Position numbers and translations under genes: made by a program
Assembly (NCBI GenBank): GCA_902555055.1
Contig: CACDQN010000003.1
Span: 15,860-79,859, forward strand
Source of the DNA: an uncultured Candidatus Actinomarina sp.
GTDB taxonomy: Bacteria; Actinomycetota; Acidimicrobiia; Actinomarinales; Actinomarinaceae
Direction of reading: 5' to 3'
DNA: 64,000 nucleotides
Shown here: in pieces, positions 1 through 64,000 of the stretch
Numbering within the stretch: position 1 is the first letter of the stretch
Layout of the letters: the number at the start of each line of letters is the position of its first letter
Notes under the pieces: model-generated
The model's input: the letters and a program-made list of their open reading frames with translations, nothing else
Database searches by the model: none
What the model was told of the DNA's origin: nothing

Positions 1-1
1 A

Positions 2-2368
2 GGTACGGATCATGCAGGAATAATCACACAACTTTTAGTAGAAAAAGATTTAGAAGACTCTGGAGTAAATAAACATGACTTAGGAAGAGAAAATTTCCTT
101 TCAAAAGTGTGGGAGTGGAAAGAGAAATCTGGTGACAATATTACTAATCAAATGAAGACTTTAGGTATGAGTTGTGATTGGTCACGAGAAAGATTCACTA
201 TGGATGAAGGGTTATCAAAAGCAGTTCTTGAGGTATTTGTATCTCTTTTTGAGAAAGAATTAATTTATAAAGGAACAAGAATGGTTAATTGGGATACTAA
301 ATTAAAGTCTGCTGTTTCAGATCTAGAAGTGACTTCAGAAAGTAAAAAAGGTAGTTTATGGACAATAAAGTATAAATTAAATAATACTTTTTTATCTATT
401 GCAACTACCAGACCAGAGACACTTCTGGGTGATACTGCAGTTGCAGTAAATCCAGATGATAAGCGTTACAAAGATCTAATTGGAGAGACGATTCAAATTC
501 CTATAGTTAACAGAAATGTAAAGATTATTGCTGATCAATATGTTGATAAAGAGTTCGGCTCTGGTTGTGTAAAGATTACACCTGCACATGATTTCAATGA
601 CTACGAAATAGGAAAAAGACATAATTTAGACATGATTCAGTGTATTGACTTTGATGGAAACATAGTTAATGAGGAATTTATACCAAAAGAGTTAAGAGGC
701 CTAGATCGTTTTGAGGCCAGAAAAATAGTAATTGACCTACTAGATGATGCAAACTTATTAGAAAAAGTTGAGGATCATGAAATTCAAATACCTAAAGGTG
801 ATAGGTCTAAAACAATATTAGAGCCAATGGTCTCAGACCAATGGTTTGTTAAAACAGAAAAGTTAGCTAAAGATGCAATAAGAGTTGTTGAAGATGAAGA
901 CATTAAATTTATCCCTAAAAATTGGGAAAAAACTTACTTTGAATGGATGTACAACATTCAAGATTGGTGCGTCTCAAGACAGCAATGGTGGGGGCACAGA
1001 ATACCTGCTTGGTATGATTCAAGCAACAATGTTTATGTTGGTTTAAGTGAAGAAGATGTTAGGAAAAAATACAAATTAGACGAAGAAATAAACTTAGTAC
1101 AAGATGAAGATGTACTCGATACTTGGTTTTCCTCTGCTCTGTGGCCATTCAGTACTCTTGGTTGGCCTGAAGAGACAGAAGATTTATCATCGTATTATCC
1201 AACTACTCTCCTTGTAACTGGTTTTGATATTATTTTTTTCTGGGTAGCTCGAATGATTATGATGGGACTCTATTCAATGGATAAGATTCCATTTAGTGAC
1301 ATTTTAATTCATGGCTTAGTTCGTGATTCCAAAGGGAGAAAAATGTCTAAAAGCTTAGGCAACACAATGGATCCCTTAGAACTTTCAGAAAAGCATGGCG
1401 CAGACGCATTACGTTTTTCTTTAATTGAAAAAGCTAACCCAGGACAAGATGTACCTTTTGATGAAGAGTGGACAAAAGCAGCCAAAAAATTTGGAAATAA
1501 AGTCTGGAATGCATCAAAATTTGTTCATATCTATACAGAAAATTTTGAAAATCAAAAGTTGAATGAAGTGAAATTAGTTGAAAATAGATGGATTATTAAT
1601 CAATTTAATGAATGTATTGAACAATTTAATGAGTTATTTGAAAACTATAAAATATCTGATGCTTATAAATTACTGTATAATTTTCTTTGGTCTGATTTGT
1701 TTGATTGGTATTTTGAATTTTCAAAAAATTTGATTGAGGATGAAAGCACTAAACATGAAACACAGTATGTTCTGAAAAACATATTTAGTGAATCATTAAA
1801 GATGCTCAACCCAGCAATGCCACATATTACAGAAGAAATATGGTCTACTTTTAACAAAAATCTTCTTATTGATAATGATTGGCCAACTAAAATTATTGTA
1901 AATGAAACTGGTCATCATGAAGTCGATGAACTAAAAAATATTATTAATCAAATTAGGAATTTTAAGAGCAATTACAATCTCAAAAACAATCTAGTTATCG
2001 AACTTTCTCCCCAACAGCAATACCCTGAATGGTTTATATTTCAGATAGAAAAAATTGCTAAAGTAAAAATTTTAGATTCAAGTGTATCTTTAGATTCAAA
2101 TGAAATAACTTTAGTCTTTCAGTCGGGAAATTTTAAATTTGAAGTTTTAGCAAGTAAGTATGTTGATTTTGAAACTGAAAGAAAGAGATTAAATAATAAA
2201 ATGGATAAATTAAAAAAATCACTTTTAGTATCTGAAAAGCGATTATCTAATGATAAATTTATTAATAATGCAAAAGAAGATTTAGTCGATGCTGAAAAAG
2301 AAAATGTTAAAACTTTAACTTCTGAAATTGAAACAATTGAAGAAACTCTTTCATCATTCGATAAGTGA
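2..2368 (+). CDS. valS: Valyl-tRNA synthetase (5' end outside window)
   Basis: The frame is open from position 2 (GTDHAGIITQ...), so the ATG at 107 is internal. KMSKS loop (GRKMSKSLGN). C-terminal coiled coil (ERKRLNNKMDKLKK) typical of ValRS. Confidence 0.95.
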   Translation, partial: GTDHAGIITQLLVEKDLEDSGVNKHDLGRENFLSKVWEWKEKSGDNITNQMKTLGMSCDWSRERFTMDEGLSKAVLEVFVSLFEKELIYKGTRMVNWDTKLKSAVSDLEVTSESKKGSLWTIKYKLNNTFLSIATTRPETLLGDTAVAVNPDDKRYKDLIGETIQIPIVNRNVKIIADQYVDKEFGSGCVKITPAHDFNDYEIGKRHNLDMIQCIDFDGNIVNEEFIPKELRGLDRFEARKIVIDLLDDANLLEKVEDHEIQIPKGDRSKTILEPMVSDQWFVKTEKLAKDAIRVVEDEDIKFIPKNWEKTYFEWMYNIQDWCVSRQQWWGHRIPAWYDSSNNVYVGLSEEDVRKKYKLDEEINLVQDEDVLDTWFSSALWPFSTLGWPEETEDLSSYYPTTLLVTGFDIIFFWVARMIMMGLYSMDKIPFSDILIHGLVRDSKGRKMSKSLGNTMDPLELSEKHGADALRFSLIEKANPGQDVPFDEEWTKAAKKFGNKVWNASKFVHIYTENFENQKLNEVKLVENRWIINQFNECIEQFNELFENYKISDAYKLLYNFLWSDLFDWYFEFSKNLIEDESTKHETQYVLKNIFSESLKMLNPAMPHITEEIWSTFNKNLLIDNDWPTKIIVNETGHHEVDELKNIINQIRNFKSNYNLKNNLVIELSPQQQYPEWFIFQIEKIAKVKILDSSVSLDSNEITLVFQSGNFKFEVLASKYVDFETERKRLNNKMDKLKKSLLVSEKRLSNDKFINNAKEDLVDAEKENVKTLTSEIETIEETLSSFDK

Positions 2369-3519
2369 GTAGTCTAGAATCCTATTTACTTGAGAAATCA
2401 AATAAAAGAGGAAATAAGAATTTAAATCAAATCCGTTCCTTTTTTTCTGATAATGACCTAACAACACTACAAAATAATACGATTTCGTTAGTCGGGACAA
2501 ATGGTAAGTCTTCAACGGCATTGAATATTCACCATTTACTAACTTCGCTAAATCTTACCTCCTTGGTCTTCACATCTCCCCATTTAGTTGATTTTAAAGA
2601 AAGAATTACTACTAAGGAAAATATACAATATGATAAATTTTTAGAAAATATACAGTTATTTGAACGAAAGAATAATTTAAATTTAGGTTATTTCGAAGCT
2701 CTTTTTTTGATTGCATGTCAAACATTTCTTGATAACGATTTAGATTATTTTATTTGCGAAGCTGGGATAGGTGGGCTTTATGACACTACATCTATCATTC
2801 AAAGTAAGAAGGTAGTCATCACTTCAATTTCTCGTGATCATACTGAATTACTCGGTAATGAGTTGAAAGAAATTTTGAGACAAAAAATTAATATTTCTAA
2901 AAATATCAATAGGCTATTTACTGGAGATATATCAGATAAATTAATGAATATTATTAACACAGATTATAAACATATAAATCTTGTTAGTAATCTTCGAGAT
3001 TATCTTCAATTAAAAAAAATCAATATAAATAAAATTTCTACTGTTGAAAAGAATCACTATCTTGCTGTTATGACTCTTGATTTACTCCTAGAAGAAAAGT
3101 CATTTAATGATTTGATAAAAATATCACTTCCAAATAATCCTGGAAGATTTGAAATTATTCAAAATGAACCATTAAAGATAATCGATGGTGCACATAATTT
3201 AGAGGGTGTTCAAAATCTTATAGAAGATTTTCATCGAATAAAAAAGTCACAATTTGTAGATTTATTTGTAGGATTCAAAAAAGGAAAAGATTTTGTTGAA
3301 ATTTTAAATTTTATTGTAAGAAATCAAAATCATAGAATAAATTTAATTCAGGACAATACTTTTTTTGAGCAGCAAGAAGTAGCAAAAATTGCTGAATATT
3401 TAGATAAAATTAAGCAAAAGTATCAAATTGTATCTATAAACAAATTTATAGAAAATAAAAATCCTTCTATATTGCTAGGTAGTTTATATTTAATTGGGGA
3501 GTTTAAAAAGGAAATATAA
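2365..3519 (+). CDS. folC: Folylpolyglutamate synthase / dihydrofolate synthase
   Basis: Mur-ligase P-loop [10 protein letters not shown] and DGAHN motif ([10 protein letters not shown]). GTG start overlaps the valS stop (GTGA). The valS-folC-ndk order matches Actinobacteria. Confidence 0.8.
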
Positions 3520-3917
3520 TGAAAACATTTTTTATGATAAAACCTGATGGTGTAAAAAGAAATCTTATCGGGGAAGTAATTACTCGAGTTGAAGAAAAAG
3601 GTTTTGAAATTACCAAAATTAAGATGATGATGATATCACAAGCACTTGCTGAAGAGCACTATGGAGAACATAAGGATAAGCCATTTTTTAATGATTTAGT
3701 AAAGTTTATAACAAGTGGTCCGGTTGTAGCTATGCAAGTTGAGGGAGAGAATGTTGTAGCACAAATTAGAAACTTGATGGGTGCAACAAACCCTTCTGAT
3801 GCTACTCCGGGCTCAATAAGAGGAGATTTAGCAACAGAACTTGATAAAAATGTTGTTCATGGTTCTGATTCTGATGCAAGCGCAGATAGAGAGCTAAATT
3901 TATTCTTTTCAGAATAA
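3519..3917 (+). CDS. ndk: Nucleoside diphosphate kinase
   Basis: 132 aa with FFMIKPDGV and the active-site His block [13 protein letters not shown] overlap with folC. Confidence 0.95.
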
Positions 3918-3958
3918 AAAATTTTAAATGTACCTTTAATAGATTAATCTAGGTATAC

Positions 3959-5002
3959 ATGGCTGGTTTAAATTTAAGAAGAACTTTATTTGGTGGTAAT
4001 GATATTGCCATCGACTTAGGCACTGCTAATACTCTTATATATGTAAAAGGAGTTGGTGTAGTGATTGACGAGCCCACACTGCTTGCAGTTAATAAAAATG
4101 ACAATTCTGTAATTACTATTGGAAAAGAAGCAAAAAAACTTGTCGGACGAGTTCCAGACACTATTGAGTTAGTGAAGCCATTAAGGGACGGAGTTATTTC
4201 GGAAATCGAAATGGCTGAAGAGTTAGTTAAGACATTATTAACCAAAGCAATTGGAAGAGCATATTCAAGACCCAGAATTGTAATTTGTGTTCCTAATGGT
4301 GTTACAAGTGTAGAACAAAGATCAATAGAGACTGCAGCCCATGCTACTGGAGCATCTGAAGTATTTACAATTGAGGAACCAATGGCGGCTGCAATTGGTA
4401 GTGGTTTAAATATTTTTGAACCTTACGGGAATATGATAATTGATATTGGTGGTGGCACTACTGAAATAGCTGTTATTTCAATGGGAGATATCGTAAATGC
4501 TAACTCAGTCAGAGTTGGTGGAGAAGACATGACAGAGGTTTTAATAGACTGGTTAAGATCAGAACATCAAATACTTATTGATTCAGGAATTGCAGAAAGT
4601 ATTAAACATGCAATTGGATCAGCATATCAATATGATAGGGAACCGCAAGTTACAGTAACTGGTCGAGATATTGTAAAAGGGATACCAAAACAAGTACTTT
4701 TAGAAGCAAGTGATGTAAGAAATGCATTATCACCTGTAGTGAATAATATAGTTGAGGCAATAAGACTTTCACTATCTCAAACCCCTCCAGCATTAGTTTC
4801 AGATATTGATAAAGATGGAGCCTGGATAACTGGCGGAGGTTCTTTATTAAAACAAATGGATAAAAGAATTGCTGAAGATTTAGGAATTCCAATTAATACT
4901 TCTGAAGATCCATTGAGCTCAGTGGTTATAGGTTCTGGAATATGTTTAGAAAGATTTCAAGACTATAAATCAATATTAAAACTATCTCCAAAACCAAATT
5001 AA
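3959..5002 (+). CDS. mreB: Rod-shape determining actin homologue MreB
   Basis: Actin-fold phosphate motifs IAIDLGTANTLIY and DIGGGTTEIAVIS. Heads the mreBCD-mrdA-rodA block. Confidence 0.95.
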   Translation: MAGLNLRRTLFGGNDIAIDLGTANTLIYVKGVGVVIDEPTLLAVNKNDNSVITIGKEAKKLVGRVPDTIELVKPLRDGVISEIEMAEELVKTLLTKAIGRAYSRPRIVICVPNGVTSVEQRSIETAAHATGASEVFTIEEPMAAAIGSGLNIFEPYGNMIIDIGGGTTEIAVISMGDIVNANSVRVGGEDMTEVLIDWLRSEHQILIDSGIAESIKHAIGSAYQYDREPQVTVTGRDIVKGIPKQVLLEASDVRNALSPVVNNIVEAIRLSLSQTPPALVSDIDKDGAWITGGGSLLKQMDKRIAEDLGIPINTSEDPLSSVVIGSGICLERFQDYKSILKLSPKPN

Positions 5003-5006
5003 TTCG

Positions 5007-5801
5007 ATGCTAGAGGCCCAATCAAAACCCAAAAGAAACTATGTGCTTTACATCCTCTTTATTTTTTTAAGTAGCCTTCTAATACTTGTTGATTATTTTT
5101 CCAGCAAGGAAATATCAAGCTATATTCCCAGAACCGTAACTTTTGAAATTAACTTAAATGTTTTTGAAACAACTTTTATTGATTCTTTTAATTCTTTACT
5201 TACATCAAGGGCTGAACTAGCATCTGAAAATATAAGATTAGAACAGGAAATAAACAACCTTCGGTCTTTAGAGATAGAAAATAAATCTCTAAAAGAAAAA
5301 ATCGACTCTTTTGAAAATATTTCACTTATAAAAAGTTTTAATAATTTTAATTTTATAGAAACCTCTTTGATTATTAAAAATTCATCAAATGAATTTTTAA
5401 TTTCAGGAGGTACAAATCAAAATTTTCAAAATGGAGATATAGTCTTAGATGAGAGAGGATATGTTGTAGGGTATTTAAGAGAAGTTTTCTATTCCTATTC
5501 TATATTGGAGACCTTTCTATCACAAAGCTTCAAAATTCAGTTACTAGATAAATACAACAATGAATATTTACTATCTTCTGATGGTTATCAGCTTTCTCTT
5601 GCCTCAATTAATATTTCTACATTTGATTCAGATATAGACTTTTTGTTTACCGATATTTTATATAATCACGCTGGTAAATTTCCAGTTGTTGATACTAGAA
5701 CTATTAATTTTGATTTAGTTAATAATCAAATCAATTCATCTTTTAAGTTTTCTAATATTTTTACTTTTAATACGAAACTATTTATCCCAAAGTCAAAATG
5801 A
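5007..5801 (+). CDS. mreC: Rod-shape determining protein MreC
   Basis: N-terminal TM helix, coiled coil (ENIRLEQEINNLRSLEIENKSLKEKI), then a beta-rich region. Lies directly after mreB. The sequence itself is weakly conserved. Confidence 0.7.
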   Translation: MLEAQSKPKRNYVLYILFIFLSSLLILVDYFSSKEISSYIPRTVTFEINLNVFETTFIDSFNSLLTSRAELASENIRLEQEINNLRSLEIENKSLKEKIDSFENISLIKSFNNFNFIETSLIIKNSSNEFLISGGTNQNFQNGDIVLDERGYVVGYLREVFYSYSILETFLSQSFKIQLLDKYNNEYLLSSDGYQLSLASINISTFDSDIDFLFTDILYNHAGKFPVVDTRTINFDLVNNQINSSFKFSNIFTFNTKLFIPKSK

Positions 5802-6244
5802 AAATTATAAACTCACTATTAAGCTTGATATCTTTTTCAATTATTTTGCTTTTTGAAAATTTTCTTAATTTAATAATTTCTAACACGTACATATCTATTG
5901 TTCCCTTTTATATACTTTTGTTTATATTTTCTTTAAAAAGATTTAATAATAGAAATATTTTTCCAATTATGGGATCAGGTATTCTTTATGATATATTTTT
6001 GAGTGAAAATTATTTAGGCGTATATGCAATAGTTTTTTTATTAACCGCTGTATCTATCAATTATATCTATGAAAAAGTAATTGATTTTAATTTTAAATTA
6101 CCCTTTATTTTTGCTTTTAATTATCTAATATATAATATTCCCAATATTTTGAACCCCAATATTTTCTCTATCATTGCTCTTTCTGTATTTATAAATTATT
6201 TATTATTTATATTATTAAAAAGAGTGATGAGGTTTCGTGTTTAA
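5798..6244 (+). CDS. mreD: Rod-shape determining protein MreD (by position)
   Basis: 148 aa, almost entirely hydrophobic with multiple TM helices. ATGA overlap with mreC and 8-bp overlap with mrdA. The call rests on synteny. Confidence 0.55.
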   Translation: MKIINSLLSLISFSIILLFENFLNLIISNTYISIVPFYILLFIFSLKRFNNRNIFPIMGSGILYDIFLSENYLGVYAIVFLLTAVSINYIYEKVIDFNFKLPFIFAFNYLIYNIPNILNPNIFSIIALSVFINYLLFILLKRVMRFRV

Positions 6245-8072
6245 TAAATATAGATTAAATTCTGTTCTAATACTATTTTCTATATTTTCAGTTGTAATAT
6301 TTAGTGAGCTGTTCGTCTTACAAGTATTAGATAATGAAGAAAATGCTCAACAAATTGAAAATCAAAATTTTGAAGTATTTTATATACCAGCTGCTAGGGG
6401 AGAAATATTTGATATTAATGGTAATAAGTTAGCTTCTAGTATTCTTGAACCCTATCTTTTTTTAAATCTTAAAAAAATAAATGAAGACAATAAAAAAACT
6501 TATACTCAACTTATCCAGTTTAATTTTAAAGAGATTAGTAATTCAGAGATTGAAGAATTTTTTAAATCCAAAGATCTATTCATTAAAATAATAAATCTAT
6601 CCCAATATGACCCGGAAATAAGGATAAGGCTTTTAGACTTCGAAGCTTTCGAGGTATTTAATTTGCCAACTAGATTTTACCCCTACAATGAACTTTTTTC
6701 TCATGTCATTGGATATGTTGGAAATCCAAACAAGGATGAACAAAATAATTTTCCTAATTCTATAAACAATAAGTTGGTAGGAAAAACTGGACTGGAAAGA
6801 TATTATGAAAATATTATAAGCGGTACTGCATCTGAAGTAATTGTTCAAAATGGAAACATTGTAGAGATAAAGCCATCAGTATCTGGTAAAGATATTCAAC
6901 TTGTATTAAATACTAAAACTCAAAATGTTGTAAAAGAATCCCTTCAGGAGGGGATTATTTTAGCAAATAAAAATTTTGAAACTACAAATATGATTGAAAG
7001 GGGAGCAGTCGTTGTTCAAAAAATTGATACTGGAGAAATAGTTTCAATGGTATCTCTCCCTGACTTTGATCCAAATCAATTTGTACTTGGAATATCTGAA
7101 TTTGACTTTAAGCAACTAAATAGAACTCAAGCATTTAATAATTTTGCAATTCAAGGATTATATCCACCTGGCTCAGTGTTTAAAGTAGTAGCCTATTGGC
7201 TTGCTTTAAATGAAGGTATTTTCCCAGAAACAGCAATAAATGCCCAAGATTATATTGATTGCGAAGGAAGTCTTTCTTTTGGATTTGACGATGGTTCTAA
7301 GCAGGTCTACCAAGATTGGAAACCTGATGGCCATGGGAAAGTTAATTTAAGTCAAGCAATGAAACAGTCTTGTAATGTTTACTTTTGGGATATTGCATTA
7401 AAAATATGGAGAACATTTGGAAACACTGACTCAGAAGCTCTACTTCAGGAGTATTCTAAACAGCTAGGATTTAGCTCCCTTTCTAACATAGATCTACCAT
7501 TCGAGAAAGAGGGAGTTGTACCTGATCGTGAGTTATTCGAAGAATGGACTATTTCAAGGCCAGAATTGGTTAGGCCAGAAGGCTGGTTGGGTGGAGATCT
7601 GATGAATTTAATTATTGGTCAAGGAGCAATTACTACAACTCCTGTTCAGGTTTCAAACGCATATAGAACATTGTTAACAGGAGAGAAGTCATCACCTTTT
7701 ATCTCACTTGAAAGTTCTAATAACATTATTGAAAAAATTAATATCAGTGATGAATTTGTTAAATTTTTATTAGATGATTTAAATTTAGTTACCAATCCAG
7801 GTGGTACGGCATATAGATCTTTTCAGATTATGGGTGACCAAATATTTGATATTGGTGGAAAAACTGGAACTGCTCAAAATGCAGGAGATTTAAACAACAC
7901 TTCATGGTTTGTAGGAGTTGACTCAATTTCAGATCCTAAGTATATCGTTGTTACTGTTGTTGAAGAAGGGGGATCAGGGAGTGCTGTTGCTGCACCGATA
8001 TCTAGAAGAATAATCCAGCATCTTAGAGAATCTGAGCTAACACCAGTAGAATTTGGAGAAATTACAGAATGA
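6237..8072 (+). CDS. mrdA: Penicillin-binding protein 2 (elongasome transpeptidase)
   Basis: N-terminal TM anchor. Transpeptidase triad SxxK (GSVFK), SxN (SCN) and KTG (KTGTA). GTG start inside the mreD stop region. Confidence 0.85.
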   Translation: MFNKYRLNSVLILFSIFSVVIFSELFVLQVLDNEENAQQIENQNFEVFYIPAARGEIFDINGNKLASSILEPYLFLNLKKINEDNKKTYTQLIQFNFKEISNSEIEEFFKSKDLFIKIINLSQYDPEIRIRLLDFEAFEVFNLPTRFYPYNELFSHVIGYVGNPNKDEQNNFPNSINNKLVGKTGLERYYENIISGTASEVIVQNGNIVEIKPSVSGKDIQLVLNTKTQNVVKESLQEGIILANKNFETTNMIERGAVVVQKIDTGEIVSMVSLPDFDPNQFVLGISEFDFKQLNRTQAFNNFAIQGLYPPGSVFKVVAYWLALNEGIFPETAINAQDYIDCEGSLSFGFDDGSKQVYQDWKPDGHGKVNLSQAMKQSCNVYFWDIALKIWRTFGNTDSEALLQEYSKQLGFSSLSNIDLPFEKEGVVPDRELFEEWTISRPELVRPEGWLGGDLMNLIIGQGAITTTPVQVSNAYRTLLTGEKSSPFISLESSNNIIEKINISDEFVKFLLDDLNLVTNPGGTAYRSFQIMGDQIFDIGGKTGTAQNAGDLNNTSWFVGVDSISDPKYIVVTVVEEGGSGSAVAAPISRRIIQHLRESELTPVEFGEITE

Positions 8073-9145
8073 TAAATAGAAAAATTACTTTACTAGGCCC
8101 AGAAGGTACCAACCTTTATGTAATATTCCAATTCCTTCTTTTTAATGTTATTTCTTGGTTTACCTTGTTCAATATAACATCTGAACTTTCATTTAGTCTT
8201 GAAAATATCCTTGTACGGCAAATTATATTTACAATTTTAGGATTGATTGTATTTTTCTTTTTTACATACATTCCTATAAGTAACATAATTTCTTTGAGTA
8301 ATATTTTAATGATTTCCTCTACTCTTTTATTGCTTGGCGTACTTTTTACCGAAGAAAGTTTAGGTGCTAGGAGACGTTATGACTTAGGTATTTTTGACTT
8401 TCAGCCATCAGAATTTACAAAAGTTGTATTTGTAATATTTATCGCAAACGCATTGTCCAAGAAAAATAATAATTTTTTAACAATAGGTTTGGTAATTACC
8501 AATCTTCTTTTAATTTATATCCAGCCCGATTTAGGTACAACGGTAATTTTATTATTACTTGTATTCTTTATGTTTTTCCTAACAGATATAAAGTTTAAAA
8601 ATATAGTAGCCTTCTCATTGCTAACATTTATTGCATTTTTTGTACTTTTAGAATTTAATTTAGTAAATACTTTTCAAATTGATAGGATAACTGATTTTTA
8701 CTCTAATGAAGTTAAAGACTTTTCCCAGCAACAAAGTCGCTTACAAATTTCTTTAGGTGGTTTTCTAGGTGAAAACTTATCTAACACCAGCAATATTGAT
8801 ATATTTGTTCCTGTTCAAACAACTGATTTCATTTTTTCATCTTTTTCTAAGTCATTTGGCTTTTTAGGTTGTGTAATTCTTTTAAGCTTTTGGTCTATAT
8901 TTGGATTTAGAGTTTATTCACTGATAATTAAAACTGAGTCAAATTTTGAGAAGTTTTTGCTTTCCGGATTCATGATACTTTTATATCTCCAAATTTTTAT
9001 TAACATAGCAACAGTTCTAGGTTTAATTCCTTTGACTGGTGACCCATTCCCACTACTTAGTCTTGGAGGGTCATCAATAATTGCAATATCTTCTATTTTT
9101 GGAATAATTAACAGAATTTTTATTGAGAATAACCTTGTGATTTAA
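8069..9145 (+). CDS. rodA: SEDS-family peptidoglycan polymerase RodA
   Basis: Polytopic membrane protein with FtsW/RodA motifs PSEFTKV and QPDLGT. ATGA overlap with mrdA. Confidence 0.85.
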   Translation: MINRKITLLGPEGTNLYVIFQFLLFNVISWFTLFNITSELSFSLENILVRQIIFTILGLIVFFFFTYIPISNIISLSNILMISSTLLLLGVLFTEESLGARRRYDLGIFDFQPSEFTKVVFVIFIANALSKKNNNFLTIGLVITNLLLIYIQPDLGTTVILLLLVFFMFFLTDIKFKNIVAFSLLTFIAFFVLLEFNLVNTFQIDRITDFYSNEVKDFSQQQSRLQISLGGFLGENLSNTSNIDIFVPVQTTDFIFSSFSKSFGFLGCVILLSFWSIFGFRVYSLIIKTESNFEKFLLSGFMILLYLQIFINIATVLGLIPLTGDPFPLLSLGGSSIIAISSIFGIINRIFIENNLVI

Positions 9146-9198
9146 CTTTCTAATACTACTACTCTTTAAATATGTTAAGTTTTAATAATTGTCTTCAC

Positions 9199-9203
9199 GG
9201 AGG
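9199..9203 (+). promoter_or_regulatory. Shine-Dalgarno (GGAGG) for rne
   Basis: GGAGG lies 5 nt upstream of ATG 9209. It is one of very few strong SD sites in this window and supports the long form of the rne ORF. Confidence 0.5.
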
Positions 9204-9208
9204 TTTTA

Positions 9209-10675
9209 ATGTTTGGTCTATTCAAGAAATCAAAAATAGTCAGAAAAAGTAATAATTTAGACGACACGACTACCAAATGGTTTAATGGTCAGAAAGTAAA
9301 AATTAAATCTGGTACTACATCTGTATCTAATCGTAGAAATCAAAATAGGAAACAAAAAAATCCTACATGGTTTAGAGAGACACCTCTCCCTGTACCATCT
9401 GTAGAAAAGAAGCAGATGTTAATAAGTTCATCAAATGGAGTTTCTAAAGTAGCTATTTTAGAAGGACCAACTTTGGTTCAGTATTATTCATCTGAAAACA
9501 CAGGAAAATCAAAAGTAGGAAATATCTATCTTGGAAAAGTCAAGAATGTATTACCTGGAATGGAAGCAGCATTTGTTTCTTTTGGAGAAGAAAAAAATGG
9601 TGTTCTTTATGTTGCAGACATAGAAGGTTCAACAAAAGGCTCTAAAATTGAAAACTTGTTAAAACCTGATCAAGAAATTTTAGTTCAAGTTGTTAAAGAT
9701 GCTATGGGAGAGAAAGGAGCTCGTTTGACAGGTCAAATTTCACTACCTGGAAGATATCTTGTACTCATTCCTAATTCAAAAACTAAAGGTATTTCAAGAA
9801 GATTGTCAGATAATGAACGTGATAGATTAGATCGAATCATAAGAAAAATTAAGCCAAACAATTTTGGTGTAATTGTGAGGACAGCTTCAGAAGGTGTCAG
9901 TGAAGCGTCTCTAAAGGTAGACATAGATAAGCTTGTTTCAGAATGGGAGACTGTAAGTAATTATAAAAGTGGTGACGCACCGAAATTGATACATCAAGAA
10001 CCAGATGTTTTTTTGAAGGTTATAAGGGAACACTTAAATACTTCATTCAAGAAGTTATTGATTGATCAAAGATCACAGTTTGAGGAAATTAAGGATTATG
10101 TTCAACAAACTTCTCCAGAGATAGTCGGAATAATTGACCATTATCAGGACGAATTGAATTTATTTGAAAGATATCACATTGAAGATCAAGTTAAGAAAGC
10201 CCTTGATAGAAAGGTATGGTTACCATCAGGTGGTCACTTAATTATTGATCCAACAGAGGCATTGACTGTTATAGATGTTAATACAGGTAAATTTGTTGGA
10301 AAAAATAGCCTTGAAGAGACAGTTTTTGAAAATAATATTGAAGCGGCGGAAGAAATTGCAAGGCAACTTAGATTAAGAGATATCGGAGGAATAATAGTCA
10401 TTGATTTTATTGATATGGAATCTATTAAGAAACAGCAAAGTTTATTAAATAAATTTAAACAGGAATTAGCAAAAGATAAAACAAGAACTCAAGTCTTTGA
10501 TATTTCAAGGCTTGGTTTAGTTGAAATGACAAGAAAAAATGTAGCTGCTGGGTTAATTGAAAGCTTTTCAGATGAATGTGAAAAATGTAATGGTAGAGGA
10601 TTAATTATTAATAATTCATTTTCTAACAAATCGATAGAAGATGGTTTGCTTGAGTCGGAAGCTGTAGTAGAGTAG
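9209..10675 (+). CDS. rne: Ribonuclease E/G family endoribonuclease (minimal form)
   Basis: S1 domain (GNIYLGKVKNVLPGMEAAFVSFG), catalytic core (LTVIDVNTGKF) and a Cys pair CEKCNGRG near the C-terminus. Conserved position upstream of rplU-rpmA-obg. Confidence 0.8.
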   Translation: MFGLFKKSKIVRKSNNLDDTTTKWFNGQKVKIKSGTTSVSNRRNQNRKQKNPTWFRETPLPVPSVEKKQMLISSSNGVSKVAILEGPTLVQYYSSENTGKSKVGNIYLGKVKNVLPGMEAAFVSFGEEKNGVLYVADIEGSTKGSKIENLLKPDQEILVQVVKDAMGEKGARLTGQISLPGRYLVLIPNSKTKGISRRLSDNERDRLDRIIRKIKPNNFGVIVRTASEGVSEASLKVDIDKLVSEWETVSNYKSGDAPKLIHQEPDVFLKVIREHLNTSFKKLLIDQRSQFEEIKDYVQQTSPEIVGIIDHYQDELNLFERYHIEDQVKKALDRKVWLPSGGHLIIDPTEALTVIDVNTGKFVGKNSLEETVFENNIEAAEEIARQLRLRDIGGIIVIDFIDMESIKKQQSLLNKFKQELAKDKTRTQVFDISRLGLVEMTRKNVAAGLIESFSDECEKCNGRGLIINNSFSNKSIEDGLLESEAVVE

Positions 10676-10682
10676 TTGAGTT

Positions 10683-11009
10683 ATGAGTAAATATGCAGTT
10701 ATAAAAATTGGTTCTTCACAAGAACGAGTCTCTATTGGAGACAAATTAGTTGTATCTAATAGCTTTTCAGACACTTCTTTAACTCCAATTTTAGTTAGCC
10801 CAAGGAAAGGTCAGCTAGTTACTGAAGAAAAAGAACTTAAAAATTTTAAAGTTGAAATTGAGCTTTTAGATGAAACTAAATCAAAAAAGATTCGCATTTT
10901 TCAATATAAAAATAAAACTGGCAATAGAAGACGTATGGGATATAGAGAAGACAATAAGATTATTAAAATTAAGAATATCGCAGGCCTTGAAGGTAGTGAG
11001 GAGGAGTAA
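10683..11009 (+). CDS. rplU: 50S ribosomal protein L21
   Basis: N-terminus [16 protein letters not shown] matches the L21 pattern. 108 aa, directly followed by L27. Confidence 0.9.
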
Positions 11010-11260
11010 TGTCAAAAACTAAAGCTGGTGGTTCAACTAGGAACGGTAGAGATTCAGAGTCCAAACGACTTGGTACTAAAGTTTATGATGGAGAAAAAAT
11101 TACTGCAGGATCTATTGTTGTAAGACAAAGAGGTACTAAAATTCATCCAGGTGAAAATGTTTCTAAAGGTGGAGATGATACTTTATTTGCAAAGGCAGAT
11201 GGTGTTATTAAGTTTTCGACAAGAAATGGCCGAAAATTAATTAATGTAATTCCGCAATGA
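11009..11260 (+). CDS. rpmA: 50S ribosomal protein L27
   Basis: [18 protein letters not shown] and [11 protein letters not shown] signatures. TAATG overlap with rplU. Confidence 0.95.
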
Positions 11261-11264
11261 ACTT

Positions 11265-12464
11265 ATGTTCGTTGATGAAATCAATCTAACAGTTCTTTCT
11301 GGAGCTGGTGGATCAGGCTCAGTAAGTTTTAAAAATAGTTCTATTAAGTCATCACCCAACGGAGGTTCTGGAGGTACAGGCGGCTCAATAAAAATAAAAG
11401 TTAATTCTGAACTACACGATCTGTCTCATATAATTTCAAATAGTTCACTTAAAGCAGAAAATGGATCCGATGGAAATAAAAATTTTCAAAATGGAAAAAA
11501 TGGTGAAGATCTAACTATAGAAGTACCAAGTGGAACTCAAGTTTTTGTTGAAAATGAACTCTATGCAGACTTACATGAAAGAGGTTCTACCTATAATGTC
11601 ATCGATGGTTCAAGATCGGGTAGAGGAAATTTTGATCTCATTTCTAAAAGAAATCCTAACCCGCAAATTTGTGAACAGGGTCAAAAAAGACAAAAATTAA
11701 ACATAAAACTTTTATATTCTATATATTCAGATCTAGCAATAATTGGACTTCCTAACGCTGGTAAAAGTACGCTTATATCTCAATTAACAAACTCTAAAGC
11801 AAAGATTGGTGATTATGAATTTACCACAATTACTCCAAACTTAGGTATCTTAAATAATTCAGACTTTAAATTAAAAATTTGTGATCTTCCTGGATTAATT
11901 AAGGGTGCATCTGAAGGAATAGGTATGGGTAACAAGGTTCTCAAACACTTAAGAAATACAAAAACTATAGTTTATTTATTAGATCCATTAAATGAACAAT
12001 ATTCTTTAAATGAACAAATTAATTTGTTGAATCATGAAATTGAAGAATTTGATAAGAGCCTTTGTAAAATCCCAGTTATTAAAGTTGTAAATAAATCAGA
12101 TGCAATTGAAGAAGATGATGATAGTTATGTTTATATTTCTGCAATTCAAGCTGAAGGTTTAAATAAACTTATAAAAAATATTGAAGAAACATATAATAAA
12201 GGCTCTAAAAGAATTTATGAAGACTTTCAAAAAATAACAATTAATTCTGACAATTTGAATATCTCTTATGAAGAAAATAAGTTTACATGTACCGGTTCAA
12301 TTGTTGAATATATAATTGGCATATCAGGAAGTAGTGAGGAAGTAAATAATGAAATTTTTTATAGATATGAAAAATCTACAATTCCTGAAAAACTTCAAGA
12401 AGAAGGTATACAAAATGGTGATACTGTAGTGTTGGGAAACTTAGAGTTTGAATACAAAAAATAA
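11265..12464 (+). CDS. obg: GTPase Obg/CgtA
   Basis: MFVDE start and Gly-rich Obg fold (GAGGSGSVSF, GGSGGTGG). G1 GLPNAGKST, G3 DLPG, G4 NKSD. C-terminal domain ends GDTVVLGNLEFEY. Confidence 0.95.
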   Translation: MFVDEINLTVLSGAGGSGSVSFKNSSIKSSPNGGSGGTGGSIKIKVNSELHDLSHIISNSSLKAENGSDGNKNFQNGKNGEDLTIEVPSGTQVFVENELYADLHERGSTYNVIDGSRSGRGNFDLISKRNPNPQICEQGQKRQKLNIKLLYSIYSDLAIIGLPNAGKSTLISQLTNSKAKIGDYEFTTITPNLGILNNSDFKLKICDLPGLIKGASEGIGMGNKVLKHLRNTKTIVYLLDPLNEQYSLNEQINLLNHEIEEFDKSLCKIPVIKVVNKSDAIEEDDDSYVYISAIQAEGLNKLIKNIEETYNKGSKRIYEDFQKITINSDNLNISYEENKFTCTGSIVEYIIGISGSSEEVNNEIFYRYEKSTIPEKLQEEGIQNGDTVVLGNLEFEYKK

Positions 12465-13494
12465 AAAAACGTTTGTTATAAAAATAGGTACAACTTCTTT
12501 AATAAAAGAAGGCAAGTTAATGGAATCCTTAGTTGTTTCTTTAGCTCAAAAAATTAAAAACCTTCAAGATACACATAATTTCGTAATAGTTACTTCTGGT
12601 GCTGTTAGCTTAGGAGCACACGAATTGGGCTATAAAACTAGACCTACCTCAATGAAGAAACTTCAAGTAGCATCTTCGGTTGGACAAATAAAGTTAATTA
12701 ATGAATATCAAACAATTTTTAATAAAAATAATTTAAAGATTGCACAAGTTTTGATTACAAAAAATCTAATTGACGATAGGGAACAATTTATCAATACCAC
12801 TCAAGCTTTAAATGAGTTATTATCTCAAAACATTATTCCAGTAATTAACGAAAATGACATTGTTGCTACTGAAGAATTAAAATTTGGTGATAATGACCGT
12901 TTATCAGCAATAGTATCAATTATAGTTAACGCATCAAAGCTTTTGATTATTACCAATAAAGAAGGTTTGTACGATTTTAATCCAGATAAAAATTCTGATG
13001 CAAAAGTTATTGATTTTATTCAGTATGACTCCTCACAACTTACTGATCTTATTCCTATATCTGGACATGGGGAAGGCCAAGGAGGTTTTTCAACAAAAAT
13101 AATGGCAGCTCAGATAGCTGGATTTTCTGGCATTCCTACCCAAATTATTTCATGGTCTGAGGAGAATATTACAAAAGCTATAAATGGGGAACAAGTTGGC
13201 ACTTTGATTTTAGAATCAGAGAACAAAATAAGATTAAAAAAATTATGGATTGCCTATGGAATGAGAGCAGTATCAAGAGTGATCATAGATGAAGGAGCAT
13301 ATCAAGCTTTAAAAAACGACGCTTCTCTATTATTTTCTGGAGTAATAAAAATTGAAAATAAATTTAATGTCAATGATGGTATAGAAATAGTTTTTAATGA
13401 AGAAATAGTTGCAAAGGGTTTAGCTAAAACAGATTCTGATGATGAATCTGAAAATGGTGTTTTAATTCATAAAGATGACTTAATTATTTTGTAA
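12448..13494 (+). CDS. proB: Glutamate 5-kinase
   Basis: Amino-acid-kinase motifs FVIKIGTTSL and FGDNDRLSA, with a C-terminal PUA-like region. 17-bp overlap with obg. Confidence 0.9.
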   Translation: MNTKNKKTFVIKIGTTSLIKEGKLMESLVVSLAQKIKNLQDTHNFVIVTSGAVSLGAHELGYKTRPTSMKKLQVASSVGQIKLINEYQTIFNKNNLKIAQVLITKNLIDDREQFINTTQALNELLSQNIIPVINENDIVATEELKFGDNDRLSAIVSIIVNASKLLIITNKEGLYDFNPDKNSDAKVIDFIQYDSSQLTDLIPISGHGEGQGGFSTKIMAAQIAGFSGIPTQIISWSEENITKAINGEQVGTLILESENKIRLKKLWIAYGMRAVSRVIIDEGAYQALKNDASLLFSGVIKIENKFNVNDGIEIVFNEEIVAKGLAKTDSDDESENGVLIHKDDLIIL

Positions 13495-13533
13495 ATAATT
13501 TTACTAATAAGAAATCTTAATTAACCTTTATAT

Positions 13534-14775
13534 ATGTTTAATGAAATCGGAATCAATGCTCAAAAAGCTTCTAAAGTAATAGCAAGTTTGAGCACAGACG
13601 AAAAGAACACAGTTCTTTATGATATGTCTCAAGAGTTGTTAGATAACACAGATAGCATACTTTCTTCAAATAAATTAGACTTAGAAAATTCACAAGAACT
13701 AGAGCTTTCAACCGCCCTAATTGATAGATTAACTCTTAATGAAGATCGAATAATAGGAATGTCTAATGGTTTGCAAAAAATTATCCCTCTACCCGATCCA
13801 GTAGGGGAAGTTACAAAAGAATGGGAGTCAGAAGATGGATTGATGATTAGTAAAGTAAGAAATCCATTTGGGGTAATTGGCGTCATATATGAAGCACGTC
13901 CAAATGTTACTAGTGATGTTTCTGGGCTTTGTTTGAAATCTGGTAATTCAGTTATTTTAAGAGGTTCAAGCTATTGTCTAGATTCAAATAAAGCAATATT
14001 ACAAGTACTTCAGAATGCACTAGAAAAAAATAATTTGGATAAAAATATAGTTCAACTTATAGATAGTAGGGATCGTGAAGATACTCTAAAATTTATGCAA
14101 ATGACAGATTATATCGACCTAATCGTTCCTAGAGGTGGAAAAAGTCTTATAAATGCTTTAGTTGAAAATGCCAAAGTTCCATTCATACTTGATGGAGATG
14201 GAAATGTTCATCTTTATGTACACTCTGATGCAAAAAGAAGTGACATTATAGATATAGTTCTTAATTCAAAAGTTCAAAGACCTGGAGTCTGTAATGCATT
14301 GGAGACTCTAATTATTCATAATGAGATTTTTGAAGAAATGGGTGATGAGATTATTAAATCCTTACTTGATGCAGATGTAGAATTGTTTCTTGATAAAAAA
14401 ATAGCAAGTAGGTATGAAAATATCGAAGAAGCAACTAATTTGCATTATGAAACTGAATTTCATGATTTAAAACTAGCAATTAAAATTGTAGATGATATCA
14501 ATGAAGCTATAAATCATATAAATCTATTTTCTTCAGGTCACACTGAATCTATACTTACAGAATCTGATGACAGTGCAGAACTTTTTACAAGTTCAATTGA
14601 TTCATCTGTACTTTTCGTAAACGCTTCTACAAGATTTACAGATGGGGAGATGTTTGGGTTTGGAGCTGAAATTGGAATAAGTACTCAAAAATTACATGTT
14701 CGAGGTCCAATGGGTCTTGAAGCTCTGACATCAGAAAAATATGTTGTTAAAGGAAATGGGACTATAAGAAAATGA
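13534..14775 (+). CDS. proA: Gamma-glutamyl phosphate reductase
   Basis: Aldehyde-dehydrogenase fold with the catalytic Cys in VCNALETLIIH, plus a GHTESI block. Follows proB. Confidence 0.9.
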   Translation: MFNEIGINAQKASKVIASLSTDEKNTVLYDMSQELLDNTDSILSSNKLDLENSQELELSTALIDRLTLNEDRIIGMSNGLQKIIPLPDPVGEVTKEWESEDGLMISKVRNPFGVIGVIYEARPNVTSDVSGLCLKSGNSVILRGSSYCLDSNKAILQVLQNALEKNNLDKNIVQLIDSRDREDTLKFMQMTDYIDLIVPRGGKSLINALVENAKVPFILDGDGNVHLYVHSDAKRSDIIDIVLNSKVQRPGVCNALETLIIHNEIFEEMGDEIIKSLLDADVELFLDKKIASRYENIEEATNLHYETEFHDLKLAIKIVDDINEAINHINLFSSGHTESILTESDDSAELFTSSIDSSVLFVNASTRFTDGEMFGFGAEIGISTQKLHVRGPMGLEALTSEKYVVKGNGTIRK

Positions 14776-15599
14776 ATCTTTCAAAAATCGATATTAAAGA
14801 ATTTGAAAAACATAATTATTTTGCGACCAAAGATCTAGTGGATGTTATTAATGCTGCAATGTTTCTCCATAAGCCTTTATTAATAGAAGGCCCTGCAGGA
14901 ACGGGTAAAACTTATTTAGCAAAAACACTATCTAAATTACTTCAAAAAGAACTCATTAGACTCCAATGTCATGAGGGTATTGATGAAGATAAAGCTATTT
15001 ATGAATGGAATTATAAGAAACAGCTTTTATCAATACAAAATGAGAAAAATGAAAAAGACTTATTTACAGAAGAATACCTTATAGAAAGACCAATTCTACA
15101 GTCAATTAAAAACGATAACTGTGTTTTTTTAGTTGATGAAGTTGATCGATCTGATGAAGAATTTGAAGCATTACTCCTTGAAGTTTTAGCTGAAAATCAA
15201 GTTACGATTCCAGAACTTGGAACTATTGTTGGTAAAGGTAGTAACTTAACAATCCTTACCTCAAATGCCACACGAGAATTATCTGAAGCTTTAAGAAGAA
15301 GGTGTATTTATTTTTATCTAGATTACCCATCCGTTGAGATAGAGACAAAGGTTATATTAAATAATGTAAATTCAATTTCTGAAGATAAAGCAAAGAAGTA
15401 CTCACTTTTCAGTGCATTTCTCAGAAAACTTAATTTAAATAAACCACCATCTCTAATAGAAACAGTTGAATGGGTGAAATATAATCATGAAAATAATTAT
15501 GACCAATTAGATTCAAATATCGGAATTCTAATTAAAGATAATGAAGATCAGGCAACATATACAGAAAAAATAAAACAAGATAATGAATTTAAAAACTGA
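14772..15599 (+). CDS. MoxR/CoxD-type AAA+ ATPase
   Basis: Walker A GPAGTGKT, Walker B VFLVDEVD, and LRRRCIYFYLDYP near the end of the AAA module. 275 aa with a single AAA+ domain. ATGA overlap with proA. Confidence 0.8.
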   Translation: MNLSKIDIKEFEKHNYFATKDLVDVINAAMFLHKPLLIEGPAGTGKTYLAKTLSKLLQKELIRLQCHEGIDEDKAIYEWNYKKQLLSIQNEKNEKDLFTEEYLIERPILQSIKNDNCVFLVDEVDRSDEEFEALLLEVLAENQVTIPELGTIVGKGSNLTILTSNATRELSEALRRRCIYFYLDYPSVEIETKVILNNVNSISEDKAKKYSLFSAFLRKLNLNKPPSLIETVEWVKYNHENNYDQLDSNIGILIKDNEDQATYTEKIKQDNEFKN

Positions 15600-16932
15600 T
15601 GATGTTATAAATTTTTCGTCTATCTGTAAAAAAAATAATTTACAATTTCCTTCTGAAAGATTCAGTGATTTAATTAATTATTTAAACATACAAAACCTTG
15701 AGACTGTTAGTGATGAATTACAAATTATGTATCATTTACTTCCAACCAATAAGAATGAGAAAGAAAAATTAAAAGATTTAATTAGTCAGTATTTCGGGTA
15801 TGTTATAAAACAGGAAAGACTAGAGTTTATTGATTTAGATCAGTATAAAGAAAAAAATAATTTTGATAATATTACAGATGATGTAAATACTAGATTTCAC
15901 AATATATCAAAAGATATTCTTAACAATTTTGGTGAAATTGATTTTAGTAGACCAGTTTCAAATATGTATTGGTTAAACCAGATTAAGAAATCTCAGGTTT
16001 ATGAAAATGAAATTTCATTCTTTAATATTTCATTTGAAACTGAGCTTGACCAGATTGTAAATAGTCAAAATAAAGAGAACTTTACTAACAACTTGGATAT
16101 GAAATTACTTGAATTAATTCAGGAGATGAGGAATCAATTTAAAGATTCATATATGCCAAATGAGTTAAGCCAAAAAGAAAATCTTGAAGAAACAGATTTT
16201 CTATATACAAATAATGATGAAAGAAATAAATTACTCAAAGAAACTAAAATTCTTGGCATGATGTTAGCTAATAAATTTATAAAACACTCTAACTCTTTAT
16301 CTAAAGGTAAATTAAATCTAAGAAAAACAATTAGAAAGTCATTACAAAATGGTGGCTCATTATATAGTACAGTTTTTAAACCAAGGGTAAAAAAGAAACC
16401 AAGGTTAATTTTAATGTGTGACATCAGTGGATCAATGGCTCTGTATTCATTGTTTGGCTTAACTTTATTATTTGGAGTAGTTCAAAGATTTAGATCAGTT
16501 AAAGCATTTGTATTTATTGATGGCTTAACGGAAGTTACAAAAGATTTACAAAAAATGAAAATTAATAATATCAAACATATTTTAAATAATTGGAATAGTT
16601 ATGTAAAAGCTGACGGTCACTCAGACTACCAGCGTTCTTTTGATGAGCTTTTGCATAATAAAAAAGTTATTAATTCTTCTATGAATTCTTTACTTGTAAT
16701 TGGTGATGCTAGAAATAACTATAGGTCCATATCTGAAGATACAATACATAAATTATCTAAAACTTTTGATAGTATTTATTGGATGAATCCAGAGCGAAAG
16801 CAATATTGGAATACTGGTGATAGTAGATTTATGGATTTTCAAAATATAATTGAACATTACAGTGAGGTTAGAACATTTACTCAGCTTAAAGAATTTACTA
16901 AAAAAATTAATTTTAAAAAGGTAATTAAATGA
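15583..16932 (+). CDS. VWA-domain protein, CoxE-like partner of the MoxR ATPase
   Basis: C-terminal VWA domain with MIDAS DxSxS (LILMCDISGSM) followed by RFRSVKAFVFIDGLTEVT. The N-terminal ~270 aa are N/K/E-rich with no recognisable motif. 17-bp overlap with the ATPase gene. Confidence 0.75.
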   Translation: MNLKTDDVINFSSICKKNNLQFPSERFSDLINYLNIQNLETVSDELQIMYHLLPTNKNEKEKLKDLISQYFGYVIKQERLEFIDLDQYKEKNNFDNITDDVNTRFHNISKDILNNFGEIDFSRPVSNMYWLNQIKKSQVYENEISFFNISFETELDQIVNSQNKENFTNNLDMKLLELIQEMRNQFKDSYMPNELSQKENLEETDFLYTNNDERNKLLKETKILGMMLANKFIKHSNSLSKGKLNLRKTIRKSLQNGGSLYSTVFKPRVKKKPRLILMCDISGSMALYSLFGLTLLFGVVQRFRSVKAFVFIDGLTEVTKDLQKMKINNIKHILNNWNSYVKADGHSDYQRSFDELLHNKKVINSSMNSLLVIGDARNNYRSISEDTIHKLSKTFDSIYWMNPERKQYWNTGDSRFMDFQNIIEHYSEVRTFTQLKEFTKKINFKKVIK

Positions 16933-17495
16933 AAAAGATAGGAATTCTTGGTGGAACTTTTGACCCCCCTCATAATGCTCATCTTGAAATTGCTGAGAGA
17001 TCTATAAAGCAATTCGATTTAGATAAAGTAATTTTTTTACCCTCTGGAAATCCGTGGCAAAAGAAAGATTCTACATCGTTTATTCATAGATTTGAAATGA
17101 CAAAAAAATTAATAGAGGGTTCCAATTTTTTTGAAATAAGTGATATTGAGAAATCAGAAGATGTTCCTTCCTACACAGTTGACACACTTACCAAATTTAA
17201 TTATAAAAAAGATAATTTATATTTTATTCTCGGATCCGATACTGCTATGAATATAAAGACTTGGAATAATTATGAAAAATTATTAAATCTTACTAGTTTT
17301 TTAATTGCTCTAAGAAGGGAAGATAACATAAAGGATTTAAATGAAAACTTTCCTTTCGATTATAAAATAATTGATGGTGAGAAATTAGATTTAAGTTCTA
17401 CTTCTATAAGGGAAAAGCTGGAAAATAGTATATTTGATGAAAATGATATTCCATTAAAAATAATTAGTTACATAAAAGCGAATGATATTTATTAA
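16929..17495 (+). CDS. nadD: Nicotinate-nucleotide adenylyltransferase
   Basis: GGTFDPPHNAH nucleotidyltransferase motif and C-terminal LSSTSIREKL (ISST.IR-like). ATGA overlap with the VWA gene. Confidence 0.9.
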   Translation: MKKIGILGGTFDPPHNAHLEIAERSIKQFDLDKVIFLPSGNPWQKKDSTSFIHRFEMTKKLIEGSNFFEISDIEKSEDVPSYTVDTLTKFNYKKDNLYFILGSDTAMNIKTWNNYEKLLNLTSFLIALRREDNIKDLNENFPFDYKIIDGEKLDLSSTSIREKLENSIFDENDIPLKIISYIKANDIY

Positions 17496-17500
17496 GAAAT

Positions 17501-17962
17501 TTACTCAATTTTTTTATTAATTTGATCTATTTCTTGTTCTAATTCTTCAAGCTTTCCTAAAACACCATCTTCTAATTCTTCAAGCTTTTCTATTTCTTGT
17601 TCTAATTCTTCAAGCTTTTCTAAAACATCATCATTAGTATGATGATCTACATAATTTGCAATGAATTTTGCAGACACAATAGCTGTTACAGTAGCAATTA
17701 ATCCAAGTCCTATAAACATTAAACCAGCTGCTACGATTCTTCCAGTTGTTGTGAGTGGCGTAATGTCACCATAACCAACAGTGGTTACAGTAACTAATGC
17801 CCACCAAATTCCATCACCAAAAGTTTTTATTTGAGGCTCTGTAACATAAAATAAATAGCCAAAAATACAAACAAAAGTTACCAAAGCAAGGAGTATAGTT
17901 CTTAAACGTCGACTATTAAATATAGTTTCAATTAATGCTAAAAAATTTTTAATTCTATTCAA
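17501..17962 (-). CDS. Small 2-TM potassium channel with C-terminal coiled coil
   Basis: TM1, pore helix, TVGYGD selectivity filter and TM2, followed by an acidic heptad tail (KLEELE x3). TTG start preceded by GGGGAAG. Only 5 bp from the convergent nadD stop. Confidence 0.85.
   Translation of the reverse strand: MNRIKNFLALIETIFNSRRLRTILLALVTFVCIFGYLFYVTEPQIKTFGDGIWWALVTVTTVGYGDITPLTTTGRIVAAGLMFIGLGLIATVTAIVSAKFIANYVDHHTNDDVLEKLEELEQEIEKLEELEDGVLGKLEELEQEIDQINKKIE
17527..17633 (-). repeat. In-frame 63-bp tandem duplication inside the channel gene
   Basis: ctatttcttgttctaattcttcaagcttt occurs at 17527 and 17590, and the first ~43 nt of the two copies differ at 2 positions. The sub-motif ttctaattcttcaagcttt occurs 3 times (17537, 17570, 17600). 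It encodes 21-aa (3-heptad) repeats VLEKLEELEQEI.../VLGKLEELEQEI... Confidence 0.8.
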
Positions 17963-18019
17963 ATCTTCCCCATTTATAAGAATAGTGTCTTTATTTTTTA
18001 CATGGTAATATATTTATAA

Positions 18020-18376
18020 GTGTCAAATTTGAAAAAACAAGAATATATTGAATCTTTTTTTACTGAAAATATTTTAAACATCCTTGAAAGTCAAAAATTA
18101 CAAAACATAACAGTATTTAAAGGAAATATTGAATCTAGTCATCAAAAAGTTATCATTGGCACATCTACATCTAATACCCAAATGAATGGAATTGTAAAGA
18201 AAATAAATGAATTCATTTTTGAAAAGTCAAATTTAAATATTGAGGGACAAAATTCCTCTTGGTTGTTGATCGAAGTAAAAGAAATATTAATTCATATTTT
18301 TATGCAAGAGTCAAGAGACTTCTATATGATTGAAGATTTATATTTTGACTGTGAGTTAATTTATCAACAAGGATAA
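18020..18376 (+). CDS. rsfS: Ribosomal silencing factor RsfS (iojap)
   Basis: 118 aa. The core LIEVKEILIHIFMQESRDFYMIEDLY fits the RsfS pattern (R.fY.lE.L). GTG start. Normally the immediate downstream neighbour of nadD. Confidence 0.8.
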   Translation: MSNLKKQEYIESFFTENILNILESQKLQNITVFKGNIESSHQKVIIGTSTSNTQMNGIVKKINEFIFEKSNLNIEGQNSSWLLIEVKEILIHIFMQESRDFYMIEDLYFDCELIYQQG

Positions 18377-18388
18377 TCTTAATTATTA

Positions 18389-18461
<73 letters not shown>

Positions 18462-18470
18462 CACAAGATT

Positions 18471-19676
18471 ATGAAAAATTTTTTATTAGAAACTAAGGAG
18501 CTACTTCTCTCACAATGGGTAATTGCAATTCTTGCAATAATCCAAGTAAGAATAGTGGCTGGAAATTTAGGTCCAGAAATTTACGGCAATATAGGAGTTT
18601 ATTTAGGTTTTGTTGGAATTAGTTTCAGATTGTTGAGTTCAAGAAATTCTGATTTAATTTTAATGAATTATAAATCAACTACTAAAAATTTTTTACAGAG
18701 CTCTTTACTATTTGAGCTTATGTTAGGTTCCATTTCTGTTTTCTTTGTTTTAGGGATTTTTTATTTATATTATGGCTTTATTCCGGAATACCTTTTTTTA
18801 TATTTCTTTACTAGAATTTTTCTAAATTTTCTTGAAGTATTTAAGGGTGTTTTCACCCATGCGGGTAATATGAAGATCTATTCTTATGTTGAAAGCTCAT
18901 CAAATATTGTAAGATTTCTTTTAATTGTGTCATTTATATCTGTTAATCCATCTATAAGTAGTTATTTCTACGCCTTGTCTTTTTATCAGATTTTTGTAAC
19001 AGTTTTAGTTTTATTTTTACTAATGACCAATAACATTAATTCAGGTCCTAAAATGAAGTTTAAAAATTATTTGAATTTGTCAAAAGACAGTTTTTACAAA
19101 ATTAGAACTGATCAAGCAGTTGGCTTAATACCTACCCATCTTGATGTAGTTGTTATTGGTTATTTTTCTAACTATTACTCCGCAGGAGTATACAGAATAG
19201 CTAAAAAACTTGTTGAACCCATAAACTCTCTGATAGTTGCTTTTTCACCATGGATGTTAAACAAAATTGATAAAATAAATAATTACAAGTTTCGTGACTT
19301 AACTCTTAAAATTTTAATTCCTTCCTCGTCAGTTATAGCCTTAGCATATCTCTTTTTTGGTAAACAGCTAATAGAACTCATTGCAGGAAGCGAATTTTCA
19401 GATTCCTATATTCCAATGCTTATATTAGGAGTTGGTTATCTTGCTTATTATTTGACTTTCTGGACTCGGCACTATCTTTTGCTGAACGGCCTGATACTAC
19501 AGCACACAAAAGGAAGAATCGTAAATTTATTTGTCTTCATGACTACCTCTCCATTGTTAATACCCGCTTATGGGTTTAACGGCATCGCTTTATCAGTAAG
19601 TTTAAGTATTCTTTTTCAAAAAATTTATGAAATAAATGCATATTTTAAAAATAGAAATATCAAAAATTATAACTAA
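18471..19676 (+). CDS. Wzx-like oligosaccharide flippase (MOP/Polysacc_synt family)
   Basis: Start moved to ATG 18471 because the track ORF start at 18420 reads through the tRNA. N-terminus ...QVRIVAGNLGPEIYGNIGVY matches the flippase pattern R.LGpe.yG. About 10-12 TM helices. Confidence 0.6.
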   Translation: MKNFLLETKELLLSQWVIAILAIIQVRIVAGNLGPEIYGNIGVYLGFVGISFRLLSSRNSDLILMNYKSTTKNFLQSSLLFELMLGSISVFFVLGIFYLYYGFIPEYLFLYFFTRIFLNFLEVFKGVFTHAGNMKIYSYVESSSNIVRFLLIVSFISVNPSISSYFYALSFYQIFVTVLVLFLLMTNNINSGPKMKFKNYLNLSKDSFYKIRTDQAVGLIPTHLDVVVIGYFSNYYSAGVYRIAKKLVEPINSLIVAFSPWMLNKIDKINNYKFRDLTLKILIPSSSVIALAYLFFGKQLIELIAGSEFSDSYIPMLILGVGYLAYYLTFWTRHYLLLNGLILQHTKGRIVNLFVFMTTSPLLIPAYGFNGIALSVSLSILFQKIYEINAYFKNRNIKNYN

Positions 19677-19709
19677 AAATATATAAATTCATTAGTTAGA
19701 GTTAAAGTA

Positions 19710-21041
19710 ATGATAAGAAAAAACTTAACATTTGAGAAATTAATAGAAGTGCTTCTTTTTATCTCATTTTTATTAATTTTCTTAGATTCTTATCAGTTAT
19801 TTTCTATTCCACTTACTTGGGTGGGCAGCTCCTCACTACTAATTGTTACTTTTTTAATTTATTTAAAAGAAAATATAAAAATTGATAAATTATTTTTGTT
19901 AATTTTAATAATTTGCTTGATCCCTACAATCTTTAACTTTCTTTTAAATGACTATTTTGAATTAGATATTTTTTACACCATTTTGAGAATATTTAGCTTT
20001 GTTAGTTTTGCTTTTATAATTTATATATTTTTTAATTCAAACTATAAAGAAATGGCAATTAAAGTTTTAAAATTTGTTTTTTTAGTTGTTATTGCAGTAT
20101 CTATTTATGCATTTTTTGCTCAGTTATTTAATTTATATGAACCATTTAGAAATAGACCTGGAACGGGAATACTCGGTTTTGATACACAAACAAATTTTTG
20201 GATTTCAGGAAGTCACAGGTTGGTAGGAACTTTTAGAGAACCAGTCTTTATGGTATCCTTACTGTTTCCTTGCTTCTTAGTAATCCATTACAAAGCCATG
20301 AATTCTAGATTATTCTATTTATTTTCAGGAATCTTGTTTGGCTTAACTAAAAGTGAACTTTCATTATTTTTCATTTTATTTTTTTTAATTATCGAAATAT
20401 TGTTAAAAAATTTTAATCATAAAGTTATGATATTTTTACTAGTATTTATAACTTGTTTCTTCGTATCAATTAGAGAGTGTGACATAAGTCCTAATAATGC
20501 TGAATGTCCTCAATATGAATCAAGTATGACTACAGATTTTATTGATGATTCAATTGACGATCAAACTTCAAGTCCTAGTTCATTTCAGTTCAATAATAGA
20601 GAACGATTGGATACAGCTTCTTTTACTTTAGAATATTTGAATAAGAATATCGGTTTTGGATTTGGTTCTACAAATGAAAATTATACGGATTACTTAAGCA
20701 AAAATATAAGTAATGAAATGTATTTAACAAACCGAACATTTCCAAAGTATCTAAATATTAAATATCTATCTAAATCATTTGGTACAGGGAGGTATTTTTT
20801 GACTTATGAAGATATAAATATTCAAAATAACTTTCTATTTAATTTATTTTCTATTGGTATGTTTTATTTAGTTATTTTATTTCTTGTCTTCGTATATTTA
20901 ATAAAAGTAAATTTTCACAGTGGTATAAAAACAATTTTTCTAATCATCTGTATTTCACTAGCTGCGTATGAAGATTTATTACCAATATTTGGACTGTATT
21001 TAAGCCTCATGTTTACAATGGATAAAAATGCAAATAAATAA
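19710..21041 (+). CDS. Wzy/WaaL-like (O-antigen polymerase/ligase family) membrane protein
   Basis: Polytopic protein with a ~110-aa hydrophilic loop (ECDISPNNAECPQYE...) before the last TM block. Motif positions are shared with the 53793 and 37693 proteins (GTFREP.., ..NNFLFNLFSIG). Degenerate, so moderate confidence. Confidence 0.5.
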   Translation: MIRKNLTFEKLIEVLLFISFLLIFLDSYQLFSIPLTWVGSSSLLIVTFLIYLKENIKIDKLFLLILIICLIPTIFNFLLNDYFELDIFYTILRIFSFVSFAFIIYIFFNSNYKEMAIKVLKFVFLVVIAVSIYAFFAQLFNLYEPFRNRPGTGILGFDTQTNFWISGSHRLVGTFREPVFMVSLLFPCFLVIHYKAMNSRLFYLFSGILFGLTKSELSLFFILFFLIIEILLKNFNHKVMIFLLVFITCFFVSIRECDISPNNAECPQYESSMTTDFIDDSIDDQTSSPSSFQFNNRERLDTASFTLEYLNKNIGFGFGSTNENYTDYLSKNISNEMYLTNRTFPKYLNIKYLSKSFGTGRYFLTYEDINIQNNFLFNLFSIGMFYLVILFLVFVYLIKVNFHSGIKTIFLIICISLAAYEDLLPIFGLYLSLMFTMDKNANK

Positions 21042-22095
21042 TTTTTCTGCAGGGCCATCAAAAATACCTGAATCTATAATTAAAGAAATTTCAAAAGATC
21101 TTATAGATTATAATAAGTTAGGCTATTCAGTACTAGAGTTATCACATAGAAGTGATGAATTTTCAAACATAGTAAACAAAACTAAAGATCACCTCATTGA
21201 ATTATTAGGCATTCCTAATAATTTTGAAATTCTTTTACTTCAAGGCGGTGCAACTTTTCAGAATACGTTTATTCCAGCAAATAATCCTGAAATAAATAAT
21301 GATGTAGCCTTTTTACTCTCAGGAACCTGGGGAATAAAAACTTATAACGATTTTAATCATTATTTTAATTCAACAGTTCCCTCCGTATCTCTTCAGAATC
21401 AATCTATTGATGAAATTGTGTATGAAATTAATAATCTTAAGGAAAATTACTTATGCTTAACCTCTAATGAGACAATAGAGGGATTACAAATCAGAGAATT
21501 TAATAAATTTAAAAATAAAAAATTAATTATTGATATGTCTTCTGATATATGTTCATATAAATTTGATTGGGACAATATTGCATACGTATACGCGGGAGCT
21601 CAGAAAAACTTAGGTATTCCAGGAGTAACTGTATGTATTTTCGAAAAAAAATTTTTTAAAGATAACAATTTAACTAGCTATTTAAACGCTCAAAACCATA
21701 TTGAAAAAAATTCAGCATTTAACACCCCACCTACATTTTCAATTTATGTGATGCTTAAGGTTTTAGAGTGGATTCATGAAACTGGAGGAATCGAAAAAAT
21801 TGAAAAAAATAGCAAAAAAAAAGCAAAATATTTATATGATTTCTTAGATGACAATAATCAGAAGTTAATTTTAAATGTATCAAAAGAATATAGGAGTTAT
21901 TCAAATATAGTTTTTGATTTTAAAAATCAAAAACTAACAAAATTATTTTTAGAAGAAAGTATTAGTAAAGGGTTTATTGGTTTGAATGGCCACAGAAATG
22001 TTGGGGGTATTAGAGTAAGTAATTACAACAGCATTGAATTAAGGATGATTGAAGAATTCATTCACCATCTTAAAGTTTTTTTATCAAACAACTAA
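21028..22095 (+). CDS. serC: Phosphoserine aminotransferase
   Basis: NFSAGPSKIPESI, ELSHRSDEF and the PLP-lysine block GAQKNLGIPGVTV. 355 aa. 14-bp overlap with the preceding membrane-protein gene. Confidence 0.9.
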   Translation: MQINNFSAGPSKIPESIIKEISKDLIDYNKLGYSVLELSHRSDEFSNIVNKTKDHLIELLGIPNNFEILLLQGGATFQNTFIPANNPEINNDVAFLLSGTWGIKTYNDFNHYFNSTVPSVSLQNQSIDEIVYEINNLKENYLCLTSNETIEGLQIREFNKFKNKKLIIDMSSDICSYKFDWDNIAYVYAGAQKNLGIPGVTVCIFEKKFFKDNNLTSYLNAQNHIEKNSAFNTPPTFSIYVMLKVLEWIHETGGIEKIEKNSKKKAKYLYDFLDDNNQKLILNVSKEYRSYSNIVFDFKNQKLTKLFLEESISKGFIGLNGHRNVGGIRVSNYNSIELRMIEEFIHHLKVFLSNN

Positions 22096-22102
22096 TTAAA
22101 AC

Positions 22103-22747
22103 ATGATTATTAATAATTTTGTACAGTTGCAATTATCAAATAAAAATCTAATAGCTTATAAAACGCAGCTTAATATTTTAAATAATAGGAAAATAATAAT
22201 TCCACATGAGGAAATAAAAAATAATAACTATATTACTAAAGACATAATTTCCCATTCTTTAATTGTCCTTGGTGTTATTTTTGAATCTATAGATGAAGAA
22301 ATAATCTGTAAGGATGAGATGTTTATTCTAGATGGTCACCATAGATTTCAATTTATATTAGAAAATTCACTTAATGAATATTTTAATGTAGTTTTACTTG
22401 ATTTAAATAATATTAAAATTGAGTCTTATAATTCAGAACTGCTTGTAGATAAAGATATATTCTTAAATAAATTAGATTCAGAAAATATTTTAACCAATAG
22501 TTCAGAATCTAATTTATTTATTCAGGTTGATGAGGAGAAATATTATTTAAACAACATTACAAGTATTAGCGATCTCTATAGTTATAAAAAAGCACTTATG
22601 GCAGACAACTTTATTTCACCTATTGCAAATGATAAAAAGACAAAAAAAGTTAAAGTAAATTTTACATCTCTTACTTCTAATGACTTTAAGAAAGGTAGTA
22701 TTTTCCCCTATAAGTCAACATGGATAACTCCAAGGTTTAATTCATAA
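22103..22747 (+). CDS. Uncharacterised DGHHR-motif protein (half-size DUF1015 / ParB-Srx-like)
   Basis: Central FILDGHHRF (the ParB/Srx and DUF1015 hallmark) and C-terminal PYKSTWITPRF. The latter resembles the DUF1015 C-terminal P.KST.F.PK block as I remember it. 214 aa versus ~400 aa for typical family members. Confidence 0.4.
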   Translation: MIINNFVQLQLSNKNLIAYKTQLNILNNRKIIIPHEEIKNNNYITKDIISHSLIVLGVIFESIDEEIICKDEMFILDGHHRFQFILENSLNEYFNVVLLDLNNIKIESYNSELLVDKDIFLNKLDSENILTNSSESNLFIQVDEEKYYLNNITSISDLYSYKKALMADNFISPIANDKKTKKVKVNFTSLTSNDFKKGSIFPYKSTWITPRFNS

Positions 22748-22802
22748 TGAAAGATTATAAAAATTCTGAATGGTCCATACTTAATAAAACAGGTATGAAA
22801 AT

Positions 22803-23906
22803 ATGAAAATTTGTCATGTCATTAATGACTTATCAAGAGGCGGGGCAGAAACGCATTTACTTTCTTTAGTTGAGCTTCAAATTCAACAAGATAACGAAGT
22901 TAGTGTTTTATTGCTTGGAAGAGATCAGGATCACTTTGTATCTTTAGAAAGGGAGTTTATTGAATTAGGTGTAAAACTTAAGCGACTTAATGGTCCAAAA
23001 AAATTACAAGGTTTAAATCCATTCTCAATTTTTATAGCGACTCGATATTTCAGTGTTCAAAAATTTGATATTGTCCATACTCACTCACCAAGAAGTGATT
23101 TTCTCGTTTATATTTCTCAGAAGATTTTTAAGAATATTAACAAACGAATAGTTTCTATTCATGGAAAGTATGGAACCTATTTACAAGGTAATAAGTATGT
23201 CGACATCCTAAGAAGGTATTTCATAAATAAGCAGGCTAAAATTTGGCTAAGCGCACATAAGGTTATTGTCATATCTGAAAGTATAAAAGAATGGCTTAAT
23301 GCTTTAAATCCCTCAATAAAACCCGTAGTCATTCCTTATGGAATAAATAATCAAGATTTAGAAATTAATTTTACAAATAAAAATATAGGTTTTTTAGGTA
23401 GATTAAATAAAAATAAAGGAATTGAAGATTTGATTACAGTTTTTAATTCCATAACAAATGAACATAATAAAGAAATTTCACAATTCACTCTTTATATTGG
23501 CGGTGTTGGTACAGATACTTACGTTAAAAATTTACAAAAAACAACAACAGATAAAAATATTGAATTTCTTGGATATGTAAGTGATAGAAATAAATTCTTT
23601 AAATCACTTAGTGTTTTTGTTTTTCCATCATACTCAGAAGGCCTAGGTTTAGTATTGCTTGAGGCAATGTCATATGGAGTTCTCTGTATTGCTAGAGATG
23701 CTGCTCCAATGAACAAAATAATTAATCATGCAGATAATGGTTTTTTGTTTACTGATAATCAAGATCTAAAAAAAATTATTGAAACAGCATTGAAATTGAA
23801 TCAAAAAGAAAAAACTCAAATTATTAAAAATGCTCTTCATACAATAGAAAATTCATACAGTATAATTCAAATGTATTCGAGTATTGAAAAAGTTTATAGC
23901 AGTTAA
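22803..23906 (+). CDS. GT4-family glycosyltransferase
   Basis: GT-B fold with an EX7E motif ([16 protein letters not shown]) and N-terminal GGAETH sugar-donor-loop-like block. Paralogue of the GT4 at 54967. Confidence 0.8.
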
Positions 23907-23911
23907 TAATT

Positions 23912-26341
23912 ATGGTTTTTAATCACACCGAGATAGAAAAAAAGTGGCAGGAACAATGGAATAACCAGCAGCTAGCAAGTTGCAATGTGTCCATTAAGAA
24001 AGATAATTTTTATAATCTTTGTATGTACCCTTATCCATCTGGTGACTTACATATGGGGCATATAAGAAATTATACAATTGGTGATGTAATTACCCGCTAT
24101 AAGCAAAAAAATGGTTTCAATGTACTTTCTCCTATGGGTTGGGATTCATTCGGCCTTCCAGCAGAAAATGCAGCTATTAAAACTGGAATACATCCAAAAA
24201 AATTTACTGAGGAACGTATAAGTAACATGAGAAGTCAGATAAAAAGATTAGGGTCTCTTTATGATTGGAACAAAGAAGTTGCTGCTCATGATCAGGACTA
24301 TTACAGGTGGACACAGTACTTGTTTATAAAACTATTTGAAAATGGTCTTGCTTATAAAGAGGACGCCCCTGTGAACTGGTGTACATCATGTAAAACTGTA
24401 TTAGCAAACGAACAGGTAGTAGAGGGGTGCTGTGAAAGATGTGATGCAAATGTTCAGCAAAAAAACTTAAACCAATGGTTTTTCAAAATTTCTGAATATT
24501 CTGAAGAACTTCTTCAAGGACTAGATGAAATAGGGGATTGGCCATCAAATGTCAAAGCTATGCAAGAAAATTGGATCGGTAAATCCCAGGGAGCAGAGTT
24601 CAGCCTTAATATTTTAAATACAGATTTAAATTTTGAAGTATTTACAACTCGCCTAGACACATTATATGGAATGACTTTTGCGGTTTTAGCACCTGAACAT
24701 CCTACAGTTAATGAAATTCTTAAGATTTCTCCAAATTCTAAGGAGATAGAAAAATATATATCAAAATCAAAATCAAAATCAGAATTTGAAAGAATGTCAA
24801 TCTCGAAAAAGAAAACTGGCATTGATACAGGCCTATTTGTTTCAAACCCTATTAATGGAGAAAAAGTTCCATTGTGGATTGCAGATTATGTTTTAGTAAA
24901 TTACGGCACAGGGGCAATAATGGCTGTTCCTGGGCATGATGAGCGAGACTATGAATTTGCAAAGGTTTATGATCTTGATATTGTACAGGTAATCATTGAT
25001 GAAAGAAAATCTGTAAATATTGATAAAGAGCCTTATGTTGATAAAGGTATATTGATTAATTCTGGAGAATATAACAATCTTAAGTCTCATGATGAAGCAT
25101 CAGAAGAAATTTTAAAGCAGCTTACTGGGAATGATATTGGAGAGAAAAAAACAACATTTAGGTTAAGAGATTGGCTTATTAGCCGCCAGAGATACTGGGG
25201 TTGTCCAATTCCAGTAATTAACTGTAGTAATTGTGGTTTGGTTGCAGAAAGTCTTGATAACTTACCCGTTCTATTGCCTGAGATTGATGATTATAAAAAC
25301 TCTGAAGATTCACCACTGGCTAAAAGTAAAGATTTTATTAATACAAACTGTCCTAAATGTGGCATTCAATGCACAAGAGAGACCGATACTATGGATACAT
25401 TTGTTGACTCATCTTGGTATTTTTTAAGATTTTTAGATTCAGACAATACAAATCTACCCTTTAATAAAGAGATAATTAATGATTGGTTACCAATAAACCA
25501 ATACATTGGTGGGGTAGAGCATGCAATTTTGCATCTACTATATTCAAGATTTTTTGTAAAAGCATTGAGAGATATTGGGATGCTTGATGTCAATGAACCT
25601 TTTCATAACTTATTTAGCCAAGGTATGATTAACTTTGGTGGCTCTAAAATGTCTAAGTCAAAAGGAAACGTTGTTGACCCTGAGTCATATTTTTCTACCC
25701 ATGGTGCTGATGCTTTAAGATTGTATATACTTTTCATGGCACCACCAAGTGACGGAGTAGAGTGGAATGATGGTGGAATAGAGGGTACGAAACGATTTTT
25801 AAATAAGATATGGGATAATTTTGAAAAATTAGCTTTACTTGAAACTAACGAACAACATGAATCAGATTTGGACATCATTAGAAAAATTAATCAAACCATT
25901 TTTACTGTTACCAAACATCTTGATAAATTTGAATTCAATACTGCAGTATCTGATTTAATGAAATTAAATATTGAGTTAACTAAATTTTTAAATTCAACAA
26001 TAAAGGTATCTAAAAAAACAAAAGAGTATATTACTTTTAACATTTGTAGCCTTCTTTATCCTTTCGCACCTCATATGTCGTCAGAACTATTTTATCTTTA
26101 TACAAATCAAAATATTTCTGAATTTTCCTGGCCAAATTTTGACAAAGAAAACTTAACTAATCCTACTTATGAGCTAGTTGTACAAATAAATGGCAAGAAG
26201 AAACATACAAAAATAATCAATACCGGTACTTCACAAGATGAGGTTGAAAAAATTTGTGCACTAGAATTTGAGATAGAAACAAAAAATTACAAAAATATTA
26301 TTTTTGTAGAAGATAAAATTATAAACTTTATTGGACAATGA
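23912..26341 (+). CDS. leuS: Leucyl-tRNA synthetase
   Basis: HIGH-type motif ([11 protein letters not shown]), KMSKS ([11 protein letters not shown]) and a CP1 editing-domain insertion. 809 aa. Confidence 0.97.
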
Positions 26342-26997
26342 CTTACTTAATAGTTACCGACACACTTATTGATAACTTGGAAAGTTTAGATTTAGATTTA
26401 CAATATCAAAAAATAACTAAAGATGAAGTTAATTTAAACGAACAAAGTTCATTATTTAATGATGATTTTTACAAATTTGTTAATGATGCATACTTTACCT
26501 ACAAGAATCTTCAAGATAATCAATATAACTTTTCTTCAAAATATATTTTTCAAATTAAGAAATCAAATCTTCAAAAATTTCAAGATATTGATGAATTAAC
26601 AATTATACATAATACGTTTAAAGAAAAAGAAAAATTTCCATGGGATCTATCAAATATAATTTTCAACAAAAACAAGAAATTAGATATAGAGTTATTGCAT
26701 TATTTTTCTGATAAAGAAAGCAACTTTAGAAGTTTTTTTTATTTTTTCACTAAAGAAATATTTCGGCTTAAGTTATTGGTTAATAATAATTCCGATGAAG
26801 TCTCTGAAATATTAAATGAAAAAAAAGATTACAAATATGAAAAAGCAGATGATCTTTTAAAAAAACTTGATAAAACTAATGTAGATGCAGCAATCAAATT
26901 ACTTTATAAATTAGAAGAAAAAATGATAAAGTCTACATACAATCAGGAAAATTCAAAAAGGTTTATTATAGCTGTTAAGCAAAAATTACAAGTTTGA
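26338..26997 (+). CDS. Hypothetical protein at the holA (DNA pol III delta) synteny position
   Basis: 219 aa, N/K/D/F-rich, with no clear motif. ATGA overlap with leuS, and the 3' end overlaps the convergent rpsT by 12 bp. In other Actinobacteria holA precedes rpsT/lepA. Confidence 0.3.
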
Positions 26998-27216
26998 TAT
27001 TTTTGACTTATTTCTGTCTCTAAACTTTTTATTGATAATACCTTTTGAATATGCAATATCTAGAGATTTTAGAGCTTGATTTTTTGACTCAGTACTAATT
27101 TCTTCATTTTCTAATATTTTTAATGTAGTTTTTAGTTCACTTTTAAGTGATTTATTTCTAACATTTCTTTTAGAATCTTGTCGAATTCTTTTCTTTTGTG
27201 AATTAATATTTGCCAT
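26986..27216 (-). CDS. rpsT: 30S ribosomal protein S20
   Basis: MANINSQKKRIRQDSKRNVRNKSLKSELKT is the typical S20 N-terminus. 76 aa. Divergent from lepA. Confidence 0.9.
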   Translation of the reverse strand: MANINSQKKRIRQDSKRNVRNKSLKSELKTTLKILENEEISTESKNQALKSLDIAYSKGIINKKFRDRNKSKISNL

Positions 27217-27255
27217 GTAAAACCTTTCAGTATATAAGATATTAACTTGATAAAT

Positions 27256-29034
27256 ATGTTACATAATAAAAATTTAAGAAATATTTCGATAATAGCTCAT
27301 GTTGATCATGGTAAGTCAACTTTAGCTGATAGGTTTATTGAAATTTCTGGATTAATTAAACCTGGTGAGCATGTAGATCAAATTCTTGACAGTATGGATC
27401 TAGAAAGAGAAAAAGGAATTACAATTAAATCACAGCCAATTAGGCTTCAGTTCAATGATCTCATACTTAACCTAATTGATACTCCTGGACACGTTGATTT
27501 TTCTTATGAAGTTTCTAGAGCACTGATTGCATGTGATGGAGCTATATTACTAGTAGACGCTACTCAGGGAATTCAAGCACAAACATTTGCACATTCATAT
27601 GCTGCAATAGAAGCAGGGCTAGAAATAATACCAGTTTTAAATAAAATTGATTCAATAGATGCTGATATTGAAAATGCTACAAAACAGATATTTAATTTAA
27701 TTGGATCTAAGGAAAATGAAATATTTCAAATATCAGCAAAAACCGGCGAGGGTGTTAAAAACTTATTACATGAAATTCCTAATCTTATATCTCCACCAGA
27801 ACAGAAAACGGAAGGAATTAATGCATTAATATTTGACTCTTTCTTTGATTCATATAGAGGTGTTGTCGCATCTGTTCGAGTGTTTGGTGATGAAATACCT
27901 TTAGGACAGAAACTAAAGCTAGTAAATTCTAGATATTCATTTGAACCATCTGAAATGGGTTATTTTGATTTAGACTTCTTACCTACTAAAAGTTTAAACA
28001 CAGGCGAAGTTGGGTATATCATCACCGGAGCAAAAGATCTCTCACAAATTAGAGTAGGTGATACTTTAGTCTCTGATGAAGATGATAAGCCAATTGTAGT
28101 TTCTGGATATAAAGAGCCACAACCTACTGTTTTCTCAAGTGTATTTCCATCAGATTCTGATGATTATTCAAAATTAAGAGATTCTTTAGACAAGTATGTA
28201 CTTAATGATGCAAGCTTTTTCTATGAGCCTGAAACCTCTTCTGCTTTTGGCTTTGGTTTTAGATGTGGCTTTCTAGGATTACTCCATCTAGAGATAGTTA
28301 TTGAACGACTAGAAAGAGAATTTGATCTCTCATTAATTGTTACACCACCTTCTGTTGAATTTATGTTAGTAAGAAATAATGATGAAGAAATCATCATAAG
28401 AAACCCAAGTGAAATTGAAAAATATACAGATATAAAAAAAATTAAAGAAAAGTATTGCCTAATAAATTTATTATTTCCTAAAGAGTACTTGGGCCCAATT
28501 ATGCAGCTATTAAACGAAAAGAGGGCAATACAAGAAGATATAAATTATTTAAGTACAACAATGGTAAAAATTAAATATAAACTCCCTTTACTTGAATTAG
28601 TAAATGGTTTTTATGATAATTTAAAATCTATTTCTCAGGGGTTTGCATCTTTAGACTATGAAATCTTAAATTTTGAAGATGGGAATTTGGCAAAATTAGA
28701 TATTTTAGTTAATGGTGAGATGATTGATTCATTTAGCTCAATTCTAGCAAAAGAAAATGCAGAATTTATTGGTAGAAATAGAGTAAAAAAACTATCAGAG
28801 TTGATTCCAAGACAACAGTTTGATATCCCAATTCAAGCAGCAGTAGGATCAAGAATTATTGCTCGAGAGACCATAAAAGCACTTCGTAAAGATGTTACTG
28901 CAAAATTATATGGTGGAGATGTTACTAGAAAGAGAAAGCTTTTAGAAAAGCAAAAAGAAGGTAAGAAAAAGATGAGACAAATAGGAAAAGTCAATGTTCC
29001 TAAGGAGGCTTTTCGGGATTTTCTTAAGCAATAA
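27256..29034 (+). CDS. lepA: Elongation factor 4 (LepA)
   Basis: IRNISIIAHVDHGKSTL (G1), DTPGHVDF (G3), NKID (G4) and the LepA C-terminal domain. ATG 27256 is preferred over the upstream in-frame TTG 27247. Confidence 0.95.
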   Translation: MLHNKNLRNISIIAHVDHGKSTLADRFIEISGLIKPGEHVDQILDSMDLEREKGITIKSQPIRLQFNDLILNLIDTPGHVDFSYEVSRALIACDGAILLVDATQGIQAQTFAHSYAAIEAGLEIIPVLNKIDSIDADIENATKQIFNLIGSKENEIFQISAKTGEGVKNLLHEIPNLISPPEQKTEGINALIFDSFFDSYRGVVASVRVFGDEIPLGQKLKLVNSRYSFEPSEMGYFDLDFLPTKSLNTGEVGYIITGAKDLSQIRVGDTLVSDEDDKPIVVSGYKEPQPTVFSSVFPSDSDDYSKLRDSLDKYVLNDASFFYEPETSSAFGFGFRCGFLGLLHLEIVIERLEREFDLSLIVTPPSVEFMLVRNNDEEIIIRNPSEIEKYTDIKKIKEKYCLINLLFPKEYLGPIMQLLNEKRAIQEDINYLSTTMVKIKYKLPLLELVNGFYDNLKSISQGFASLDYEILNFEDGNLAKLDILVNGEMIDSFSSILAKENAEFIGRNRVKKLSELIPRQQFDIPIQAAVGSRIIARETIKALRKDVTAKLYGGDVTRKRKLLEKQKEGKKKMRQIGKVNVPKEAFRDFLKQ

Positions 29035-29666
29035 TGTTTACTCCCACTGTGTATACACCTGATGTTGATATTGGAAATAATAAAGTTAATCTTTCTGCGT
29101 CGAAGTTACATCATATAAAGAACGTTCTTAGGTTAAGGGAAAATAGTGATATAAACATATCAAATGGCAAAGGTCACATAATGTATGGAACCTTAAAAGA
29201 GGATTTTGTTTTAATTAACAATGTAAAAGAGTTTCAAAAACCAAATCTTATTAAGATATTTATTCCCTTTTTAAGGGAAAAAAATAGATTCAGATACTTA
29301 ATTGAAAAATTAGTTGAACTGAATGTAGCAGAGATACATATTGGAGAAACTCATAATACACAAAAAATTAATATCAAAAGTGAAAAGATTGAGTCTTGGG
29401 TTGTTTCTGCTATTGAACAATCAGGATCACCATTTTATCCAAAGATAATATACTCAAAATACATAGATTTTGATTTATTTGATACATGTTTTGATATTTC
29501 AGGTGAACAAATCACTAATAATAAAAATATTACTAATTTTGCAATAGGACCTGAAGGTGGTTGGTCTAAAGAGGAGCTTAAGAATTTTAAGTTTAAATTC
29601 ATGCTCACAGATTTTAATTTAAGAAGTGAAACGGCAGCTATAACTGCATTATCATTAATAATGTAG
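29034..29666 (+). CDS. rsmE: 16S rRNA (uracil1498-N3)-methyltransferase RsmE
   Basis: N-terminal PUA-like block (HHIKNVLRLRENSDINISNGKG) and C-terminal SPOUT knot motif IGPEGGWSKEE. 210 aa. Confidence 0.8.
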   Translation: MFTPTVYTPDVDIGNNKVNLSASKLHHIKNVLRLRENSDINISNGKGHIMYGTLKEDFVLINNVKEFQKPNLIKIFIPFLREKNRFRYLIEKLVELNVAEIHIGETHNTQKINIKSEKIESWVVSAIEQSGSPFYPKIIYSKYIDFDLFDTCFDISGEQITNNKNITNFAIGPEGGWSKEELKNFKFKFMLTDFNLRSETAAITALSLIM

Positions 29667-29671
29667 GTCAA

Positions 29672-30013
29672 ATGAGTAGTAAATCAGTATTTGAATTAAT
29701 TTTATCAGGTGAAATTGAGTCTGAAATCATTTATGAAGATGATGATATTTTTGCTATTAATGATATCAATCCAGTAGCAAAAGTTCATATATTGGTTATA
29801 CCAAAAAAGAAAATTGAAACGATAAATGATTTAAAAGACGCAGATGTTAATTTAGCAGGAAAAATGATTATGGTGGCTAAGGAATTGGCTTATGAAACAG
29901 GTATAGACCTTACAGGCTATAGATTACTTTTTAACACAAATGATGATGCAATGCAGACAGTGTTCCATATTCATTTGCATTTAATTGGGGGGGAGAAGTT
30001 GAAAAATATTTAA
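29672..30013 (+). CDS. HIT-family nucleotide hydrolase (HinT-like)
   Basis: Histidine triad HIHLHLIGG near the C-terminus. 113 aa. Confidence 0.85.
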   Translation: MSSKSVFELILSGEIESEIIYEDDDIFAINDINPVAKVHILVIPKKKIETINDLKDADVNLAGKMIMVAKELAYETGIDLTGYRLLFNTNDDAMQTVFHIHLHLIGGEKLKNI

Positions 30014-30945
30014 TGAATATTGAAAAAATAATTCCAATAGATTACGAACTCGTTGATATATTTGGTATAAATGATAAGAATTTAAAATTTCTCAAAACAA
30101 ATTATAAAAAAGCAAAGATTAATGTAAAAGGAAATGTTGTCTATATATCTGGTGATGACAAGACAACATCTGAAATTCTACAAATACTAGATGAGATGCT
30201 TTCAATTGCTAATAGAGGTGACGTAATAGAAATTGAAGATTTGAAATTGATTTCATCTATTAAGAAAGAACAAGACTCTGTATCTAGTAAAAGTAGCAAT
30301 GTGTTGATTCACAATAACAAAAATATTAAAGTTAAAAACCTTAATCAACTTAAATATATGGAAACAATTGAAAACTCTACAATTACATTTGGTATTGGAC
30401 CAGCTGGTACAGGAAAAACCTTTTTAGCTGTTGCAAGTGCAGTAAAAATGTATTCTGCCAACCAAATAAAAAAGATTGTTTTAACGAGGCCAGCAGTTGA
30501 AGCAGGAGAGAGACTAGGATACCTACCAGGAGATTTATCTCAAAAAATTGATCCTTATTTAGTTCCACTATTTGATTCCCTAGAGTATTTTTTTGGAAAT
30601 GAAACTTTGCAATATCTAATAGATAAAAGAAATATTGAAATTGTTCCACTTGCGTACATGAGAGGAAGAACTCTAAATGATGCATGTATAATTTTAGATG
30701 AAGCCCAGAATGCTAAATTTAGTCAAATAAAAATGTTTTTAACTAGATTGGGTGAAAATTCAAAAATGATAATTACTGGAGATGAGTCTCAAATTGACCT
30801 TATAAATAAAGACTTTTCAGGTCTAAAAAAAACTAGAAAGACTATTTCAAATATCGATGAAATTTCAGTAGTAGAATTTCAAAATACTGATATTGTTAGA
30901 AATAAGATTGTTTCAAAAATTTTAGAAGTATTTCCAGATAAATAA
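30013..30945 (+). CDS. phoH: PhoH-like ATPase
   Basis: Walker A GPAGTGKTFLAVA and Walker B IILDEAQN. Canonical phoH-(7TM-HD)-ybeY context. Confidence 0.9.
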   Translation: MNIEKIIPIDYELVDIFGINDKNLKFLKTNYKKAKINVKGNVVYISGDDKTTSEILQILDEMLSIANRGDVIEIEDLKLISSIKKEQDSVSSKSSNVLIHNNKNIKVKNLNQLKYMETIENSTITFGIGPAGTGKTFLAVASAVKMYSANQIKKIVLTRPAVEAGERLGYLPGDLSQKIDPYLVPLFDSLEYFFGNETLQYLIDKRNIEIVPLAYMRGRTLNDACIILDEAQNAKFSQIKMFLTRLGENSKMIITGDESQIDLINKDFSGLKKTRKTISNIDEISVVEFQNTDIVRNKIVSKILEVFPDK

Positions 30946-33110
30946 TGAATATATACCTTACACATTTGAGAAAAATATTATATATATTGCTATTTTCTAC
31001 TGCTGTGTGGTTTATTTCTTTTTCATTATTTCCTGAAAACCAAATTATTAAAATTGAAGTCGGAGATACTTCACCTGCTACTTTTTCTGCTCCTAGATTT
31101 ATATCAATTATTGATGAAAGTGAAACTGAAAACCTTAGGAATGAAGCTATTGAAAATGTACCCCCCGTATATTCCATTGATACTAAAGTTAATGTCCAAG
31201 TGATAGATGGAATAACTGAAATGTTCTTAACAGTTATAAAGGCTCGAACAGAAGAAGTCCTCACAACCGATGATGAAGCAAACCCGGAAGAATCTAATTC
31301 AACCGTTACAGTAGTTGACTTAAGTAAAGTTGATCAAATTTCAAAAATAAAATCCTCACTTTTATTTTCCACTATTTCAACTTCCGCTATTGAAGTTTTG
31401 GTAGAGATTTCCAATATTGATCAAGACAATTCATCTAATTTTCTTACGCAAATTGAATTTGAATCTAAGAATCAGGCTAACAGATTGCTTTCTAGTGGTA
31501 TAAACAATGAAAACCTAAATCAAGTCAGGCAGACCATTGTTCAAACTCCTCCAAATTTAAATCTTCCAAGCGAGCTTTATGTAATTGTTCCAGAAGCTCG
31601 TGTTAGGTCTATGGTAGGTGAGATAGTTGCAGAAAACTTGGTTGCAAATCAAAAACTTGAAGAAGAGCTGTGGAATGAACAAAAAAATAAAGCATCTGAG
31701 AATATTGAAGCTGTTATTATCCAATTTTTTAAAGATGAGATTGTCGTGAGTGAGGGACAAATTATAAATGATGTTAAGTATAAGGCTTTAGATGAATTTG
31801 GTTATCTTTCAGGTGAATCAAGAACCGTACAAACCGCAGCAATTCCAATTATATTTTCAGTCTTTCTAATACTCTATGTTCTTTTATGGAGACTGAGGGA
31901 CTCAATATGGAAAAATGACAATGAACTATTATTGATGCTTACTCTAATTCTTGTTTCTTCTCTTTTTTTAAGAGGTGTATCTTACTTTTCTCAACAATCT
32001 GACTTTGATTTTGTGCAATATGCACTCCCTATTTCTTTTGTTGGAATTATCTCAGTTACACTATTGAATTTAAGAGCTACTTTGATTTTATCTTTGTCTA
32101 GTTCTCTTTTAGCACTAGCTGGAGGTGGAAATATTGGGCTAGTTGCACTTGGAGCTCTAGGTACAATTATTCCCGCAATATTTCTATCTGAAGATACAGA
32201 TAGAGCACTACTAAGAGAAAGAATAATATATATATCATTAACCCAACCTTTGTTAGCTTTTGGAGTTTATTTTTTCCTAAGAGATGATGCGAACATTACC
32301 CAAATACTTGTATTTTCATTTTTGAGTGCTTTAATTGCTAATCTAGCTGCTTTTTCATTAACTTCTTATATCGAAAGTATATTTAGGTTGACCTCTAATT
32401 TTAAATTATCTGAATTAGCCGATAGAAATCACCCAGCTTTAAGGTATTTAGAAGAAAATGCATTAGGAACATTCAACCACTCTTTAGTAGTCGGCACCTT
32501 AGCAGATAGAGCAGCAAATCAAATTGGAGCAAATAGTCAATTAGCAAGAGCAATGGCTTATTACCACGATTTAGGCAAAACTGAGAACCCTACTATGTTT
32601 GTAGAGAATCAAATAGGATATTCAAACCCTCATGAAAGTTTATCACCTAGTGAATCTGCAAAAATAATAAAAAGTCACGTTACAGAGGGAGTTAGACTAG
32701 CAAAAAGGTTCAAAATTCCCGAGATAGTTTATAAAGGCATTATTGAACACCATGGAGATGGGGTCATTAGATATTTTTATGAAAAAGAAAAATTAGAAAA
32801 TAGTGAAGTCTTAAAAAAAGATTTCAGGCATTTAGGACAGAAGCCATCCTCTAAAGAATCTGCTATTTTAATGCTTGCAGATTCTTTAGAAGCTGCCTGC
32901 AGAGCTATCTTTATGGTTGAAGATGCCGATGAAGTGAAAATTAAAAATGTTATAGAAGAAATATTTAATGAAAAAATAGCTGATGATCAACTCAGTAAAG
33001 CACCTATTACATTTGAAGAACTAAGTGTCATTAAAGATTCATTTCAAAAAAGCCTCGAAGGTTTGTATCACCAAAGGGTACTCTATCCAGAAATCTCTGA
33101 AGAAGAATAA
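30945..33110 (+). CDS. 7TM receptor with intracellular HD hydrolase domain (PgpH/YqfF-like, putative c-di-AMP phosphodiesterase)
   Basis: N-terminal extracytoplasmic domain, a 7-TM block, then an HD domain (FNHSLVVG...YYHDLGK...IIEHHGDG). 721 aa. Confidence 0.8.
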   Translation: MNIYLTHLRKILYILLFSTAVWFISFSLFPENQIIKIEVGDTSPATFSAPRFISIIDESETENLRNEAIENVPPVYSIDTKVNVQVIDGITEMFLTVIKARTEEVLTTDDEANPEESNSTVTVVDLSKVDQISKIKSSLLFSTISTSAIEVLVEISNIDQDNSSNFLTQIEFESKNQANRLLSSGINNENLNQVRQTIVQTPPNLNLPSELYVIVPEARVRSMVGEIVAENLVANQKLEEELWNEQKNKASENIEAVIIQFFKDEIVVSEGQIINDVKYKALDEFGYLSGESRTVQTAAIPIIFSVFLILYVLLWRLRDSIWKNDNELLLMLTLILVSSLFLRGVSYFSQQSDFDFVQYALPISFVGIISVTLLNLRATLILSLSSSLLALAGGGNIGLVALGALGTIIPAIFLSEDTDRALLRERIIYISLTQPLLAFGVYFFLRDDANITQILVFSFLSALIANLAAFSLTSYIESIFRLTSNFKLSELADRNHPALRYLEENALGTFNHSLVVGTLADRAANQIGANSQLARAMAYYHDLGKTENPTMFVENQIGYSNPHESLSPSESAKIIKSHVTEGVRLAKRFKIPEIVYKGIIEHHGDGVIRYFYEKEKLENSEVLKKDFRHLGQKPSSKESAILMLADSLEAACRAIFMVEDADEVKIKNVIEEIFNEKIADDQLSKAPITFEELSVIKDSFQKSLEGLYHQRVLYPEISEEE

Positions 33111-33116
33111 TTTATT

Positions 33117-33557
33117 TTGAGATTCAATTACAGCGGATATTTTTACAATTTAGAAAAACAGGCATTTAATTCTGTAAGACATGAATTTGAAAATAATTTT
33201 AAAATATCGGATAAATTTACTTTGTTCATCCATTCTATATCTAGAGAAAATTCAAGAAAATTAAACTATAAAACTTTTAATAAAAATTATCCAACAGATG
33301 TTCTGACAATTCCCCTTTATAACAATTTAAGTGAGATAGAAAAGCTTGATAAAAATAATAACGAAGTCCTTGGAGATCTATTTCTTAATAGAGCATTAAT
33401 AAAAGAAAATGCTACCAGGTATGATAAAAATCTTGTTGAAGAGTATCAATTAGTTTTACTTCATGGATTGTTACACTTAATTGGGTATTCACATAATGAT
33501 CAAAATAAATTAAGTGGAATTGAAGAAAAAATATTAAAAAAGGTATGGAATGAATAA
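33117..33557 (+). CDS. ybeY: Endoribonuclease YbeY
   Basis: Zinc motif HGLLHLIGYSH (H...H.....H). 146 aa. TTG start. Confidence 0.85.
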   Translation: MRFNYSGYFYNLEKQAFNSVRHEFENNFKISDKFTLFIHSISRENSRKLNYKTFNKNYPTDVLTIPLYNNLSEIEKLDKNNNEVLGDLFLNRALIKENATRYDKNLVEEYQLVLLHGLLHLIGYSHNDQNKLSGIEEKILKKVWNE

Positions 33558-34263
33558 TAAAGAGGCATCTCTTAAACACTTAGCAATAATCATGGATGGA
33601 AATGGAAGATGGGCCTTAAATAAAGAACTGCCAAGGACTTCTGGACATGCAGAAGGAGAGCACTCACTTTCTAGAACTATTGATTGGGCCATATCTAATA
33701 AAATCAAATGGCTTACAGTTTATGCCTTTTCTACTGAAAATTGGTTACGCTCATCTGATGAAGTTGATTACTTAATGTTTTTTAATAGAGATATTCTTAT
33801 TCGAAGGAGAGATGAATTTAATGACAAAGGTGTGAAATTTCGATTTCTTGGGAATTTGAATGATGAAAAAATTCCTGATGAAAATAAAATCTTAATGAAA
33901 GAAACAGAGGAAATTACAAAAAATAATAGTAATTTGAATCTAGTTTTTGCTTTTAATTATGGTTCACATAATGAAATCCATAGTGCAATTATGAAACTGC
34001 ACAATAACAATCTTGAAAAAATGTTATCTCTTGAGGAAATAACAGATAGTTTTTATAGTAATTTTCAATACCCTGATATTCCATTTCCAGATGTCTTACT
34101 TCGAACTGCTGGAGAAGAACGTATAAGTAATTTCCTATTATATCAACTTGCTTATACTGAATTAATTTTTATTGACACTTTATGGCCTGATGTAAATCAA
34201 GACATATTAGATAATGTATTACTAGAATTTAAGTCAAGGAATAGAACATATGGAAAAAACTAA
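33550..34263 (+). CDS. uppS: Undecaprenyl (isoprenyl) diphosphate synthase
   Basis: HLAIIMDGNGRWA and RTAGEERISNFLLYQLAYTE motifs. 8-bp overlap with ybeY. Confidence 0.92.
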   Translation: MNNKEASLKHLAIIMDGNGRWALNKELPRTSGHAEGEHSLSRTIDWAISNKIKWLTVYAFSTENWLRSSDEVDYLMFFNRDILIRRRDEFNDKGVKFRFLGNLNDEKIPDENKILMKETEEITKNNSNLNLVFAFNYGSHNEIHSAIMKLHNNNLEKMLSLEEITDSFYSNFQYPDIPFPDVLLRTAGEERISNFLLYQLAYTELIFIDTLWPDVNQDILDNVLLEFKSRNRTYGKN

Positions 34264-35545
34264 CAAAGATTTGTTTGAAAAAATTGTTACAATTTCCCAA
34301 TCTAGGGGTTTTGTATTCAATGCTTCTTCAATTTATGGTGGGTTACGAAGTTCTTATGACTATGGCCCCCTTGGTGTTAGTTTAAAAAACAATTTAGCAG
34401 CTAGTTGGTGGCGAGATATTAACAATGATGATGTTTTGTCAATTTATCCTGTAGACACTGCAATAATACAAAGTTCTGAAGTTTGGAAAGCATCTGGACA
34501 TTTAGCTGAATTTTCAGATCCTATGGTTGATCATAAACCTACAGGTGAAAGATTTAGAGCAGATCAGGTGCCAGATGATATTAAAAAAGAAGACTTAACA
34601 GAACCTCGTCATTTTAATCTTATGTTTGAAACTAATATCGGTCCAGTTAAAAATGAAAACTCAGCCGTTTATCTAAGACCAGAAACTGCTCAGGGTATAT
34701 TTGTAAACTTTGAAAATGTTTTAAGAACAATGAGAGCAAAATTGCCATTTGGCATAGCAAATATTGGTAAATCTTTTAGGAATGAAATTACACCCGGACA
34801 GTTTATTTTTAGAACTAGAGAGTTTGAACAAATGGAAATTGAGTTCTTTTGTAAGGAAGAAGATCAAGAACACTGGTTTAACTTTTGGATAAACAAGAGA
34901 CTCGATTGGTATAAGTCACTGGGAATTTCAGAAGATAAGTTGAGAATACGACCCCATGAAGAAGATGAATTAGCTCACTATGCATCTAAAACATCAGACA
35001 TTGAATTTATGTATCCATGGGGTTGGGGAGAGTTAGAGGGCATTGCCAATAGAGGAACCTTTGATTTAACATCTCATGAAAGAGAAAGCGGAAAAGACCT
35101 AACATATTTTGATCCTGAAACTAATAAAAAAATTAATCCTGTTGTAATAGAGCCTGCTGGAGGCCTGACTAGAACTTTATTTGCTATTTTATGTTCCAAT
35201 TATGATGAAGATACTGTAAACGACAGTACACGTACATTATTCAGATTCAATTTTGATATTGCACCAATTCAAATTGCAATTCTTCCACTTAGTAAAAAAG
35301 ACAATTTAATTAATATTTCAAAAGAAATTAAGAATAATTTACAAAAGAGTTTTAGAACTGAAATTGATTTAACTCAATCAATTGGAAAAAGATACAGAAG
35401 ACAAGATGAGATTGGAACTCCGTATTGCATAACAGTTGATTTTGAGACAGCAGATGATAAATCTGTAACTATAAGAAATCGAGACACCATGGACCAAGAA
35501 AGAGTTGAAATTAATAAACTTCATCATTATTTTGAGAATATCTAA
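34250..35545 (+). CDS. glyQS: Glycyl-tRNA synthetase (alpha2 type)
   Basis: IYGGLRSSYDYGPLG, RPETAQGIF and FRNEITPG class-II motifs, with a C-terminal anticodon-binding domain. 14-bp overlap with uppS. Confidence 0.9.
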   Translation: MEKTNKDLFEKIVTISQSRGFVFNASSIYGGLRSSYDYGPLGVSLKNNLAASWWRDINNDDVLSIYPVDTAIIQSSEVWKASGHLAEFSDPMVDHKPTGERFRADQVPDDIKKEDLTEPRHFNLMFETNIGPVKNENSAVYLRPETAQGIFVNFENVLRTMRAKLPFGIANIGKSFRNEITPGQFIFRTREFEQMEIEFFCKEEDQEHWFNFWINKRLDWYKSLGISEDKLRIRPHEEDELAHYASKTSDIEFMYPWGWGELEGIANRGTFDLTSHERESGKDLTYFDPETNKKINPVVIEPAGGLTRTLFAILCSNYDEDTVNDSTRTLFRFNFDIAPIQIAILPLSKKDNLINISKEIKNNLQKSFRTEIDLTQSIGKRYRRQDEIGTPYCITVDFETADDKSVTIRNRDTMDQERVEINKLHHYFENI

Positions 35546-37182
35546 TGGGCATAGCAAGACATTCTATTGAAGATTTAAAAAAAAGAACAAAGATTAGTGA
35601 CTTTATACTTTCTACGACCACTGGCAAATTAAGAGGATCAAAGGGGATGGCATTATGTCCATTTCATGGAGAAAAAACCGCAAGTATGAGTTTTACTGAT
35701 GTAGAAAATTTGTTTCACTGCTTCGGTTGCAAGGAGGGTGGTGATGTTTTTAAATATGTACAAGAAATAAATAATCTAGAATTTCAGGATGCAGTAGAAT
35801 TTGTGGCTGATAATTACGGATTTAAACTTTCCTATACCACCACCGGGCAAAATGAAGATTTTAAAAAATACCAATATAAAATGAATATTATTAGTGATTA
35901 TTTCATAGAAATAATGAATTCTAAAGCATCAAAAAAGGCATTAGATTACTTAAATTCTAGAGGTTTCGACTCTTCAGATATTAAGAAGTACTCAATATCT
36001 TTTATAGATTCAGATATAGAAAATTTTCAAAAATATTGTAAAAAGAATGAAATTGATAACCAAGATTTAAAACGTCTTGGATTTATGAGTAGTAATGACA
36101 ATTTTTTATTTAAAAATAGGATACTATTTCCAATCCTTAACATTCGATCAGAGATAGTTGCTTTCGGAGGAAGAGCATTAGATGACTTTGGACCAAAATA
36201 TTTAAATTCATCCGAATCACTTTTGTACAAAAAAAATAAAAACTTTTATTTTACCCGAGACTTTATTTCTTCAATTAAAAAGAAAGGTTATGTTTTTTTG
36301 GTTGAAGGATATTTTGATGTTCTCGCATTAAACAAACTTGGATATTCAAATGTTGCTTCTCCATCTGGGACTGCTTTATCTTCGCAACAATTGGAAGTTT
36401 TATCAAGATATACCAAAAAAATACTATTATGTTTTGATAATGATGAAGCAGGTTTAGCTGCTACAGAAAGAGTCCTTGAATTAAGAAATCAGATAGGAAA
36501 TAAATTAGAAATTAATTGCTTGAATCTTCCCCAGAATTATAAAGATTTGTCTGAACTATTCGAAAATAATCCCGAATCTTTCAAAGATATACTTAAAGAT
36601 AACTATGAACTTGTTGAGTATTTAATAGATAAATCTCTTTCAATAACTACCGATAAGCAGCGTACATTTGAGTATTTCCAAAAACTATCAAAATATCTAA
36701 GCCCATTGGAGTTAGATGTATCTCTTGATTTACTTGCTAAAAAAATTGACACTTCTAAAGATATTTTAAAAAGGGAACTGACTTTTCATACTAAAAATAC
36801 AATTGATAATCCTAGTTCACCAGCAAAGTCAAAAACTACAAATCCACATCTGGTATTTCAAGAGATTGTTACTGCTGATATTGTAAAAAGCAATTTTAGT
36901 TTTGATGAGCAAGTTTTAGAAATTCTTAATTTAAGTGACGAATTTGCAAAAACCGTCAATCAGTTGGAAAAAGATGGAGATAAAGATAATCAATATACAA
37001 ATATTTCTTACACTTCCGAACAATATGATGAATCCATATCGCGTCTTTACTTGCATTTTGCAAACATAAAAATTAATCAACTAATTAAAGAGTTTGAATC
37101 ATCTAAAAATAAAGATTTTTCTCTTTTACAATCTGTTGAAGATATAAAAAAGAAAATAGAAATTTATCAGAGTACCCTTTAA
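35545..37182 (+). CDS. dnaG: DNA primase
   Basis: Zinc finger CPFHGEKTASMSF...FHCFGCKEGGDVF, and TOPRIM motifs (LVEGYFDV, CFDNDEAG). TAATG overlap with glyQS. Confidence 0.92.
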   Translation: MGIARHSIEDLKKRTKISDFILSTTTGKLRGSKGMALCPFHGEKTASMSFTDVENLFHCFGCKEGGDVFKYVQEINNLEFQDAVEFVADNYGFKLSYTTTGQNEDFKKYQYKMNIISDYFIEIMNSKASKKALDYLNSRGFDSSDIKKYSISFIDSDIENFQKYCKKNEIDNQDLKRLGFMSSNDNFLFKNRILFPILNIRSEIVAFGGRALDDFGPKYLNSSESLLYKKNKNFYFTRDFISSIKKKGYVFLVEGYFDVLALNKLGYSNVASPSGTALSSQQLEVLSRYTKKILLCFDNDEAGLAATERVLELRNQIGNKLEINCLNLPQNYKDLSELFENNPESFKDILKDNYELVEYLIDKSLSITTDKQRTFEYFQKLSKYLSPLELDVSLDLLAKKIDTSKDILKRELTFHTKNTIDNPSSPAKSKTTNPHLVFQEIVTADIVKSNFSFDEQVLEILNLSDEFAKTVNQLEKDGDKDNQYTNISYTSEQYDESISRLYLHFANIKINQLIKEFESSKNKDFSLLQSVEDIKKKIEIYQSTL

Positions 37183-37205
37183 TTCATAGTATTATTAATT
37201 TGCTA

Positions 37206-37278
37206 TCCGAGGTAGCTCAATTGGCAGAGCAGCGGACTGTTAATCCGTTGGTTGTGGGTTCAAGTCCCACCCTCGGAG
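37206..37278 (+). tRNA. tRNA-Asn (anticodon GTT)
   Basis: Hand-folded 73-nt cloverleaf. Acceptor TCCGAGG/CCTCGGA, anticodon loop CT-GTT-AA, T arm GTGGG-TTCAAGT-CCCAC. No encoded CCA. Confidence 0.9.
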
Positions 37279-37314
37279 CTATACTTACAAATTTTCACTA
37301 TAATTAAAATGAAT

Positions 37315-37320
37315 GGAGGA
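37315..37320 (+). promoter_or_regulatory. Shine-Dalgarno (GGAGGA) for the SCP2 gene
   Basis: GGAGGA lies 3 nt upstream of ATG 37324. It supports the short start rather than the track ORF start inside tRNA-Asn. Confidence 0.5.
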
Positions 37321-37323
37321 ACA

Positions 37324-37611
37324 ATGGATTATTTAGCAGAGGTACAACAAAGAGCTGAGGGAAAAGACCTATCTACATTAGGTGGATCAGTCAAATTTGT
37401 TGTAGGAGAGAGTATTGTAATGATTGATGGCTTAAGTGGTGAAATATCAACTAATGATAGCGAAGCTACATGTACTGTTACAACTGATGATGAAACAATG
37501 CAGTCAATAATGGATGGATCATCAAGTCCACAGGCAGCATTTATGACTGGAAAGTTAAAAGTAGCTGGTGACATGAGTATGGCATTAAAGATTCAATCAG
37601 TAATTTCATAA
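37324..37611 (+). CDS. Stand-alone SCP2 (sterol-carrier-protein-2-like) lipid-binding domain protein
   Basis: C-terminal FMTGKLKVAGDMSMALKIQ matches the SCP2 signature (G.lki.Gdm..a.kl). 95 aa from ATG 37324. The track start at 37252 overlaps tRNA-Asn. Confidence 0.7.
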   Translation: MDYLAEVQQRAEGKDLSTLGGSVKFVVGESIVMIDGLSGEISTNDSEATCTVTTDDETMQSIMDGSSSPQAAFMTGKLKVAGDMSMALKIQSVIS

Positions 37612-37617
37612 ATATTA

Positions 37618-37691
37618 GGGCCTGTAGCTCAGTTGGTTAGAGCAACGGACTCATAATCCGTCGGTCGTAGGTTCGAGTCCTGCCAGGCCCA
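37618..37691 (+). tRNA. tRNA with CAT anticodon (elongator Met or lysidine-modified Ile2)
   Basis: Hand-folded 74-nt cloverleaf. Acceptor GGGCCTG/CAGGCCC, anticodon stem ACGGA/TCCGT with loop CT-CAT-AA, T loop TTCGAGT. A G1:C72 pair and no GGG/CCC anticodon stem, so it is not an initiator. Confidence 0.85.
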
Positions 37692-37692
37692 C

Positions 37693-40110
37693 TTGAAGGA
37701 AAAATTGTACTTTATTTCATTGGGTTTGCTGGGTGCAGTTTCATTAATTTCACCCCCAGGTTTTCTTAGACTCGGTTTTATCGAGCTTTCAGATTTTTTA
37801 GTATTATTATTTTCTGCATTACTATTTTATGATTTTATTAAAAATCATGATTATAAAAAGATAAACTTTTCTTCACCTTCAGTAAGATTTTGGGGACTTT
37901 TATTAGTAATTTTATTTTTTTCATTAATAATCTACGGCCTTAATGTTTTGATTTTTAGATTAATGTTTTATTGTATTCTCGGATACCTATTTTCGAATTT
38001 AGTTATTAAGAATACTCCTGAAAATTTAGAATATTTTATAATTCCTTTTTCAGTTGTTACACTTTTGAATTTTGTCGCAGTAATCTTTCAGCTTTCTTAT
38101 GTTGACAATACAATTGGCTGGATTTCTTACTTCTATGAAAATCCAACATTTCTTCAACGTGGTAGACTATCTGGATTTCAAGGCTCTGGTCCCAATGTTG
38201 CTGGAGGTTTGTTCACTATTCTCACATTCCTTAATTTGTATTTTTATAAAGAATTAAAAAAAACATACTTTATCTTTTTTTCTTTCGCTAATTTATTTTT
38301 AGTATTTTTAAGTTTTTCTCGCGGTTCATATTTATCAATAACTCTTGGAGCAATTCTTTACCTACTTTTTCAAAGAAAAAGTATAAAGCTTACACTTGCC
38401 ATATCACTAGCTTTGATATTTTCTGTACTCGGAATATTATTTGTTGGTGATTCTAAAATCCTGTTAAAAGAAAGTGATAGAAGTTTTTTAACACAAATAG
38501 CTATTGAAAATATTTCATTACATAAAGGACTTGGGCCAGGTCAGTACGTTGAAGAAATATACAATGATTATTTTCTATCAATCAATCCTGACATTCTTGA
38601 AGAAAATTTAAATATAAATCTTAATAGAGTTGAACTTGGTATAACGCCTGAGGAGTATAGAGATTCCAATATTGAGTTTTTTATTGGTACTTCAGGTGGT
38701 GGATATGAAATTTTAGTACAAAGTAAACTAATTACTGAATGTGCTGAAGACAGAATAACTTGTCAACATGTTCGGGTTAAGAGTTCTTTGTTAGTCGAAT
38801 TTTTATCTGCTGTTTTTCAAATAGACAATCTAACATTAAATAATTTAATTTCAAGTTCTGGTTGTATTGACAAGAAAAATTTAAACATTTTAAGAGGAGA
38901 ATTTTATTGTTTTTTAGATAAAATATATGAGGATAATTTATATCAAGAACTAGATACGGTCAATATCCCTCTTGGTTTCTTCTTTGTACCTTGCACTGAT
39001 GACACAGCAATATCATGCGAGAATAGAGAATTGGCTATTGGAGAGCTAGCTGTAATTGTTGAGCAATTAAGCATCAGAGAAAATATAGTCTCACTTGAAA
39101 ACTATAAAAAATATTGTATGGAATGTAGTTTTAGGAATACACAAGGTTTTATTAAAATGAAATTTCAAAAAAATGAAGGCATATTACCAAGAAGCTCTGT
39201 TTCCTTTTACACTTCTTCGGATTCTTTAAATTGGGATATGATAGGTTATCCAAGGACTTCTGGAGATGTAATTGAATTTAATAGTAACTCATCTTATTTA
39301 GAAATAGGTGGACATTCAGATGGCCAATCATTTGGTAATACTTTCTTCGATGCTATTGTTGAAGAAGTTACAATTTTAGATATTAATAATTTTAAGACTA
39401 CAAAATTTACAAAAGAAAATTTAGGAAATGATTATTTCGTGTTCAAGCCTAATTCTGTATCTCCATATAATGCAAATATAACTTTTGAAAATAATGGAAT
39501 CAAACTTTTTAGACCAAACAAATATTGGGTAGCTATTGAAAATAATTATGACTTTACTAATGATTTTGAAATAATCTTAAAACTAACACTTCCTGAAATA
39601 CCTTGGGATAGACAAACTTTAATTTCTAATACTTCAATCATAAATAATCAAGTCCAATCTTGGAAATTGGAAGTTGACGATGGACGATTGTTTCTTTATT
39701 GGGCTAATGACGATGGTGTATTCGTTGAATCAAACACAATTGGGGACAAAAGTTTAAGGAGTGGTGTGTTAGTTCAACAAGATGGAAAAATATCTAATAC
39801 ACAACCGCCTATTGTAGATCCTTCTTTTTTAAGCCAATTAACAACTGCTCATAATGGATATTTAACTTTTAGTGTCGAGTTTGGAGTGATTATTTCTGTT
39901 TTATTTTATTTTATTATTTTTTATTACATTCTCAAATTCCTATTTTCTAAAAAATTTAATAACATCTTTGCCTTGCTTGCAGTATTAATGTTTTTATTTC
40001 AAAACATAACAAATGATATGATATATTCACCCGATATGTTCTTCTTATTTACTATTAGCTTTGGATTTTGTTTTCAGTCGAGTAAGTCATTTGAAGAGAC
40101 GAAGTCATAA
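37693..40110 (+). CDS. Wzy/WaaL-family membrane protein with a giant Cys-rich + LamG-like extracytoplasmic insertion
   Basis: N-terminal ~255 aa are polytopic, with GFQGSGPNVAGGLF and FSRGSYLS (compare GFQAGGPNAFGGL / YSRASMI in 53793). The C-terminus has TTAHNGYLTF plus 3 TM helices. Between them lie ~460 aa with 8 Cys and LamG_3-like blocks (YLEIGGHSDGQSFGNTFFDAIVEEVTILD; FEIILKLTL...WKLEVDDGRLFLYWAND). TTG start is uncertain. Confidence 0.6.
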   Translation: MKEKLYFISLGLLGAVSLISPPGFLRLGFIELSDFLVLLFSALLFYDFIKNHDYKKINFSSPSVRFWGLLLVILFFSLIIYGLNVLIFRLMFYCILGYLFSNLVIKNTPENLEYFIIPFSVVTLLNFVAVIFQLSYVDNTIGWISYFYENPTFLQRGRLSGFQGSGPNVAGGLFTILTFLNLYFYKELKKTYFIFFSFANLFLVFLSFSRGSYLSITLGAILYLLFQRKSIKLTLAISLALIFSVLGILFVGDSKILLKESDRSFLTQIAIENISLHKGLGPGQYVEEIYNDYFLSINPDILEENLNINLNRVELGITPEEYRDSNIEFFIGTSGGGYEILVQSKLITECAEDRITCQHVRVKSSLLVEFLSAVFQIDNLTLNNLISSSGCIDKKNLNILRGEFYCFLDKIYEDNLYQELDTVNIPLGFFFVPCTDDTAISCENRELAIGELAVIVEQLSIRENIVSLENYKKYCMECSFRNTQGFIKMKFQKNEGILPRSSVSFYTSSDSLNWDMIGYPRTSGDVIEFNSNSSYLEIGGHSDGQSFGNTFFDAIVEEVTILDINNFKTTKFTKENLGNDYFVFKPNSVSPYNANITFENNGIKLFRPNKYWVAIENNYDFTNDFEIILKLTLPEIPWDRQTLISNTSIINNQVQSWKLEVDDGRLFLYWANDDGVFVESNTIGDKSLRSGVLVQQDGKISNTQPPIVDPSFLSQLTTAHNGYLTFSVEFGVIISVLFYFIIFYYILKFLFSKKFNNIFALLAVLMFLFQNITNDMIYSPDMFFLFTISFGFCFQSSKSFEETKS

Positions 40111-41186
40111 AAATTTTCATTAAGAATTAATACTTGAGCACCACCCTCTGTTGTGTAGTTATAGGTTGGAACAGTTAATTTATTGATATTATTAAAATTT
40201 ATATCTTTAAAATCCCATAAGAGATTAGTTGCTTCAATTATGGAAATATTTTCGTCAATTGTAAAAGTATTTTCTAGAGCATTTACAAATTTTAAAAAAT
40301 CATTGAATGAGCTAAAATTATTTATCCTTTGCATCATTGAAATAATAAGCTCCTGTTGTTTTTTAATTCTAGTTAGGTCACTGACGCCAGGCATCGGTTT
40401 CCAAGATGAAATATCTTCTCCATTTTCATTAGTAATTTTCTCTCCATCTAATATTTCAGTATTTCTAGAGACTATCCAATTAAGTGCAATTTCACCATTT
40501 AGTGTATTGCATCCTTTTTGAATTTCAAATGAGTAGCCCTCCCTTTGTGTTTCATTTACACAAATTTCAACTCCACCCATACTATCTATAATTTCTTCAA
40601 ATCCCTCAAAACTAAATTTTACAAAGTGATCAATTTTGAGTCCTGTAATATTTAATATTACTGCAGATAAATTTTCTGCGTTTGATCCGCATCCATTGTT
40701 TTTATATGAACTGTTAATTCTTTGGATATTTTGACTACAAGGGTCTTCTATAAGTAAATCCCTCGGAAGAGAAATAAGGGATACATTTTCTTCAGAATCA
40801 ATTATTACAATCATAATAACATCTGCTCTGCTGCCTTCTACTATTCCTCTACTTGCAGATGAAGATTCACTTCTTTCATCACTTCCAATAACTAAATATG
40901 AAGTAAATATTTTTTCAATCCTTTTAGTAGTATTATTAATTAACAAACTATCATAAATAGATGTTTCAAAGAGTTCTTCATCTTCTTTTTTAAGTTCAGT
41001 TTCAGGATTAGCAACCTGATTATTTTCCTCAATAGTCGTAGTTGTTATTGTTCCTGAGGAAATATCTTCAATAATATTGGTGTTAAATTCTTCTCTTTCA
41101 AAGTTAGGGATAAAGGAATAAGCTATTATTCCTACTAACAGAATCCCTACAAGCAAGAATGTTTGTTTATTGAATTTCATAGTCAA
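40074..41186 (-). CDS. LytR-CpsA-Psr (LCP) family glycopolymer-to-peptidoglycan phosphotransferase
   Basis: N-terminal TM anchor and LCP core (LVIGSDERSE...RADVIMIVIID...VSLISLPRDLLI). The 3' end overlaps the convergent 37693 gene by 37 bp. Confidence 0.8.
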   Translation of the reverse strand: MTMKFNKQTFLLVGILLVGIIAYSFIPNFEREEFNTNIIEDISSGTITTTTIEENNQVANPETELKKEDEELFETSIYDSLLINNTTKRIEKIFTSYLVIGSDERSESSSASRGIVEGSRADVIMIVIIDSEENVSLISLPRDLLIEDPCSQNIQRINSSYKNNGCGSNAENLSAVILNITGLKIDHFVKFSFEGFEEIIDSMGGVEICVNETQREGYSFEIQKGCNTLNGEIALNWIVSRNTEILDGEKITNENGEDISSWKPMPGVSDLTRIKKQQELIISMMQRINNFSSFNDFLKFVNALENTFTIDENISIIEATNLLWDFKDINFNNINKLTVPTYNYTTEGGAQVLILNENFYDFVSSNDLLD

Positions 41187-41225
41187 ATTACAACTTTAAT
41201 CAATATGTTCTTTTAATATAAGGAA

Positions 41226-41933
41226 ATGGAAAAAAATTATGTAGTTATTGCTGCTGGTGGCCTTGGAACTAGGTTAAAAAACTATAACAAAAATAATCAT
41301 ACAAAAGTTTTAATTGATATAAATGGGATAAGCATGATTTCTCTTCAAATTAAACAATTGATATCTTGGGGGTTATCTAATTTTGTTATAATTACAAATC
41401 CCGAATATCACAACATGATTAAAAATGATGTTGAATTAAATTTTAGTAATATAAATTTACAATTTGTTGTGCAGCAAGAGCCTAATGGCATTGCAGACGC
41501 ATTATCTTATGCAAACGACTTAATTCCAAAAAATTCATTAGTAACTTTTGTTTTAGGTGATAATTTTTTTGGCTCCAATCCATTATCTGATTTAAATTTA
41601 GATAATTTTACCGGAGCTCATTTGTTTGTTAAGGAAGTGTCAAATCCTCAAGAATTTGGAGTAATTGAAGTTGTAGACAATAAAGTAATTAATTTACATG
41701 AAAAGCCCCAAGACTATATTTCATCATATGCGGTTATAGGTCTATACATATATGAATATAAATGTTTTGATTATATAAATCTTTTAGAACCTTCAGAAAG
41801 AGGGGAATTGGAAATTACCGATTTAAATAAAATATTTTTGAACAAAGGAGATATCAGTTACAGTATTTTTGAATCTTGGTGGATTGATGCTGGTACAGAA
41901 GAACGCATTCAAACTTTAAAGAATCTACTTTAA
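41226..41933 (+). CDS. Sugar-1-phosphate nucleotidylyltransferase (RmlA/GalU-like short form)
   Basis: N-terminal VIAAGGLGTRLK signature, then GIADAL, VLGDNFF and HEKP blocks. 235 aa. Confidence 0.75.
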   Translation: MEKNYVVIAAGGLGTRLKNYNKNNHTKVLIDINGISMISLQIKQLISWGLSNFVIITNPEYHNMIKNDVELNFSNINLQFVVQQEPNGIADALSYANDLIPKNSLVTFVLGDNFFGSNPLSDLNLDNFTGAHLFVKEVSNPQEFGVIEVVDNKVINLHEKPQDYISSYAVIGLYIYEYKCFDYINLLEPSERGELEITDLNKIFLNKGDISYSIFESWWIDAGTEERIQTLKNLL

Positions 41934-42965
41934 AGGTTCCATTTTTTGAAATTTTAAATATAAAAAAATAATAAATAGCATATAAATCACAAATACAATC
42001 AATGACAAAGATTCAAATGCTATAGATACTGCTAGCAATACAAATATGAAAATATTAATTACTGAAAATAGCATCAAAATTTTTTGAACAGAATTTCCAT
42101 AATTCAATAATCTATGTGATATGTGATCAGTCCCTCCTTTTGTGGGAGATGTTTTATTTTTTACTCTATGAATAAATACAGTTAAAAAATCAAGCAAAGG
42201 AACTGTGAAAAAAAGGAATACAGGAGGTATTGAACTATATAGATAACTTTCACCTCCTGGATTCCAATCAAAAATTATACTTATAAATCCCAATATAAAA
42301 CCTATAAATAAGCTCCCTGAATCTCCCATGTAAATTCTTGCTGGTGGGAAGTTGAAAATTAAAAATCCAAGTATTGAAAGTAGTAATATAAAACTTACAT
42401 CCGCAAGATAGTTTTGATTAAAAATAAAAGCTAAAATTGTTATCGCAATACAGATAAACGCACTGTTTACTGCCGCAAAGCCATCCATGTTATCAATAAA
42501 ATTTATTGAGTTCATTAATACTACAATCCACAATACTGTGAAGAAAAAATTTAAATAATTAGAAAAATTTAATCCCGTGATATTTTCAATATTTATATAT
42601 TCTCCAAGAAATTGTATTGGCATACCAACAAATAAAAACTGAAAAAGAATTTTAATTTTCCAGCTTAAATTCAAAAAATCATCAATTACTCCTAGTATAG
42701 ATATTGCAAGAGCAAAAATAGATATTGTCACCATTTTTGGATCAGCTTCTCCTAGTAATCTAACGGATACAAAAAAACTTATCGCCATAGCTACACCACC
42801 AAGTGGAACTATATTCAAACTTGAAAGCCGTTGTTGTTGATTTTCTATAATCTTAAAATTCTTGTTCAATTTAATAACTATATTGCACAATATTAGAGAA
42901 AGCATAAATGCAAGAGTAGATGCCAGATATATCGAAAGTTGAAAATCTTCAAACAAATTCATCAT
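41925..42965 (-). CDS. Polyprenyl-phosphate HexNAc-1-phosphate transferase (WecA/MraY superfamily)
   Basis: NFIDNMDGFAAV and YMGDSGSLFIGF motifs with ~10 TM helices. Start placed at ATGATG 42965/42962. The track start at 43010 would overlap the upstream gene by 62 bp. Confidence 0.8.
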   Translation of the reverse strand: MMNLFEDFQLSIYLASTLAFMLSLILCNIVIKLNKNFKIIENQQQRLSSLNIVPLGGVAMAISFFVSVRLLGEADPKMVTISIFALAISILGVIDDFLNLSWKIKILFQFLFVGMPIQFLGEYINIENITGLNFSNYLNFFFTVLWIVVLMNSINFIDNMDGFAAVNSAFICIAITILAFIFNQNYLADVSFILLLSILGFLIFNFPPARIYMGDSGSLFIGFILGFISIIFDWNPGGESYLYSSIPPVFLFFTVPLLDFLTVFIHRVKNKTSPTKGGTDHISHRLLNYGNSVQKILMLFSVINIFIFVLLAVSIAFESLSLIVFVIYMLFIIFLYLKFQKMEPLK

Positions 42966-44046
42966 AGATTTTGTTAAATTCTTTAGCAATTGCTTCAACA
43001 GAATAATCACTATTTATAATATTTTTTGCATTCCCATAGTTAGATAACTCGTTATCTGAATTAAACGATTTTATTGCGTCAACATAACTTTCGATATCAT
43101 TGTTTTTGATTAGTAATCCAAAGTTAGTTTTCATAATTATTTCTTTAATTCCAGGAATGTCATTACAAATACAATACAAACCTGCATACATGCTCTCTAA
43201 AAGTATTCTAGAGAGTCCTTCATGATGGCTTGGCTGAATTAATATATCATAGTTGCAAAGCTCTTCATAAACATTAATTTGTCCCAGGTAATCCACATAG
43301 GGACTATTCTTTATACTTTCCAACTCTTCTTCGCTAATACTACTTTTATTTCCAAAGTCAGGTTTTCCTGCAATATAAAATTCTAAATTAGAATCTTCAT
43401 TCATAATTTTTGCAATTTTGATATATTCGTATATCCCTTTTTCTATCATCAATCTACCAACAAAAATAACTTTAGTTTTTGGATTCGTATCTGCTTTTAT
43501 TTTAATTTTCTTCGTATTCAGCCCACTTCCCTCAACAATTCTGGTTTTATTACTATATTTTGAATACTTAATAAAATCTTTCTTATTTTCAATATTTTGA
43601 AAAATAATTAAATCAACCTTTTTATTAATCTGTAAGATTATTAAAAATCTTGTTAAAAATTTTACAACTTTAGCTAATAGAGTATTAGCAAAAAGAAATC
43701 CTAATCCGGTAATGGAAACCATTACTTTAAATTCTTTATTATAAAAAATTGATGCAAAAATAAACATATAAAGTGACTTAATTGTAAATATATGTAAAGT
43801 GTCACTTTTGTCTATTTTTGAAAGTATTTTTCTTAATTGAATAATTCCTAAAACATCAAAAAAAATGTTTTTATTAGTGTTCCATAATATAGATTTATTG
43901 TAAATATTAATTACTTCTTCTGAATTTTCTTCAAGCGGACAAATTGAAGTTATTTTAAACTTGGTATCTAGAGATTTAACTATGTCAGCTCTTGATTGTT
44001 TTAATATCCAGTCAGAGTGCGCAAGATAATATATCATCAATGTCAT
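42949..44046 (-). CDS. GT4-family glycosyltransferase
   Basis: GT-B fold with an EX7E-type block HEGLSRILLESMYAGL. 365 aa. Co-directional with and overlapping the WecA-like gene. Confidence 0.75.
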   Translation of the reverse strand: MTLMIYYLAHSDWILKQSRADIVKSLDTKFKITSICPLEENSEEVINIYNKSILWNTNKNIFFDVLGIIQLRKILSKIDKSDTLHIFTIKSLYMFIFASIFYNKEFKVMVSITGLGFLFANTLLAKVVKFLTRFLIILQINKKVDLIIFQNIENKKDFIKYSKYSNKTRIVEGSGLNTKKIKIKADTNPKTKVIFVGRLMIEKGIYEYIKIAKIMNEDSNLEFYIAGKPDFGNKSSISEEELESIKNSPYVDYLGQINVYEELCNYDILIQPSHHEGLSRILLESMYAGLYCICNDIPGIKEIIMKTNFGLLIKNNDIESYVDAIKSFNSDNELSNYGNAKNIINSDYSVEAIAKEFNKIYDEFV

Positions 44047-44062
44047 TATAAAGTCTAAAAAT

Positions 44063-45268
44063 ATGTATCATCAAATTATGCAATTAGTTATTGTTGGAGT
44101 GGGTTATGTTGGTTTAATAACAGGCTTATCATTTGCTAAAATAGGACATAATGTAAGTTTTATTGATACTGATAAAGATAAAATCAATGTTTTAAATCAT
44201 TACCGCCCACCATTTATTGAGCCTGAACTTAAAGATTATCTTTTAAATTCAGAAGTACAACAAAACACCCAATTTTTTGATAATTACAACGATATAAAGT
44301 GGGACAGCATCGATGCAGTAATAATATGTGTTCAAACTCCAACTACTGAAGAAGGAGATGTGGATATCAGCTATATTTCTTCTGTTTTCCACAACATCAA
44401 AGATTTAATTGATAATGAAACTATAATTTGTATCAAGTCGACAATCCATCCTTTAGCTCTTGAAAAGCTCTTCAAAGACTCGTCTATTAATTATGAAGAT
44501 CTGGTTTTTAATCCAGAATTTTTAAGAGAGGGAAGTGCGTTTGCTGATTTTTTTCATACAGATAGAGTTATTGTTGGTTCTCTTAATAGTGAAAATATGA
44601 AGAAAATTGGAGAACTTTATAGCAGTCTTGATACAGAAATAATCTACACAGATCCAGTAAGTTCTCAATTAATCAAATATCTATCAAATGCATATTTACC
44701 TTTACGGCTGTCTTTTGTTAACGAGGCATCAAGAGTAGTTGACGAATTGAATGCTAATCAAGAAGATGTTTTAAGAGGTGTAGGTTTAGATTCTAGAATT
44801 GGCCTTGATTACTTTAGACCTTCTCCCGGCTGGGGTGGTTCATGTTTTCCAAAAGATGTAAAAGAAATTCAGGAACTCGCTAAAAATCAAAATTTAAATT
44901 TGCCATTAGTTCAATCAATTATTAATTCTAATGATGTGCATATAAGCTGGTTTACAGATAAATTGGTTGACATGTTGGAATCTAACAATTTAGAAAAAGT
45001 ATGTTTAATTGGAGCTTCATTTAAAGAAAATACTGATGATATAAGACACTCTCCAACATTTGCAATCTATCAAAAATTACAACAACGTAGTAAAAAGGTT
45101 GAAATATATGACAACTATGTTTTATCAGATTTTGTATTAAATGACTTTGATTTGTTAAAAGATTACTCTCTTATCGTTGAAATGTTTCCTTTGGATGATT
45201 CTTATAATAAGTTGAAAGATAAAACCCAAGAACTTCAAAACACTATCTACTATCGATTTTGGAATTAG
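44063..45268 (+). CDS. ugd: UDP-glucose 6-dehydrogenase
   Basis: Rossmann VGVGYVGL and catalytic Cys in GWGGSCFPKD. The alternative start ATG 44078 (MQLVIVGVGYVG) fits the family N-terminus better. Confidence 0.85.
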   Translation: MYHQIMQLVIVGVGYVGLITGLSFAKIGHNVSFIDTDKDKINVLNHYRPPFIEPELKDYLLNSEVQQNTQFFDNYNDIKWDSIDAVIICVQTPTTEEGDVDISYISSVFHNIKDLIDNETIICIKSTIHPLALEKLFKDSSINYEDLVFNPEFLREGSAFADFFHTDRVIVGSLNSENMKKIGELYSSLDTEIIYTDPVSSQLIKYLSNAYLPLRLSFVNEASRVVDELNANQEDVLRGVGLDSRIGLDYFRPSPGWGGSCFPKDVKEIQELAKNQNLNLPLVQSIINSNDVHISWFTDKLVDMLESNNLEKVCLIGASFKENTDDIRHSPTFAIYQKLQQRSKKVEIYDNYVLSDFVLNDFDLLKDYSLIVEMFPLDDSYNKLKDKTQELQNTIYYRFWN

Positions 45269-45271
45269 ATT

Positions 45272-46213
45272 ATGAAGTATTTAATAACTGGTGGGGCGGG
45301 ATTTATAGGCAGTCATTTGATTGGTAAAATTATAACGAAAGCTGATAAAGTTATTGTTCTAGATAATTTACTCACTGGTTCAAAAAAAAATATTGAAAAG
45401 TTCATTAAGTTAGATAACTTTGAATTTAAACCTCATGACATACAACATCACTATGATATTTCGGAAAAAATGGATTATGTGATTCATCTAGCTAGCTGTG
45501 CGTCTCCTTTAGCGTATACTAAATTTCCTATCAATACACTTAAGTCAGGAAGTATTGGCACTATAAACGCATTAGGAATTGCAAGAAAATTTAACTCTAA
45601 ATTTCTTCTTTCTTCGACATCAGAAATATATGGAGATCCGAAGATTTCCCCACAAAGTGAAGATTACTGGGGAAACGTTAATCCAACTGGTCCTAGAAGT
45701 ATGTACGATGAATCTAAAAGATTTGCTGAGGCGGCAACACAAGCATATGTTAGTGAATATGATTTAAATGCAAACATTATAAGAATATTTAATACATACG
45801 GAGAAAATATGCAATTAAATGATGGTAGAGTGGTAACTAATTTTATTGTTCAAGCTTTAAATAACGACAATATCACGATTTACGGTGACGGACTTCAAAC
45901 GAGATCTTTTTCTTACATTGAAGATACTGTTAATGGACTTTTACTAGCATTAAATTATCCAAAATCTGAAATTTTTAACATAGGTAATGATAATGAAATG
46001 TCCATTAAAGATTTAGCAACTTTAATTTTAGAATTGACTAAATCTGATTCTAAAATAATTTATAAAAAGCTACCAGTTGATGATCCATTGCAAAGAAAAC
46101 CAGATTTAACTAAATCAAAAAAAATATTAGGTTATCAGCCAAAAATCGATATAGTGACAGGATTATCAAAAACTATTCAATGGATAAAGAATAATTCAAA
46201 TAAAATTGTTTAA
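45272..46213 (+). CDS. uxs: UDP-glucuronate decarboxylase (UDP-xylose synthase type SDR)
   Basis: ITGGAGFIGSHL, STSEIYGDP, YDESKR and GDGLQTRSF blocks typical of UXS/ArnA-C enzymes. Directly follows ugd. Confidence 0.8.
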   Translation: MKYLITGGAGFIGSHLIGKIITKADKVIVLDNLLTGSKKNIEKFIKLDNFEFKPHDIQHHYDISEKMDYVIHLASCASPLAYTKFPINTLKSGSIGTINALGIARKFNSKFLLSSTSEIYGDPKISPQSEDYWGNVNPTGPRSMYDESKRFAEAATQAYVSEYDLNANIIRIFNTYGENMQLNDGRVVTNFIVQALNNDNITIYGDGLQTRSFSYIEDTVNGLLLALNYPKSEIFNIGNDNEMSIKDLATLILELTKSDSKIIYKKLPVDDPLQRKPDLTKSKKILGYQPKIDIVTGLSKTIQWIKNNSNKIV

Positions 46214-47233
46214 TCTTTTATTAAGTGAACTTAATGAATGATTTTTTAGATTATGGTTTATTGAATCAAAAAATTTATTTAGTTCATCTTCTTTTACATT
46301 TCTTAATAAATTAATTTTTTTAGTAAGGTCTGCCGTATTTTCAAAAAAATAATAAACTGAATAATTTTTATAGATACTGTTGAAATCTGAATTATGATAG
46401 AAATTCACTATTCCCATTGATAATGTTTCTAAAACGGACTTGTCAAAGAAACCTTCTCCAGCACAATTAAAATTAACATCATATTTTTTTAAAATACTTG
46501 GAAGATCGGCATGTTTTACCTTCCCCAAAAATTTAATATTATTAAAATTTTCATATTTTAATTTTAATTTTTTTAAATATTGCTCATCATCTTGATTAAG
46601 TGTGCCTCCAATAATATCTAAATTATTATCTCCTTCATTTGAATTTAGAAATGCATCAATACCAATTTCTAAATTTTTTGATTTAGAAATTCTAGATAAG
46701 ATTAAAAAATTATTTAATTCGTACTTGTCTTTTTGATTTACGAATTTGTCCTGGTTTATTGAATGTCCAATAACATGAACTTTTTCTGATTTGAAAGGAA
46801 ATGATGTTTGTGATGCAGTCAAAATTTTATCTGAAAGTTTAAAAGCAAAATATAAAATAATTTTTTTAAGTCCAAATTGTGGTCCAGGATGAGTAAACCA
46901 AAGAGTAGATTTTATATTTCTTCTTTTTAGTAAAAATGCAATTATAAAAACCGATATAGGTGACATGTGTGAAAAACAATTTTCATAATTTGTTTTTTTA
47001 ATTAATTCTTTTGCCGTTTTATAAAGAAACCTATATTTATATAATTTATTTACTTTATGAGTTGGGCCATGTATTGTTATTTTCTTATCTAATTCTGGTA
47101 ATTTACCAAGTCTTAGTGTTATAACATCTACTGCTTCATAGTTCTTTGAAATTTCTTCTAGCCACCCAATAGCAAATCCTAAAGATGTATCATCACTATC
47201 GATTGCAAGATTAAGATATAATAATTTACTCAT
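46196..47233 (-). CDS. Glycosyltransferase (GT-B fold, GT4-like)
   Basis: C-terminal half has NCAGEGFFDKSVLETLSMG (EX7E-like, one residue longer). Start set at MSKLLYLNLAID (47233). The track start 47269 overlaps the upstream gene by 44 bp. Confidence 0.5.
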   Translation of the reverse strand: MSKLLYLNLAIDSDDTSLGFAIGWLEEISKNYEAVDVITLRLGKLPELDKKITIHGPTHKVNKLYKYRFLYKTAKELIKKTNYENCFSHMSPISVFIIAFLLKRRNIKSTLWFTHPGPQFGLKKIILYFAFKLSDKILTASQTSFPFKSEKVHVIGHSINQDKFVNQKDKYELNNFLILSRISKSKNLEIGIDAFLNSNEGDNNLDIIGGTLNQDDEQYLKKLKLKYENFNNIKFLGKVKHADLPSILKKYDVNFNCAGEGFFDKSVLETLSMGIVNFYHNSDFNSIYKNYSVYYFFENTADLTKKINLLRNVKEDELNKFFDSINHNLKNHSLSSLNKRLNNFI

Positions 47234-48356
47234 AGAGGGACTCTTGTATTTTCCTCCAGTTTTCATCAAACACCCCAGAACCAGATAAAGACTCAGATAG
47301 TTGAAATGCTTTCATAGCTAGTTCTAAGCGTGTTTGATCATTTTTAAAAAATAGCTCTAAATTTGTAGTAAATTCATTAGTGTTGTTAATTTCATAAAGC
47401 ATAGTTCCTCCTTTTGAATTAAAAGGAGTGGAAATACCATTAATATTTGTAGCCAAACTAGGTAATTTACATAGTCCACTTTCTATTAATACTCTCGGTA
47501 ATCCTTCGAAATTACTCGCCATAACCAAAATAGCAGAATCATTCATTTTTTTTGCAACTTCATCTGGCTTCAATGCATCATAGAAATTTATATTCGGTAT
47601 ATTATTTTTTGATATGTAATCTTGGCATTCTTCAAAGTATTGAACATTGGGTCTACCACCTACAATTTTAAATTGGTATAAACCATCATTATTTTTTTGA
47701 AAATGATCAAATGCTTTTATGAGAAAAAGAACACCTTTTCTTGGAATAATATTTCCAACAAATAGTATGTTGTTCGATTTTGTATTATTGTTGTTGTGAT
47801 AAAAAGTTGTATTGTCAACCCAAGCAGGAAATACTGAAGTAATTTTTTTATATTTGTCTTCAAGTAATTTAGTTTGCTCTTCATGAACCCCTCTAATTAA
47901 ATCACAATTTTTGTATGTAAAATTTGAAATTTTACTAGACAGGTATATCGTAAATTTTTTAAAATATAATTGTCTTTGGTTTAATAATAAATTTAGAAAA
48001 TCTCCGTGGTGCTCTATGACCAACTTAAAATTCAAAATCCTTAATTTCAAAAGTAAAGTAGGAATCAAAGCTGTTATAGGATCTTTTGCTGAAACAATAT
48101 CAATCTTTTCATTTTTAACAAATTTATAAAATGAAAAGATATTAAAAAAGTAAAAATATAAATAATTAATTAAAAAGTTTTTGAATTTTTTAGTATAAAA
48201 AATTTTTACCACTTTGTGGTCTATGTATTGAGCTTTCTTGTTACTTGAATATACAAAGAGATTAAATGATTTAGACAATTCATTAAACTTATTAAAATCT
48301 GATGAGCTTAACGAAATGGAATAGGGTGTTGTACCGTAAAAAAGTAAATTTTTCAT
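47226..48356 (-). CDS. GT4-family glycosyltransferase
   Basis: EX7E block FEGLPRVLIESGLCKLP and Rossmann-like VGNIIPRKG. 376 aa. Confidence 0.7.
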   Translation of the reverse strand: MKNLLFYGTTPYSISLSSSDFNKFNELSKSFNLFVYSSNKKAQYIDHKVVKIFYTKKFKNFLINYLYFYFFNIFSFYKFVKNEKIDIVSAKDPITALIPTLLLKLRILNFKLVIEHHGDFLNLLLNQRQLYFKKFTIYLSSKISNFTYKNCDLIRGVHEEQTKLLEDKYKKITSVFPAWVDNTTFYHNNNNTKSNNILFVGNIIPRKGVLFLIKAFDHFQKNNDGLYQFKIVGGRPNVQYFEECQDYISKNNIPNINFYDALKPDEVAKKMNDSAILVMASNFEGLPRVLIESGLCKLPSLATNINGISTPFNSKGGTMLYEINNTNEFTTNLELFFKNDQTRLELAMKAFQLSESLSGSGVFDENWRKIQESLYE

Positions 48357-49495
48357 TTTTTTAGTATCTCTAGGTATGTTTTTAAGTTTTGTTCTTCATT
48401 AAATAACTTATGTAGATTTTTCATTGCATTTTTCTTCAATAATCTATCTTTTTCCATATTGTTAGTCAATTCCTCAATTATTTTTAATAAATCTTCTTTT
48501 ACTGGTTTAAATGACTTACGTAATTGCCATATCCACCCATTCCTACCATTCATCAATACTTCGTTTGTCCCACCAATCGGAGTACTAATGATTGATAAAT
48601 TGTGACTAATTGCTTCTAATATTACGTGTGGCAATCCTTCATAGCTAGAACCTTGAATATAAATATTTGACTTTTCATAGAATTGACTTAAAGATTCTTT
48701 ATCCAGTTGTCCGGTAAAAACTACTTCTTGTTCTAGAACTAATTTTCTTGTCAACTCTTTTAGAGCCACTTCTTCTGGCCCACTTCCTACAATATAAAAA
48801 ATAAAATTATTATTTAATCTTTTATACATTGCGAAAGTTTCAAGCATTATATCGATATTTTTCCAGGGAGCTAATCTACCTACTGTAATAAATTTTAATT
48901 TCTCAGGACTTACTTGATTGTCTTCTCTTTTTGTTTTATCTACTATTGTCCCGTTGTAAATAACTTTAATATTTTTATCAGAAACCCCCCAATTCTTAAC
49001 TATGTTCTTTAAGTGATTTGAAGGAGTAATGACCAAGTGGGCTTTTGTTGCAGTCCAACCTCTTGAAAATTTTGCTATTTCCAAATGTAAACCGTGTTTA
49101 TTATTTTGAAAATCATCAAAAGATTCATTTATTAATTTACGATTCATTCCACGTTCCCAAGCCCAATCACCAACAATTTTTCTATAAAGTTTTTTTCTAA
49201 TTAGTAAATTAGCTATGTATGATTCCATAGGAAGACCATTTACAAAAATTAAATCTGAATTTACTCCATGCTTTAGTATTTGAAATATTGTTCTAAACCA
49301 TCGAATTACTAAATTTTGTTTTCTTAAAATCCTTACAATCTTAAAATTTTCCTTATCCAATTGGTATTTATCAGTTAAGCAAATTACTGTTACTTCATTT
49401 CCAGATTTTGAAAGAAGGTTTGCTATTTTTGGTACAAAACTAGCAGGTCCTCCGATGTCAGGAGGAAAAATTCCAACAGTAATTAATATTTTCAA
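48353..49495 (-). CDS. GT4-family glycosyltransferase
   Basis: N-terminal PPDIGGPASF, TVGRLAPWKN and the EX7E block YEGLPHVILEAISHNL. ATGA-type overlaps on both sides. Confidence 0.75.
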   Translation of the reverse strand: MKILITVGIFPPDIGGPASFVPKIANLLSKSGNEVTVICLTDKYQLDKENFKIVRILRKQNLVIRWFRTIFQILKHGVNSDLIFVNGLPMESYIANLLIRKKLYRKIVGDWAWERGMNRKLINESFDDFQNNKHGLHLEIAKFSRGWTATKAHLVITPSNHLKNIVKNWGVSDKNIKVIYNGTIVDKTKREDNQVSPEKLKFITVGRLAPWKNIDIMLETFAMYKRLNNNFIFYIVGSGPEEVALKELTRKLVLEQEVVFTGQLDKESLSQFYEKSNIYIQGSSYEGLPHVILEAISHNLSIISTPIGGTNEVLMNGRNGWIWQLRKSFKPVKEDLLKIIEELTNNMEKDRLLKKNAMKNLHKLFNEEQNLKTYLEILKK

Positions 49496-50469
49496 TTATT
49501 TATTTTTTTATACTCAATTATTTCTTTGATCATATTTTCTATCGTCATAGAAGGCTCATAACCTGTAGCTTCTACAATTTTATCAATTGAAGGCGTTCTC
49601 CGCATTGGGTCTTCAAATTTACTTCCATATACTTCTTCATGTGTTCTATATACTATTTTTGAATTTGAATTACTTAATTTTATAATTAATTCTGCAAGCT
49701 CTTTAATCGAGATTTCTTCAGTTTGTCCAATATTAAAAATTTCGCCATAGAGTTTTTTATTTGATAGAAGATAGAAATATTCAATTACATCATTTACCCA
49801 AGTAAAAGATCGAGTCTGAGTACCATTTCCATGAATTATGATATCTCTATCTTGAATTGCAGCTTCGATAAACTTTGGTACAACCATACCAAAATCAGAA
49901 ACTTGGTTGGGTCCAATTATATTAAATAGCCTAACTACAATTGGATTCAAATTATTATCGTTGTATTCAGACAACACTAAAAATTCATCAATTAGTTTCG
50001 ATGCAGCGTATGACCATCTTAATTTTGTTGGGGGACCGATTAAGCTTTTAGTTTCTTCCGTCCACACCTTGTCACTTGAAGTACCATAAACTTCAGAAGT
50101 GGATGTAATCAACATAGGTATATTGTTTGCCTTACATGCTTCAATAATTACATGTGTTCCTTCAATATTCGTAAGCAATGCTTTACTTACATTTTCCATG
50201 ATATATTGAACACCTACTCCTGCAGCTAAGTGGAAGCAGAAATCATAGTCTTTAAACAATTTTTCAAGATTTTCGATATCTTCTATTCTGGATTCGATAA
50301 ATTCAATATTATTTAATCCAATTAAGTTGTTTTTATTCCCAGTTGATAAGTCATCAATTATAAGTATTTTTTCGGTTCCTTCAGATAAAAATTTTTTTGC
50401 TAGGTTTGAACCAATAAAACCTGCACCGCCAGTAATAATAATATTTTTTAAATTATTTTTCATAGTCAT
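49492..50469 (-). CDS. NAD-dependent SDR epimerase/dehydratase (second UXS/ArnA-C-like paralogue)
   Basis: ITGGAGFIGSNL, TSTSEVYG and YAASK (YxxxK). Start is likely MTMKNNLKN (50469) or MKNNLKN (50463). The track start 50520 overlaps the upstream gene by 68 bp. Confidence 0.7.
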   Translation of the reverse strand: MTMKNNLKNIIITGGAGFIGSNLAKKFLSEGTEKILIIDDLSTGNKNNLIGLNNIEFIESRIEDIENLEKLFKDYDFCFHLAAGVGVQYIMENVSKALLTNIEGTHVIIEACKANNIPMLITSTSEVYGTSSDKVWTEETKSLIGPPTKLRWSYAASKLIDEFLVLSEYNDNNLNPIVVRLFNIIGPNQVSDFGMVVPKFIEAAIQDRDIIIHGNGTQTRSFTWVNDVIEYFYLLSNKKLYGEIFNIGQTEEISIKELAELIIKLSNSNSKIVYRTHEEVYGSKFEDPMRRTPSIDKIVEATGYEPSMTIENMIKEIIEYKKINN

Positions 50470-51445
50470 ACTTAAATTTAATTTTCTGAAGGTAAGATTC
50501 ATTACTTTTATACCATTCAATTGTTTTTTCTAGTCCCTCATCAATATCAGTAAATGGTTGCCAGTCAAGTTTTTGCTTTGAGTTATCTAAGTTTGGAAGT
50601 ACAACATCAACATCATTATATGCCCTATCTCTAAAAACTAAATTTGCTTTTTTACCAAGGTAATTTTCAATCTTATTGATTATTTCAATTAATGACCATG
50701 TAGTATTTGAACCAAAATTGAAAGTACCACTTTTGTTATAGTGTCTTAACTTATTTAAACCATCCACAATGTCCATAACATAGGTAAAAGACCTTCTTTG
50801 CTCTCCGTTACCATAAATTATTACTTCTTGATTTGTTGCAATCCAGTGAATAAATCTCAATATAGACATATCAGGCCTGCCGTATGGACCATAAACAGTA
50901 AAAAATCTTCCAATCTTTAATATTTCGTCTTCTTCAGAAAATACATTTCTTACCAAAGTTTCACCGAATGCTTTTGTAGCAGCATAAATTGAAGGAGGTT
51001 CATTTAATTCATCTTGATTTTCAGTTGCTAAATTGTTACCTGTATCACCATAAATAGAAGATGTTGAAGCTAATACAAGATTTTCTATACTTAAATTTTT
51101 TGCGGTCAAAGCTAGATTTACAGTTGCTGTAGTGTTGTCTCTTATGTACTTATCTGGTTCTAAATAGCTTTGCCTTACACCAGCACGAGCACCTAAGTGC
51201 ACAATTGTTTTTGCTCCGTTAAAACTATTTAAATGATTTTCAATTTCATTCTTTTCAGATAAATCTATTTTTAAAAATTTGAAGTTAGAAATATTTTTTA
51301 AATGTTCTAGTCGTAAATCTTTTAATCTTGAATCGTATGCATTATTTAAAGAATCAATTCCAATAATCTCGTAAGTTTCATCAAGGGAATTTATAAAATT
51401 AAAGCCTATAAATCCACATGAACCTGTAACAATAATTTTTTCCAC
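50453..51445 (-). CDS. UDP-glucuronate 4-epimerase-like SDR
   Basis: VTGSCGFIGFN, YAATK and the block RFFTVYGPYGRPDM characteristic of GlcA 4-epimerases (FFTVYGPWGRPDM). GTG start. Confidence 0.7.
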   Translation of the reverse strand: MEKIIVTGSCGFIGFNFINSLDETYEIIGIDSLNNAYDSRLKDLRLEHLKNISNFKFLKIDLSEKNEIENHLNSFNGAKTIVHLGARAGVRQSYLEPDKYIRDNTTATVNLALTAKNLSIENLVLASTSSIYGDTGNNLATENQDELNEPPSIYAATKAFGETLVRNVFSEEDEILKIGRFFTVYGPYGRPDMSILRFIHWIATNQEVIIYGNGEQRRSFTYVMDIVDGLNKLRHYNKSGTFNFGSNTTWSLIEIINKIENYLGKKANLVFRDRAYNDVDVVLPNLDNSKQKLDWQPFTDIDEGLEKTIEWYKSNESYLQKIKFKYDYEK

Positions 51446-51511
51446 TATCAGATTCTAACTCTTTTGATATATATCTTTTGGATATTTCTTGGTTCTATTA
51501 CTATAAATTAT

Positions 51512-53083
51512 ATGCTTACATTCCTAGGCCATGCTGCTTTTATGTACGAAACTGAGAATGAAATCTTACTTATGGACCCATGGATGTCAAAATCAGGTGC
51601 TTTTGATTCATCTTGGTATCAGTTTCCTTCAAATCATCTTCTTGGCGATGATGTTCGAGAATTAATTGAAACGACAGACAAAAATGTATACATTTATATA
51701 AGTCATGAACATAAAGATCACTTTGACCTTCCTTTTCTTAAATCCCTTCCATTAAGTAAAATTAATTTTATTACTCCAAAATTTAGAAGAGACCATGTGG
51801 CTTCTGTTTTAAATAAATTAAATCCTAATTCTGTAACTACACCTATTGATTCAGAAATAGTTAATATTGGAAATCTAGAAATAAGGCTGTTTCTTGATGA
51901 TCAAGAAATTGTCAGAGATTCAGCTTTAGGTCTCCATGATTCTGACTCTGATTTTACATTTTTAAACCTAAATGATTGTAAAGTTTATGATCGTGTAGAT
52001 GAACTCTTCGCAATATACAACAAATTTGATATTTTTACATGTCAATTTTCTGGTGCCGTTTTTCATCCCGTTTGTTATGAATATCCTGAAAAAAAATATT
52101 ATGAGATTTCTGAATCTAAAGTTTATGGAAAATTTGGTTCTGTTAAAAATCTTATTCAAAAATTTAAACCAGAACTTTATATACCGGCAGCTGGCCCCCC
52201 AGTCTTTTTAGATCCAAATTTGATTCATATAAATTTTCAAGATGTAAATATATTCTCGTCACCTTTTAAATTTAAAAAATATTTAAATGATGCAATACCT
52301 GAATTAAATGTAGAAGTCCCTGTTCCTGGTAGTAAATTTTATTTTAAGAAGCAACAAGTAGATATTGAACATCCTCTAGAGAATATTGAAGAAATGTACG
52401 ATAAAAAAAATATTCAAGATTATGCAAATAATTACGAATCTATTTTCTTAGAGAGAGAAAAGCAAAAATCGTCTTACGACCCTATCGAAGTCCAAAAAAG
52501 ATTGTTAGTTGAATTAAACTCAAAATTAAATGGTTTTAAAATTGAACAAAAAATGAATATTTTAATGGAGTTTTCCTTAAGTGAAATTGAAGATACTTCT
52601 ATCTACATAGATTTTGAATATAACCAAATAGATATTAAGAATAAAATTAATAAAAGTTCTGACTTAACCTATGAGATTAGCGCATCAGCAGGTGATATTG
52701 GAAGATTATTAGATGGGTATCTTAATTGGGAAGATTTCATGCTTTCATTTAGACACAAATTGAAACGAACCCCTGATATCTATCAAGTAGCTATCAACGG
52801 TTTCTTAACAATGGAAAAAGAAGATGTACCTGAATTCGTTAATAATTTAATGCGATTACAAAACCAAAGAGAACGAATTTCTGTTGAAGTTGGTGGAGTG
52901 TTGTACTCTATTGATAAATTTTGTCCTCACCAGGGTAGTGATTTAACTACTCATGAAATTGAAGACGAGAGATTTCTGATTTGTCCTAAACATAGATGGT
53001 CATTTGATTTAGAAGATGAGGGTAAAGCAGTGGGACATGATGCTTCAATAAATGCAGTAGATCTTGATGGCGATGGTTCTTAA
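51512..53083 (+). CDS. CMAH/NamH-like Rieske [2Fe-2S] + metallo-beta-lactamase-fold monooxygenase
   Basis: MBL-type start MLTFLGHAAF..LLMDPW and HxHxDH motif (YISHEHKDHF). C-terminal Rieske ligands CPH-(17 aa)-CPKH. ATG 51512 is preferred over TTG 51464. Confidence 0.65.
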   Translation: MLTFLGHAAFMYETENEILLMDPWMSKSGAFDSSWYQFPSNHLLGDDVRELIETTDKNVYIYISHEHKDHFDLPFLKSLPLSKINFITPKFRRDHVASVLNKLNPNSVTTPIDSEIVNIGNLEIRLFLDDQEIVRDSALGLHDSDSDFTFLNLNDCKVYDRVDELFAIYNKFDIFTCQFSGAVFHPVCYEYPEKKYYEISESKVYGKFGSVKNLIQKFKPELYIPAAGPPVFLDPNLIHINFQDVNIFSSPFKFKKYLNDAIPELNVEVPVPGSKFYFKKQQVDIEHPLENIEEMYDKKNIQDYANNYESIFLEREKQKSSYDPIEVQKRLLVELNSKLNGFKIEQKMNILMEFSLSEIEDTSIYIDFEYNQIDIKNKINKSSDLTYEISASAGDIGRLLDGYLNWEDFMLSFRHKLKRTPDIYQVAINGFLTMEKEDVPEFVNNLMRLQNQRERISVEVGGVLYSIDKFCPHQGSDLTTHEIEDERFLICPKHRWSFDLEDEGKAVGHDASINAVDLDGDGS

Positions 53084-53088
53084 ATATA

Positions 53089-53817
53089 TTGTCATATAAT
53101 TCTAAATCTCATTTGATAATAGTTCCAACTTATAATGAAATTGATAATATAGATAAATTTATCGAGGAAGTTTTTAAAATTGATGTTTCTCTTCTAGTTG
53201 TTGATGACAATTCTCCTGACGGAACTTCTAGTTATGTAGAGAATATTATGAAAACCCATCAAAAAATATATTTGTTAAAAAGAAATTCAAAACTAGGATT
53301 AGGTTCTGCTTACAGAGATGGTTTTAAATGGGGGTTAAATAAGGGATTCACTCATTTTATTGAAATGGATGCAGATTTTTCTCATAGTTTTGAAGATTTG
53401 TTGAAAATATTGGATAGCTCGCATTATTCCGATGTAGTAATTGGTAGCAGGTATATTTCTGGTGGAGGGAGTACAGGTTGGGATACGAAGCGAAAAATAT
53501 TGTCAATTACAGCTAATAATTTATCAAAATTATTACTCCGTTCAAAAATAAATGATATGACGAGTGGCTTTAGGTGTTATTCCAGAAAAGCTTTAGAAGA
53601 AATAGAATATTTTAAAACTAATTCAGATGGGTATTCCTTTCAAATTGAAATGACAATCAGAAGTATTGCAAAAGGGCTAATTATTAAAGAGGTACCAATA
53701 ATTTTTTATGAAAGAAGACTTGGAAATTCTAAAATGTCCAAATCAATAGTTTTGGAAGCATTACTATTCCTCTTAAAGAATGGATTAAAAAGATGGTTAA
53801 ATATAAAGATAAATTAA
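53089..53817 (+). CDS. GT2 polyprenol-phosphate glycosyltransferase (Dpm1/Ppm1/GtrB-like)
   Basis: IIVPTYNE, VVDDNSPDGT and MDADFSH (DxD) motifs. 242 aa. TTG start. Confidence 0.8.
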   Translation: MSYNSKSHLIIVPTYNEIDNIDKFIEEVFKIDVSLLVVDDNSPDGTSSYVENIMKTHQKIYLLKRNSKLGLGSAYRDGFKWGLNKGFTHFIEMDADFSHSFEDLLKILDSSHYSDVVIGSRYISGGGSTGWDTKRKILSITANNLSKLLLRSKINDMTSGFRCYSRKALEEIEYFKTNSDGYSFQIEMTIRSIAKGLIIKEVPIIFYERRLGNSKMSKSIVLEALLFLLKNGLKRWLNIKIN

Positions 53818-54977
53818 TTAACTTTCAAATTTTTCTTGTCTTCCTAATTCCAATAACTCCACACATATCTATTTCATCCTATATAGAGCTAGATGATATT
53901 CCAGTAATTTTATTTCTAGTATTATTTATGATCAACATATATTTAAAAAATTTAAAACAAATTTTTTACAGGCAGTTAATTCCTATATGTATTTTTACTT
54001 TTTATATTTTTGTTCAAAATATATTTATTAATAATGAACTAATTTTTAGTGACGGAATGAGATATATATTCTACACCGCTTTATATATTTCACTACTAGG
54101 TGACAATGATTTAAATCAATATGATAATCTGTTTAGAAATCTTACCTTATTTTTAAATTTTTTTTCAATTCTATTTTTTTTCCTTCAGTTAAATTTTGGT
54201 ACTGACTCATATAATTATTGGAAAATGGGATTTAATGAAAATCAATGGATATTTACTGATGGAAGGATGAACGGTTTTCAAGCAGGAGGTCCTAATGCTT
54301 TTGGAGGCTTAATAGCAGCACTAAATTTATATTGTATTTCCAACAGTAACCGAGTTTATAAAAGAATTTTTATTGTAACCGGGATATTGGGCTGTTTCTT
54401 CACTTACAGTCGTGCATCCATGATAATTTTAATAATTTTGTTGACTGCGTATTTAATTTTATCAAAGAATATATTTGAAGTTTTTTTAGTGGGATTAACA
54501 ATTATTTTTGTAACAAATTTCGGTTTATTAGATAGGTTTATTTCAGAAGCAGAAACTGAAGGAATTCAGGATAGAGTAGAAATGCAGCAAGCTACTATTT
54601 CTGATATATCTTCTAGAGGCTTAGCTAATAATTTATTTGGTTATGGACATAATAATTATGGAATTGTCAGAAGCGAAATACAGCAAACTACAAATTTTTC
54701 ACCTGAGTTAAGGCCAACTGGACCCCACAATTCTTTTTTGTTTATAATTTTAGATTACGGATTTGTAGGATTGTTATTATTTATTTGTATCTTTATAAAA
54801 CCAGTTAAAGTGTTTTTTAAAGATATTAAAGATAATATTTTAGATAAAAATTTTTTATTTTTAGGATCTTTTGTAGCTATGTCTCTTACAGGTGATTTTA
54901 TTCAGAATCATTCAGTTTCGATTCTCTTCTTTTTTGTATTTTTTAAGTTAAACATAAGTATTCAAAATGAAAGATAA
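53793..54977 (+). CDS. O-antigen ligase/polymerase family (Wzy_C) membrane protein
   Basis: RMNGFQAGGPNAFGGL, FTYSRASMIILI and TGPHNSFLFIILDYGFVG motifs with ~10 TM helices. 25-bp overlap with the GT2 gene. Confidence 0.65.
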   Translation: MVKYKDKLINFQIFLVFLIPITPHISISSYIELDDIPVILFLVLFMINIYLKNLKQIFYRQLIPICIFTFYIFVQNIFINNELIFSDGMRYIFYTALYISLLGDNDLNQYDNLFRNLTLFLNFFSILFFFLQLNFGTDSYNYWKMGFNENQWIFTDGRMNGFQAGGPNAFGGLIAALNLYCISNSNRVYKRIFIVTGILGCFFTYSRASMIILIILLTAYLILSKNIFEVFLVGLTIIFVTNFGLLDRFISEAETEGIQDRVEMQQATISDISSRGLANNLFGYGHNNYGIVRSEIQQTTNFSPELRPTGPHNSFLFIILDYGFVGLLLFICIFIKPVKVFFKDIKDNILDKNFLFLGSFVAMSLTGDFIQNHSVSILFFFVFFKLNISIQNER

Positions 54978-56052
54978 ATTAAAAATATTACACGTAGTTC
55001 CAACCTTAAAAAAAGATGGTGCTGAAGTACAACTCGCATCAATAATCAATGAAATTAAAAATATACACTTTGATATATTTACATTTGATATGTACAGAAA
55101 AGGAGATTCTGTAGAAAAAAGTCTTGAAAAATATTCGATATATACCGACAAATTTTTCGGCTTATTTAGTTTATATAAATTAGTTAAAAGAGAAAAATAC
55201 GACATAGTACATTCTCATTTGCCAAAATCTGATTTCTATGTTGGAGTAATTAAGATTTTTAATAAAGATTTTAAACATGTAATCTCAGTTCATGCAAAAT
55301 ATGGCACAAGAACTGGAGAAAATAAATTTAAATATCTTTTCACAAATTTTTTTTGGAGAAAGATATTAAATCAATCAAGTGGAGTCATTGCAATATCTGA
55401 CAGCATTAACAAATGGTTAACCAAACATATTAATTTAGAAGAAGGTAATGTTTCTACAATTCACTATGGAATAAAGATTAATGATAGAAATACAAAAATT
55501 CATAATCAAAATGTAATTGGCATGGCAGCAAGAATGTTACCTTGGAAGGGATGGGATAAAGTTCTTGAAGTAGGCTCATTTTTAAAAGAAAGTGGTATTA
55601 ATTTCAAAATTAAATTAGCTGGATCTGATGATATAGGCTATTTAAAAGATTTAAACAATATGATAATAAAATATGAACTAGAAGAAAATGTAGAGGTGTT
55701 TCCTCATTTTTCAGATATAAACAAATTTTTTCATGAAATAGATTTATTCTTATTTCTATCTGAATCGGAAGGGTTTGGCTTAGTTGCTTTAGAGGCTGTA
55801 GAAAGTAATGTTGCTGTAATTTGTTCAAACATTAGTCCTCTTAATGAGTTTATCTTAGATATAAATGGTTCTTTAGTTGATAGAAATGACACACAAACCA
55901 TCGCTGAACTCATTGGTAATTATTTCAAAAATGAACAAAAGATTTTAAAAAGTGTTCAAATCGGTCAAAAAACACACGTAGTTAAAAATTTTTCTTTAAG
56001 AAAATCTGCAGAATCTATTGAAAAATTTTATATAAGCACAAATAATAACTAG
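54967..56052 (+). CDS. GT4-family glycosyltransferase
   Basis: EX7E block SEGFGLVALEAVESNV. The N-terminal half aligns by eye with the GT4 at 22803 (KILHVVPTLKKDGAE / [15 protein letters not shown]; HSHLPKSDF / HTHSPRSDF). Confidence 0.75.
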   Translation: MKDKLKILHVVPTLKKDGAEVQLASIINEIKNIHFDIFTFDMYRKGDSVEKSLEKYSIYTDKFFGLFSLYKLVKREKYDIVHSHLPKSDFYVGVIKIFNKDFKHVISVHAKYGTRTGENKFKYLFTNFFWRKILNQSSGVIAISDSINKWLTKHINLEEGNVSTIHYGIKINDRNTKIHNQNVIGMAARMLPWKGWDKVLEVGSFLKESGINFKIKLAGSDDIGYLKDLNNMIIKYELEENVEVFPHFSDINKFFHEIDLFLFLSESEGFGLVALEAVESNVAVICSNISPLNEFILDINGSLVDRNDTQTIAELIGNYFKNEQKILKSVQIGQKTHVVKNFSLRKSAESIEKFYISTNNN

Positions 56053-56072
56053 TTACCATATATTATTGTAAG

Positions 56073-57005
56073 ATGAACGTTTTAGTTGTTGGTGGAGCTG
56101 GCTATGTTGGTGGTGGCATAGTTGACAAACTTAAGCCTAAACACAATGTTACAGTTTATGATTCACTAATTTATGAGGAATCATACAGAAAAGATGTAAA
56201 TTTTGTAAATGGAGATATTCGGGACACCGATAAATTACTTCCTTTGTTAGATAAATCTGATGCTGTTATATGGCTAGCTGCATTAGTTGGTGATGGCGCA
56301 TGTGCTATAAATCCAGAATTAACTTTTAAAATTAATTCAGAATCTGTAAAATTTTTGGTTGAAAATTTTAAAAAAAGAATAGTATTTTTATCAACATGTT
56401 CTGTTTACGGCGCACAAGATGGACTTTTAGACGAGAGTTCATCTGTAAATCCTCTTTCTGAATATGCTTCTTCAAAAGTTCAAGCTGAAGAATATTTGGA
56501 AGGTACTAATTCTATTATTTTTAGATTAGGAACTCTATTTGGAATTAGCGATGAATTTTCAAGAATAAGACTAGATCTAGTTGTAAATATATTAGTTACT
56601 AAAGCATTAACAGAAGGAAAGTTAACAGTTTTTGGAGGGGATCAGTGGAGACCGCTATTACATGTTACGGATGTCGCAAATGCTATTGATCATACAATTG
56701 AAATGGAAACAACAGGTGTCTTCAATTTACATTATCAAAATTATAAGATTATTGATATTGGAAATTTGATTATTGAAAAAATACCTACTGCGACTATTGA
56801 AACTACTCCTATGAAATTTCAAGATGCAAGAAATTATCAAGTCAGTAGTGATAAGTTATTAAAAGAAACTGGTTTTGAATCAACCATAGAGCTCGCTAAA
56901 GGAATTGAAGAAGTTTATAATCTTATTTCAAATAATAGAATTAAGAATGTAAACCATATTCGTTATTCAAATCAAAATTTTCTTGAGAAATATGGCGTAA
57001 CTTGA
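56073..57005 (+). CDS. NAD-dependent SDR epimerase/dehydratase
   Basis: VVGGAGYVGG Rossmann motif, STCSVYG and YASSK (YxxxK). 310 aa. Confidence 0.7.
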   Translation: MNVLVVGGAGYVGGGIVDKLKPKHNVTVYDSLIYEESYRKDVNFVNGDIRDTDKLLPLLDKSDAVIWLAALVGDGACAINPELTFKINSESVKFLVENFKKRIVFLSTCSVYGAQDGLLDESSSVNPLSEYASSKVQAEEYLEGTNSIIFRLGTLFGISDEFSRIRLDLVVNILVTKALTEGKLTVFGGDQWRPLLHVTDVANAIDHTIEMETTGVFNLHYQNYKIIDIGNLIIEKIPTATIETTPMKFQDARNYQVSSDKLLKETGFESTIELAKGIEEVYNLISNNRIKNVNHIRYSNQNFLEKYGVT

Positions 57006-57463
57006 TAAATCAAATTACTATTCCTACTCTGTTTGAAAAAGGACAATCTAAAGATCATAGAGGCTTTGTTGAATACTACAATTCACTAGATTTATCAGAT
57101 TTTAAAAGGTTTTATATAGTAACAAACCCAAGTAGAGGAACTGTTCGTGCATGGCACGGTCATAAAATAGAAGCTAAATTAATTAAAGTTTTGAAAGGTG
57201 AATTTCTTATTGCAGTTGTGAAAGTAGATAATTGGGAAAACCCCTCTAATGAGAATAAAGTTGAAAAATTTAAAATGAACGAAGATTCAGGAACTTTATA
57301 TATACCACCTGGATATGCAAATGGTGCTATTAACTTAGTTACTGATAGCAAAGTTATGTATTTTTCGTCCTTAAAGATAGAAGATTCTAAAAAAGATGAT
57401 TATAGATTTGATGCAAAATTTTGGAATCCTTGGTCTGAATATTCTCCGGAAATTTATGAGTAG
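57002..57463 (+). CDS. Cupin-fold sugar-nucleotide isomerase/epimerase (WxcM/FdtA- or RmlC-like)
   Basis: 153 aa. RGFVEYYN...RGTVRAWHGHK...LYIPPGYANG resembles the FdtA/WxcM C-terminal cupin (RG.H.Hk). TTG start overlaps the previous stop. Confidence 0.6.
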   Translation: MINQITIPTLFEKGQSKDHRGFVEYYNSLDLSDFKRFYIVTNPSRGTVRAWHGHKIEAKLIKVLKGEFLIAVVKVDNWENPSNENKVEKFKMNEDSGTLYIPPGYANGAINLVTDSKVMYFSSLKIEDSKKDDYRFDAKFWNPWSEYSPEIYE

Positions 57464-58379
57464 CGCTAAAGTTTTAGTTTTAGGTGCAAACGGAATGCTT
57501 GGAAAGATGGTTGCTCTTTACTTGGATTCAGCCAAAGACCTTGATGTAGATATTACTTCAAGAAGTAAAAATGAATTTGTTGTAGAAAATTTCGATGGTA
57601 ATTATTATATTTTTGATGCCAATAAACTTGATCAAAATCCTTTAGAAGAGATTATCAAGATTTGTGATTATGATTATATTGTTAATTGTATTGGGATTAT
57701 AAAGCCTAAAATTAATGAAAATGATGTGGACTCAATTACTAACACCATATTAATCAATTCCTATTTCCCACAAAAGATTCATAAATTAGCATTTGAGAAT
57801 GATATAAATTATATTCAAATTGGAACAGATTGCGTTTTTTCAGGTTTGGGTGGAGATTATACAGAAGTTTCTTACAAAGATGCACTAGATCTATATGGAA
57901 AATCAAAAATTGTTGGAGAGATCGAAGGAAGTAACAAAATTGTTATAAGGTCTAGCATAATTGGTCCAGAGCAAGGAATCGGATTCTCATTAATGAATTG
58001 GTTTTTGAATAATCAAGAACTAGTTGTCTCTGGATACAAAAACCACATGTGGAATGGTGTTACAACATTGAATTTTGCGAAAATAATTGAGGGAATTATT
58101 ATGAATAATAAAATTAATGATTTTAAAACTCAACATCTTATTCCTAAAAATGTAATATCAAAAGCAAATTTACTTGAACAGTTCAAGATTCATTTTAAAA
58201 AACAAATTGATATTGACCATTTAGATGCCAGTAGTGTAATTAACCGAACTCTCAAGTCAAATAACAGTAATTTGAATGAAGAAATATGGAAATCAGCAGG
58301 TTATGATCATGTTCCTACTATTGAAGAAAATATTGAAGAACTAGCAAATTCTGAACTTACTCATAAGATAATGATATAG
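57456..58379 (+). CDS. RmlD-like sugar-nucleotide 4-reductase (SDR)
   Basis: VLVLGANGMLG Rossmann motif and YGKSK catalytic motif. Start at ATG 57456 forms an ATGAGTAG start/stop overlap with the cupin gene. The track start 57396 overlaps it by 68 bp. Confidence 0.65.
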   Translation: MSSAKVLVLGANGMLGKMVALYLDSAKDLDVDITSRSKNEFVVENFDGNYYIFDANKLDQNPLEEIIKICDYDYIVNCIGIIKPKINENDVDSITNTILINSYFPQKIHKLAFENDINYIQIGTDCVFSGLGGDYTEVSYKDALDLYGKSKIVGEIEGSNKIVIRSSIIGPEQGIGFSLMNWFLNNQELVVSGYKNHMWNGVTTLNFAKIIEGIIMNNKINDFKTQHLIPKNVISKANLLEQFKIHFKKQIDIDHLDASSVINRTLKSNNSNLNEEIWKSAGYDHVPTIEENIEELANSELTHKIMI

Positions 58380-58380
58380 C

Positions 58381-59535
58381 ATGAAAGATTTAGCAATAAT
58401 ATTAGGGATAAGACCAGATGTAATAAGGGCGAGTAAAATTTTAAAATTATTAAAAAACCAAAAAGAGATTGATTTTGATTTTTTGTGGTCTGGCCAACAT
58501 TATTCTGAAAATATGAAAGATACTTTTTTTAAACAACTAAATGTACCAATACCTGACTTCGAATTTACTTTAGATACTCAAAACGATTCAACTATTGTTT
58601 CTTCAACTATTACAAATTTATATAATCATTTTGGTAATCATAAATATAAAGCTGCTGTTTTCTTAGGAGATACAAATACAGTTATGGGCTCAATTGCAGC
58701 TGCACAACACAATATACCAATAGTTCATATTGAAGGTTGTATGAGATCTTACGATTGGAGAATGCCAGAAGAAAAATATAGAACAGTCATTGATCATTTA
58801 TCTGATAGAATCTATGCGTATTTAGATAGTTATAAAAAACAAGGTTTAAACGAAGGAATTAGTGAAAAAATCATAAAAGTTACTGGTAATCCAATCGTTG
58901 ATATTATTAATGAAAATTTTGAAAAATTTGAATCTGGATTTACTTATTTGGAAAAAGATTTACAAGATATAGTGAAAAGTAAGTATGTTCTAGTGACGAG
59001 CCATAGAAGAGAAAATATATTAAATATTGACAGTTTTACAAATATAGTAAATTTATTGAACTCAATAAATGATAAAAATGTCATATTTCCAATGGGGTAT
59101 AAAACTCAAGAAATTTTAAAAAACTCTAAATTGAAATTAAATAGCAATATTAAAGTTTTAGATCCAATTGGTTATTTAGAATTTATGTATTTATTAAAAA
59201 ATTCCGCTTTTGTAGCCACCGATTCTGGTACAGTTGTTGAAGAGGCTTGTATCCTAGGGATTCCATCCATACAAATGAGATACTCAACAGAGCGACCCGA
59301 AGTATATGATGTCAAAGCATCTGTAAAATTTGATCCAACTGAAGATAATCCACATATCTCTAAAATTTTAGGTGATGTCGAAGCTATGAACAAAAATTGG
59401 GATAATCCATTTGGTAGGGGGGATGCTTCAGAAACTATTGTTAATGATTTAATTGAACTTTCTAAAAGTAATAATTTTAAAAAACATAAACCATCTGATT
59501 ATGCTTTTGATGTAAGTAATTCCTTTAAAGAATGA
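58381..59535 (+). CDS. wecB: UDP-N-acetylglucosamine 2-epimerase
   Basis: GIRPDVIRASKI, GDTNTVMGSIAAAQHNIPIVHIEG and TDSGTVVEEACILGIPS blocks. I cannot tell the hydrolysing (NeuC) type from the non-hydrolysing type by eye. Confidence 0.8.
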   Translation: MKDLAIILGIRPDVIRASKILKLLKNQKEIDFDFLWSGQHYSENMKDTFFKQLNVPIPDFEFTLDTQNDSTIVSSTITNLYNHFGNHKYKAAVFLGDTNTVMGSIAAAQHNIPIVHIEGCMRSYDWRMPEEKYRTVIDHLSDRIYAYLDSYKKQGLNEGISEKIIKVTGNPIVDIINENFEKFESGFTYLEKDLQDIVKSKYVLVTSHRRENILNIDSFTNIVNLLNSINDKNVIFPMGYKTQEILKNSKLKLNSNIKVLDPIGYLEFMYLLKNSAFVATDSGTVVEEACILGIPSIQMRYSTERPEVYDVKASVKFDPTEDNPHISKILGDVEAMNKNWDNPFGRGDASETIVNDLIELSKSNNFKKHKPSDYAFDVSNSFKE

Positions 59536-60704
59536 AAAAGGTTTTATTTCATTCTTTAACAATTCCACCAGATCAAGTATCTACAGGTAAACTTGTTGCT
59601 GATATTGCTTCTAAATTTAAAGAGAACAATATAGATGTTGAAATATTAGCATCAACTCCACAGTATCGATTCGACCCAGATTCCTTTTCTAATGAGCGTT
59701 TAATTAAAATTTCCAGAAATATTTATATTTCTTCATACAAACAAGTAAAGATTACACATTTATCATCTTCAAAAAGGTCTTTCAACAGAATTAAAAGATT
59801 TTTACAATGGATTGGCTATCATACAAAATCAATAAATTATTTAATTAAAAATAGAAACAAGTTTGATACTATTTTTATATTTAGCTATCCACCGACAATG
59901 AACTTAATTGCAATATTCACTAAAAAAATATTGAGAGTAAATACAATCTACTCGGTATGGGAACTTTATCCTGAAATAGCTAACAAATTGAATGAAATGA
60001 ATTTTAAGTTTTTACATGAAATTTTTAGGAAGATAGATAATTATTGTTTAAAGAAAATAGATCACGTTGTTGTTAATTCTGATGAACTGAAAACATATTT
60101 AATTGAGAATAGAAAAATACAAAAAGATAAAATTAAAGTAATTTATCATTTTGCAAATGAGCTAGAAGTTCCAAGATGTAAAAACATAACAAAAGACATT
60201 ATGTATGCAGGAAACCTAGGTACTCCTCAAAATATTGAATCTTTTATAAATATATTTTCAAATTCTAAAAAAGAATATAATCTAACTATTTTTGGTTCAG
60301 GTAGTCAGTATCAAAAAATTTGTGACCTTTCTAATTCTTTTATTAAAGTTAATCAATATGTATCTCGAGAAAAATTAGTTCTTTTAACAAATCAGATTCC
60401 TTTTGCTTTAGTTTCTTTATCACCTGAAATTACAGTTGAGGGATTTCCAGGTAAAACTTTTGATTATTTGAAAATGAATAAAATTTTAATTGGTTACTCA
60501 AATTCTGAATCTAGCTTGGCGAAGTTTATCGAAAAGTATCAATTAGGAATTAATATAGATCCGTATAATAATGACATCGATATTAAACTCAGCATGCTTG
60601 AAGATGAGAAGTTTATAAAACAAATTTATTCAAACATTTCTGATATGAATAATCATTTTGCTAGTGTTGACACAGTGGTTAAACAGTATATGAAACTGAT
60701 TTAG
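59532..60704 (+). CDS. Glycosyltransferase (WcaI/WbuB-like GT4)
   Basis: N-terminal SLTIPPDQVSTGKLVADIA resembles the WcaI/WbuB pattern (pP....tg....la..l). GT-B size (390 aa). ATGA overlap with the 2-epimerase gene. Confidence 0.6.
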   Translation: MKKVLFHSLTIPPDQVSTGKLVADIASKFKENNIDVEILASTPQYRFDPDSFSNERLIKISRNIYISSYKQVKITHLSSSKRSFNRIKRFLQWIGYHTKSINYLIKNRNKFDTIFIFSYPPTMNLIAIFTKKILRVNTIYSVWELYPEIANKLNEMNFKFLHEIFRKIDNYCLKKIDHVVVNSDELKTYLIENRKIQKDKIKVIYHFANELEVPRCKNITKDIMYAGNLGTPQNIESFINIFSNSKKEYNLTIFGSGSQYQKICDLSNSFIKVNQYVSREKLVLLTNQIPFALVSLSPEITVEGFPGKTFDYLKMNKILIGYSNSESSLAKFIEKYQLGINIDPYNNDIDIKLSMLEDEKFIKQIYSNISDMNNHFASVDTVVKQYMKLI

Positions 60705-61324
60705 TTTGCACCTTTTTTAGTTAAGACTGATAAAAATGTTTTTAAAATTATTTTGAGGTCTTTATAAAAAGAATTATTTTCAATATATTTTAAATCCCAA
60801 TAAAGCCTTTCTTGCAAACTCAGGTCTAATCTTCCCTGTACCTGAGCTAAACCAGTAACTCCAGGCAATACAGAATTGCGTTTAGAATTATATTCGCCAT
60901 ACAATTTTGATTCGTATTCAACTAAGGGCCTTGGTCCGACAAGAGACATATCACCCTTTAATACATTAAGAATATTAGGTAGTTCATCCAGTGATGTTTT
61001 TCTAAGGTACGCACCTAATGATGTAATCCTGTCATCATTTTCTATTCTAATTGGCTCTAAGGGAGAATTACTAGGATCTACATTTTTTCCTTTTGATAAA
61101 TCTAAATAGTGAGATTTATGAAAATCTTCTTCAGCACTTACTTCCATGGTTCTGAATTTGTACAATTTAAAGATTTTACTGTTTTTACCAACCCTATTTT
61201 GAATAAAAAATACTGGAAAACCTTGTTTTATTGACAAAATTAAAGAAATTATAACAATAATAGGTATAACAATTGGAGAAAAAATTAATATTGCTACTAT
61301 ATCGAATAATCTTTTAATCATCAT
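60701..61324 (-). CDS. Small monotopic phosphoglycosyl transferase (PglC/WbaP C-terminal type, Bac_transf family)
   Basis: KRLFDIVAILIFSPIVIPI re-entrant helix, KLYKFRTM and DELPNILNVLKGDMSLVGPRP motifs. 207 aa. Its stop codon interlocks with the convergent GT stop (TTAG). Confidence 0.85.
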   Translation of the reverse strand: MMIKRLFDIVAILIFSPIVIPIIVIISLILSIKQGFPVFFIQNRVGKNSKIFKLYKFRTMEVSAEEDFHKSHYLDLSKGKNVDPSNSPLEPIRIENDDRITSLGAYLRKTSLDELPNILNVLKGDMSLVGPRPLVEYESKLYGEYNSKRNSVLPGVTGLAQVQGRLDLSLQERLYWDLKYIENNSFYKDLKIILKTFLSVLTKKGAN

Positions 61325-61389
61325 ATTTATAATAAACTATATAAATTAATGTTATTCAATTAAATTAATTCAACATTAAAGTTAAATTA

Positions 61390-63228
61390 ATGTGTGGAAT
61401 AGCTGGTGTATTTAACTTTGATAAGACAAATATAAACCCAGAAATAACAAATATAATCAAAAACTCTCTAGAACATAGAGGACCAGATTTTTCAAGAGTA
61501 GATTATTTGAATGAATATGTTGCTTTAATTCACACTCGGTTGGCAATAATTGATTTAGATCATAGGTCAAATCAACCTATGATTTCAAACGATAAAAGAT
61601 ACTCTATTGTATTTAATGGTGAAATCTATAACTATAAAGAAATTAGAAAAGAACTTGAGTCAAAAGGTGTTGTATTTTCTACAGATGGGGATACCGAAGT
61701 ACTTTTAGAGGCTTATGCTATATATGGCAGTCATGTTCTGAATATTTTAAGAGGACAGTTTGCTTTTGTAGTTTATGACTCATTGGAAGAATCATTTTTT
61801 TTAGCTCGTGATAGGGTAGGAATTAAGCCGTTATATTTTTCGTTAAACGAAAAAAATTTAATTTTTAGTTCAGAGATTAAGGCAATAGAAAATTCAGGGT
61901 TAGTACCTTTTACACCAGATTTAGATTCGTATGTAGCTTATTTGAGACACTTATGCATCCCAAGTAACAAAACTGGCAATAAAAATATTTCAAAAGTAGA
62001 ACCAGGCCATTTTTTAAAAGTATCAAATGATGGGGTTATTACGAAAACACAATACTGGGATCCTTTTTCAATTGAGGTTAATCATGATATGAGTGAAAAA
62101 GAAGCAATCAGTAAAGTAGAGGAGCTACTAATTGACTCTGTAGAGTATCGTAAAGTTAGCGATGTTGAAGTAGGGTTGTTTTTATCAGGAGGTTTAGATT
62201 CATCTTTAATTGGAAAGTTAATGTCAAATGACAAAAGCTCAGCAATAAAGAGTTTCAACATTGACTACGAAGACCATTTTGATGGATATACGGGGGAAGT
62301 TAATGAAGCCAGATTTGCAGCATCTAATATTGGAATCAAGCTAATCGAAAACAAAATTCAGTATGACGATTTCAAAAAAATAATTGATAACTATTCTTTC
62401 TATCAAGATGACCTTATAGGCGATGAAGTGGGAATACCTTTGTATTTTCTCGGAGAATCATCAAAAAATAATGGTATTAAAGTTGTACAGGTCGGAGAAG
62501 GAGCTGATGAACTTTTTTACGGTTATGAACACTGGTTAAGATTTTTGAAGTTAAACAGATATTTAAAACCAATAACTAAAAAAGATATTAAATCACTATA
62601 TTTAAAAAGCCACAGAGGAAATTTAGTTTCAAATATTTTACTTAATAGGACTTCATTTGCTGGAGGAGCATTGGGATTTAATTTACCAGAGATACACAAC
62701 TTACTAAATGGAGGATTATCTAAAGAATTTCAACTTGTAAATTACGTAGATAATAAATGGAATGATTATTTTTCAAATAAGAATGCAAAACTTTCTAAAT
62801 GGATGACTCTTATTGATTTACATATTAGATTACCTGAGTTGCTACTTATGCGTATGGATAAACTCATAATGCAATCATCAATAGAGGGAAGAGTTCCATT
62901 TCTTGATCATAAATTAATAGAGTTTGTTCTATCAATACCAGAAGAAATAATATTCAATAAAACTACTACTAAGCCCTTACTGAAAAAAGTTGCTAAAAAA
63001 CACATTCCAAAAGAAATTTTCAACAGAAAAAAACAAGGTTTTAGAGCTCCAGTAGGTGAGTGGATAAAAAGAGATCAAGATTATTTTTATGATTCAATTA
63101 AAGACTTCAATTCTTCTACAAATATGTTTAATAATAAGTCTATTGAAAATATTATCACTGGGAATGATTATCAAAAGAAATGGTACTTATCTAATTTATC
63201 AAATTGGCACATGCGAAGGAGCAAGTAA
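61390..63228 (+). CDS. Asparagine synthase (glutamine-hydrolysing) paralogue, probable glycan amidotransferase
   Basis: N-terminal nucleophile MCGIAGVF and PP-loop LSGGLDSS. 612 aa. Embedded between an initiating transferase and a flippase. Confidence 0.85.
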   Translation: MCGIAGVFNFDKTNINPEITNIIKNSLEHRGPDFSRVDYLNEYVALIHTRLAIIDLDHRSNQPMISNDKRYSIVFNGEIYNYKEIRKELESKGVVFSTDGDTEVLLEAYAIYGSHVLNILRGQFAFVVYDSLEESFFLARDRVGIKPLYFSLNEKNLIFSSEIKAIENSGLVPFTPDLDSYVAYLRHLCIPSNKTGNKNISKVEPGHFLKVSNDGVITKTQYWDPFSIEVNHDMSEKEAISKVEELLIDSVEYRKVSDVEVGLFLSGGLDSSLIGKLMSNDKSSAIKSFNIDYEDHFDGYTGEVNEARFAASNIGIKLIENKIQYDDFKKIIDNYSFYQDDLIGDEVGIPLYFLGESSKNNGIKVVQVGEGADELFYGYEHWLRFLKLNRYLKPITKKDIKSLYLKSHRGNLVSNILLNRTSFAGGALGFNLPEIHNLLNGGLSKEFQLVNYVDNKWNDYFSNKNAKLSKWMTLIDLHIRLPELLLMRMDKLIMQSSIEGRVPFLDHKLIEFVLSIPEEIIFNKTTTKPLLKKVAKKHIPKEIFNRKKQGFRAPVGEWIKRDQDYFYDSIKDFNSSTNMFNNKSIENIITGNDYQKKWYLSNLSNWHMRRSK

Positions 63229-64000
63229 TGATAAAAAACTGGAAGAGAAATACAGTTTATATCTCAATAATGCAATTGACTCTTCTTCTGGTTAATTTCT
63301 TTTTAATTACAATTATAAGTCGTGAGTACGGGGCTGAGACATATGGAGAGTACGCATCGTCCAAAAGCTTATCAGTGCTTATTGGTACTGCAACGGTTAT
63401 GTCGTTAGCCCTAGTTTCTACAAAATATCTTGCCCAAAAAAATGAAAATTCAAAATTATTGTTTTCAAATTCCTACTATATAATCATTAGAAATTTTTTA
63501 ATTGCATTACTAATTTTGTTCCCAGTTACTTTCATATTTCAAAGAGATGTTTCTATGACTGCTTTATTTTTAATCGGATTTACATTTAATGAAATGATTC
63601 ATGTAGCGTTAGCTTACTTCCAAGCAAAAGGTGATTTTGTAACCAGTTCTAAACAAATATTAATAAGGACAATTATCTATGGTTTAGGAGCTTGGATAAT
63701 TATTTTTCAAGGTTTTTCAATTATTGCTGTAATTGTTTTCCAAGTTTTTATGCTTGTGGCGTTTTTTTTAGTAGCTCATCTGTCTATCCCTAAAAATGAT
63801 GTAGTTATTCAAACTGAATTATCTAAACCTGTGAGAGACGATTTACAAAAATCTGGGAAAAAAATGGTACTTACTACATTTTCAAGTGCCTTAATTTCAG
63901 AACTTGACATAGTCTTATTAGGAATATTTTATTCTGGTTCTTTGTTAGGCGTTTTAGCTTGGTCTAGGAGAATTCTTGAGATAGTTTTTCAACTACTAGC
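63228..64000 (+). CDS. Wzx-like polysaccharide flippase (3' end outside window)
   Basis: Absent from the ORF track because it has no stop in the window. My translation from ATG 63228 (TAATG overlap with the asnB-like stop) stays open to position 64000: MIKNWKRNTVYISIMQLTLLLVNFFLITIISREYGAETYGEYASSKSL..., a multi-TM protein with the flippase N-terminal pattern. Confidence 0.6.
   Translation, partial: MIKNWKRNTVYISIMQLTLLLVNFFLITIISREYGAETYGEYASSKSLSVLIGTATVMSLALVSTKYLAQKNENSKLLFSNSYYIIIRNFLIALLILFPVTFIFQRDVSMTALFLIGFTFNEMIHVALAYFQAKGDFVTSSKQILIRTIIYGLGAWIIIFQGFSIIAVIVFQVFMLVAFFLVAHLSIPKNDVVIQTELSKPVRDDLQKSGKKMVLTTFSSALISELDIVLLGIFYSGSLLGVLAWSRRILEIVFQLL

Follow-up and report, generated by a model that had tools for sequence, protein, structure and literature searches.

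A WaaL-like membrane enzyme with an enlarged extracytoplasmic loop at the border of a flexible glycan island in Candidatus Actinomarina

Results

Gene neighborhood and conservation

The window, by which we mean the whole 64,000-nt stretch of DNA that was analyzed, contains a gene for a protein of 805 aa, annotated in the sources as a hypothetical protein, which is placed between a tRNA-Met gene and a convergent gene for an LCP enzyme (Table 1). The last base of the tRNA gene is at position 37692 and the start codon follows at 37693; this junction measured 0–3 nt in nine of the nine related loci scanned with ARAGORN, with the sequence GCCCAC running directly into TTG, GTG or ATG in approximately 43 loci. 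At its 3′ end, the 805-aa gene is overlapped by the LCP gene over 37 nt, and of 36 related loci, 35 likewise have an overlap, of 4–40 nt. The original prediction, that this is the first gene after the tRNA that bounds the island and that its end interlocks with an LCP ligase gene, thus describes the locus correctly. Furthermore, the order tRNA-Met, 805-aa gene, convergent LCP, RmlA-like, WecA-like, GT1, UGDH and epimerase was identical at all loci compared (44/44). The 805-aa gene diverges fast, together with its cassette, and its identity across the loci correlates best with that of the LCP gene (Spearman 0.59), a noisy correlation that gives weak support to co-inheritance of the two.

The open reading frame is genuine, is conserved in marine Actinomarina and is not a frameshift fusion. 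Independent assemblies, from single cells and from metagenomes, carry the gene at 44 genomic loci, and every amino acid string quoted in the original prediction was found in the translation. A total of 226 homologs were identified, and among the best 120 of these nearly all are 787–821 aa in length, while a few are truncated proteins.

Table 1. Features of the locus and of the 805-aa protein, with positions in the window.
Feature	Position	Strand	Evidence and remarks
Wzx-like gene	18468-19676		Adjoins the 443-aa Wzy-like gene
443-aa Wzy-like protein	19710-21041		Marginal profile similarity
tRNA-Met (CAT)	37618..37692	+	ARAGORN; 3′ end abuts start codon; left boundary of flexible envelope-glycan island
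805-aa protein, CDS	37693..40110	+	Complete, TTG start; Wzy_C/WaaL-superfamily membrane enzyme with ~420-aa extracytoplasmic insertion
TM helices 1-9, residues 1-256	37693..38460	+	AF2 helices, hydropathy, positive-inside count, invariant residues
Arg motif SRGSYL, residues 209-214	38317-38334	+	WaaL-type
Juxtamembrane linker, residues 257-334	38461..38694	+	Paralog alignment, conservation; AF2 confidence low
Cys-rich helical module, residues 335-480	38695..39132	+	AF2, Cys conservation, alignment with short form
Beta-sandwich domain, residues 481-706	39133..39810	+	~16 strands; AF2, Foldseek, sub-threshold Pfam, hhalign
His loop, residues 707-731	39811..39885	+	LSQLTTAHNGYLTFSVEFG, with WaaL-type HN-x9-G (H720...G731); conservation, motif comparison
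TM helices 10-12 and cytoplasmic tail, residues 732-805	39886..40107	+	AF2, hydropathy, positive-inside count
LCP (LytR-CpsA-Psr) glycopolymer-peptidoglycan transferase	40074..41186	-	Pfam 8.5e-27, NCBIfam TIGR00350; convergent
Syntenic cassette of the 805-aa gene	41226..46213	both	Pfam, NCBIfam, synteny table; 44/44 loci
RmlA-like nucleotidyltransferase	41226-41933	+	Pfam/NCBIfam
WecA/TagO-like GT4 phosphotransferase	41925-43010	-	Pfam/NCBIfam
GT1	42949-44046	-	Pfam/NCBIfam
UDP-glucose dehydrogenase (UGDH)	44063-45268	+	Pfam/NCBIfam
Epimerase	45272-46213	+	Pfam/NCBIfam
394-aa Wzy_C paralog	53793..54977	+	Ordinary, without insertion; Pfam Wzy_C 1.6e-13, alignment, motifs; reference for insertion site

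A Wzy_C scaffold split by an insertion

The 805-aa protein belongs to the Wzy_C/O-antigen ligase superfamily and is a 12-helix, WaaL-like protein with a GT-C type fold, in agreement with the original assignment to the Wzy/WaaL enzymes. The native sequence matched the Pfam profile Wzy_C (PF04932) in part, with residues 197–256 aligned to profile positions 3–64, and the score of 24.8 bits was below the curated gathering cut-off of 31.7 bits. When residues 293–709 were excised in silico, the match extended over positions 2–148 of the 149 in the profile and the score rose above the cut-off (33.6 bits, E 4e-8). Thus, the Wzy_C domain is complete but is split by the insertion.

The AF2 model of the protein (pLDDT 78.7, pTM 0.58) contains 9 + 3 transmembrane helices, and its top match in a Foldseek search against the PDB was WaaL (7tpg_B), with a probability of 0.98 but an E-value of only 0.018; the SEDS protein FtsW ranked third. 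No NCBIfam match was obtained for the native or the spliced protein, and PDB sequence searches with profiles of the whole protein and of the spliced scaffold returned nothing usable. A search for the closest insertion-free relatives with the spliced scaffold profile recovered only the 394-aa type of the island and distant proteins labeled as O-antigen ligases.

The first outer loop carries GFQGSGPNV (residues 161–169), which is part of GFQGSGPNVAGGL (residues 161–173), and further downstream FSRGSYLS (residues 208–215) contains the Arg motif, while AHNGYL (residues 719–724) overlaps the start of the His motif, HNGYLTFSVEFG, at residue 720. Both motifs are invariant in 40 homologs. Their equivalents in WaaL from E. 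coli K-12 are TRATLL at 214 and HNEIIEAGSLKG at 338, and both are also present in the 394-aa paralog. Neither was found in the E. coli polymerase WzyE or in the 443-aa Wzy-like protein of the window. An Arg motif and HN-x9-G (H-x10-G) in outer loops are typical of WaaL-type ligases, among them TacL and PglL.

The original prediction counted two ordinary Wzy_C-type proteins in the window, of which the 394-aa protein stands. It aligns with residues 29–281 of the 805-aa protein at 30% identity (E 2e-10), and a second, weak alignment was obtained around AHNGY versus PHNSF; this two-block alignment places approximately 420 residues where the paralog has approximately 20. The other candidate, the 443-aa protein, is unconfirmed as a Wzy_C paralog, having no match in a Pfam search, a profile similarity of E 0.02 and no His motif. 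It is the gene for this protein, and not the 805-aa gene, that is located next to the Wzx-like gene.

Location and conservation of the insertion

Three parts make up the insertion, namely a linker that is conserved, a helical module containing four Cys pairs and a beta domain of approximately 225 aa, which bears out the prediction that one portion is rich in Cys and another is a beta-sandwich. Up to around residue 290 (GLGPGQY) the linker corresponds to the ordinary Wzy_C loop, and the remainder (YFLSINP...VELGITPEE...GTSGGGYE) is the very conserved start of the insertion. The mean pairwise identity was 0.72 in the linker (38% of the columns invariant) and 0.62 in the beta domain, compared to 0.40–0.42 in the membrane helices. 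The most conserved stretch of all is the His loop, with a mean identity of 0.87 and 60% of the columns invariant.

The insertion is located outside the cell, in the extracytoplasmic loop and immediately ahead of the catalytic-type His motif, as had been predicted. There are nine helices upstream of the insertion in the AF2 model, the short loops contain 11 K/R in 39 residues on the predicted inside and 3 in 56 on the predicted outside, and eight cysteines of the insertion are invariant; on these grounds, a location in the cytoplasm was rejected. With a pTM of 0.58 and linkers of low confidence, the AF2 model does not fix how the ectodomain is placed over the active site.

The Cys-rich helical module

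Eight of the 10 cysteines in the protein fall within residues 350–478, where they form the four close pairs that had been noted originally: C350/C357, C391/C406, C434/C442 and C475/C478, in the strings TECAEDRITCQ (348–358), GC...YCF (390–407), PCTDDTAISCE (433–443) and YCMECS (474–479), respectively. All eight are invariant in 40 homologs that are 45–87% identical to the window protein, and also in forms that are only 22–30% identical over the module. The module is probably locked by four disulfides.

The module gave no match to Pfam or the PDB by sequence profile, nor in a Foldseek search with the isolated insertion. A profile of the insertion searched against 1.84 billion representatives yielded 85 matches, almost all of which are members or fragments of the 805-aa family, with no other protein context. 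We also considered an SLH-like identity, given the TRGEF-like motif ([IV]TRGEF) in the module, and found it unsupported: the SLH profile had no match in 11 members of the module at E <= 10, there was no PDB sequence match, and no SLH structure was among the 50 best Foldseek matches listed for the insertion. Other Actinomarinales have a form of 661–665 aa with the beta domain and without the Cys-rich module.

The beta domain

The blocks that were originally read as concanavalin/LamG_3 jelly rolls, one or two in number, correspond to residues 535–563 and 621–675 and are both part of a single beta domain, which is common to the long (805-aa) and short (661–665-aa) forms. The Pfam profile Laminin_G_3 (PF13385) had no match in the window protein at E <= 1, and among 13 beta domains the best match, in one of the 13, was sub-threshold (E 0.027), so that the gathering score was never reached. 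For this region, structure searches with Foldseek gave legume lectins (probability 0.2–0.47; for 7ljg 0.23–0.47, with TM 0.23–0.27) and a viral “LamG-like jellyroll” protein with a probability of 0.90 but an E-value of 0.03 over 241 columns. The isolated insertion matched only generic beta-sandwiches, among them N-domains of M1 aminopeptidases, lectins and capsid jelly rolls; every one of these matches had a low TM-score and E > 0.008. PDB sequence searches with profiles of the beta domain and of the tail-fiber repeats described below returned nothing usable.

An indirect link to the LamG fold was provided by repeats of approximately 205 aa in tail-fiber and minor tail proteins of actinophages, for example gp25 of Arthrobacter phage Shoya. 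These repeats match Laminin_G_3 weakly, over nearly the whole profile, and hhalign aligned the beta domain with their C-terminal half (96.8%, E 2.7e-10; 96.6% in a further comparison). The beta domain moreover follows, in the same order, the C-half of a repeat and then the N-half of the repeat after it (A3 7–198 versus pair 91–267, 95.7%), although the alignment to the N-half is weak by itself (E 0.0026, probability 11%). This order suggests a circular permutation relative to the repeat, and differs from the canonical strand order. We therefore consider it likely that the beta domain is ConA/LamG-like and, judging from the collinear alignment, probably circularly permuted. The LamG_3 label is thus supported in part, best by way of the phage repeats; a direct Pfam match and the expected order of the two halves were not found.

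Discussion

A putative ligase with a proposed glycan-binding ectodomain

The 805-aa protein is very probably an undecaprenyl-diphosphate (Und-PP)-glycan transferase of the Wzy_C/WaaL superfamily. This enzyme class is well known, while the variant with the enlarged outer loop is new: literature searches for a published account of the architecture, or of O-antigen ligases in Actinomarina, gave nothing relevant, consistent with the original view that it is undescribed. The motifs lean toward a ligase-type enzyme, to which we would give an even chance. As an explanation of the locus as a whole, we favor on balance a ligase related to WaaL and TacL that has a built-in glycan-binding ectodomain.

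We hypothesize that such an enzyme would act on the external side of the cytoplasmic membrane, where it would take Und-PP-linked glycans produced by the adjacent cassette and move the finished lipid-linked glycan en bloc to an acceptor that is not peptidoglycan, for example a glycolipid of the membrane or a protein of the cell surface. Peptidoglycan itself would receive precursors of this kind from the LCP enzyme, whose gene lies tail-to-tail with the 805-aa gene. The loop with the catalytic-type H720, enlarged by approximately 420 residues projecting outside the cell, could then serve to bind the acceptor or the incoming polymer and to place the glycan over the active site. Glycan binding is the most likely activity of the ectodomain, and recognition of an acceptor or measuring of the chain may be its purpose. 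Since an outer membrane is considered unlikely in the Actinomarinales (PMC7771536), a lipid A-core is not expected as the acceptor in this actinobacterial host.

Alternative explanations

A rather unlikely but serious alternative is that the protein is a Wzy/TuaE-type polymerase of a wall polymer, such as a teichuronic-acid-like polymer with uronic acid, in which case the ectodomain would hold the growing chain and perhaps replace a chain-length regulator, before the LCP enzyme attaches the polymer to peptidoglycan. The cassette, with its WecA/TagO-like initiator, GT1, UDP-glucose dehydrogenase, epimerase and LCP, resembles the logic of tua in B. subtilis, and the gene diverges rapidly with this cassette, as do genes for glycan-specific enzymes. 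Likewise, no Wzz/PCP-type protein was identified among the island ORFs scanned, in an island that runs on beyond the window. Wzy_C spans ligases as well as some polymerases and cannot tell the two apart, and when the scaffold profile was compared by hhalign with WaaL and WzyE from E. coli, neither of them aligned significantly. The WaaL-type motifs SR[GA]S and HN-x9-G argue against a polymerase, as does WaaL being the best fold match, although two short motifs discriminate weakly. The 443-aa protein encoded next to the Wzx-like flippase is furthermore a better candidate for this role. Finally, the architecture and many residues of the ectodomain are fixed across genera while the cassettes vary, which is more typical of a reader of a conserved acceptor. 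As for the neighboring LCP enzyme, it is already a ligase, which would suit a polymerase role for the 805-aa protein (cf. TuaE).

A special case of the ligase explanation, which we find improbable, is a protein O-oligosaccharyltransferase like PglL/PglS or the S-layer enzymes WsaB/WsfB, with an ectodomain that recognizes a surface protein. The scaffold and the His and Arg motifs are as in such enzymes, and the ligands of LamG-like domains include proteins in addition to glycans. However, no candidate for an acceptor protein and no S-layer gene was found adjacent among the island ORFs scanned, and the nearest relatives that could be detected for the beta domain are phage tail-fiber repeats, which we presume are usually readers of wall glycans. 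PglS also has an extra periplasmic domain, with a cleft near the active site (PMC12800693), but it is C-terminal rather than inserted.

It is extremely improbable that the long ORF is an artifact, consisting of two genes joined by an assembly or frameshift error or of a decayed enzyme with a functionless insertion, because even though Pfam covers the native protein only in part, some database entries are split or truncated (e.g., 372 + 421 aa on one contig) and the copy in L044 is fragmented, more than 200 full-length homologs from independent assemblies share the layout of approximately 800 aa, conservation is higher in the insertion than in the membrane helices, the catalytic-type motifs do not vary and both flanks are parts of one Wzy_C domain.

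Implications for the Actinomarina cell surface

In size and abundance, Candidatus Actinomarina ranks with the smallest and the most numerous bacteria of the sea, and its envelope is of unknown structure (PMC7771536). The 805-aa gene always stands first in the one flexible island by which the surface glycans are diversified, presumably under pressure from phages, and it is paired with a gene for an LCP wall ligase. If the protein is indeed a WaaL-type ligase with a built-in binding domain, it would represent a new coupling of glycan recognition to transfer in a minimal genome. It would also supply an orphan domain with four Cys pairs, probably disulfide-linked, and a candidate for a natural circular permutant of the LamG fold.

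A more speculative idea, which we regard as doubtful, is that the enzyme both reads and writes the surface glycan, as a self-contained “reader-writer”. The lectin-type ectodomain, of shared ancestry with the glycan-reading tail-fiber repeats, would select the acceptor or measure the polymer prior to transfer of the WaaL type, and would thereby replace partners such as Wzz. The module with the four disulfides, which lineages have gained or lost, would have a new fold and would gate or tune this step. If so, the host enzyme and the receptor-binding proteins of the phages would use related modules to read one and the same wall glycan, which diversifies rapidly.

Comparison with known systems

The phage repeats, which are probably Laminin_G_3/ConA-like jelly rolls, differ from the beta domain, since they form a tandem array in a fiber while the beta domain is a single copy in a membrane enzyme, appears to have its halves in the order C-half then N-half and reaches no Pfam threshold. 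Among the Wzy_C enzymes, PglL/PglS share with the 805-aa protein a scaffold with an extra periplasmic domain, which helps form the substrate cleft (PMC12800693). This domain, Wzy_C_2, is located at the C-terminus and is unrelated to the domains inserted within Wzy_C in Actinomarina.

Polymerases of the Wzy type, a class that no sequence feature defines, usually cooperate with a Wzx flippase and with a regulator of chain length, and we know of no polymerase with a lectin-like insertion. Similar to the 805-aa protein, TuaE and its relatives are polytopic, Wzy_C-type proteins encoded together with a UDP-glucose dehydrogenase, glycosyltransferases and an initiating phosphotransferase, but the His motif is absent from E. 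coli WzyE. In B. subtilis, TuaE and TuaF polymerize the polymer outside the cell, and it is then moved to peptidoglycan (bioRxiv 10.1101/2025.04.24.650519).

A parallel to the proposed ligase is provided by S. pneumoniae, a bacterium with a single membrane, in which the Wzy_C ligase TacL puts an Und-PP-linked polymer on a glycolipid and LCP enzymes put it on peptidoglycan (PMC5727136). Compared by description, the lipoteichoic-acid ligase TacL (RafX) shares with our protein the Wzy_C class and the pairing with LCP, which in Actinomarina takes the form of adjacent and overlapping genes (35/36 loci). It differs in being only 397 aa, with no ectodomain.

The best structural match is WaaL, as represented by the enzymes from Cupriavidus metallidurans (PDB 7TPG/7TPJ) and E. 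coli K-12, with which the 805-aa protein shares the 12-helix Wzy_C scaffold, the presumed Und-PP-glycan donor on the outer side of the membrane, and both motifs at equivalent positions, the Arg motif after helix 7 and HN-x9-G in the large outer loop. What the catalytic His and the Arg residues do in WaaL and PglS has been described (PMC12800693). WaaL is approximately 400–420 aa with a short outer loop and uses an acceptor, the lipid A-core, that an actinobacterium without an outer membrane does not have, whereas the 805-aa protein has no sequence-level match to any PDB chain and adds approximately 420 residues just before the His motif.

A Wzy_C enzyme split by a conserved insertion

All of the motif strings quoted in the original prediction were found in the translation of the 805-aa protein, which is encoded in a window with a G+C content of 29% and carries 10 cysteines, 8 of them in residues 350-478. 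A search of 5.8 billion proteins recovered 226 relatives. The best 120 of these originate from marine metagenomes, Tara samples and single-cell genomes; apart from a few truncated ones, almost all have a length of 787-821 aa, at identities down to 45%. The motifs GxQGxGPNV (161-169), SRG (209-211) and AHNG (719-722) are invariant in an alignment of 40 sequences, as are the eight cysteines (C350, C357, C391, C406, C434, C442, C475 and C478), which remain so when 834-aa forms that are only 22-30% identical over the Cys module are added. The invariance of these residues across divergent forms excludes chance, and together with the full-length relatives it also excludes that two genes were joined by a frameshift, an outcome that the original prediction had named as refuting.

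The intact protein matches the Pfam profile Wzy_C (PF04932) only partially, at residues 197-256 and with 24.8 bits, which is below the curated cut-off of 31.7 bits, whereas excision of residues 293-709 in silico gave a match above it to profile positions 2-148 of 149 (33.6 bits, E 4e-8). This end-to-end match indicates that the insertion sits within one single Wzy_C domain. An ordinary Wzy_C paralogue of 394 aa in the same window aligns with residues 29-281 (30% identity, E 2e-10) and has a second, weak alignment around the His motif. In the AlphaFold2 model (pLDDT 78.7, pTM 0.58), nine helices are followed by the insertion and three further helices, with low-confidence linkers at residues 252-262, 292-310 and 706-722, and the top match in the PDB identified with Foldseek is the WaaL ligase 7tpg (probability 0.98, E 0.018), with FtsW in third place.

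If the N-terminus is located inside, the nine preceding helices would place the insertion outside the cell. The short loops predicted to be inside contain 11 K/R per 39 residues, as compared to 3 per 56 in those predicted to be outside, and the paired invariant cysteines are consistent with an oxidising compartment. The extracytoplasmic location originally proposed for the insertion is thus borne out by the helix count, the positive-inside bias and the cysteines. Since the mean pairwise identities of its parts are higher than those of the membrane helices (Table), the insertion is under purifying selection.

Table. Parts of the 805-aa protein and glycan-related features in the window.
Feature	Position	Strand	Description	Mean pairwise identity
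Linker	residues 257-334		first third is an ordinary Wzy_C loop, remainder highly conserved	0.72
Helical module	residues 335-480		four Cys pairs	0.46
Beta domain	residues 481-706		~16 strands	0.62
His loop	residues 707-731		WaaL-type HN-x9-G motif	0.87
Membrane helices	residues 1-256, 732-805		for comparison	0.40-0.42
tRNA-Ala	18389-18462			
Second glycan cassette	18389-23906		small, directly after tRNA-Ala	
Wzx-like flippase candidate	18468-19676		Polysacc_synt E 0.003; mechanical ORF start 18420 falls inside tRNA-Ala	
443-aa Wzy-like protein	19710-21041		polytopic; no Pfam match, no His motif	
Aminotransferase	21028-22095		second cassette	
GT1	22803-23906		second cassette, just before LeuRS	
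805-aa protein	37693-40110	+	Wzy_C/WaaL-type with insertion	
WecA/TagO-like GT4	41925-43010	-	initiating phosphoglycosyl transferase, conserved island head	
539-aa protein	51464-53083		metallo-beta-lactamase-fold region (18-141), C-terminal Rieske [2Fe-2S] (472-523)	
394-aa paralogue	53793-54977	+	Wzy_C without insertion	
Small Bac_transf (WbaP/PglC-type)	60701-61324	-	initiating phosphoglycosyl transferase, further into island	

At the same gene position, many Actinomarinales (L016-L043, e.g. L021 9959-11956) have a shorter natural form of 661-665 aa, in which the linker and the beta domain are kept and the whole Cys-rich helical module is absent. The distribution of long and short forms does not strictly track the similarity groups defined by DnaG and GlyRS; two loci with the short form (L016 and L018) yet grouped with the 65% DnaG group. 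Of the lineages sampled, the most divergent (L011) has long forms, and the short form may therefore be derived. In a long-read Actinomarinales MAG (CALSSQ010000001.1, L044), the gene looks fragmented, with a match at 10001-10744 to residues 481-699 only and no open reading frame of at least 100 aa in the region, which is more probably due to frameshifts in the assembly than to a beta domain that stands on its own.

Nature of the inserted domains

No relative of the Cys-rich module was identified in Pfam or the PDB, and an SLH-like reading of its TRGEF motif was not supported. A profile of the insertion searched against 1.84 billion representative proteins gave 85 matches, essentially to the same family and fragments thereof. 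A few distant matches were proteins composed of tandem repeats of ~205 aa; relatives of these proteins in Arthrobacter, Curtobacterium and Streptomyces phages carry tail fibre or minor tail protein annotations.

It is through these repeats that the LamG-like module of the original prediction can be retained in part, in that 3 of 12 repeats match Laminin_G_3 weakly (E 0.016-0.018) over nearly the whole profile, while the direct evidence stayed below threshold. Pfam LamG gave no match on the 805-aa protein, Laminin_G_3 reached a sub-threshold E of 0.027 in one of 13 beta domains, and the structural matches for the insertion were all weak, including legume lectins (Foldseek probability 0.2-0.47, poor TM-scores) and, at a probability of 0.90 but with an E of 0.03, a viral protein named "LamG-like jellyroll". 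In profile-profile comparisons, the C-terminal half of the repeat aligned with the first ~95 residues of the beta domain (96.8%, E 2.7e-10), and the N-terminal half of the repeat with residues 142-199 of the domain (E 0.0026, probability 11%). When the domain was compared with pairs of tandem repeats, one collinear alignment extended over 173 columns, from the C-terminal half of one repeat into the N-terminal half of the next (95.7%). Most simply, the beta domain is probably a ConA/LamG-like jelly roll that shows a circular permutation when compared with the phage-type repeat. Five high-G+C proteins from outside the window (P0185, P0191, P0199, P0201 and P0202) contain 3-7 such LamG-like repeats in tandem, none above the Pfam threshold, and these look like a repeat family in actinophage receptor-binding proteins that has yet to be curated.

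The 805-aa-type family carries no public name beyond "hypothetical protein" and no publications on it were found in literature searches. Whereas the enzyme class is a familiar one, this is not the case for the orphan Cys module, the apparently permuted jelly roll or the split-domain architecture.

Genomic context

When one genome was scanned for each species, the gene was identified at 44 loci, all from Candidatus Actinomarina, Actinomarinales, OCS155 or unclassified marine Actinomycetota. The order GlyRS, DnaG, tRNA-Asn, SCP2, tRNA-Met, 805-aa-type gene and convergent LCP gene is kept in all 44, as originally suggested for the position behind the island-bounding tRNA, and continues in all of them with genes assigned by Pfam and NCBIfam to an RmlA-like protein, a WecA/TagO-like GT4, a GT1, a UDP-glucose dehydrogenase and an epimerase. 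The locus matches the tRNA-bounded flexible island fGI1 of the Actinomarinales, which is devoted to envelope polysaccharides (PMC7771536); the cell-wall structure of these bacteria has been called unknown and an outer membrane unlikely (PMC7771536). Identities of up to ~90% for core genes upstream of tRNA-Met contrast with 44-62% for the gene and its cassette (e.g. L010 and L004). In L010, GlyRS and DnaG are 90% and 84% identical, as against 46% for the 805-aa-type gene, 56% for LCP and 44% for GT4. This drop identifies the tRNA as a recombination boundary. The exchangeable part opens with the 805-aa-type gene, which is nonetheless never missing in one version or another.

The predicted interlocking with the LCP gene was also recovered, as a 3' overlap of 37 nt in the window and of 4-40 nt in 35 of 36 loci. 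At the other end, the start codon (TTG, GTG or ATG) is located 0-3 nt past the 3' end of tRNA-Met in the window (junction at 37618-37695) and in ~43 related loci, too close for a ribosome-binding site of its own to fit in between. The gene may share a transcript with tRNA-Met, from which tRNA 3' processing would free an almost leaderless mRNA.

The window contains a second glycan cassette (Table). Two different initiating phosphoglycosyl transferases are encoded in the island, which suggests that synthesis of two or more lipid-linked glycans begins there. The 539-aa protein, likewise encoded within the island, combines domains in a manner unusual for a sugar-modifying enzyme, and may resemble CMP-sialic acid hydroxylase-type proteins.

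Ligase or polymerase

We infer that the 805-aa protein handles Und-PP-linked glycans outside the membrane, and we lean towards a role as a WaaL/TacL-like ligase. The motifs [ST]R[AG][ST]x[LIM] (at 209) and HN-x9-G (at 720) are shared with E. coli K-12 WaaL (214 and 338) and the 394-aa paralogue, and neither is present in the E. coli polymerase WzyE or the 443-aa Wzy-like protein; a ligase is favored by these His and Arg motifs, by WaaL as the best fold match, and by an architecture and ectodomain residues that are fixed while the island varies. A serious, if less likely, rival is a TuaE/Wzy-like polymerase, in that the cassette with its UDP-glucose dehydrogenase resembles the teichuronic-acid pathway and LCP could be the sole ligase required; against this, the 443-aa protein is another Wzy candidate and adjoins the Wzx-like flippase.

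The favored ligase role also has a precedent in Streptococcus pneumoniae, where the Wzy_C ligase TacL and LCP enzymes split one Und-PP-linked polymer between glycolipid and peptidoglycan (PMC5727136). An LCP and a WecA-initiated glycan cassette are the fixed companions of the gene studied here. The fold type of the ectodomain, its phage tail-fibre relatives and the analogy with PglS, which has an extra periplasmic domain (PMC12800693), suggest that it binds the acceptor or the polymer.

What the first reader, a model, noticed from the sequence alone, without database searches (positions are those of the whole stretch)
51512..53083. CMAH/NamH-like Rieske + MBL-fold monooxygenase heading a glycan operon: predicted N-acetyl to N-glycolyl sugar hydroxylase with a C-terminal Rieske domain
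Seen: a 523-aa ORF whose N-terminal two thirds carry an MBL-type HxHxDH motif (YISHEHKDHF). Its C-terminus carries a complete Rieske ligand set (FCPHQGSDL...17 aa...LICPKHRW). Several blocks follow the order I remember from animal CMP-Neu5Ac hydroxylase (DPW.., IYISH.H.DH, a late R.PDIY block). In CMAH the Rieske domain is N-terminal, so the domain order here looks permuted.

Established: CMAH and mycobacterial NamH (UDP-MurNAc hydroxylase) are the known Rieske enzymes that convert N-acetyl to N-glycolyl on nucleotide sugars.

Inference: this is the first gene of a nine-gene plus-strand operon (51512-60704) that also encodes a UDP-GlcNAc 2-epimerase. A genome-streamlined marine actinobacterium may therefore make an N-glycolylated envelope glycan or peptidoglycan. 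No ferredoxin or reductase partner is visible in the window.
Basis: partly seen in the sequence, partly recalled or inferred. Interest (0 to 1): 0.75.

Follow-up and report, generated by a model that had tools for sequence, protein, structure and literature searches.

The report
NamH-type sugar hydroxylase in Actinomarina
This gene encodes a divergent, uncharacterised relative of the two enzymes known to turn N-acetyl sugars into N-glycolyl sugars (bacterial NamH and animal CMAH), and it heads a conserved cell-wall polysaccharide operon in a tiny marine actinobacterium, which suggests but does not prove an N-glycolylated wall sugar.

Summary
A 523-aa ORF (51512-53083, +) has an N-terminal MBL-fold domain with HxHxDH and a C-terminal Rieske [2Fe-2S] domain with an intact CxH-17-CxxH ligand set. 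Both pass Pfam thresholds and are invariant in about 100 relatives.

It is homologous to Mycobacteriales NamH (profile E=1e-50, full length, same domain order, but only 23-25% identity). It is also homologous to vertebrate CMAH (profile E=4e-17 over the MBL and middle domains), whose Rieske domain is N-terminal.

The "permuted" order is therefore real relative to CMAH but is simply the published NamH order, not a novelty.

The protein lies outside the tight NamH clade. It fails Pfam's Rv3818 SCP2-like model and keeps the CMAH-like R-x-PD-x-Y motif that NamH has lost. Nearly all bacterial relatives do the same, so characterised NamH is the derived outlier.

The gene opens a tightly packed nine-gene operon inside a teichuronic-acid-like wall-glycopolymer cluster (WecA-like, WecB, NDP-sugar dehydrogenase, GT4s, Wzy_C, LCP ligase). 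The cluster is syntenic across Ca. Actinomarina. Several distant relatives also sit in polysaccharide clusters.

Most likely it is an O2-dependent hydroxylase of a UDP-N-acetyl-amino sugar. The substrate is untested. Interest is moderate.

The parts
51512..53083 (+). 523-aa MBL-fold / SCP2-like / Rieske protein of the NamH/CMAH superfamily; first gene of the operon
51512..52366 (+). N-terminal MBL-fold domain (about residues 1-285), the putative non-heme iron oxygenase site
   Evidence: Pfam Lactamase_B_3. AF2 model with pLDDT 85. Best structural and profile match is to the diiron MBL-fold hydroxylases FrsH and CmlA.
51704..51721 (+). HxHxDH metal-binding motif (H65-E-H67-K-D69-H70)
   Evidence: Invariant in the family, in NamH and in CMAH.
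52379..52861 (+). Middle alpha/beta domain (about residues 290-450). It is homologous to the SCP2-like domain of NamH and to the C-terminal part of CMAH.
   Evidence: hhalign covers it against both NamH and CMAH. The Pfam SCP2_Rv3818 model itself does not hit.
52766..52783 (+). R-T-P-D-I-Y motif (R419-Y424). It is shared with CMAH and with nearly all bacterial relatives, and is lost in Mycobacteriales NamH.
52865..53056 (+). C-terminal Rieske [2Fe-2S] domain (about residues 452-515)
   Evidence: Pfam PF00355, E=7e-8. PDB profile hits to Rieske proteins.
52922..52993 (+). Rieske ligands C471-x-H473 ... (17 aa) ... C491-x-x-H494
   Evidence: Invariant.
53089..53817 (+). GT2 glycosyltransferase, 242 aa. 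Its best (sub-threshold) matches are polyprenyl-phosphate sugar synthases: AglJ, PpgS and Dol-P-hexose transferases.
53793..54977 (+). Wzy_C (O-antigen ligase/polymerase-like) membrane protein
54967..56052 (+). GT4 glycosyltransferase
56073..57005 (+). SDR NAD-dependent epimerase/dehydratase
57002..57463 (+). Cupin (RmlC/FdtA-like sugar epimerase or isomerase)
57456..58379 (+). RmlD-like sugar reductase
58381..59535 (+). Non-hydrolysing UDP-GlcNAc 2-epimerase (wecB equivalog)
   Evidence: NCBIfam TIGR00236, 235.5 bits against a cut-off of 210.15.
59532..60704 (+). GT4-like glycosyltransferase; last gene of the operon
60701..61324 (-). Polyprenyl-phosphate glycosyl-1-phosphate transferase (Bac_transf), convergent with the operon end
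47226..51445 (-). Divergent arm of the cluster: two GT4 glycosyltransferases and two SDR dehydratase/epimerase genes
41226..47269 (.). Upstream part of the same glycan cluster: sugar-1-P nucleotidyltransferase, WecA/MraY-family transferase, TuaC-like GT4, NDP-sugar dehydrogenase (TuaD-like), an SDR and a GT1
40074..41186 (-). LytR-CpsA-Psr (LCP) family protein flanking the cluster; in Gram-positives this family attaches wall polymers to peptidoglycan

Best explanation
The protein is a three-domain, oxygen-dependent monooxygenase of the NamH/CMAH superfamily.

**Proposed mechanism**
- The C-terminal Rieske [2Fe-2S] cluster (C471, H473, C491, H494) takes electrons from an unidentified donor encoded elsewhere in the genome.
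- It passes them to a non-heme iron site in the N-terminal MBL-fold domain. The ligand candidates conserved in all three families are H65, H67, D69, H70, D136 and D155. The site is possibly dinuclear, as in CmlA and FrsH.
- O2 is activated there to hydroxylate the methyl of an N-acetyl group, giving an N-glycolyl group.

**Proposed substrate**
- The substrate I consider most likely is a UDP-activated N-acetyl-amino sugar made by the surrounding cluster: UDP-GlcNAc, UDP-ManNAc(A) or a 6-deoxy-L-HexNAc.
- The product would then be built into a peptidoglycan-anchored, teichuronic-acid-like wall polymer of Ca. Actinomarina.

**Shown and inferred**
- Shown: homology, domain architecture, conserved ligands, operon structure and synteny.
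- Inferred: oxygenase chemistry, N-acetyl to N-glycolyl regiochemistry, substrate identity and the fate of the product.
For: **Homology**
- Full-length, colinear homology to Mycobacteriales NamH: BLASTP E=6e-37 and hhalign E=1e-50 over 490 columns.
- Homology to vertebrate CMAH across the MBL and middle domains: E=8e-11 and hhalign E=3.6e-17 over 412 columns.
- These are the only two characterised relatives, and both hydroxylate the N-acetyl group of a nucleotide sugar (PMC6194230; PMC4819959).

**Cofactor sites**
- The Rieske ligands and HxHxDH are invariant in the family, which argues for a retained redox function.
- The only significant MBL-domain match in the PDB, by profile and by fold, is to diiron MBL-fold monooxygenases: FrsH 8a90 at E=3e-9 by profile and 9.5e-9 by Foldseek, then CmlA.

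**Gene context**
- It is the first gene of a nine-gene operon with junctions of -25 to +20 bp.
- The cluster has a wecB equivalog, an NDP-sugar dehydrogenase, a WecA-like transferase, GT4s, Wzy_C, Bac_transf and an adjacent LCP protein.
- The whole cluster is syntenic in five Ca. Actinomarina genomes and in a 61%-identity Actinomycetota MAG. The hydroxylase (61-77% identity) is among its better-conserved genes.
- Four of the seven distant relatives whose Pfam-annotated neighbourhoods or ORF neighbourhood (M. xanthus) were inspected sit in polysaccharide clusters. One is a Gram-negative Wza/Wzc capsule-type cluster that again carries wecB and an NDP-sugar dehydrogenase.
Against: - No member of this branch has been characterised.
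- Identity to NamH is only 23-25% and to CMAH 19-22%, so substrate and even regiochemistry could differ.
- The Pfam SCP2_Rv3818 model, which true NamH hits at about 160 bits, does not hit this protein.
- Several relatives lie outside any glycan cluster: P0101, P0081, Micromonospora L031 and M. xanthus L046.
- namH in Mycobacteriales also lies in a cell-wall gene region, so co-location with a wall-polymer cluster does not exclude UDP-MurNAc as substrate.
- No electron donor is encoded nearby.
- In the literature I could search, N-glycolyl groups on bacterial sugars other than muramic acid were described in 2017 as not yet reported (PMC5378307).
Confidence: 0.4

Rival explanations
1. It does the same job as NamH. 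It hydroxylates UDP-MurNAc to UDP-MurNGlyc, so Ca. Actinomarina has N-glycolylated peptidoglycan, and the gene merely sits beside the wall-polymer cluster.
For: It has the same three-domain order and length as NamH, with hhalign E=1e-50. JGI names the whole family UDP-MurNAc hydroxylase. The host is an actinobacterium, and putative namH homologues are reported in non-Mycobacteriales actinobacteria that have MurNGlyc (PMC6194230). namH in Rhodococcus also lies among cell-wall genes.
Against: Identity to real NamH is only 23-25%, and the protein falls outside the tight NamH clade. It does not match SCP2_Rv3818. It is translationally packed as the first gene of a glycan operon rather than placed near mur genes. 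Close family members occur inside capsule/EPS clusters of Gram-negative and Chloroflexi genomes, where MurNGlyc is not known. The JGI name is applied indiscriminately, down to 22-30% identity.
Confidence: 0.2
2. It is an oxygenase of the same superfamily with a different substrate or chemistry. Possibilities include hydroxylation of another N-acyl group, of a sugar C-H, or of a lipid-linked (polyprenyl-phosphate) intermediate bound through the SCP2-like domain. The lipid-linked option would fit the adjacent polyprenyl-phosphate-sugar-synthase-like GT2 and the Wzy_C membrane protein.
For: The protein is highly divergent from both characterised enzymes. Its nearest structural relatives, CmlA and FrsH, hydroxylate carrier-bound amino acids rather than sugars. 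The middle domain belongs to an SCP2-like (lipid-binding-type) fold family in NamH. The hydroxylase, GT2 and Wzy_C genes lie 5 bp apart or overlap. Some relatives sit next to acyl-carrier, AMP-ligase and P450 genes or in non-glycan contexts.
Against: Both characterised members, although they share only 16-19% identity with each other, perform the same N-acetyl to N-glycolyl reaction on nucleotide sugars. That suggests the chemistry is ancestral. CMAH carries the same middle domain yet acts on soluble CMP-Neu5Ac.
Confidence: 0.3
3. It is a metallo-hydrolase of UlaG or phosphodiesterase type that carries a Rieske domain for regulation or stability, and it is not an oxygenase.
For: Pfam assigns only generic MBL hydrolase-type families. 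Many Foldseek hits are MBL hydrolases and nucleases. NCBI annotates relatives as 'MBL fold metallo-hydrolase'.
Against: All four Rieske ligands are strictly kept across about 105 diverged representatives. Both characterised relatives are hydroxylases. The best PDB hits by profile and by fold are diiron monooxygenases, not hydrolases.
Confidence: 0.05

Closest known systems
NamH (Rv3818 / MSMEG namH), the UDP-MurNAc hydroxylase of Mycobacteriales
   Same: It has the same length (about 516-523 aa) and the same domain order: MBL/UlaG, then a middle domain, then a C-terminal Rieske domain. It aligns colinearly over the full length (E=6e-37 pairwise, E=1e-50 profile). The HxHxDH motif and the Rieske ligands are shared.
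   Different: Identity is 23-25%, and the protein is outside the 78-97%-identical NamH clade. It gives no hit to Pfam SCP2_Rv3818. It keeps R-x-PD-x-Y where NamH has R-[VI]-G-G-Y-N, and has H185 where NamH has Y. The context is a glycan operon, whereas the Rhodococcus gene has acyltransferase, HAD and amidase neighbours.
CMAH, the CMP-N-acetylneuraminic acid hydroxylase of deuterostomes
   Same: The MBL domain and the middle domain are homologous through to the W-[ED]-D...R-x-PDIY block. The HxHxDH motif and the N-x-x-D-C block are shared. A Rieske domain is present in both.
   Different: In CMAH the Rieske domain is N-terminal. Identity is 19-22%. CMAH is eukaryotic, depends on cytochrome b5 and acts on a CMP-nonulosonate. 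The cluster here has a wecB-type rather than a NeuC-type epimerase, and no nonulosonate synthase was seen.
CmlA / FrsH, MBL-fold non-heme diiron beta-hydroxylases of non-ribosomal peptide pathways
   Same: They are the closest solved structures by Foldseek and by sequence profile. The G-H-A, D-P-[WF], HxHxDH and downstream Asp blocks align.
   Different: They have no Rieske domain and a different N-terminal domain. Their substrates are carrier-protein-bound amino acids. Identity is only 12-14%, and TM-scores are about 0.35 on the full-length model.
Classical Rieske non-heme iron oxygenases (alpha subunits such as KshA, NdmA and carnitine monooxygenase)
   Same: The Rieske domain gives weak matches to their Rieske domains.
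   Different: Their catalytic domain, an SRPBCC/Ring_hydroxyl_A fold with a 2-His-1-carboxylate iron site, is absent. Here the partner domain is MBL-fold.

Membership tests
NamH (UDP-MurNAc hydroxylase, Rv3818-type) | Architecture: N-terminal MBL/UlaG domain followed by a C-terminal Rieske domain, about 516 aa | tested here: met
   Pfam places Lactamase_B_3 at the N-terminus and Rieske at the C-terminus. The NamH architecture is taken from PMC10050696 and from scans of real NamH.
NamH (UDP-MurNAc hydroxylase, Rv3818-type) | Rv3818-like SCP2-like middle domain (Pfam PF25451) | tested here: not met
   True NamH scores 160-165 bits. The window protein, P0037 and P0076 give no hit at E<=1. The region is nevertheless homologous by profile-profile alignment.
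NamH (UDP-MurNAc hydroxylase, Rv3818-type) | Placement within the clade of the characterised enzyme (orthology) | tested here: not met
   Mycobacteriales NamH proteins are 78-97% identical to each other. The window protein is 23-25% identical to them and branches with a separate, broad clade in an NJ tree.
NamH (UDP-MurNAc hydroxylase, Rv3818-type) | Hydroxylation of UDP-MurNAc and presence of MurNGlyc in the peptidoglycan | not testable with these tools
   This needs enzymology or muropeptide analysis.
CMAH (CMP-Neu5Ac hydroxylase) | N-terminal Rieske domain followed by the MBL-fold domain | tested here: not met
   Here the Rieske domain is C-terminal. It aligns with CMAH residues 47-84, while the MBL and middle domains align with CMAH 139-551.
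CMAH (CMP-Neu5Ac hydroxylase) | MBL domain with HxHxDH, plus the C-terminal W-D-D...R-D-PDIY block | tested here: met
   hhalign E=3.6e-17 over 412 columns, including that block. Conserved positions are listed.
CMAH (CMP-Neu5Ac hydroxylase) | Association with a nonulosonic (sialic) acid pathway and a CMP-sugar substrate | tested here: not met
   The epimerase is a wecB equivalog, not NeuC. No NeuB- or NeuA-type genes were found among the cluster proteins scanned.
NamH/CMAH superfamily (MBL-fold plus Rieske N-acyl hydroxylases) | Significant homology to both characterised members, with intact Rieske and MBL metal ligands | tested here: met
Classical Rieske oxygenase alpha subunit | Rieske domain fused to an SRPBCC-type catalytic domain with mononuclear iron | tested here: not met
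   There is no such Pfam or NCBIfam domain. The fold of the non-Rieske part is MBL.

The most novel reading that the evidence does not exclude
The bulk of the bacterial NamH-type family, this protein included, are nucleotide-sugar N-acetyl hydroxylases that act on hexosamines other than muramic acid. If so, N-glycolylated sugars would be a hidden, recurrent modification of surface polysaccharides across many phyla, including the wall polymer of Ca. Actinomarina. Mycobacterial NamH would then be a late, specialised offshoot re-targeted to UDP-MurNAc.
Probability: 0.3. Interest if true: 0.7.

Novelty: new variant of a known kind. Interest (0 to 1): 0.45.

Why it matters
**Known enzymology.** Only two enzymes are characterised that make N-glycolyl sugars: CMAH, behind the Neu5Gc xenoantigen, and mycobacterial NamH, whose N-glycolyl-MDP product is a strong NOD2 agonist. 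Neither has a solved structure.

**What this gene adds.** It belongs to the uncharacterised majority of their bacterial relatives. That family is small: only 158 clusters at 50% identity reach E<=1e-30 among 1.84 billion representatives. Members keep features of both enzymes and sit repeatedly in polysaccharide gene clusters.

**If the inferred activity is real.**
- It would add a new sugar modification to bacterial surface glycans.
- It would say something concrete about the envelope of an uncultured marine actinobacterium.
- It would provide small, soluble bacterial models for the CMAH mechanism.

**If it is simply a NamH.** It would extend N-glycolyl peptidoglycan to Actinomarinales, which is a smaller but still useful chemotaxonomic point.

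Tried and rejected
1. **Genome scan for mycobacterial NamH.** The single genome-contig scan with alignment A1 used strict motif patterns and returned no Mycobacterium. I reached real NamH another way: tblastn against PLSDB found chromosome-like Rhodococcus and Nocardia records, followed by a homologue search from the Rhodococcus protein.
2. **Synteny argument.** That the Rhodococcus gene is the Rv3818 orthologue rests partly on my memory of the M. tuberculosis neighbourhood. Independent support is its 78-80% identity to Mycolicibacterium proteins and the strong SCP2_Rv3818 hit.
3. **CMAH sequences.** All comparisons use the returned database proteins.
4. **CMAH distribution paper.** Its supplementary table of prokaryotic CMAH hits is not held.
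5. **Organism names.** The listing of cluster members returned no organism names for the NamH-nearest representatives. I therefore could not place Micromonospora/Salinispora-type NamH in the family.
6. **Model coordinates.** They are not exposed to scripts, so I could not measure the Rieske-to-MBL-site distance or the ligand geometry.
7. **Sialic-like (CMP-nonulosonate) substrate.** Considered and rejected as unlikely. The epimerase is a wecB rather than a NeuC equivalog, and no NeuB- or NeuA-type genes were seen.
8. **Small 'third clade' framing.** I first described the protein as a small clade bridging NamH and CMAH. The exhaustive search corrected this: the CMAH-like motif is the rule among bacterial members, and Mycobacteriales NamH is the exception.
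9. **Literature.** Searches for a characterised non-muramic bacterial N-glycolyl hydroxylase found none. The library is incomplete, so this is absence of evidence only.
10. **Promoter/terminator scan.** Not run. At 29% GC, consensus matches would be uninformative.
Full report
**1. Observation**

The ORF at 51512-53083 (+) is real and encodes 523 aa. A longer TTG-initiated reading from 51464 exists. However, homologues all begin at the equivalent of M1 (MLTFLGHA), and the public gene call for the identical protein in NCBI assembly GCA_902594215.1 is 523 aa.

Pfam finds a Rieske [2Fe-2S] domain at residues 456-507 (E=7e-8, 32.6 bits against a cut-off of 20.3). It also finds an MBL-type Lactamase_B_3 domain at the N-terminus (E=1e-6, 29.1 bits against 24).

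YISHEHKDHF is at residues 62-71. C471-P-H473 and C491-P-K-H494 are separated by exactly 17 residues. RTPDIY is at residues 419-424.

This is not a chance pattern. H65, H67, D69, H70 and all four Rieske ligands are invariant in an alignment reaching 38% identity. They are kept in about 105 full-length representatives of the family.

**2. Organism and setting**

The window has 29% GC. The exact protein, with the same neighbours, occurs in GCA_902594215.1 and in two marine metagenome assemblies. The nearest species-representative genomes are Candidatus Actinomarina single-cell genomes at 76-77% identity, followed by an Actinomycetota MAG at 61%.

The gene is the first of nine plus-strand genes (51512-60704) whose junctions range from a 25-bp overlap to a 20-bp gap. 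In order, the nine genes are:

| Coordinates | Product |
|---|---|
| 51512-53083 | MBL / SCP2-like / Rieske hydroxylase |
| 53089-53817 | GT2 resembling polyprenyl-phosphate sugar synthases (below cut-offs) |
| 53793-54977 | Wzy_C membrane protein |
| 54967-56052 | GT4 |
| 56073-57005 | SDR epimerase/dehydratase |
| 57002-57463 | RmlC/FdtA-like cupin |
| 57456-58379 | RmlD-like reductase |
| 58381-59535 | Non-hydrolysing UDP-GlcNAc 2-epimerase; passes the wecB equivalog cut-off |
| 59532-60704 | GT4 |

Around the operon lie further glycan genes:
- two GT4s and two SDRs on the divergent arm;
- a sugar-1-phosphate nucleotidyltransferase, a WecA/MraY-family transferase, a TuaC-like GT4 and a TuaD-like NDP-sugar dehydrogenase upstream;
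- a Bac_transf phosphoglycosyl transferase and an AsnB-like amidotransferase downstream;
- a LytR-CpsA-Psr protein directly upstream.

Together these describe a teichuronic-acid-like wall-glycopolymer cluster, probably anchored to peptidoglycan. All of it is syntenic in five Actinomarina genomes and in the 61% MAG. The hydroxylase (61-77% identity) is among the better-conserved genes of the cluster, while the glycosyltransferases are at 40-69%. It is therefore a stable lineage trait and not a strain-variable island.

**3. Relationship to NamH**

The literature describes NamH as an N-terminal UlaG/MBL domain plus a C-terminal Rieske domain (PMC10050696). That is the order seen here.

To compare sequences I located a 516-aa MBL-Rieske gene in a chromosome-like Rhodococcus ruber record. 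It is flanked by acyltransferase, HAD hydrolase and MurNAc-L-Ala amidase genes. Its relatives form a very tight Mycobacteriales clade: 78-97% identity across Rhodococcus, Nocardia and Mycolicibacterium, with several sources naming them UDP-MurNAc hydroxylase. All carry Pfam PF25451, "SCP2_Rv3818".

The window protein aligns with this enzyme colinearly from residue 2 to 500, at 25% identity and E=6e-37. At profile level the match is E=1e-50 over 490 columns.

It is therefore a genuine homologue with the same architecture, but it is not in the NamH clade. It also does not match the SCP2_Rv3818 model even at E<=1.

**4. Relationship to CMAH**

I used a remembered mouse CMAH sequence only as bait and retrieved named vertebrate CMAH proteins. 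Window residues 2-425 align with CMAH 139-551 (E=8e-11), ending exactly at the R-x-PDIY block. The Rieske segment 464-500 aligns separately with CMAH 47-84. Profile-profile comparison gives E=3.6e-17 over 412 columns.

NamH and CMAH profiles align with each other only across the MBL domain (227 columns, E=9e-8). The window family therefore links the two characterised enzymes better than they link to each other.

**5. Shape of the family**

An exhaustive HMMER scan of 1.84 billion cluster representatives finds only 158 clusters at E<=1e-30 and 458 at E<=1e-10. This is a small family.

Nearly all full-length members are 480-560 aa and have the same features:
- the MBL domain first and the Rieske domain last;
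- intact HxHxDH;
- intact C-H-C-H Rieske ligands;
- an R-x-P-D-x-[YF] motif like that of CMAH.

The Mycobacteriales NamH clade, with R-[VI]-G-G-Y-N, is the exception. My earlier picture of a small bridging clade is better restated as follows. The window protein belongs to the ancestral-looking, uncharacterised bulk of the bacterial family, and characterised NamH is a derived tip.

JGI applies the name "UDP-MurNAc hydroxylase" to all of them, down to 22-30% identity to real NamH. That name carries little evidential weight.

**6. Structure and mechanism**

An AlphaFold2 model built on the family alignment is confident (pLDDT 85, pTM 0.77). The PDB holds no CMAH or NamH structure.

The best Foldseek hits are FrsH (8a90, E=9.5e-9) and CmlA (E=3e-8 to 1e-7). 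Both are MBL-fold non-heme diiron beta-hydroxylases, and they rank ahead of generic MBL hydrolases. A sequence-profile search of the PDB independently gives FrsH, "Non-heme diiron monooxygenase", as the only significant MBL-domain hit (E=3.3e-9). The G-H-A, D-P-[WF], HxHxDH and downstream Asp blocks are aligned in that hit.

Residues conserved across the window family, NamH and CMAH include H7, D22, H65, H67, D69, H70, D136 and D155. From memory, the carboxylate-rich set 3 His + 3 Asp resembles the CmlA diiron ligand set.

[quoted passage not shown] Here no ferredoxin, reductase or second Rieske protein is encoded in the window.

The mechanism I consider most likely has three steps:
- an external donor reduces the fused Rieske cluster;
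- the cluster reduces a mono- or di-iron site in the MBL domain;
- that site activates O2 and hydroxylates an N-acetyl methyl group.

**7. Which substrate?**

Both characterised relatives hydroxylate the N-acetyl group of a nucleotide sugar although they share only 16-19% identity with each other. That suggests the chemistry is ancestral. The context here points to a cluster-derived UDP-HexNAc.

The neighbourhoods of distant relatives were as follows:

| Relative | Neighbourhood |
|---|---|
| P0059, Gammaproteobacteria MAG | Wza/Wzc capsule-type cluster, again with a wecB equivalog and an NDP-sugar dehydrogenase |
| P0103, Chloroflexi | Wzy_C, GT4 and sulfotransferase cluster |
| P0074, Acidobacteriota | Poly_export and carbamoyltransferase locus |
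| P0076, Cohnella | GT4 genes nearby |
| P0101 | Not a glycan context |
| P0081, Saprospiraceae | Not a glycan context |
| M. xanthus L046 | Not a glycan context |

Micromonospora L031, inspected at the ORF level only, also lies outside a glycan context.

A sialic-like CMP-nonulosonate substrate is unlikely, because the epimerase is wecB-type and no NeuB- or NeuA-type genes were seen. UDP-MurNAc cannot be excluded. The host is an actinobacterium, namH in Rhodococcus also lies among wall genes, and putative namH homologues are reported in non-Mycobacteriales actinobacteria with MurNGlyc (PMC6194230).

A third possibility is a different substrate class. Lipid-linked intermediates are one candidate, given the SCP2-like domain family and the adjacent polyprenyl-phosphate-synthase-like GT2 and Wzy_C genes.

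I assign about 0.4 to the wall-glycan UDP-HexNAc reading, 0.2 to true NamH function, 0.3 to another substrate or chemistry, and 0.05 to a non-oxygenase role.

**8. Novelty and verdict**

The homology-based interpretation is largely right. The supposed novelty of the domain order is not real, because it is the NamH order.

What is new is modest but genuine. This is a divergent, uncharacterised branch of a very small enzyme superfamily. It is fixed as the lead gene of a conserved wall-polymer operon in a streamlined marine actinobacterium, in a family whose members recur in polysaccharide clusters of several phyla.

N-glycolyl groups on bacterial sugars other than muramic acid were described in 2017 as not yet reported (PMC5378307). 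I found no characterised enzyme of this branch in the searchable literature.

I rate it a new variant of a known kind, with moderate interest (0.45). The decisive test is a straightforward in-vitro LC-MS assay on UDP-HexNAc substrates against UDP-MurNAc.

Noticed in passing
L010 (PACV01000059.1), 8001-9572 and flanks: A contig labelled 'MAG: Flavobacteriaceae bacterium NAT163' carries a 76%-identical copy of the hydroxylase together with Actinomarina-like neighbours at 50-71% identity. It is most likely a mis-binned Actinomarina contig.
   Followed up: partly
window 40074-41186 (-): A LytR-CpsA-Psr (LCP) family protein sits directly upstream of the glycan cluster. This suggests the cluster's product is attached covalently to peptidoglycan, like teichoic or teichuronic acids.
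   Followed up: partly
window 37252-37611 (+): A stand-alone 119-aa SCP2 sterol-transfer-family protein (Pfam E=3e-14) lies a few kb upstream of the cluster. Any link to the SCP2-like middle domain of the NamH family is unknown.
   Followed up: no
window 18420-19676 and 19710-21041 (+): Two adjacent ORFs of 418 and 443 aa have no Pfam hit at E<=1e-4.
   Followed up: no
window 61390-63228 (+); L092 15509-17347: An AsnB-type glutamine amidotransferase flanks the cluster. It passes the asparagine synthase equivalog cut-off and also resembles XrtA/PEP-CTERM EPS amidotransferases. A 612-aa GATase_7 protein likewise flanks the Chloroflexi hydroxylase cluster, which may point to sugar-carboxylate amidation.
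   Followed up: no
Protein database names: JGI/IMG applies the name 'UDP-MurNAc hydroxylase' to the whole MBL-Rieske family, including clusters only 22-30% identical to real NamH. NCBI calls the same proteins 'MBL fold metallo-hydrolase' or 'Rieske 2Fe-2S domain-containing protein'. Both names probably mislead for most members.
   Followed up: partly
NZ_LN868939.1 (L087) and NZ_CP145323.1 (L088): Both records are filed in PLSDB as plasmids: a 2.66-Mb Nocardia farcinica 'plasmid 2' and Rhodococcus ruber 'pmega_4', which carries serS. They look like chromosomal fragments. Each carries an NamH-type gene of the Mycobacteriales clade; for the Rhodococcus one, gene neighbourhood also supports orthology to namH.
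   Followed up: partly
L046 (Myxococcus xanthus AM003), 12772-14763 (-): About 3 kb from the Myxococcus homologue, on the opposite strand, lies a processive GT2 synthase with a QxxRW motif (NodC/HasA/PgaC-like), next to a membrane-fusion-like protein. The homologue is conserved across many Myxococcaceae species.
   Followed up: no
window 54948-55205 (-): An 85-aa antisense ORF overlaps the Wzy_C/GT4 junction. It is low-complexity and AT-rich, and is most likely spurious.
   Followed up: no
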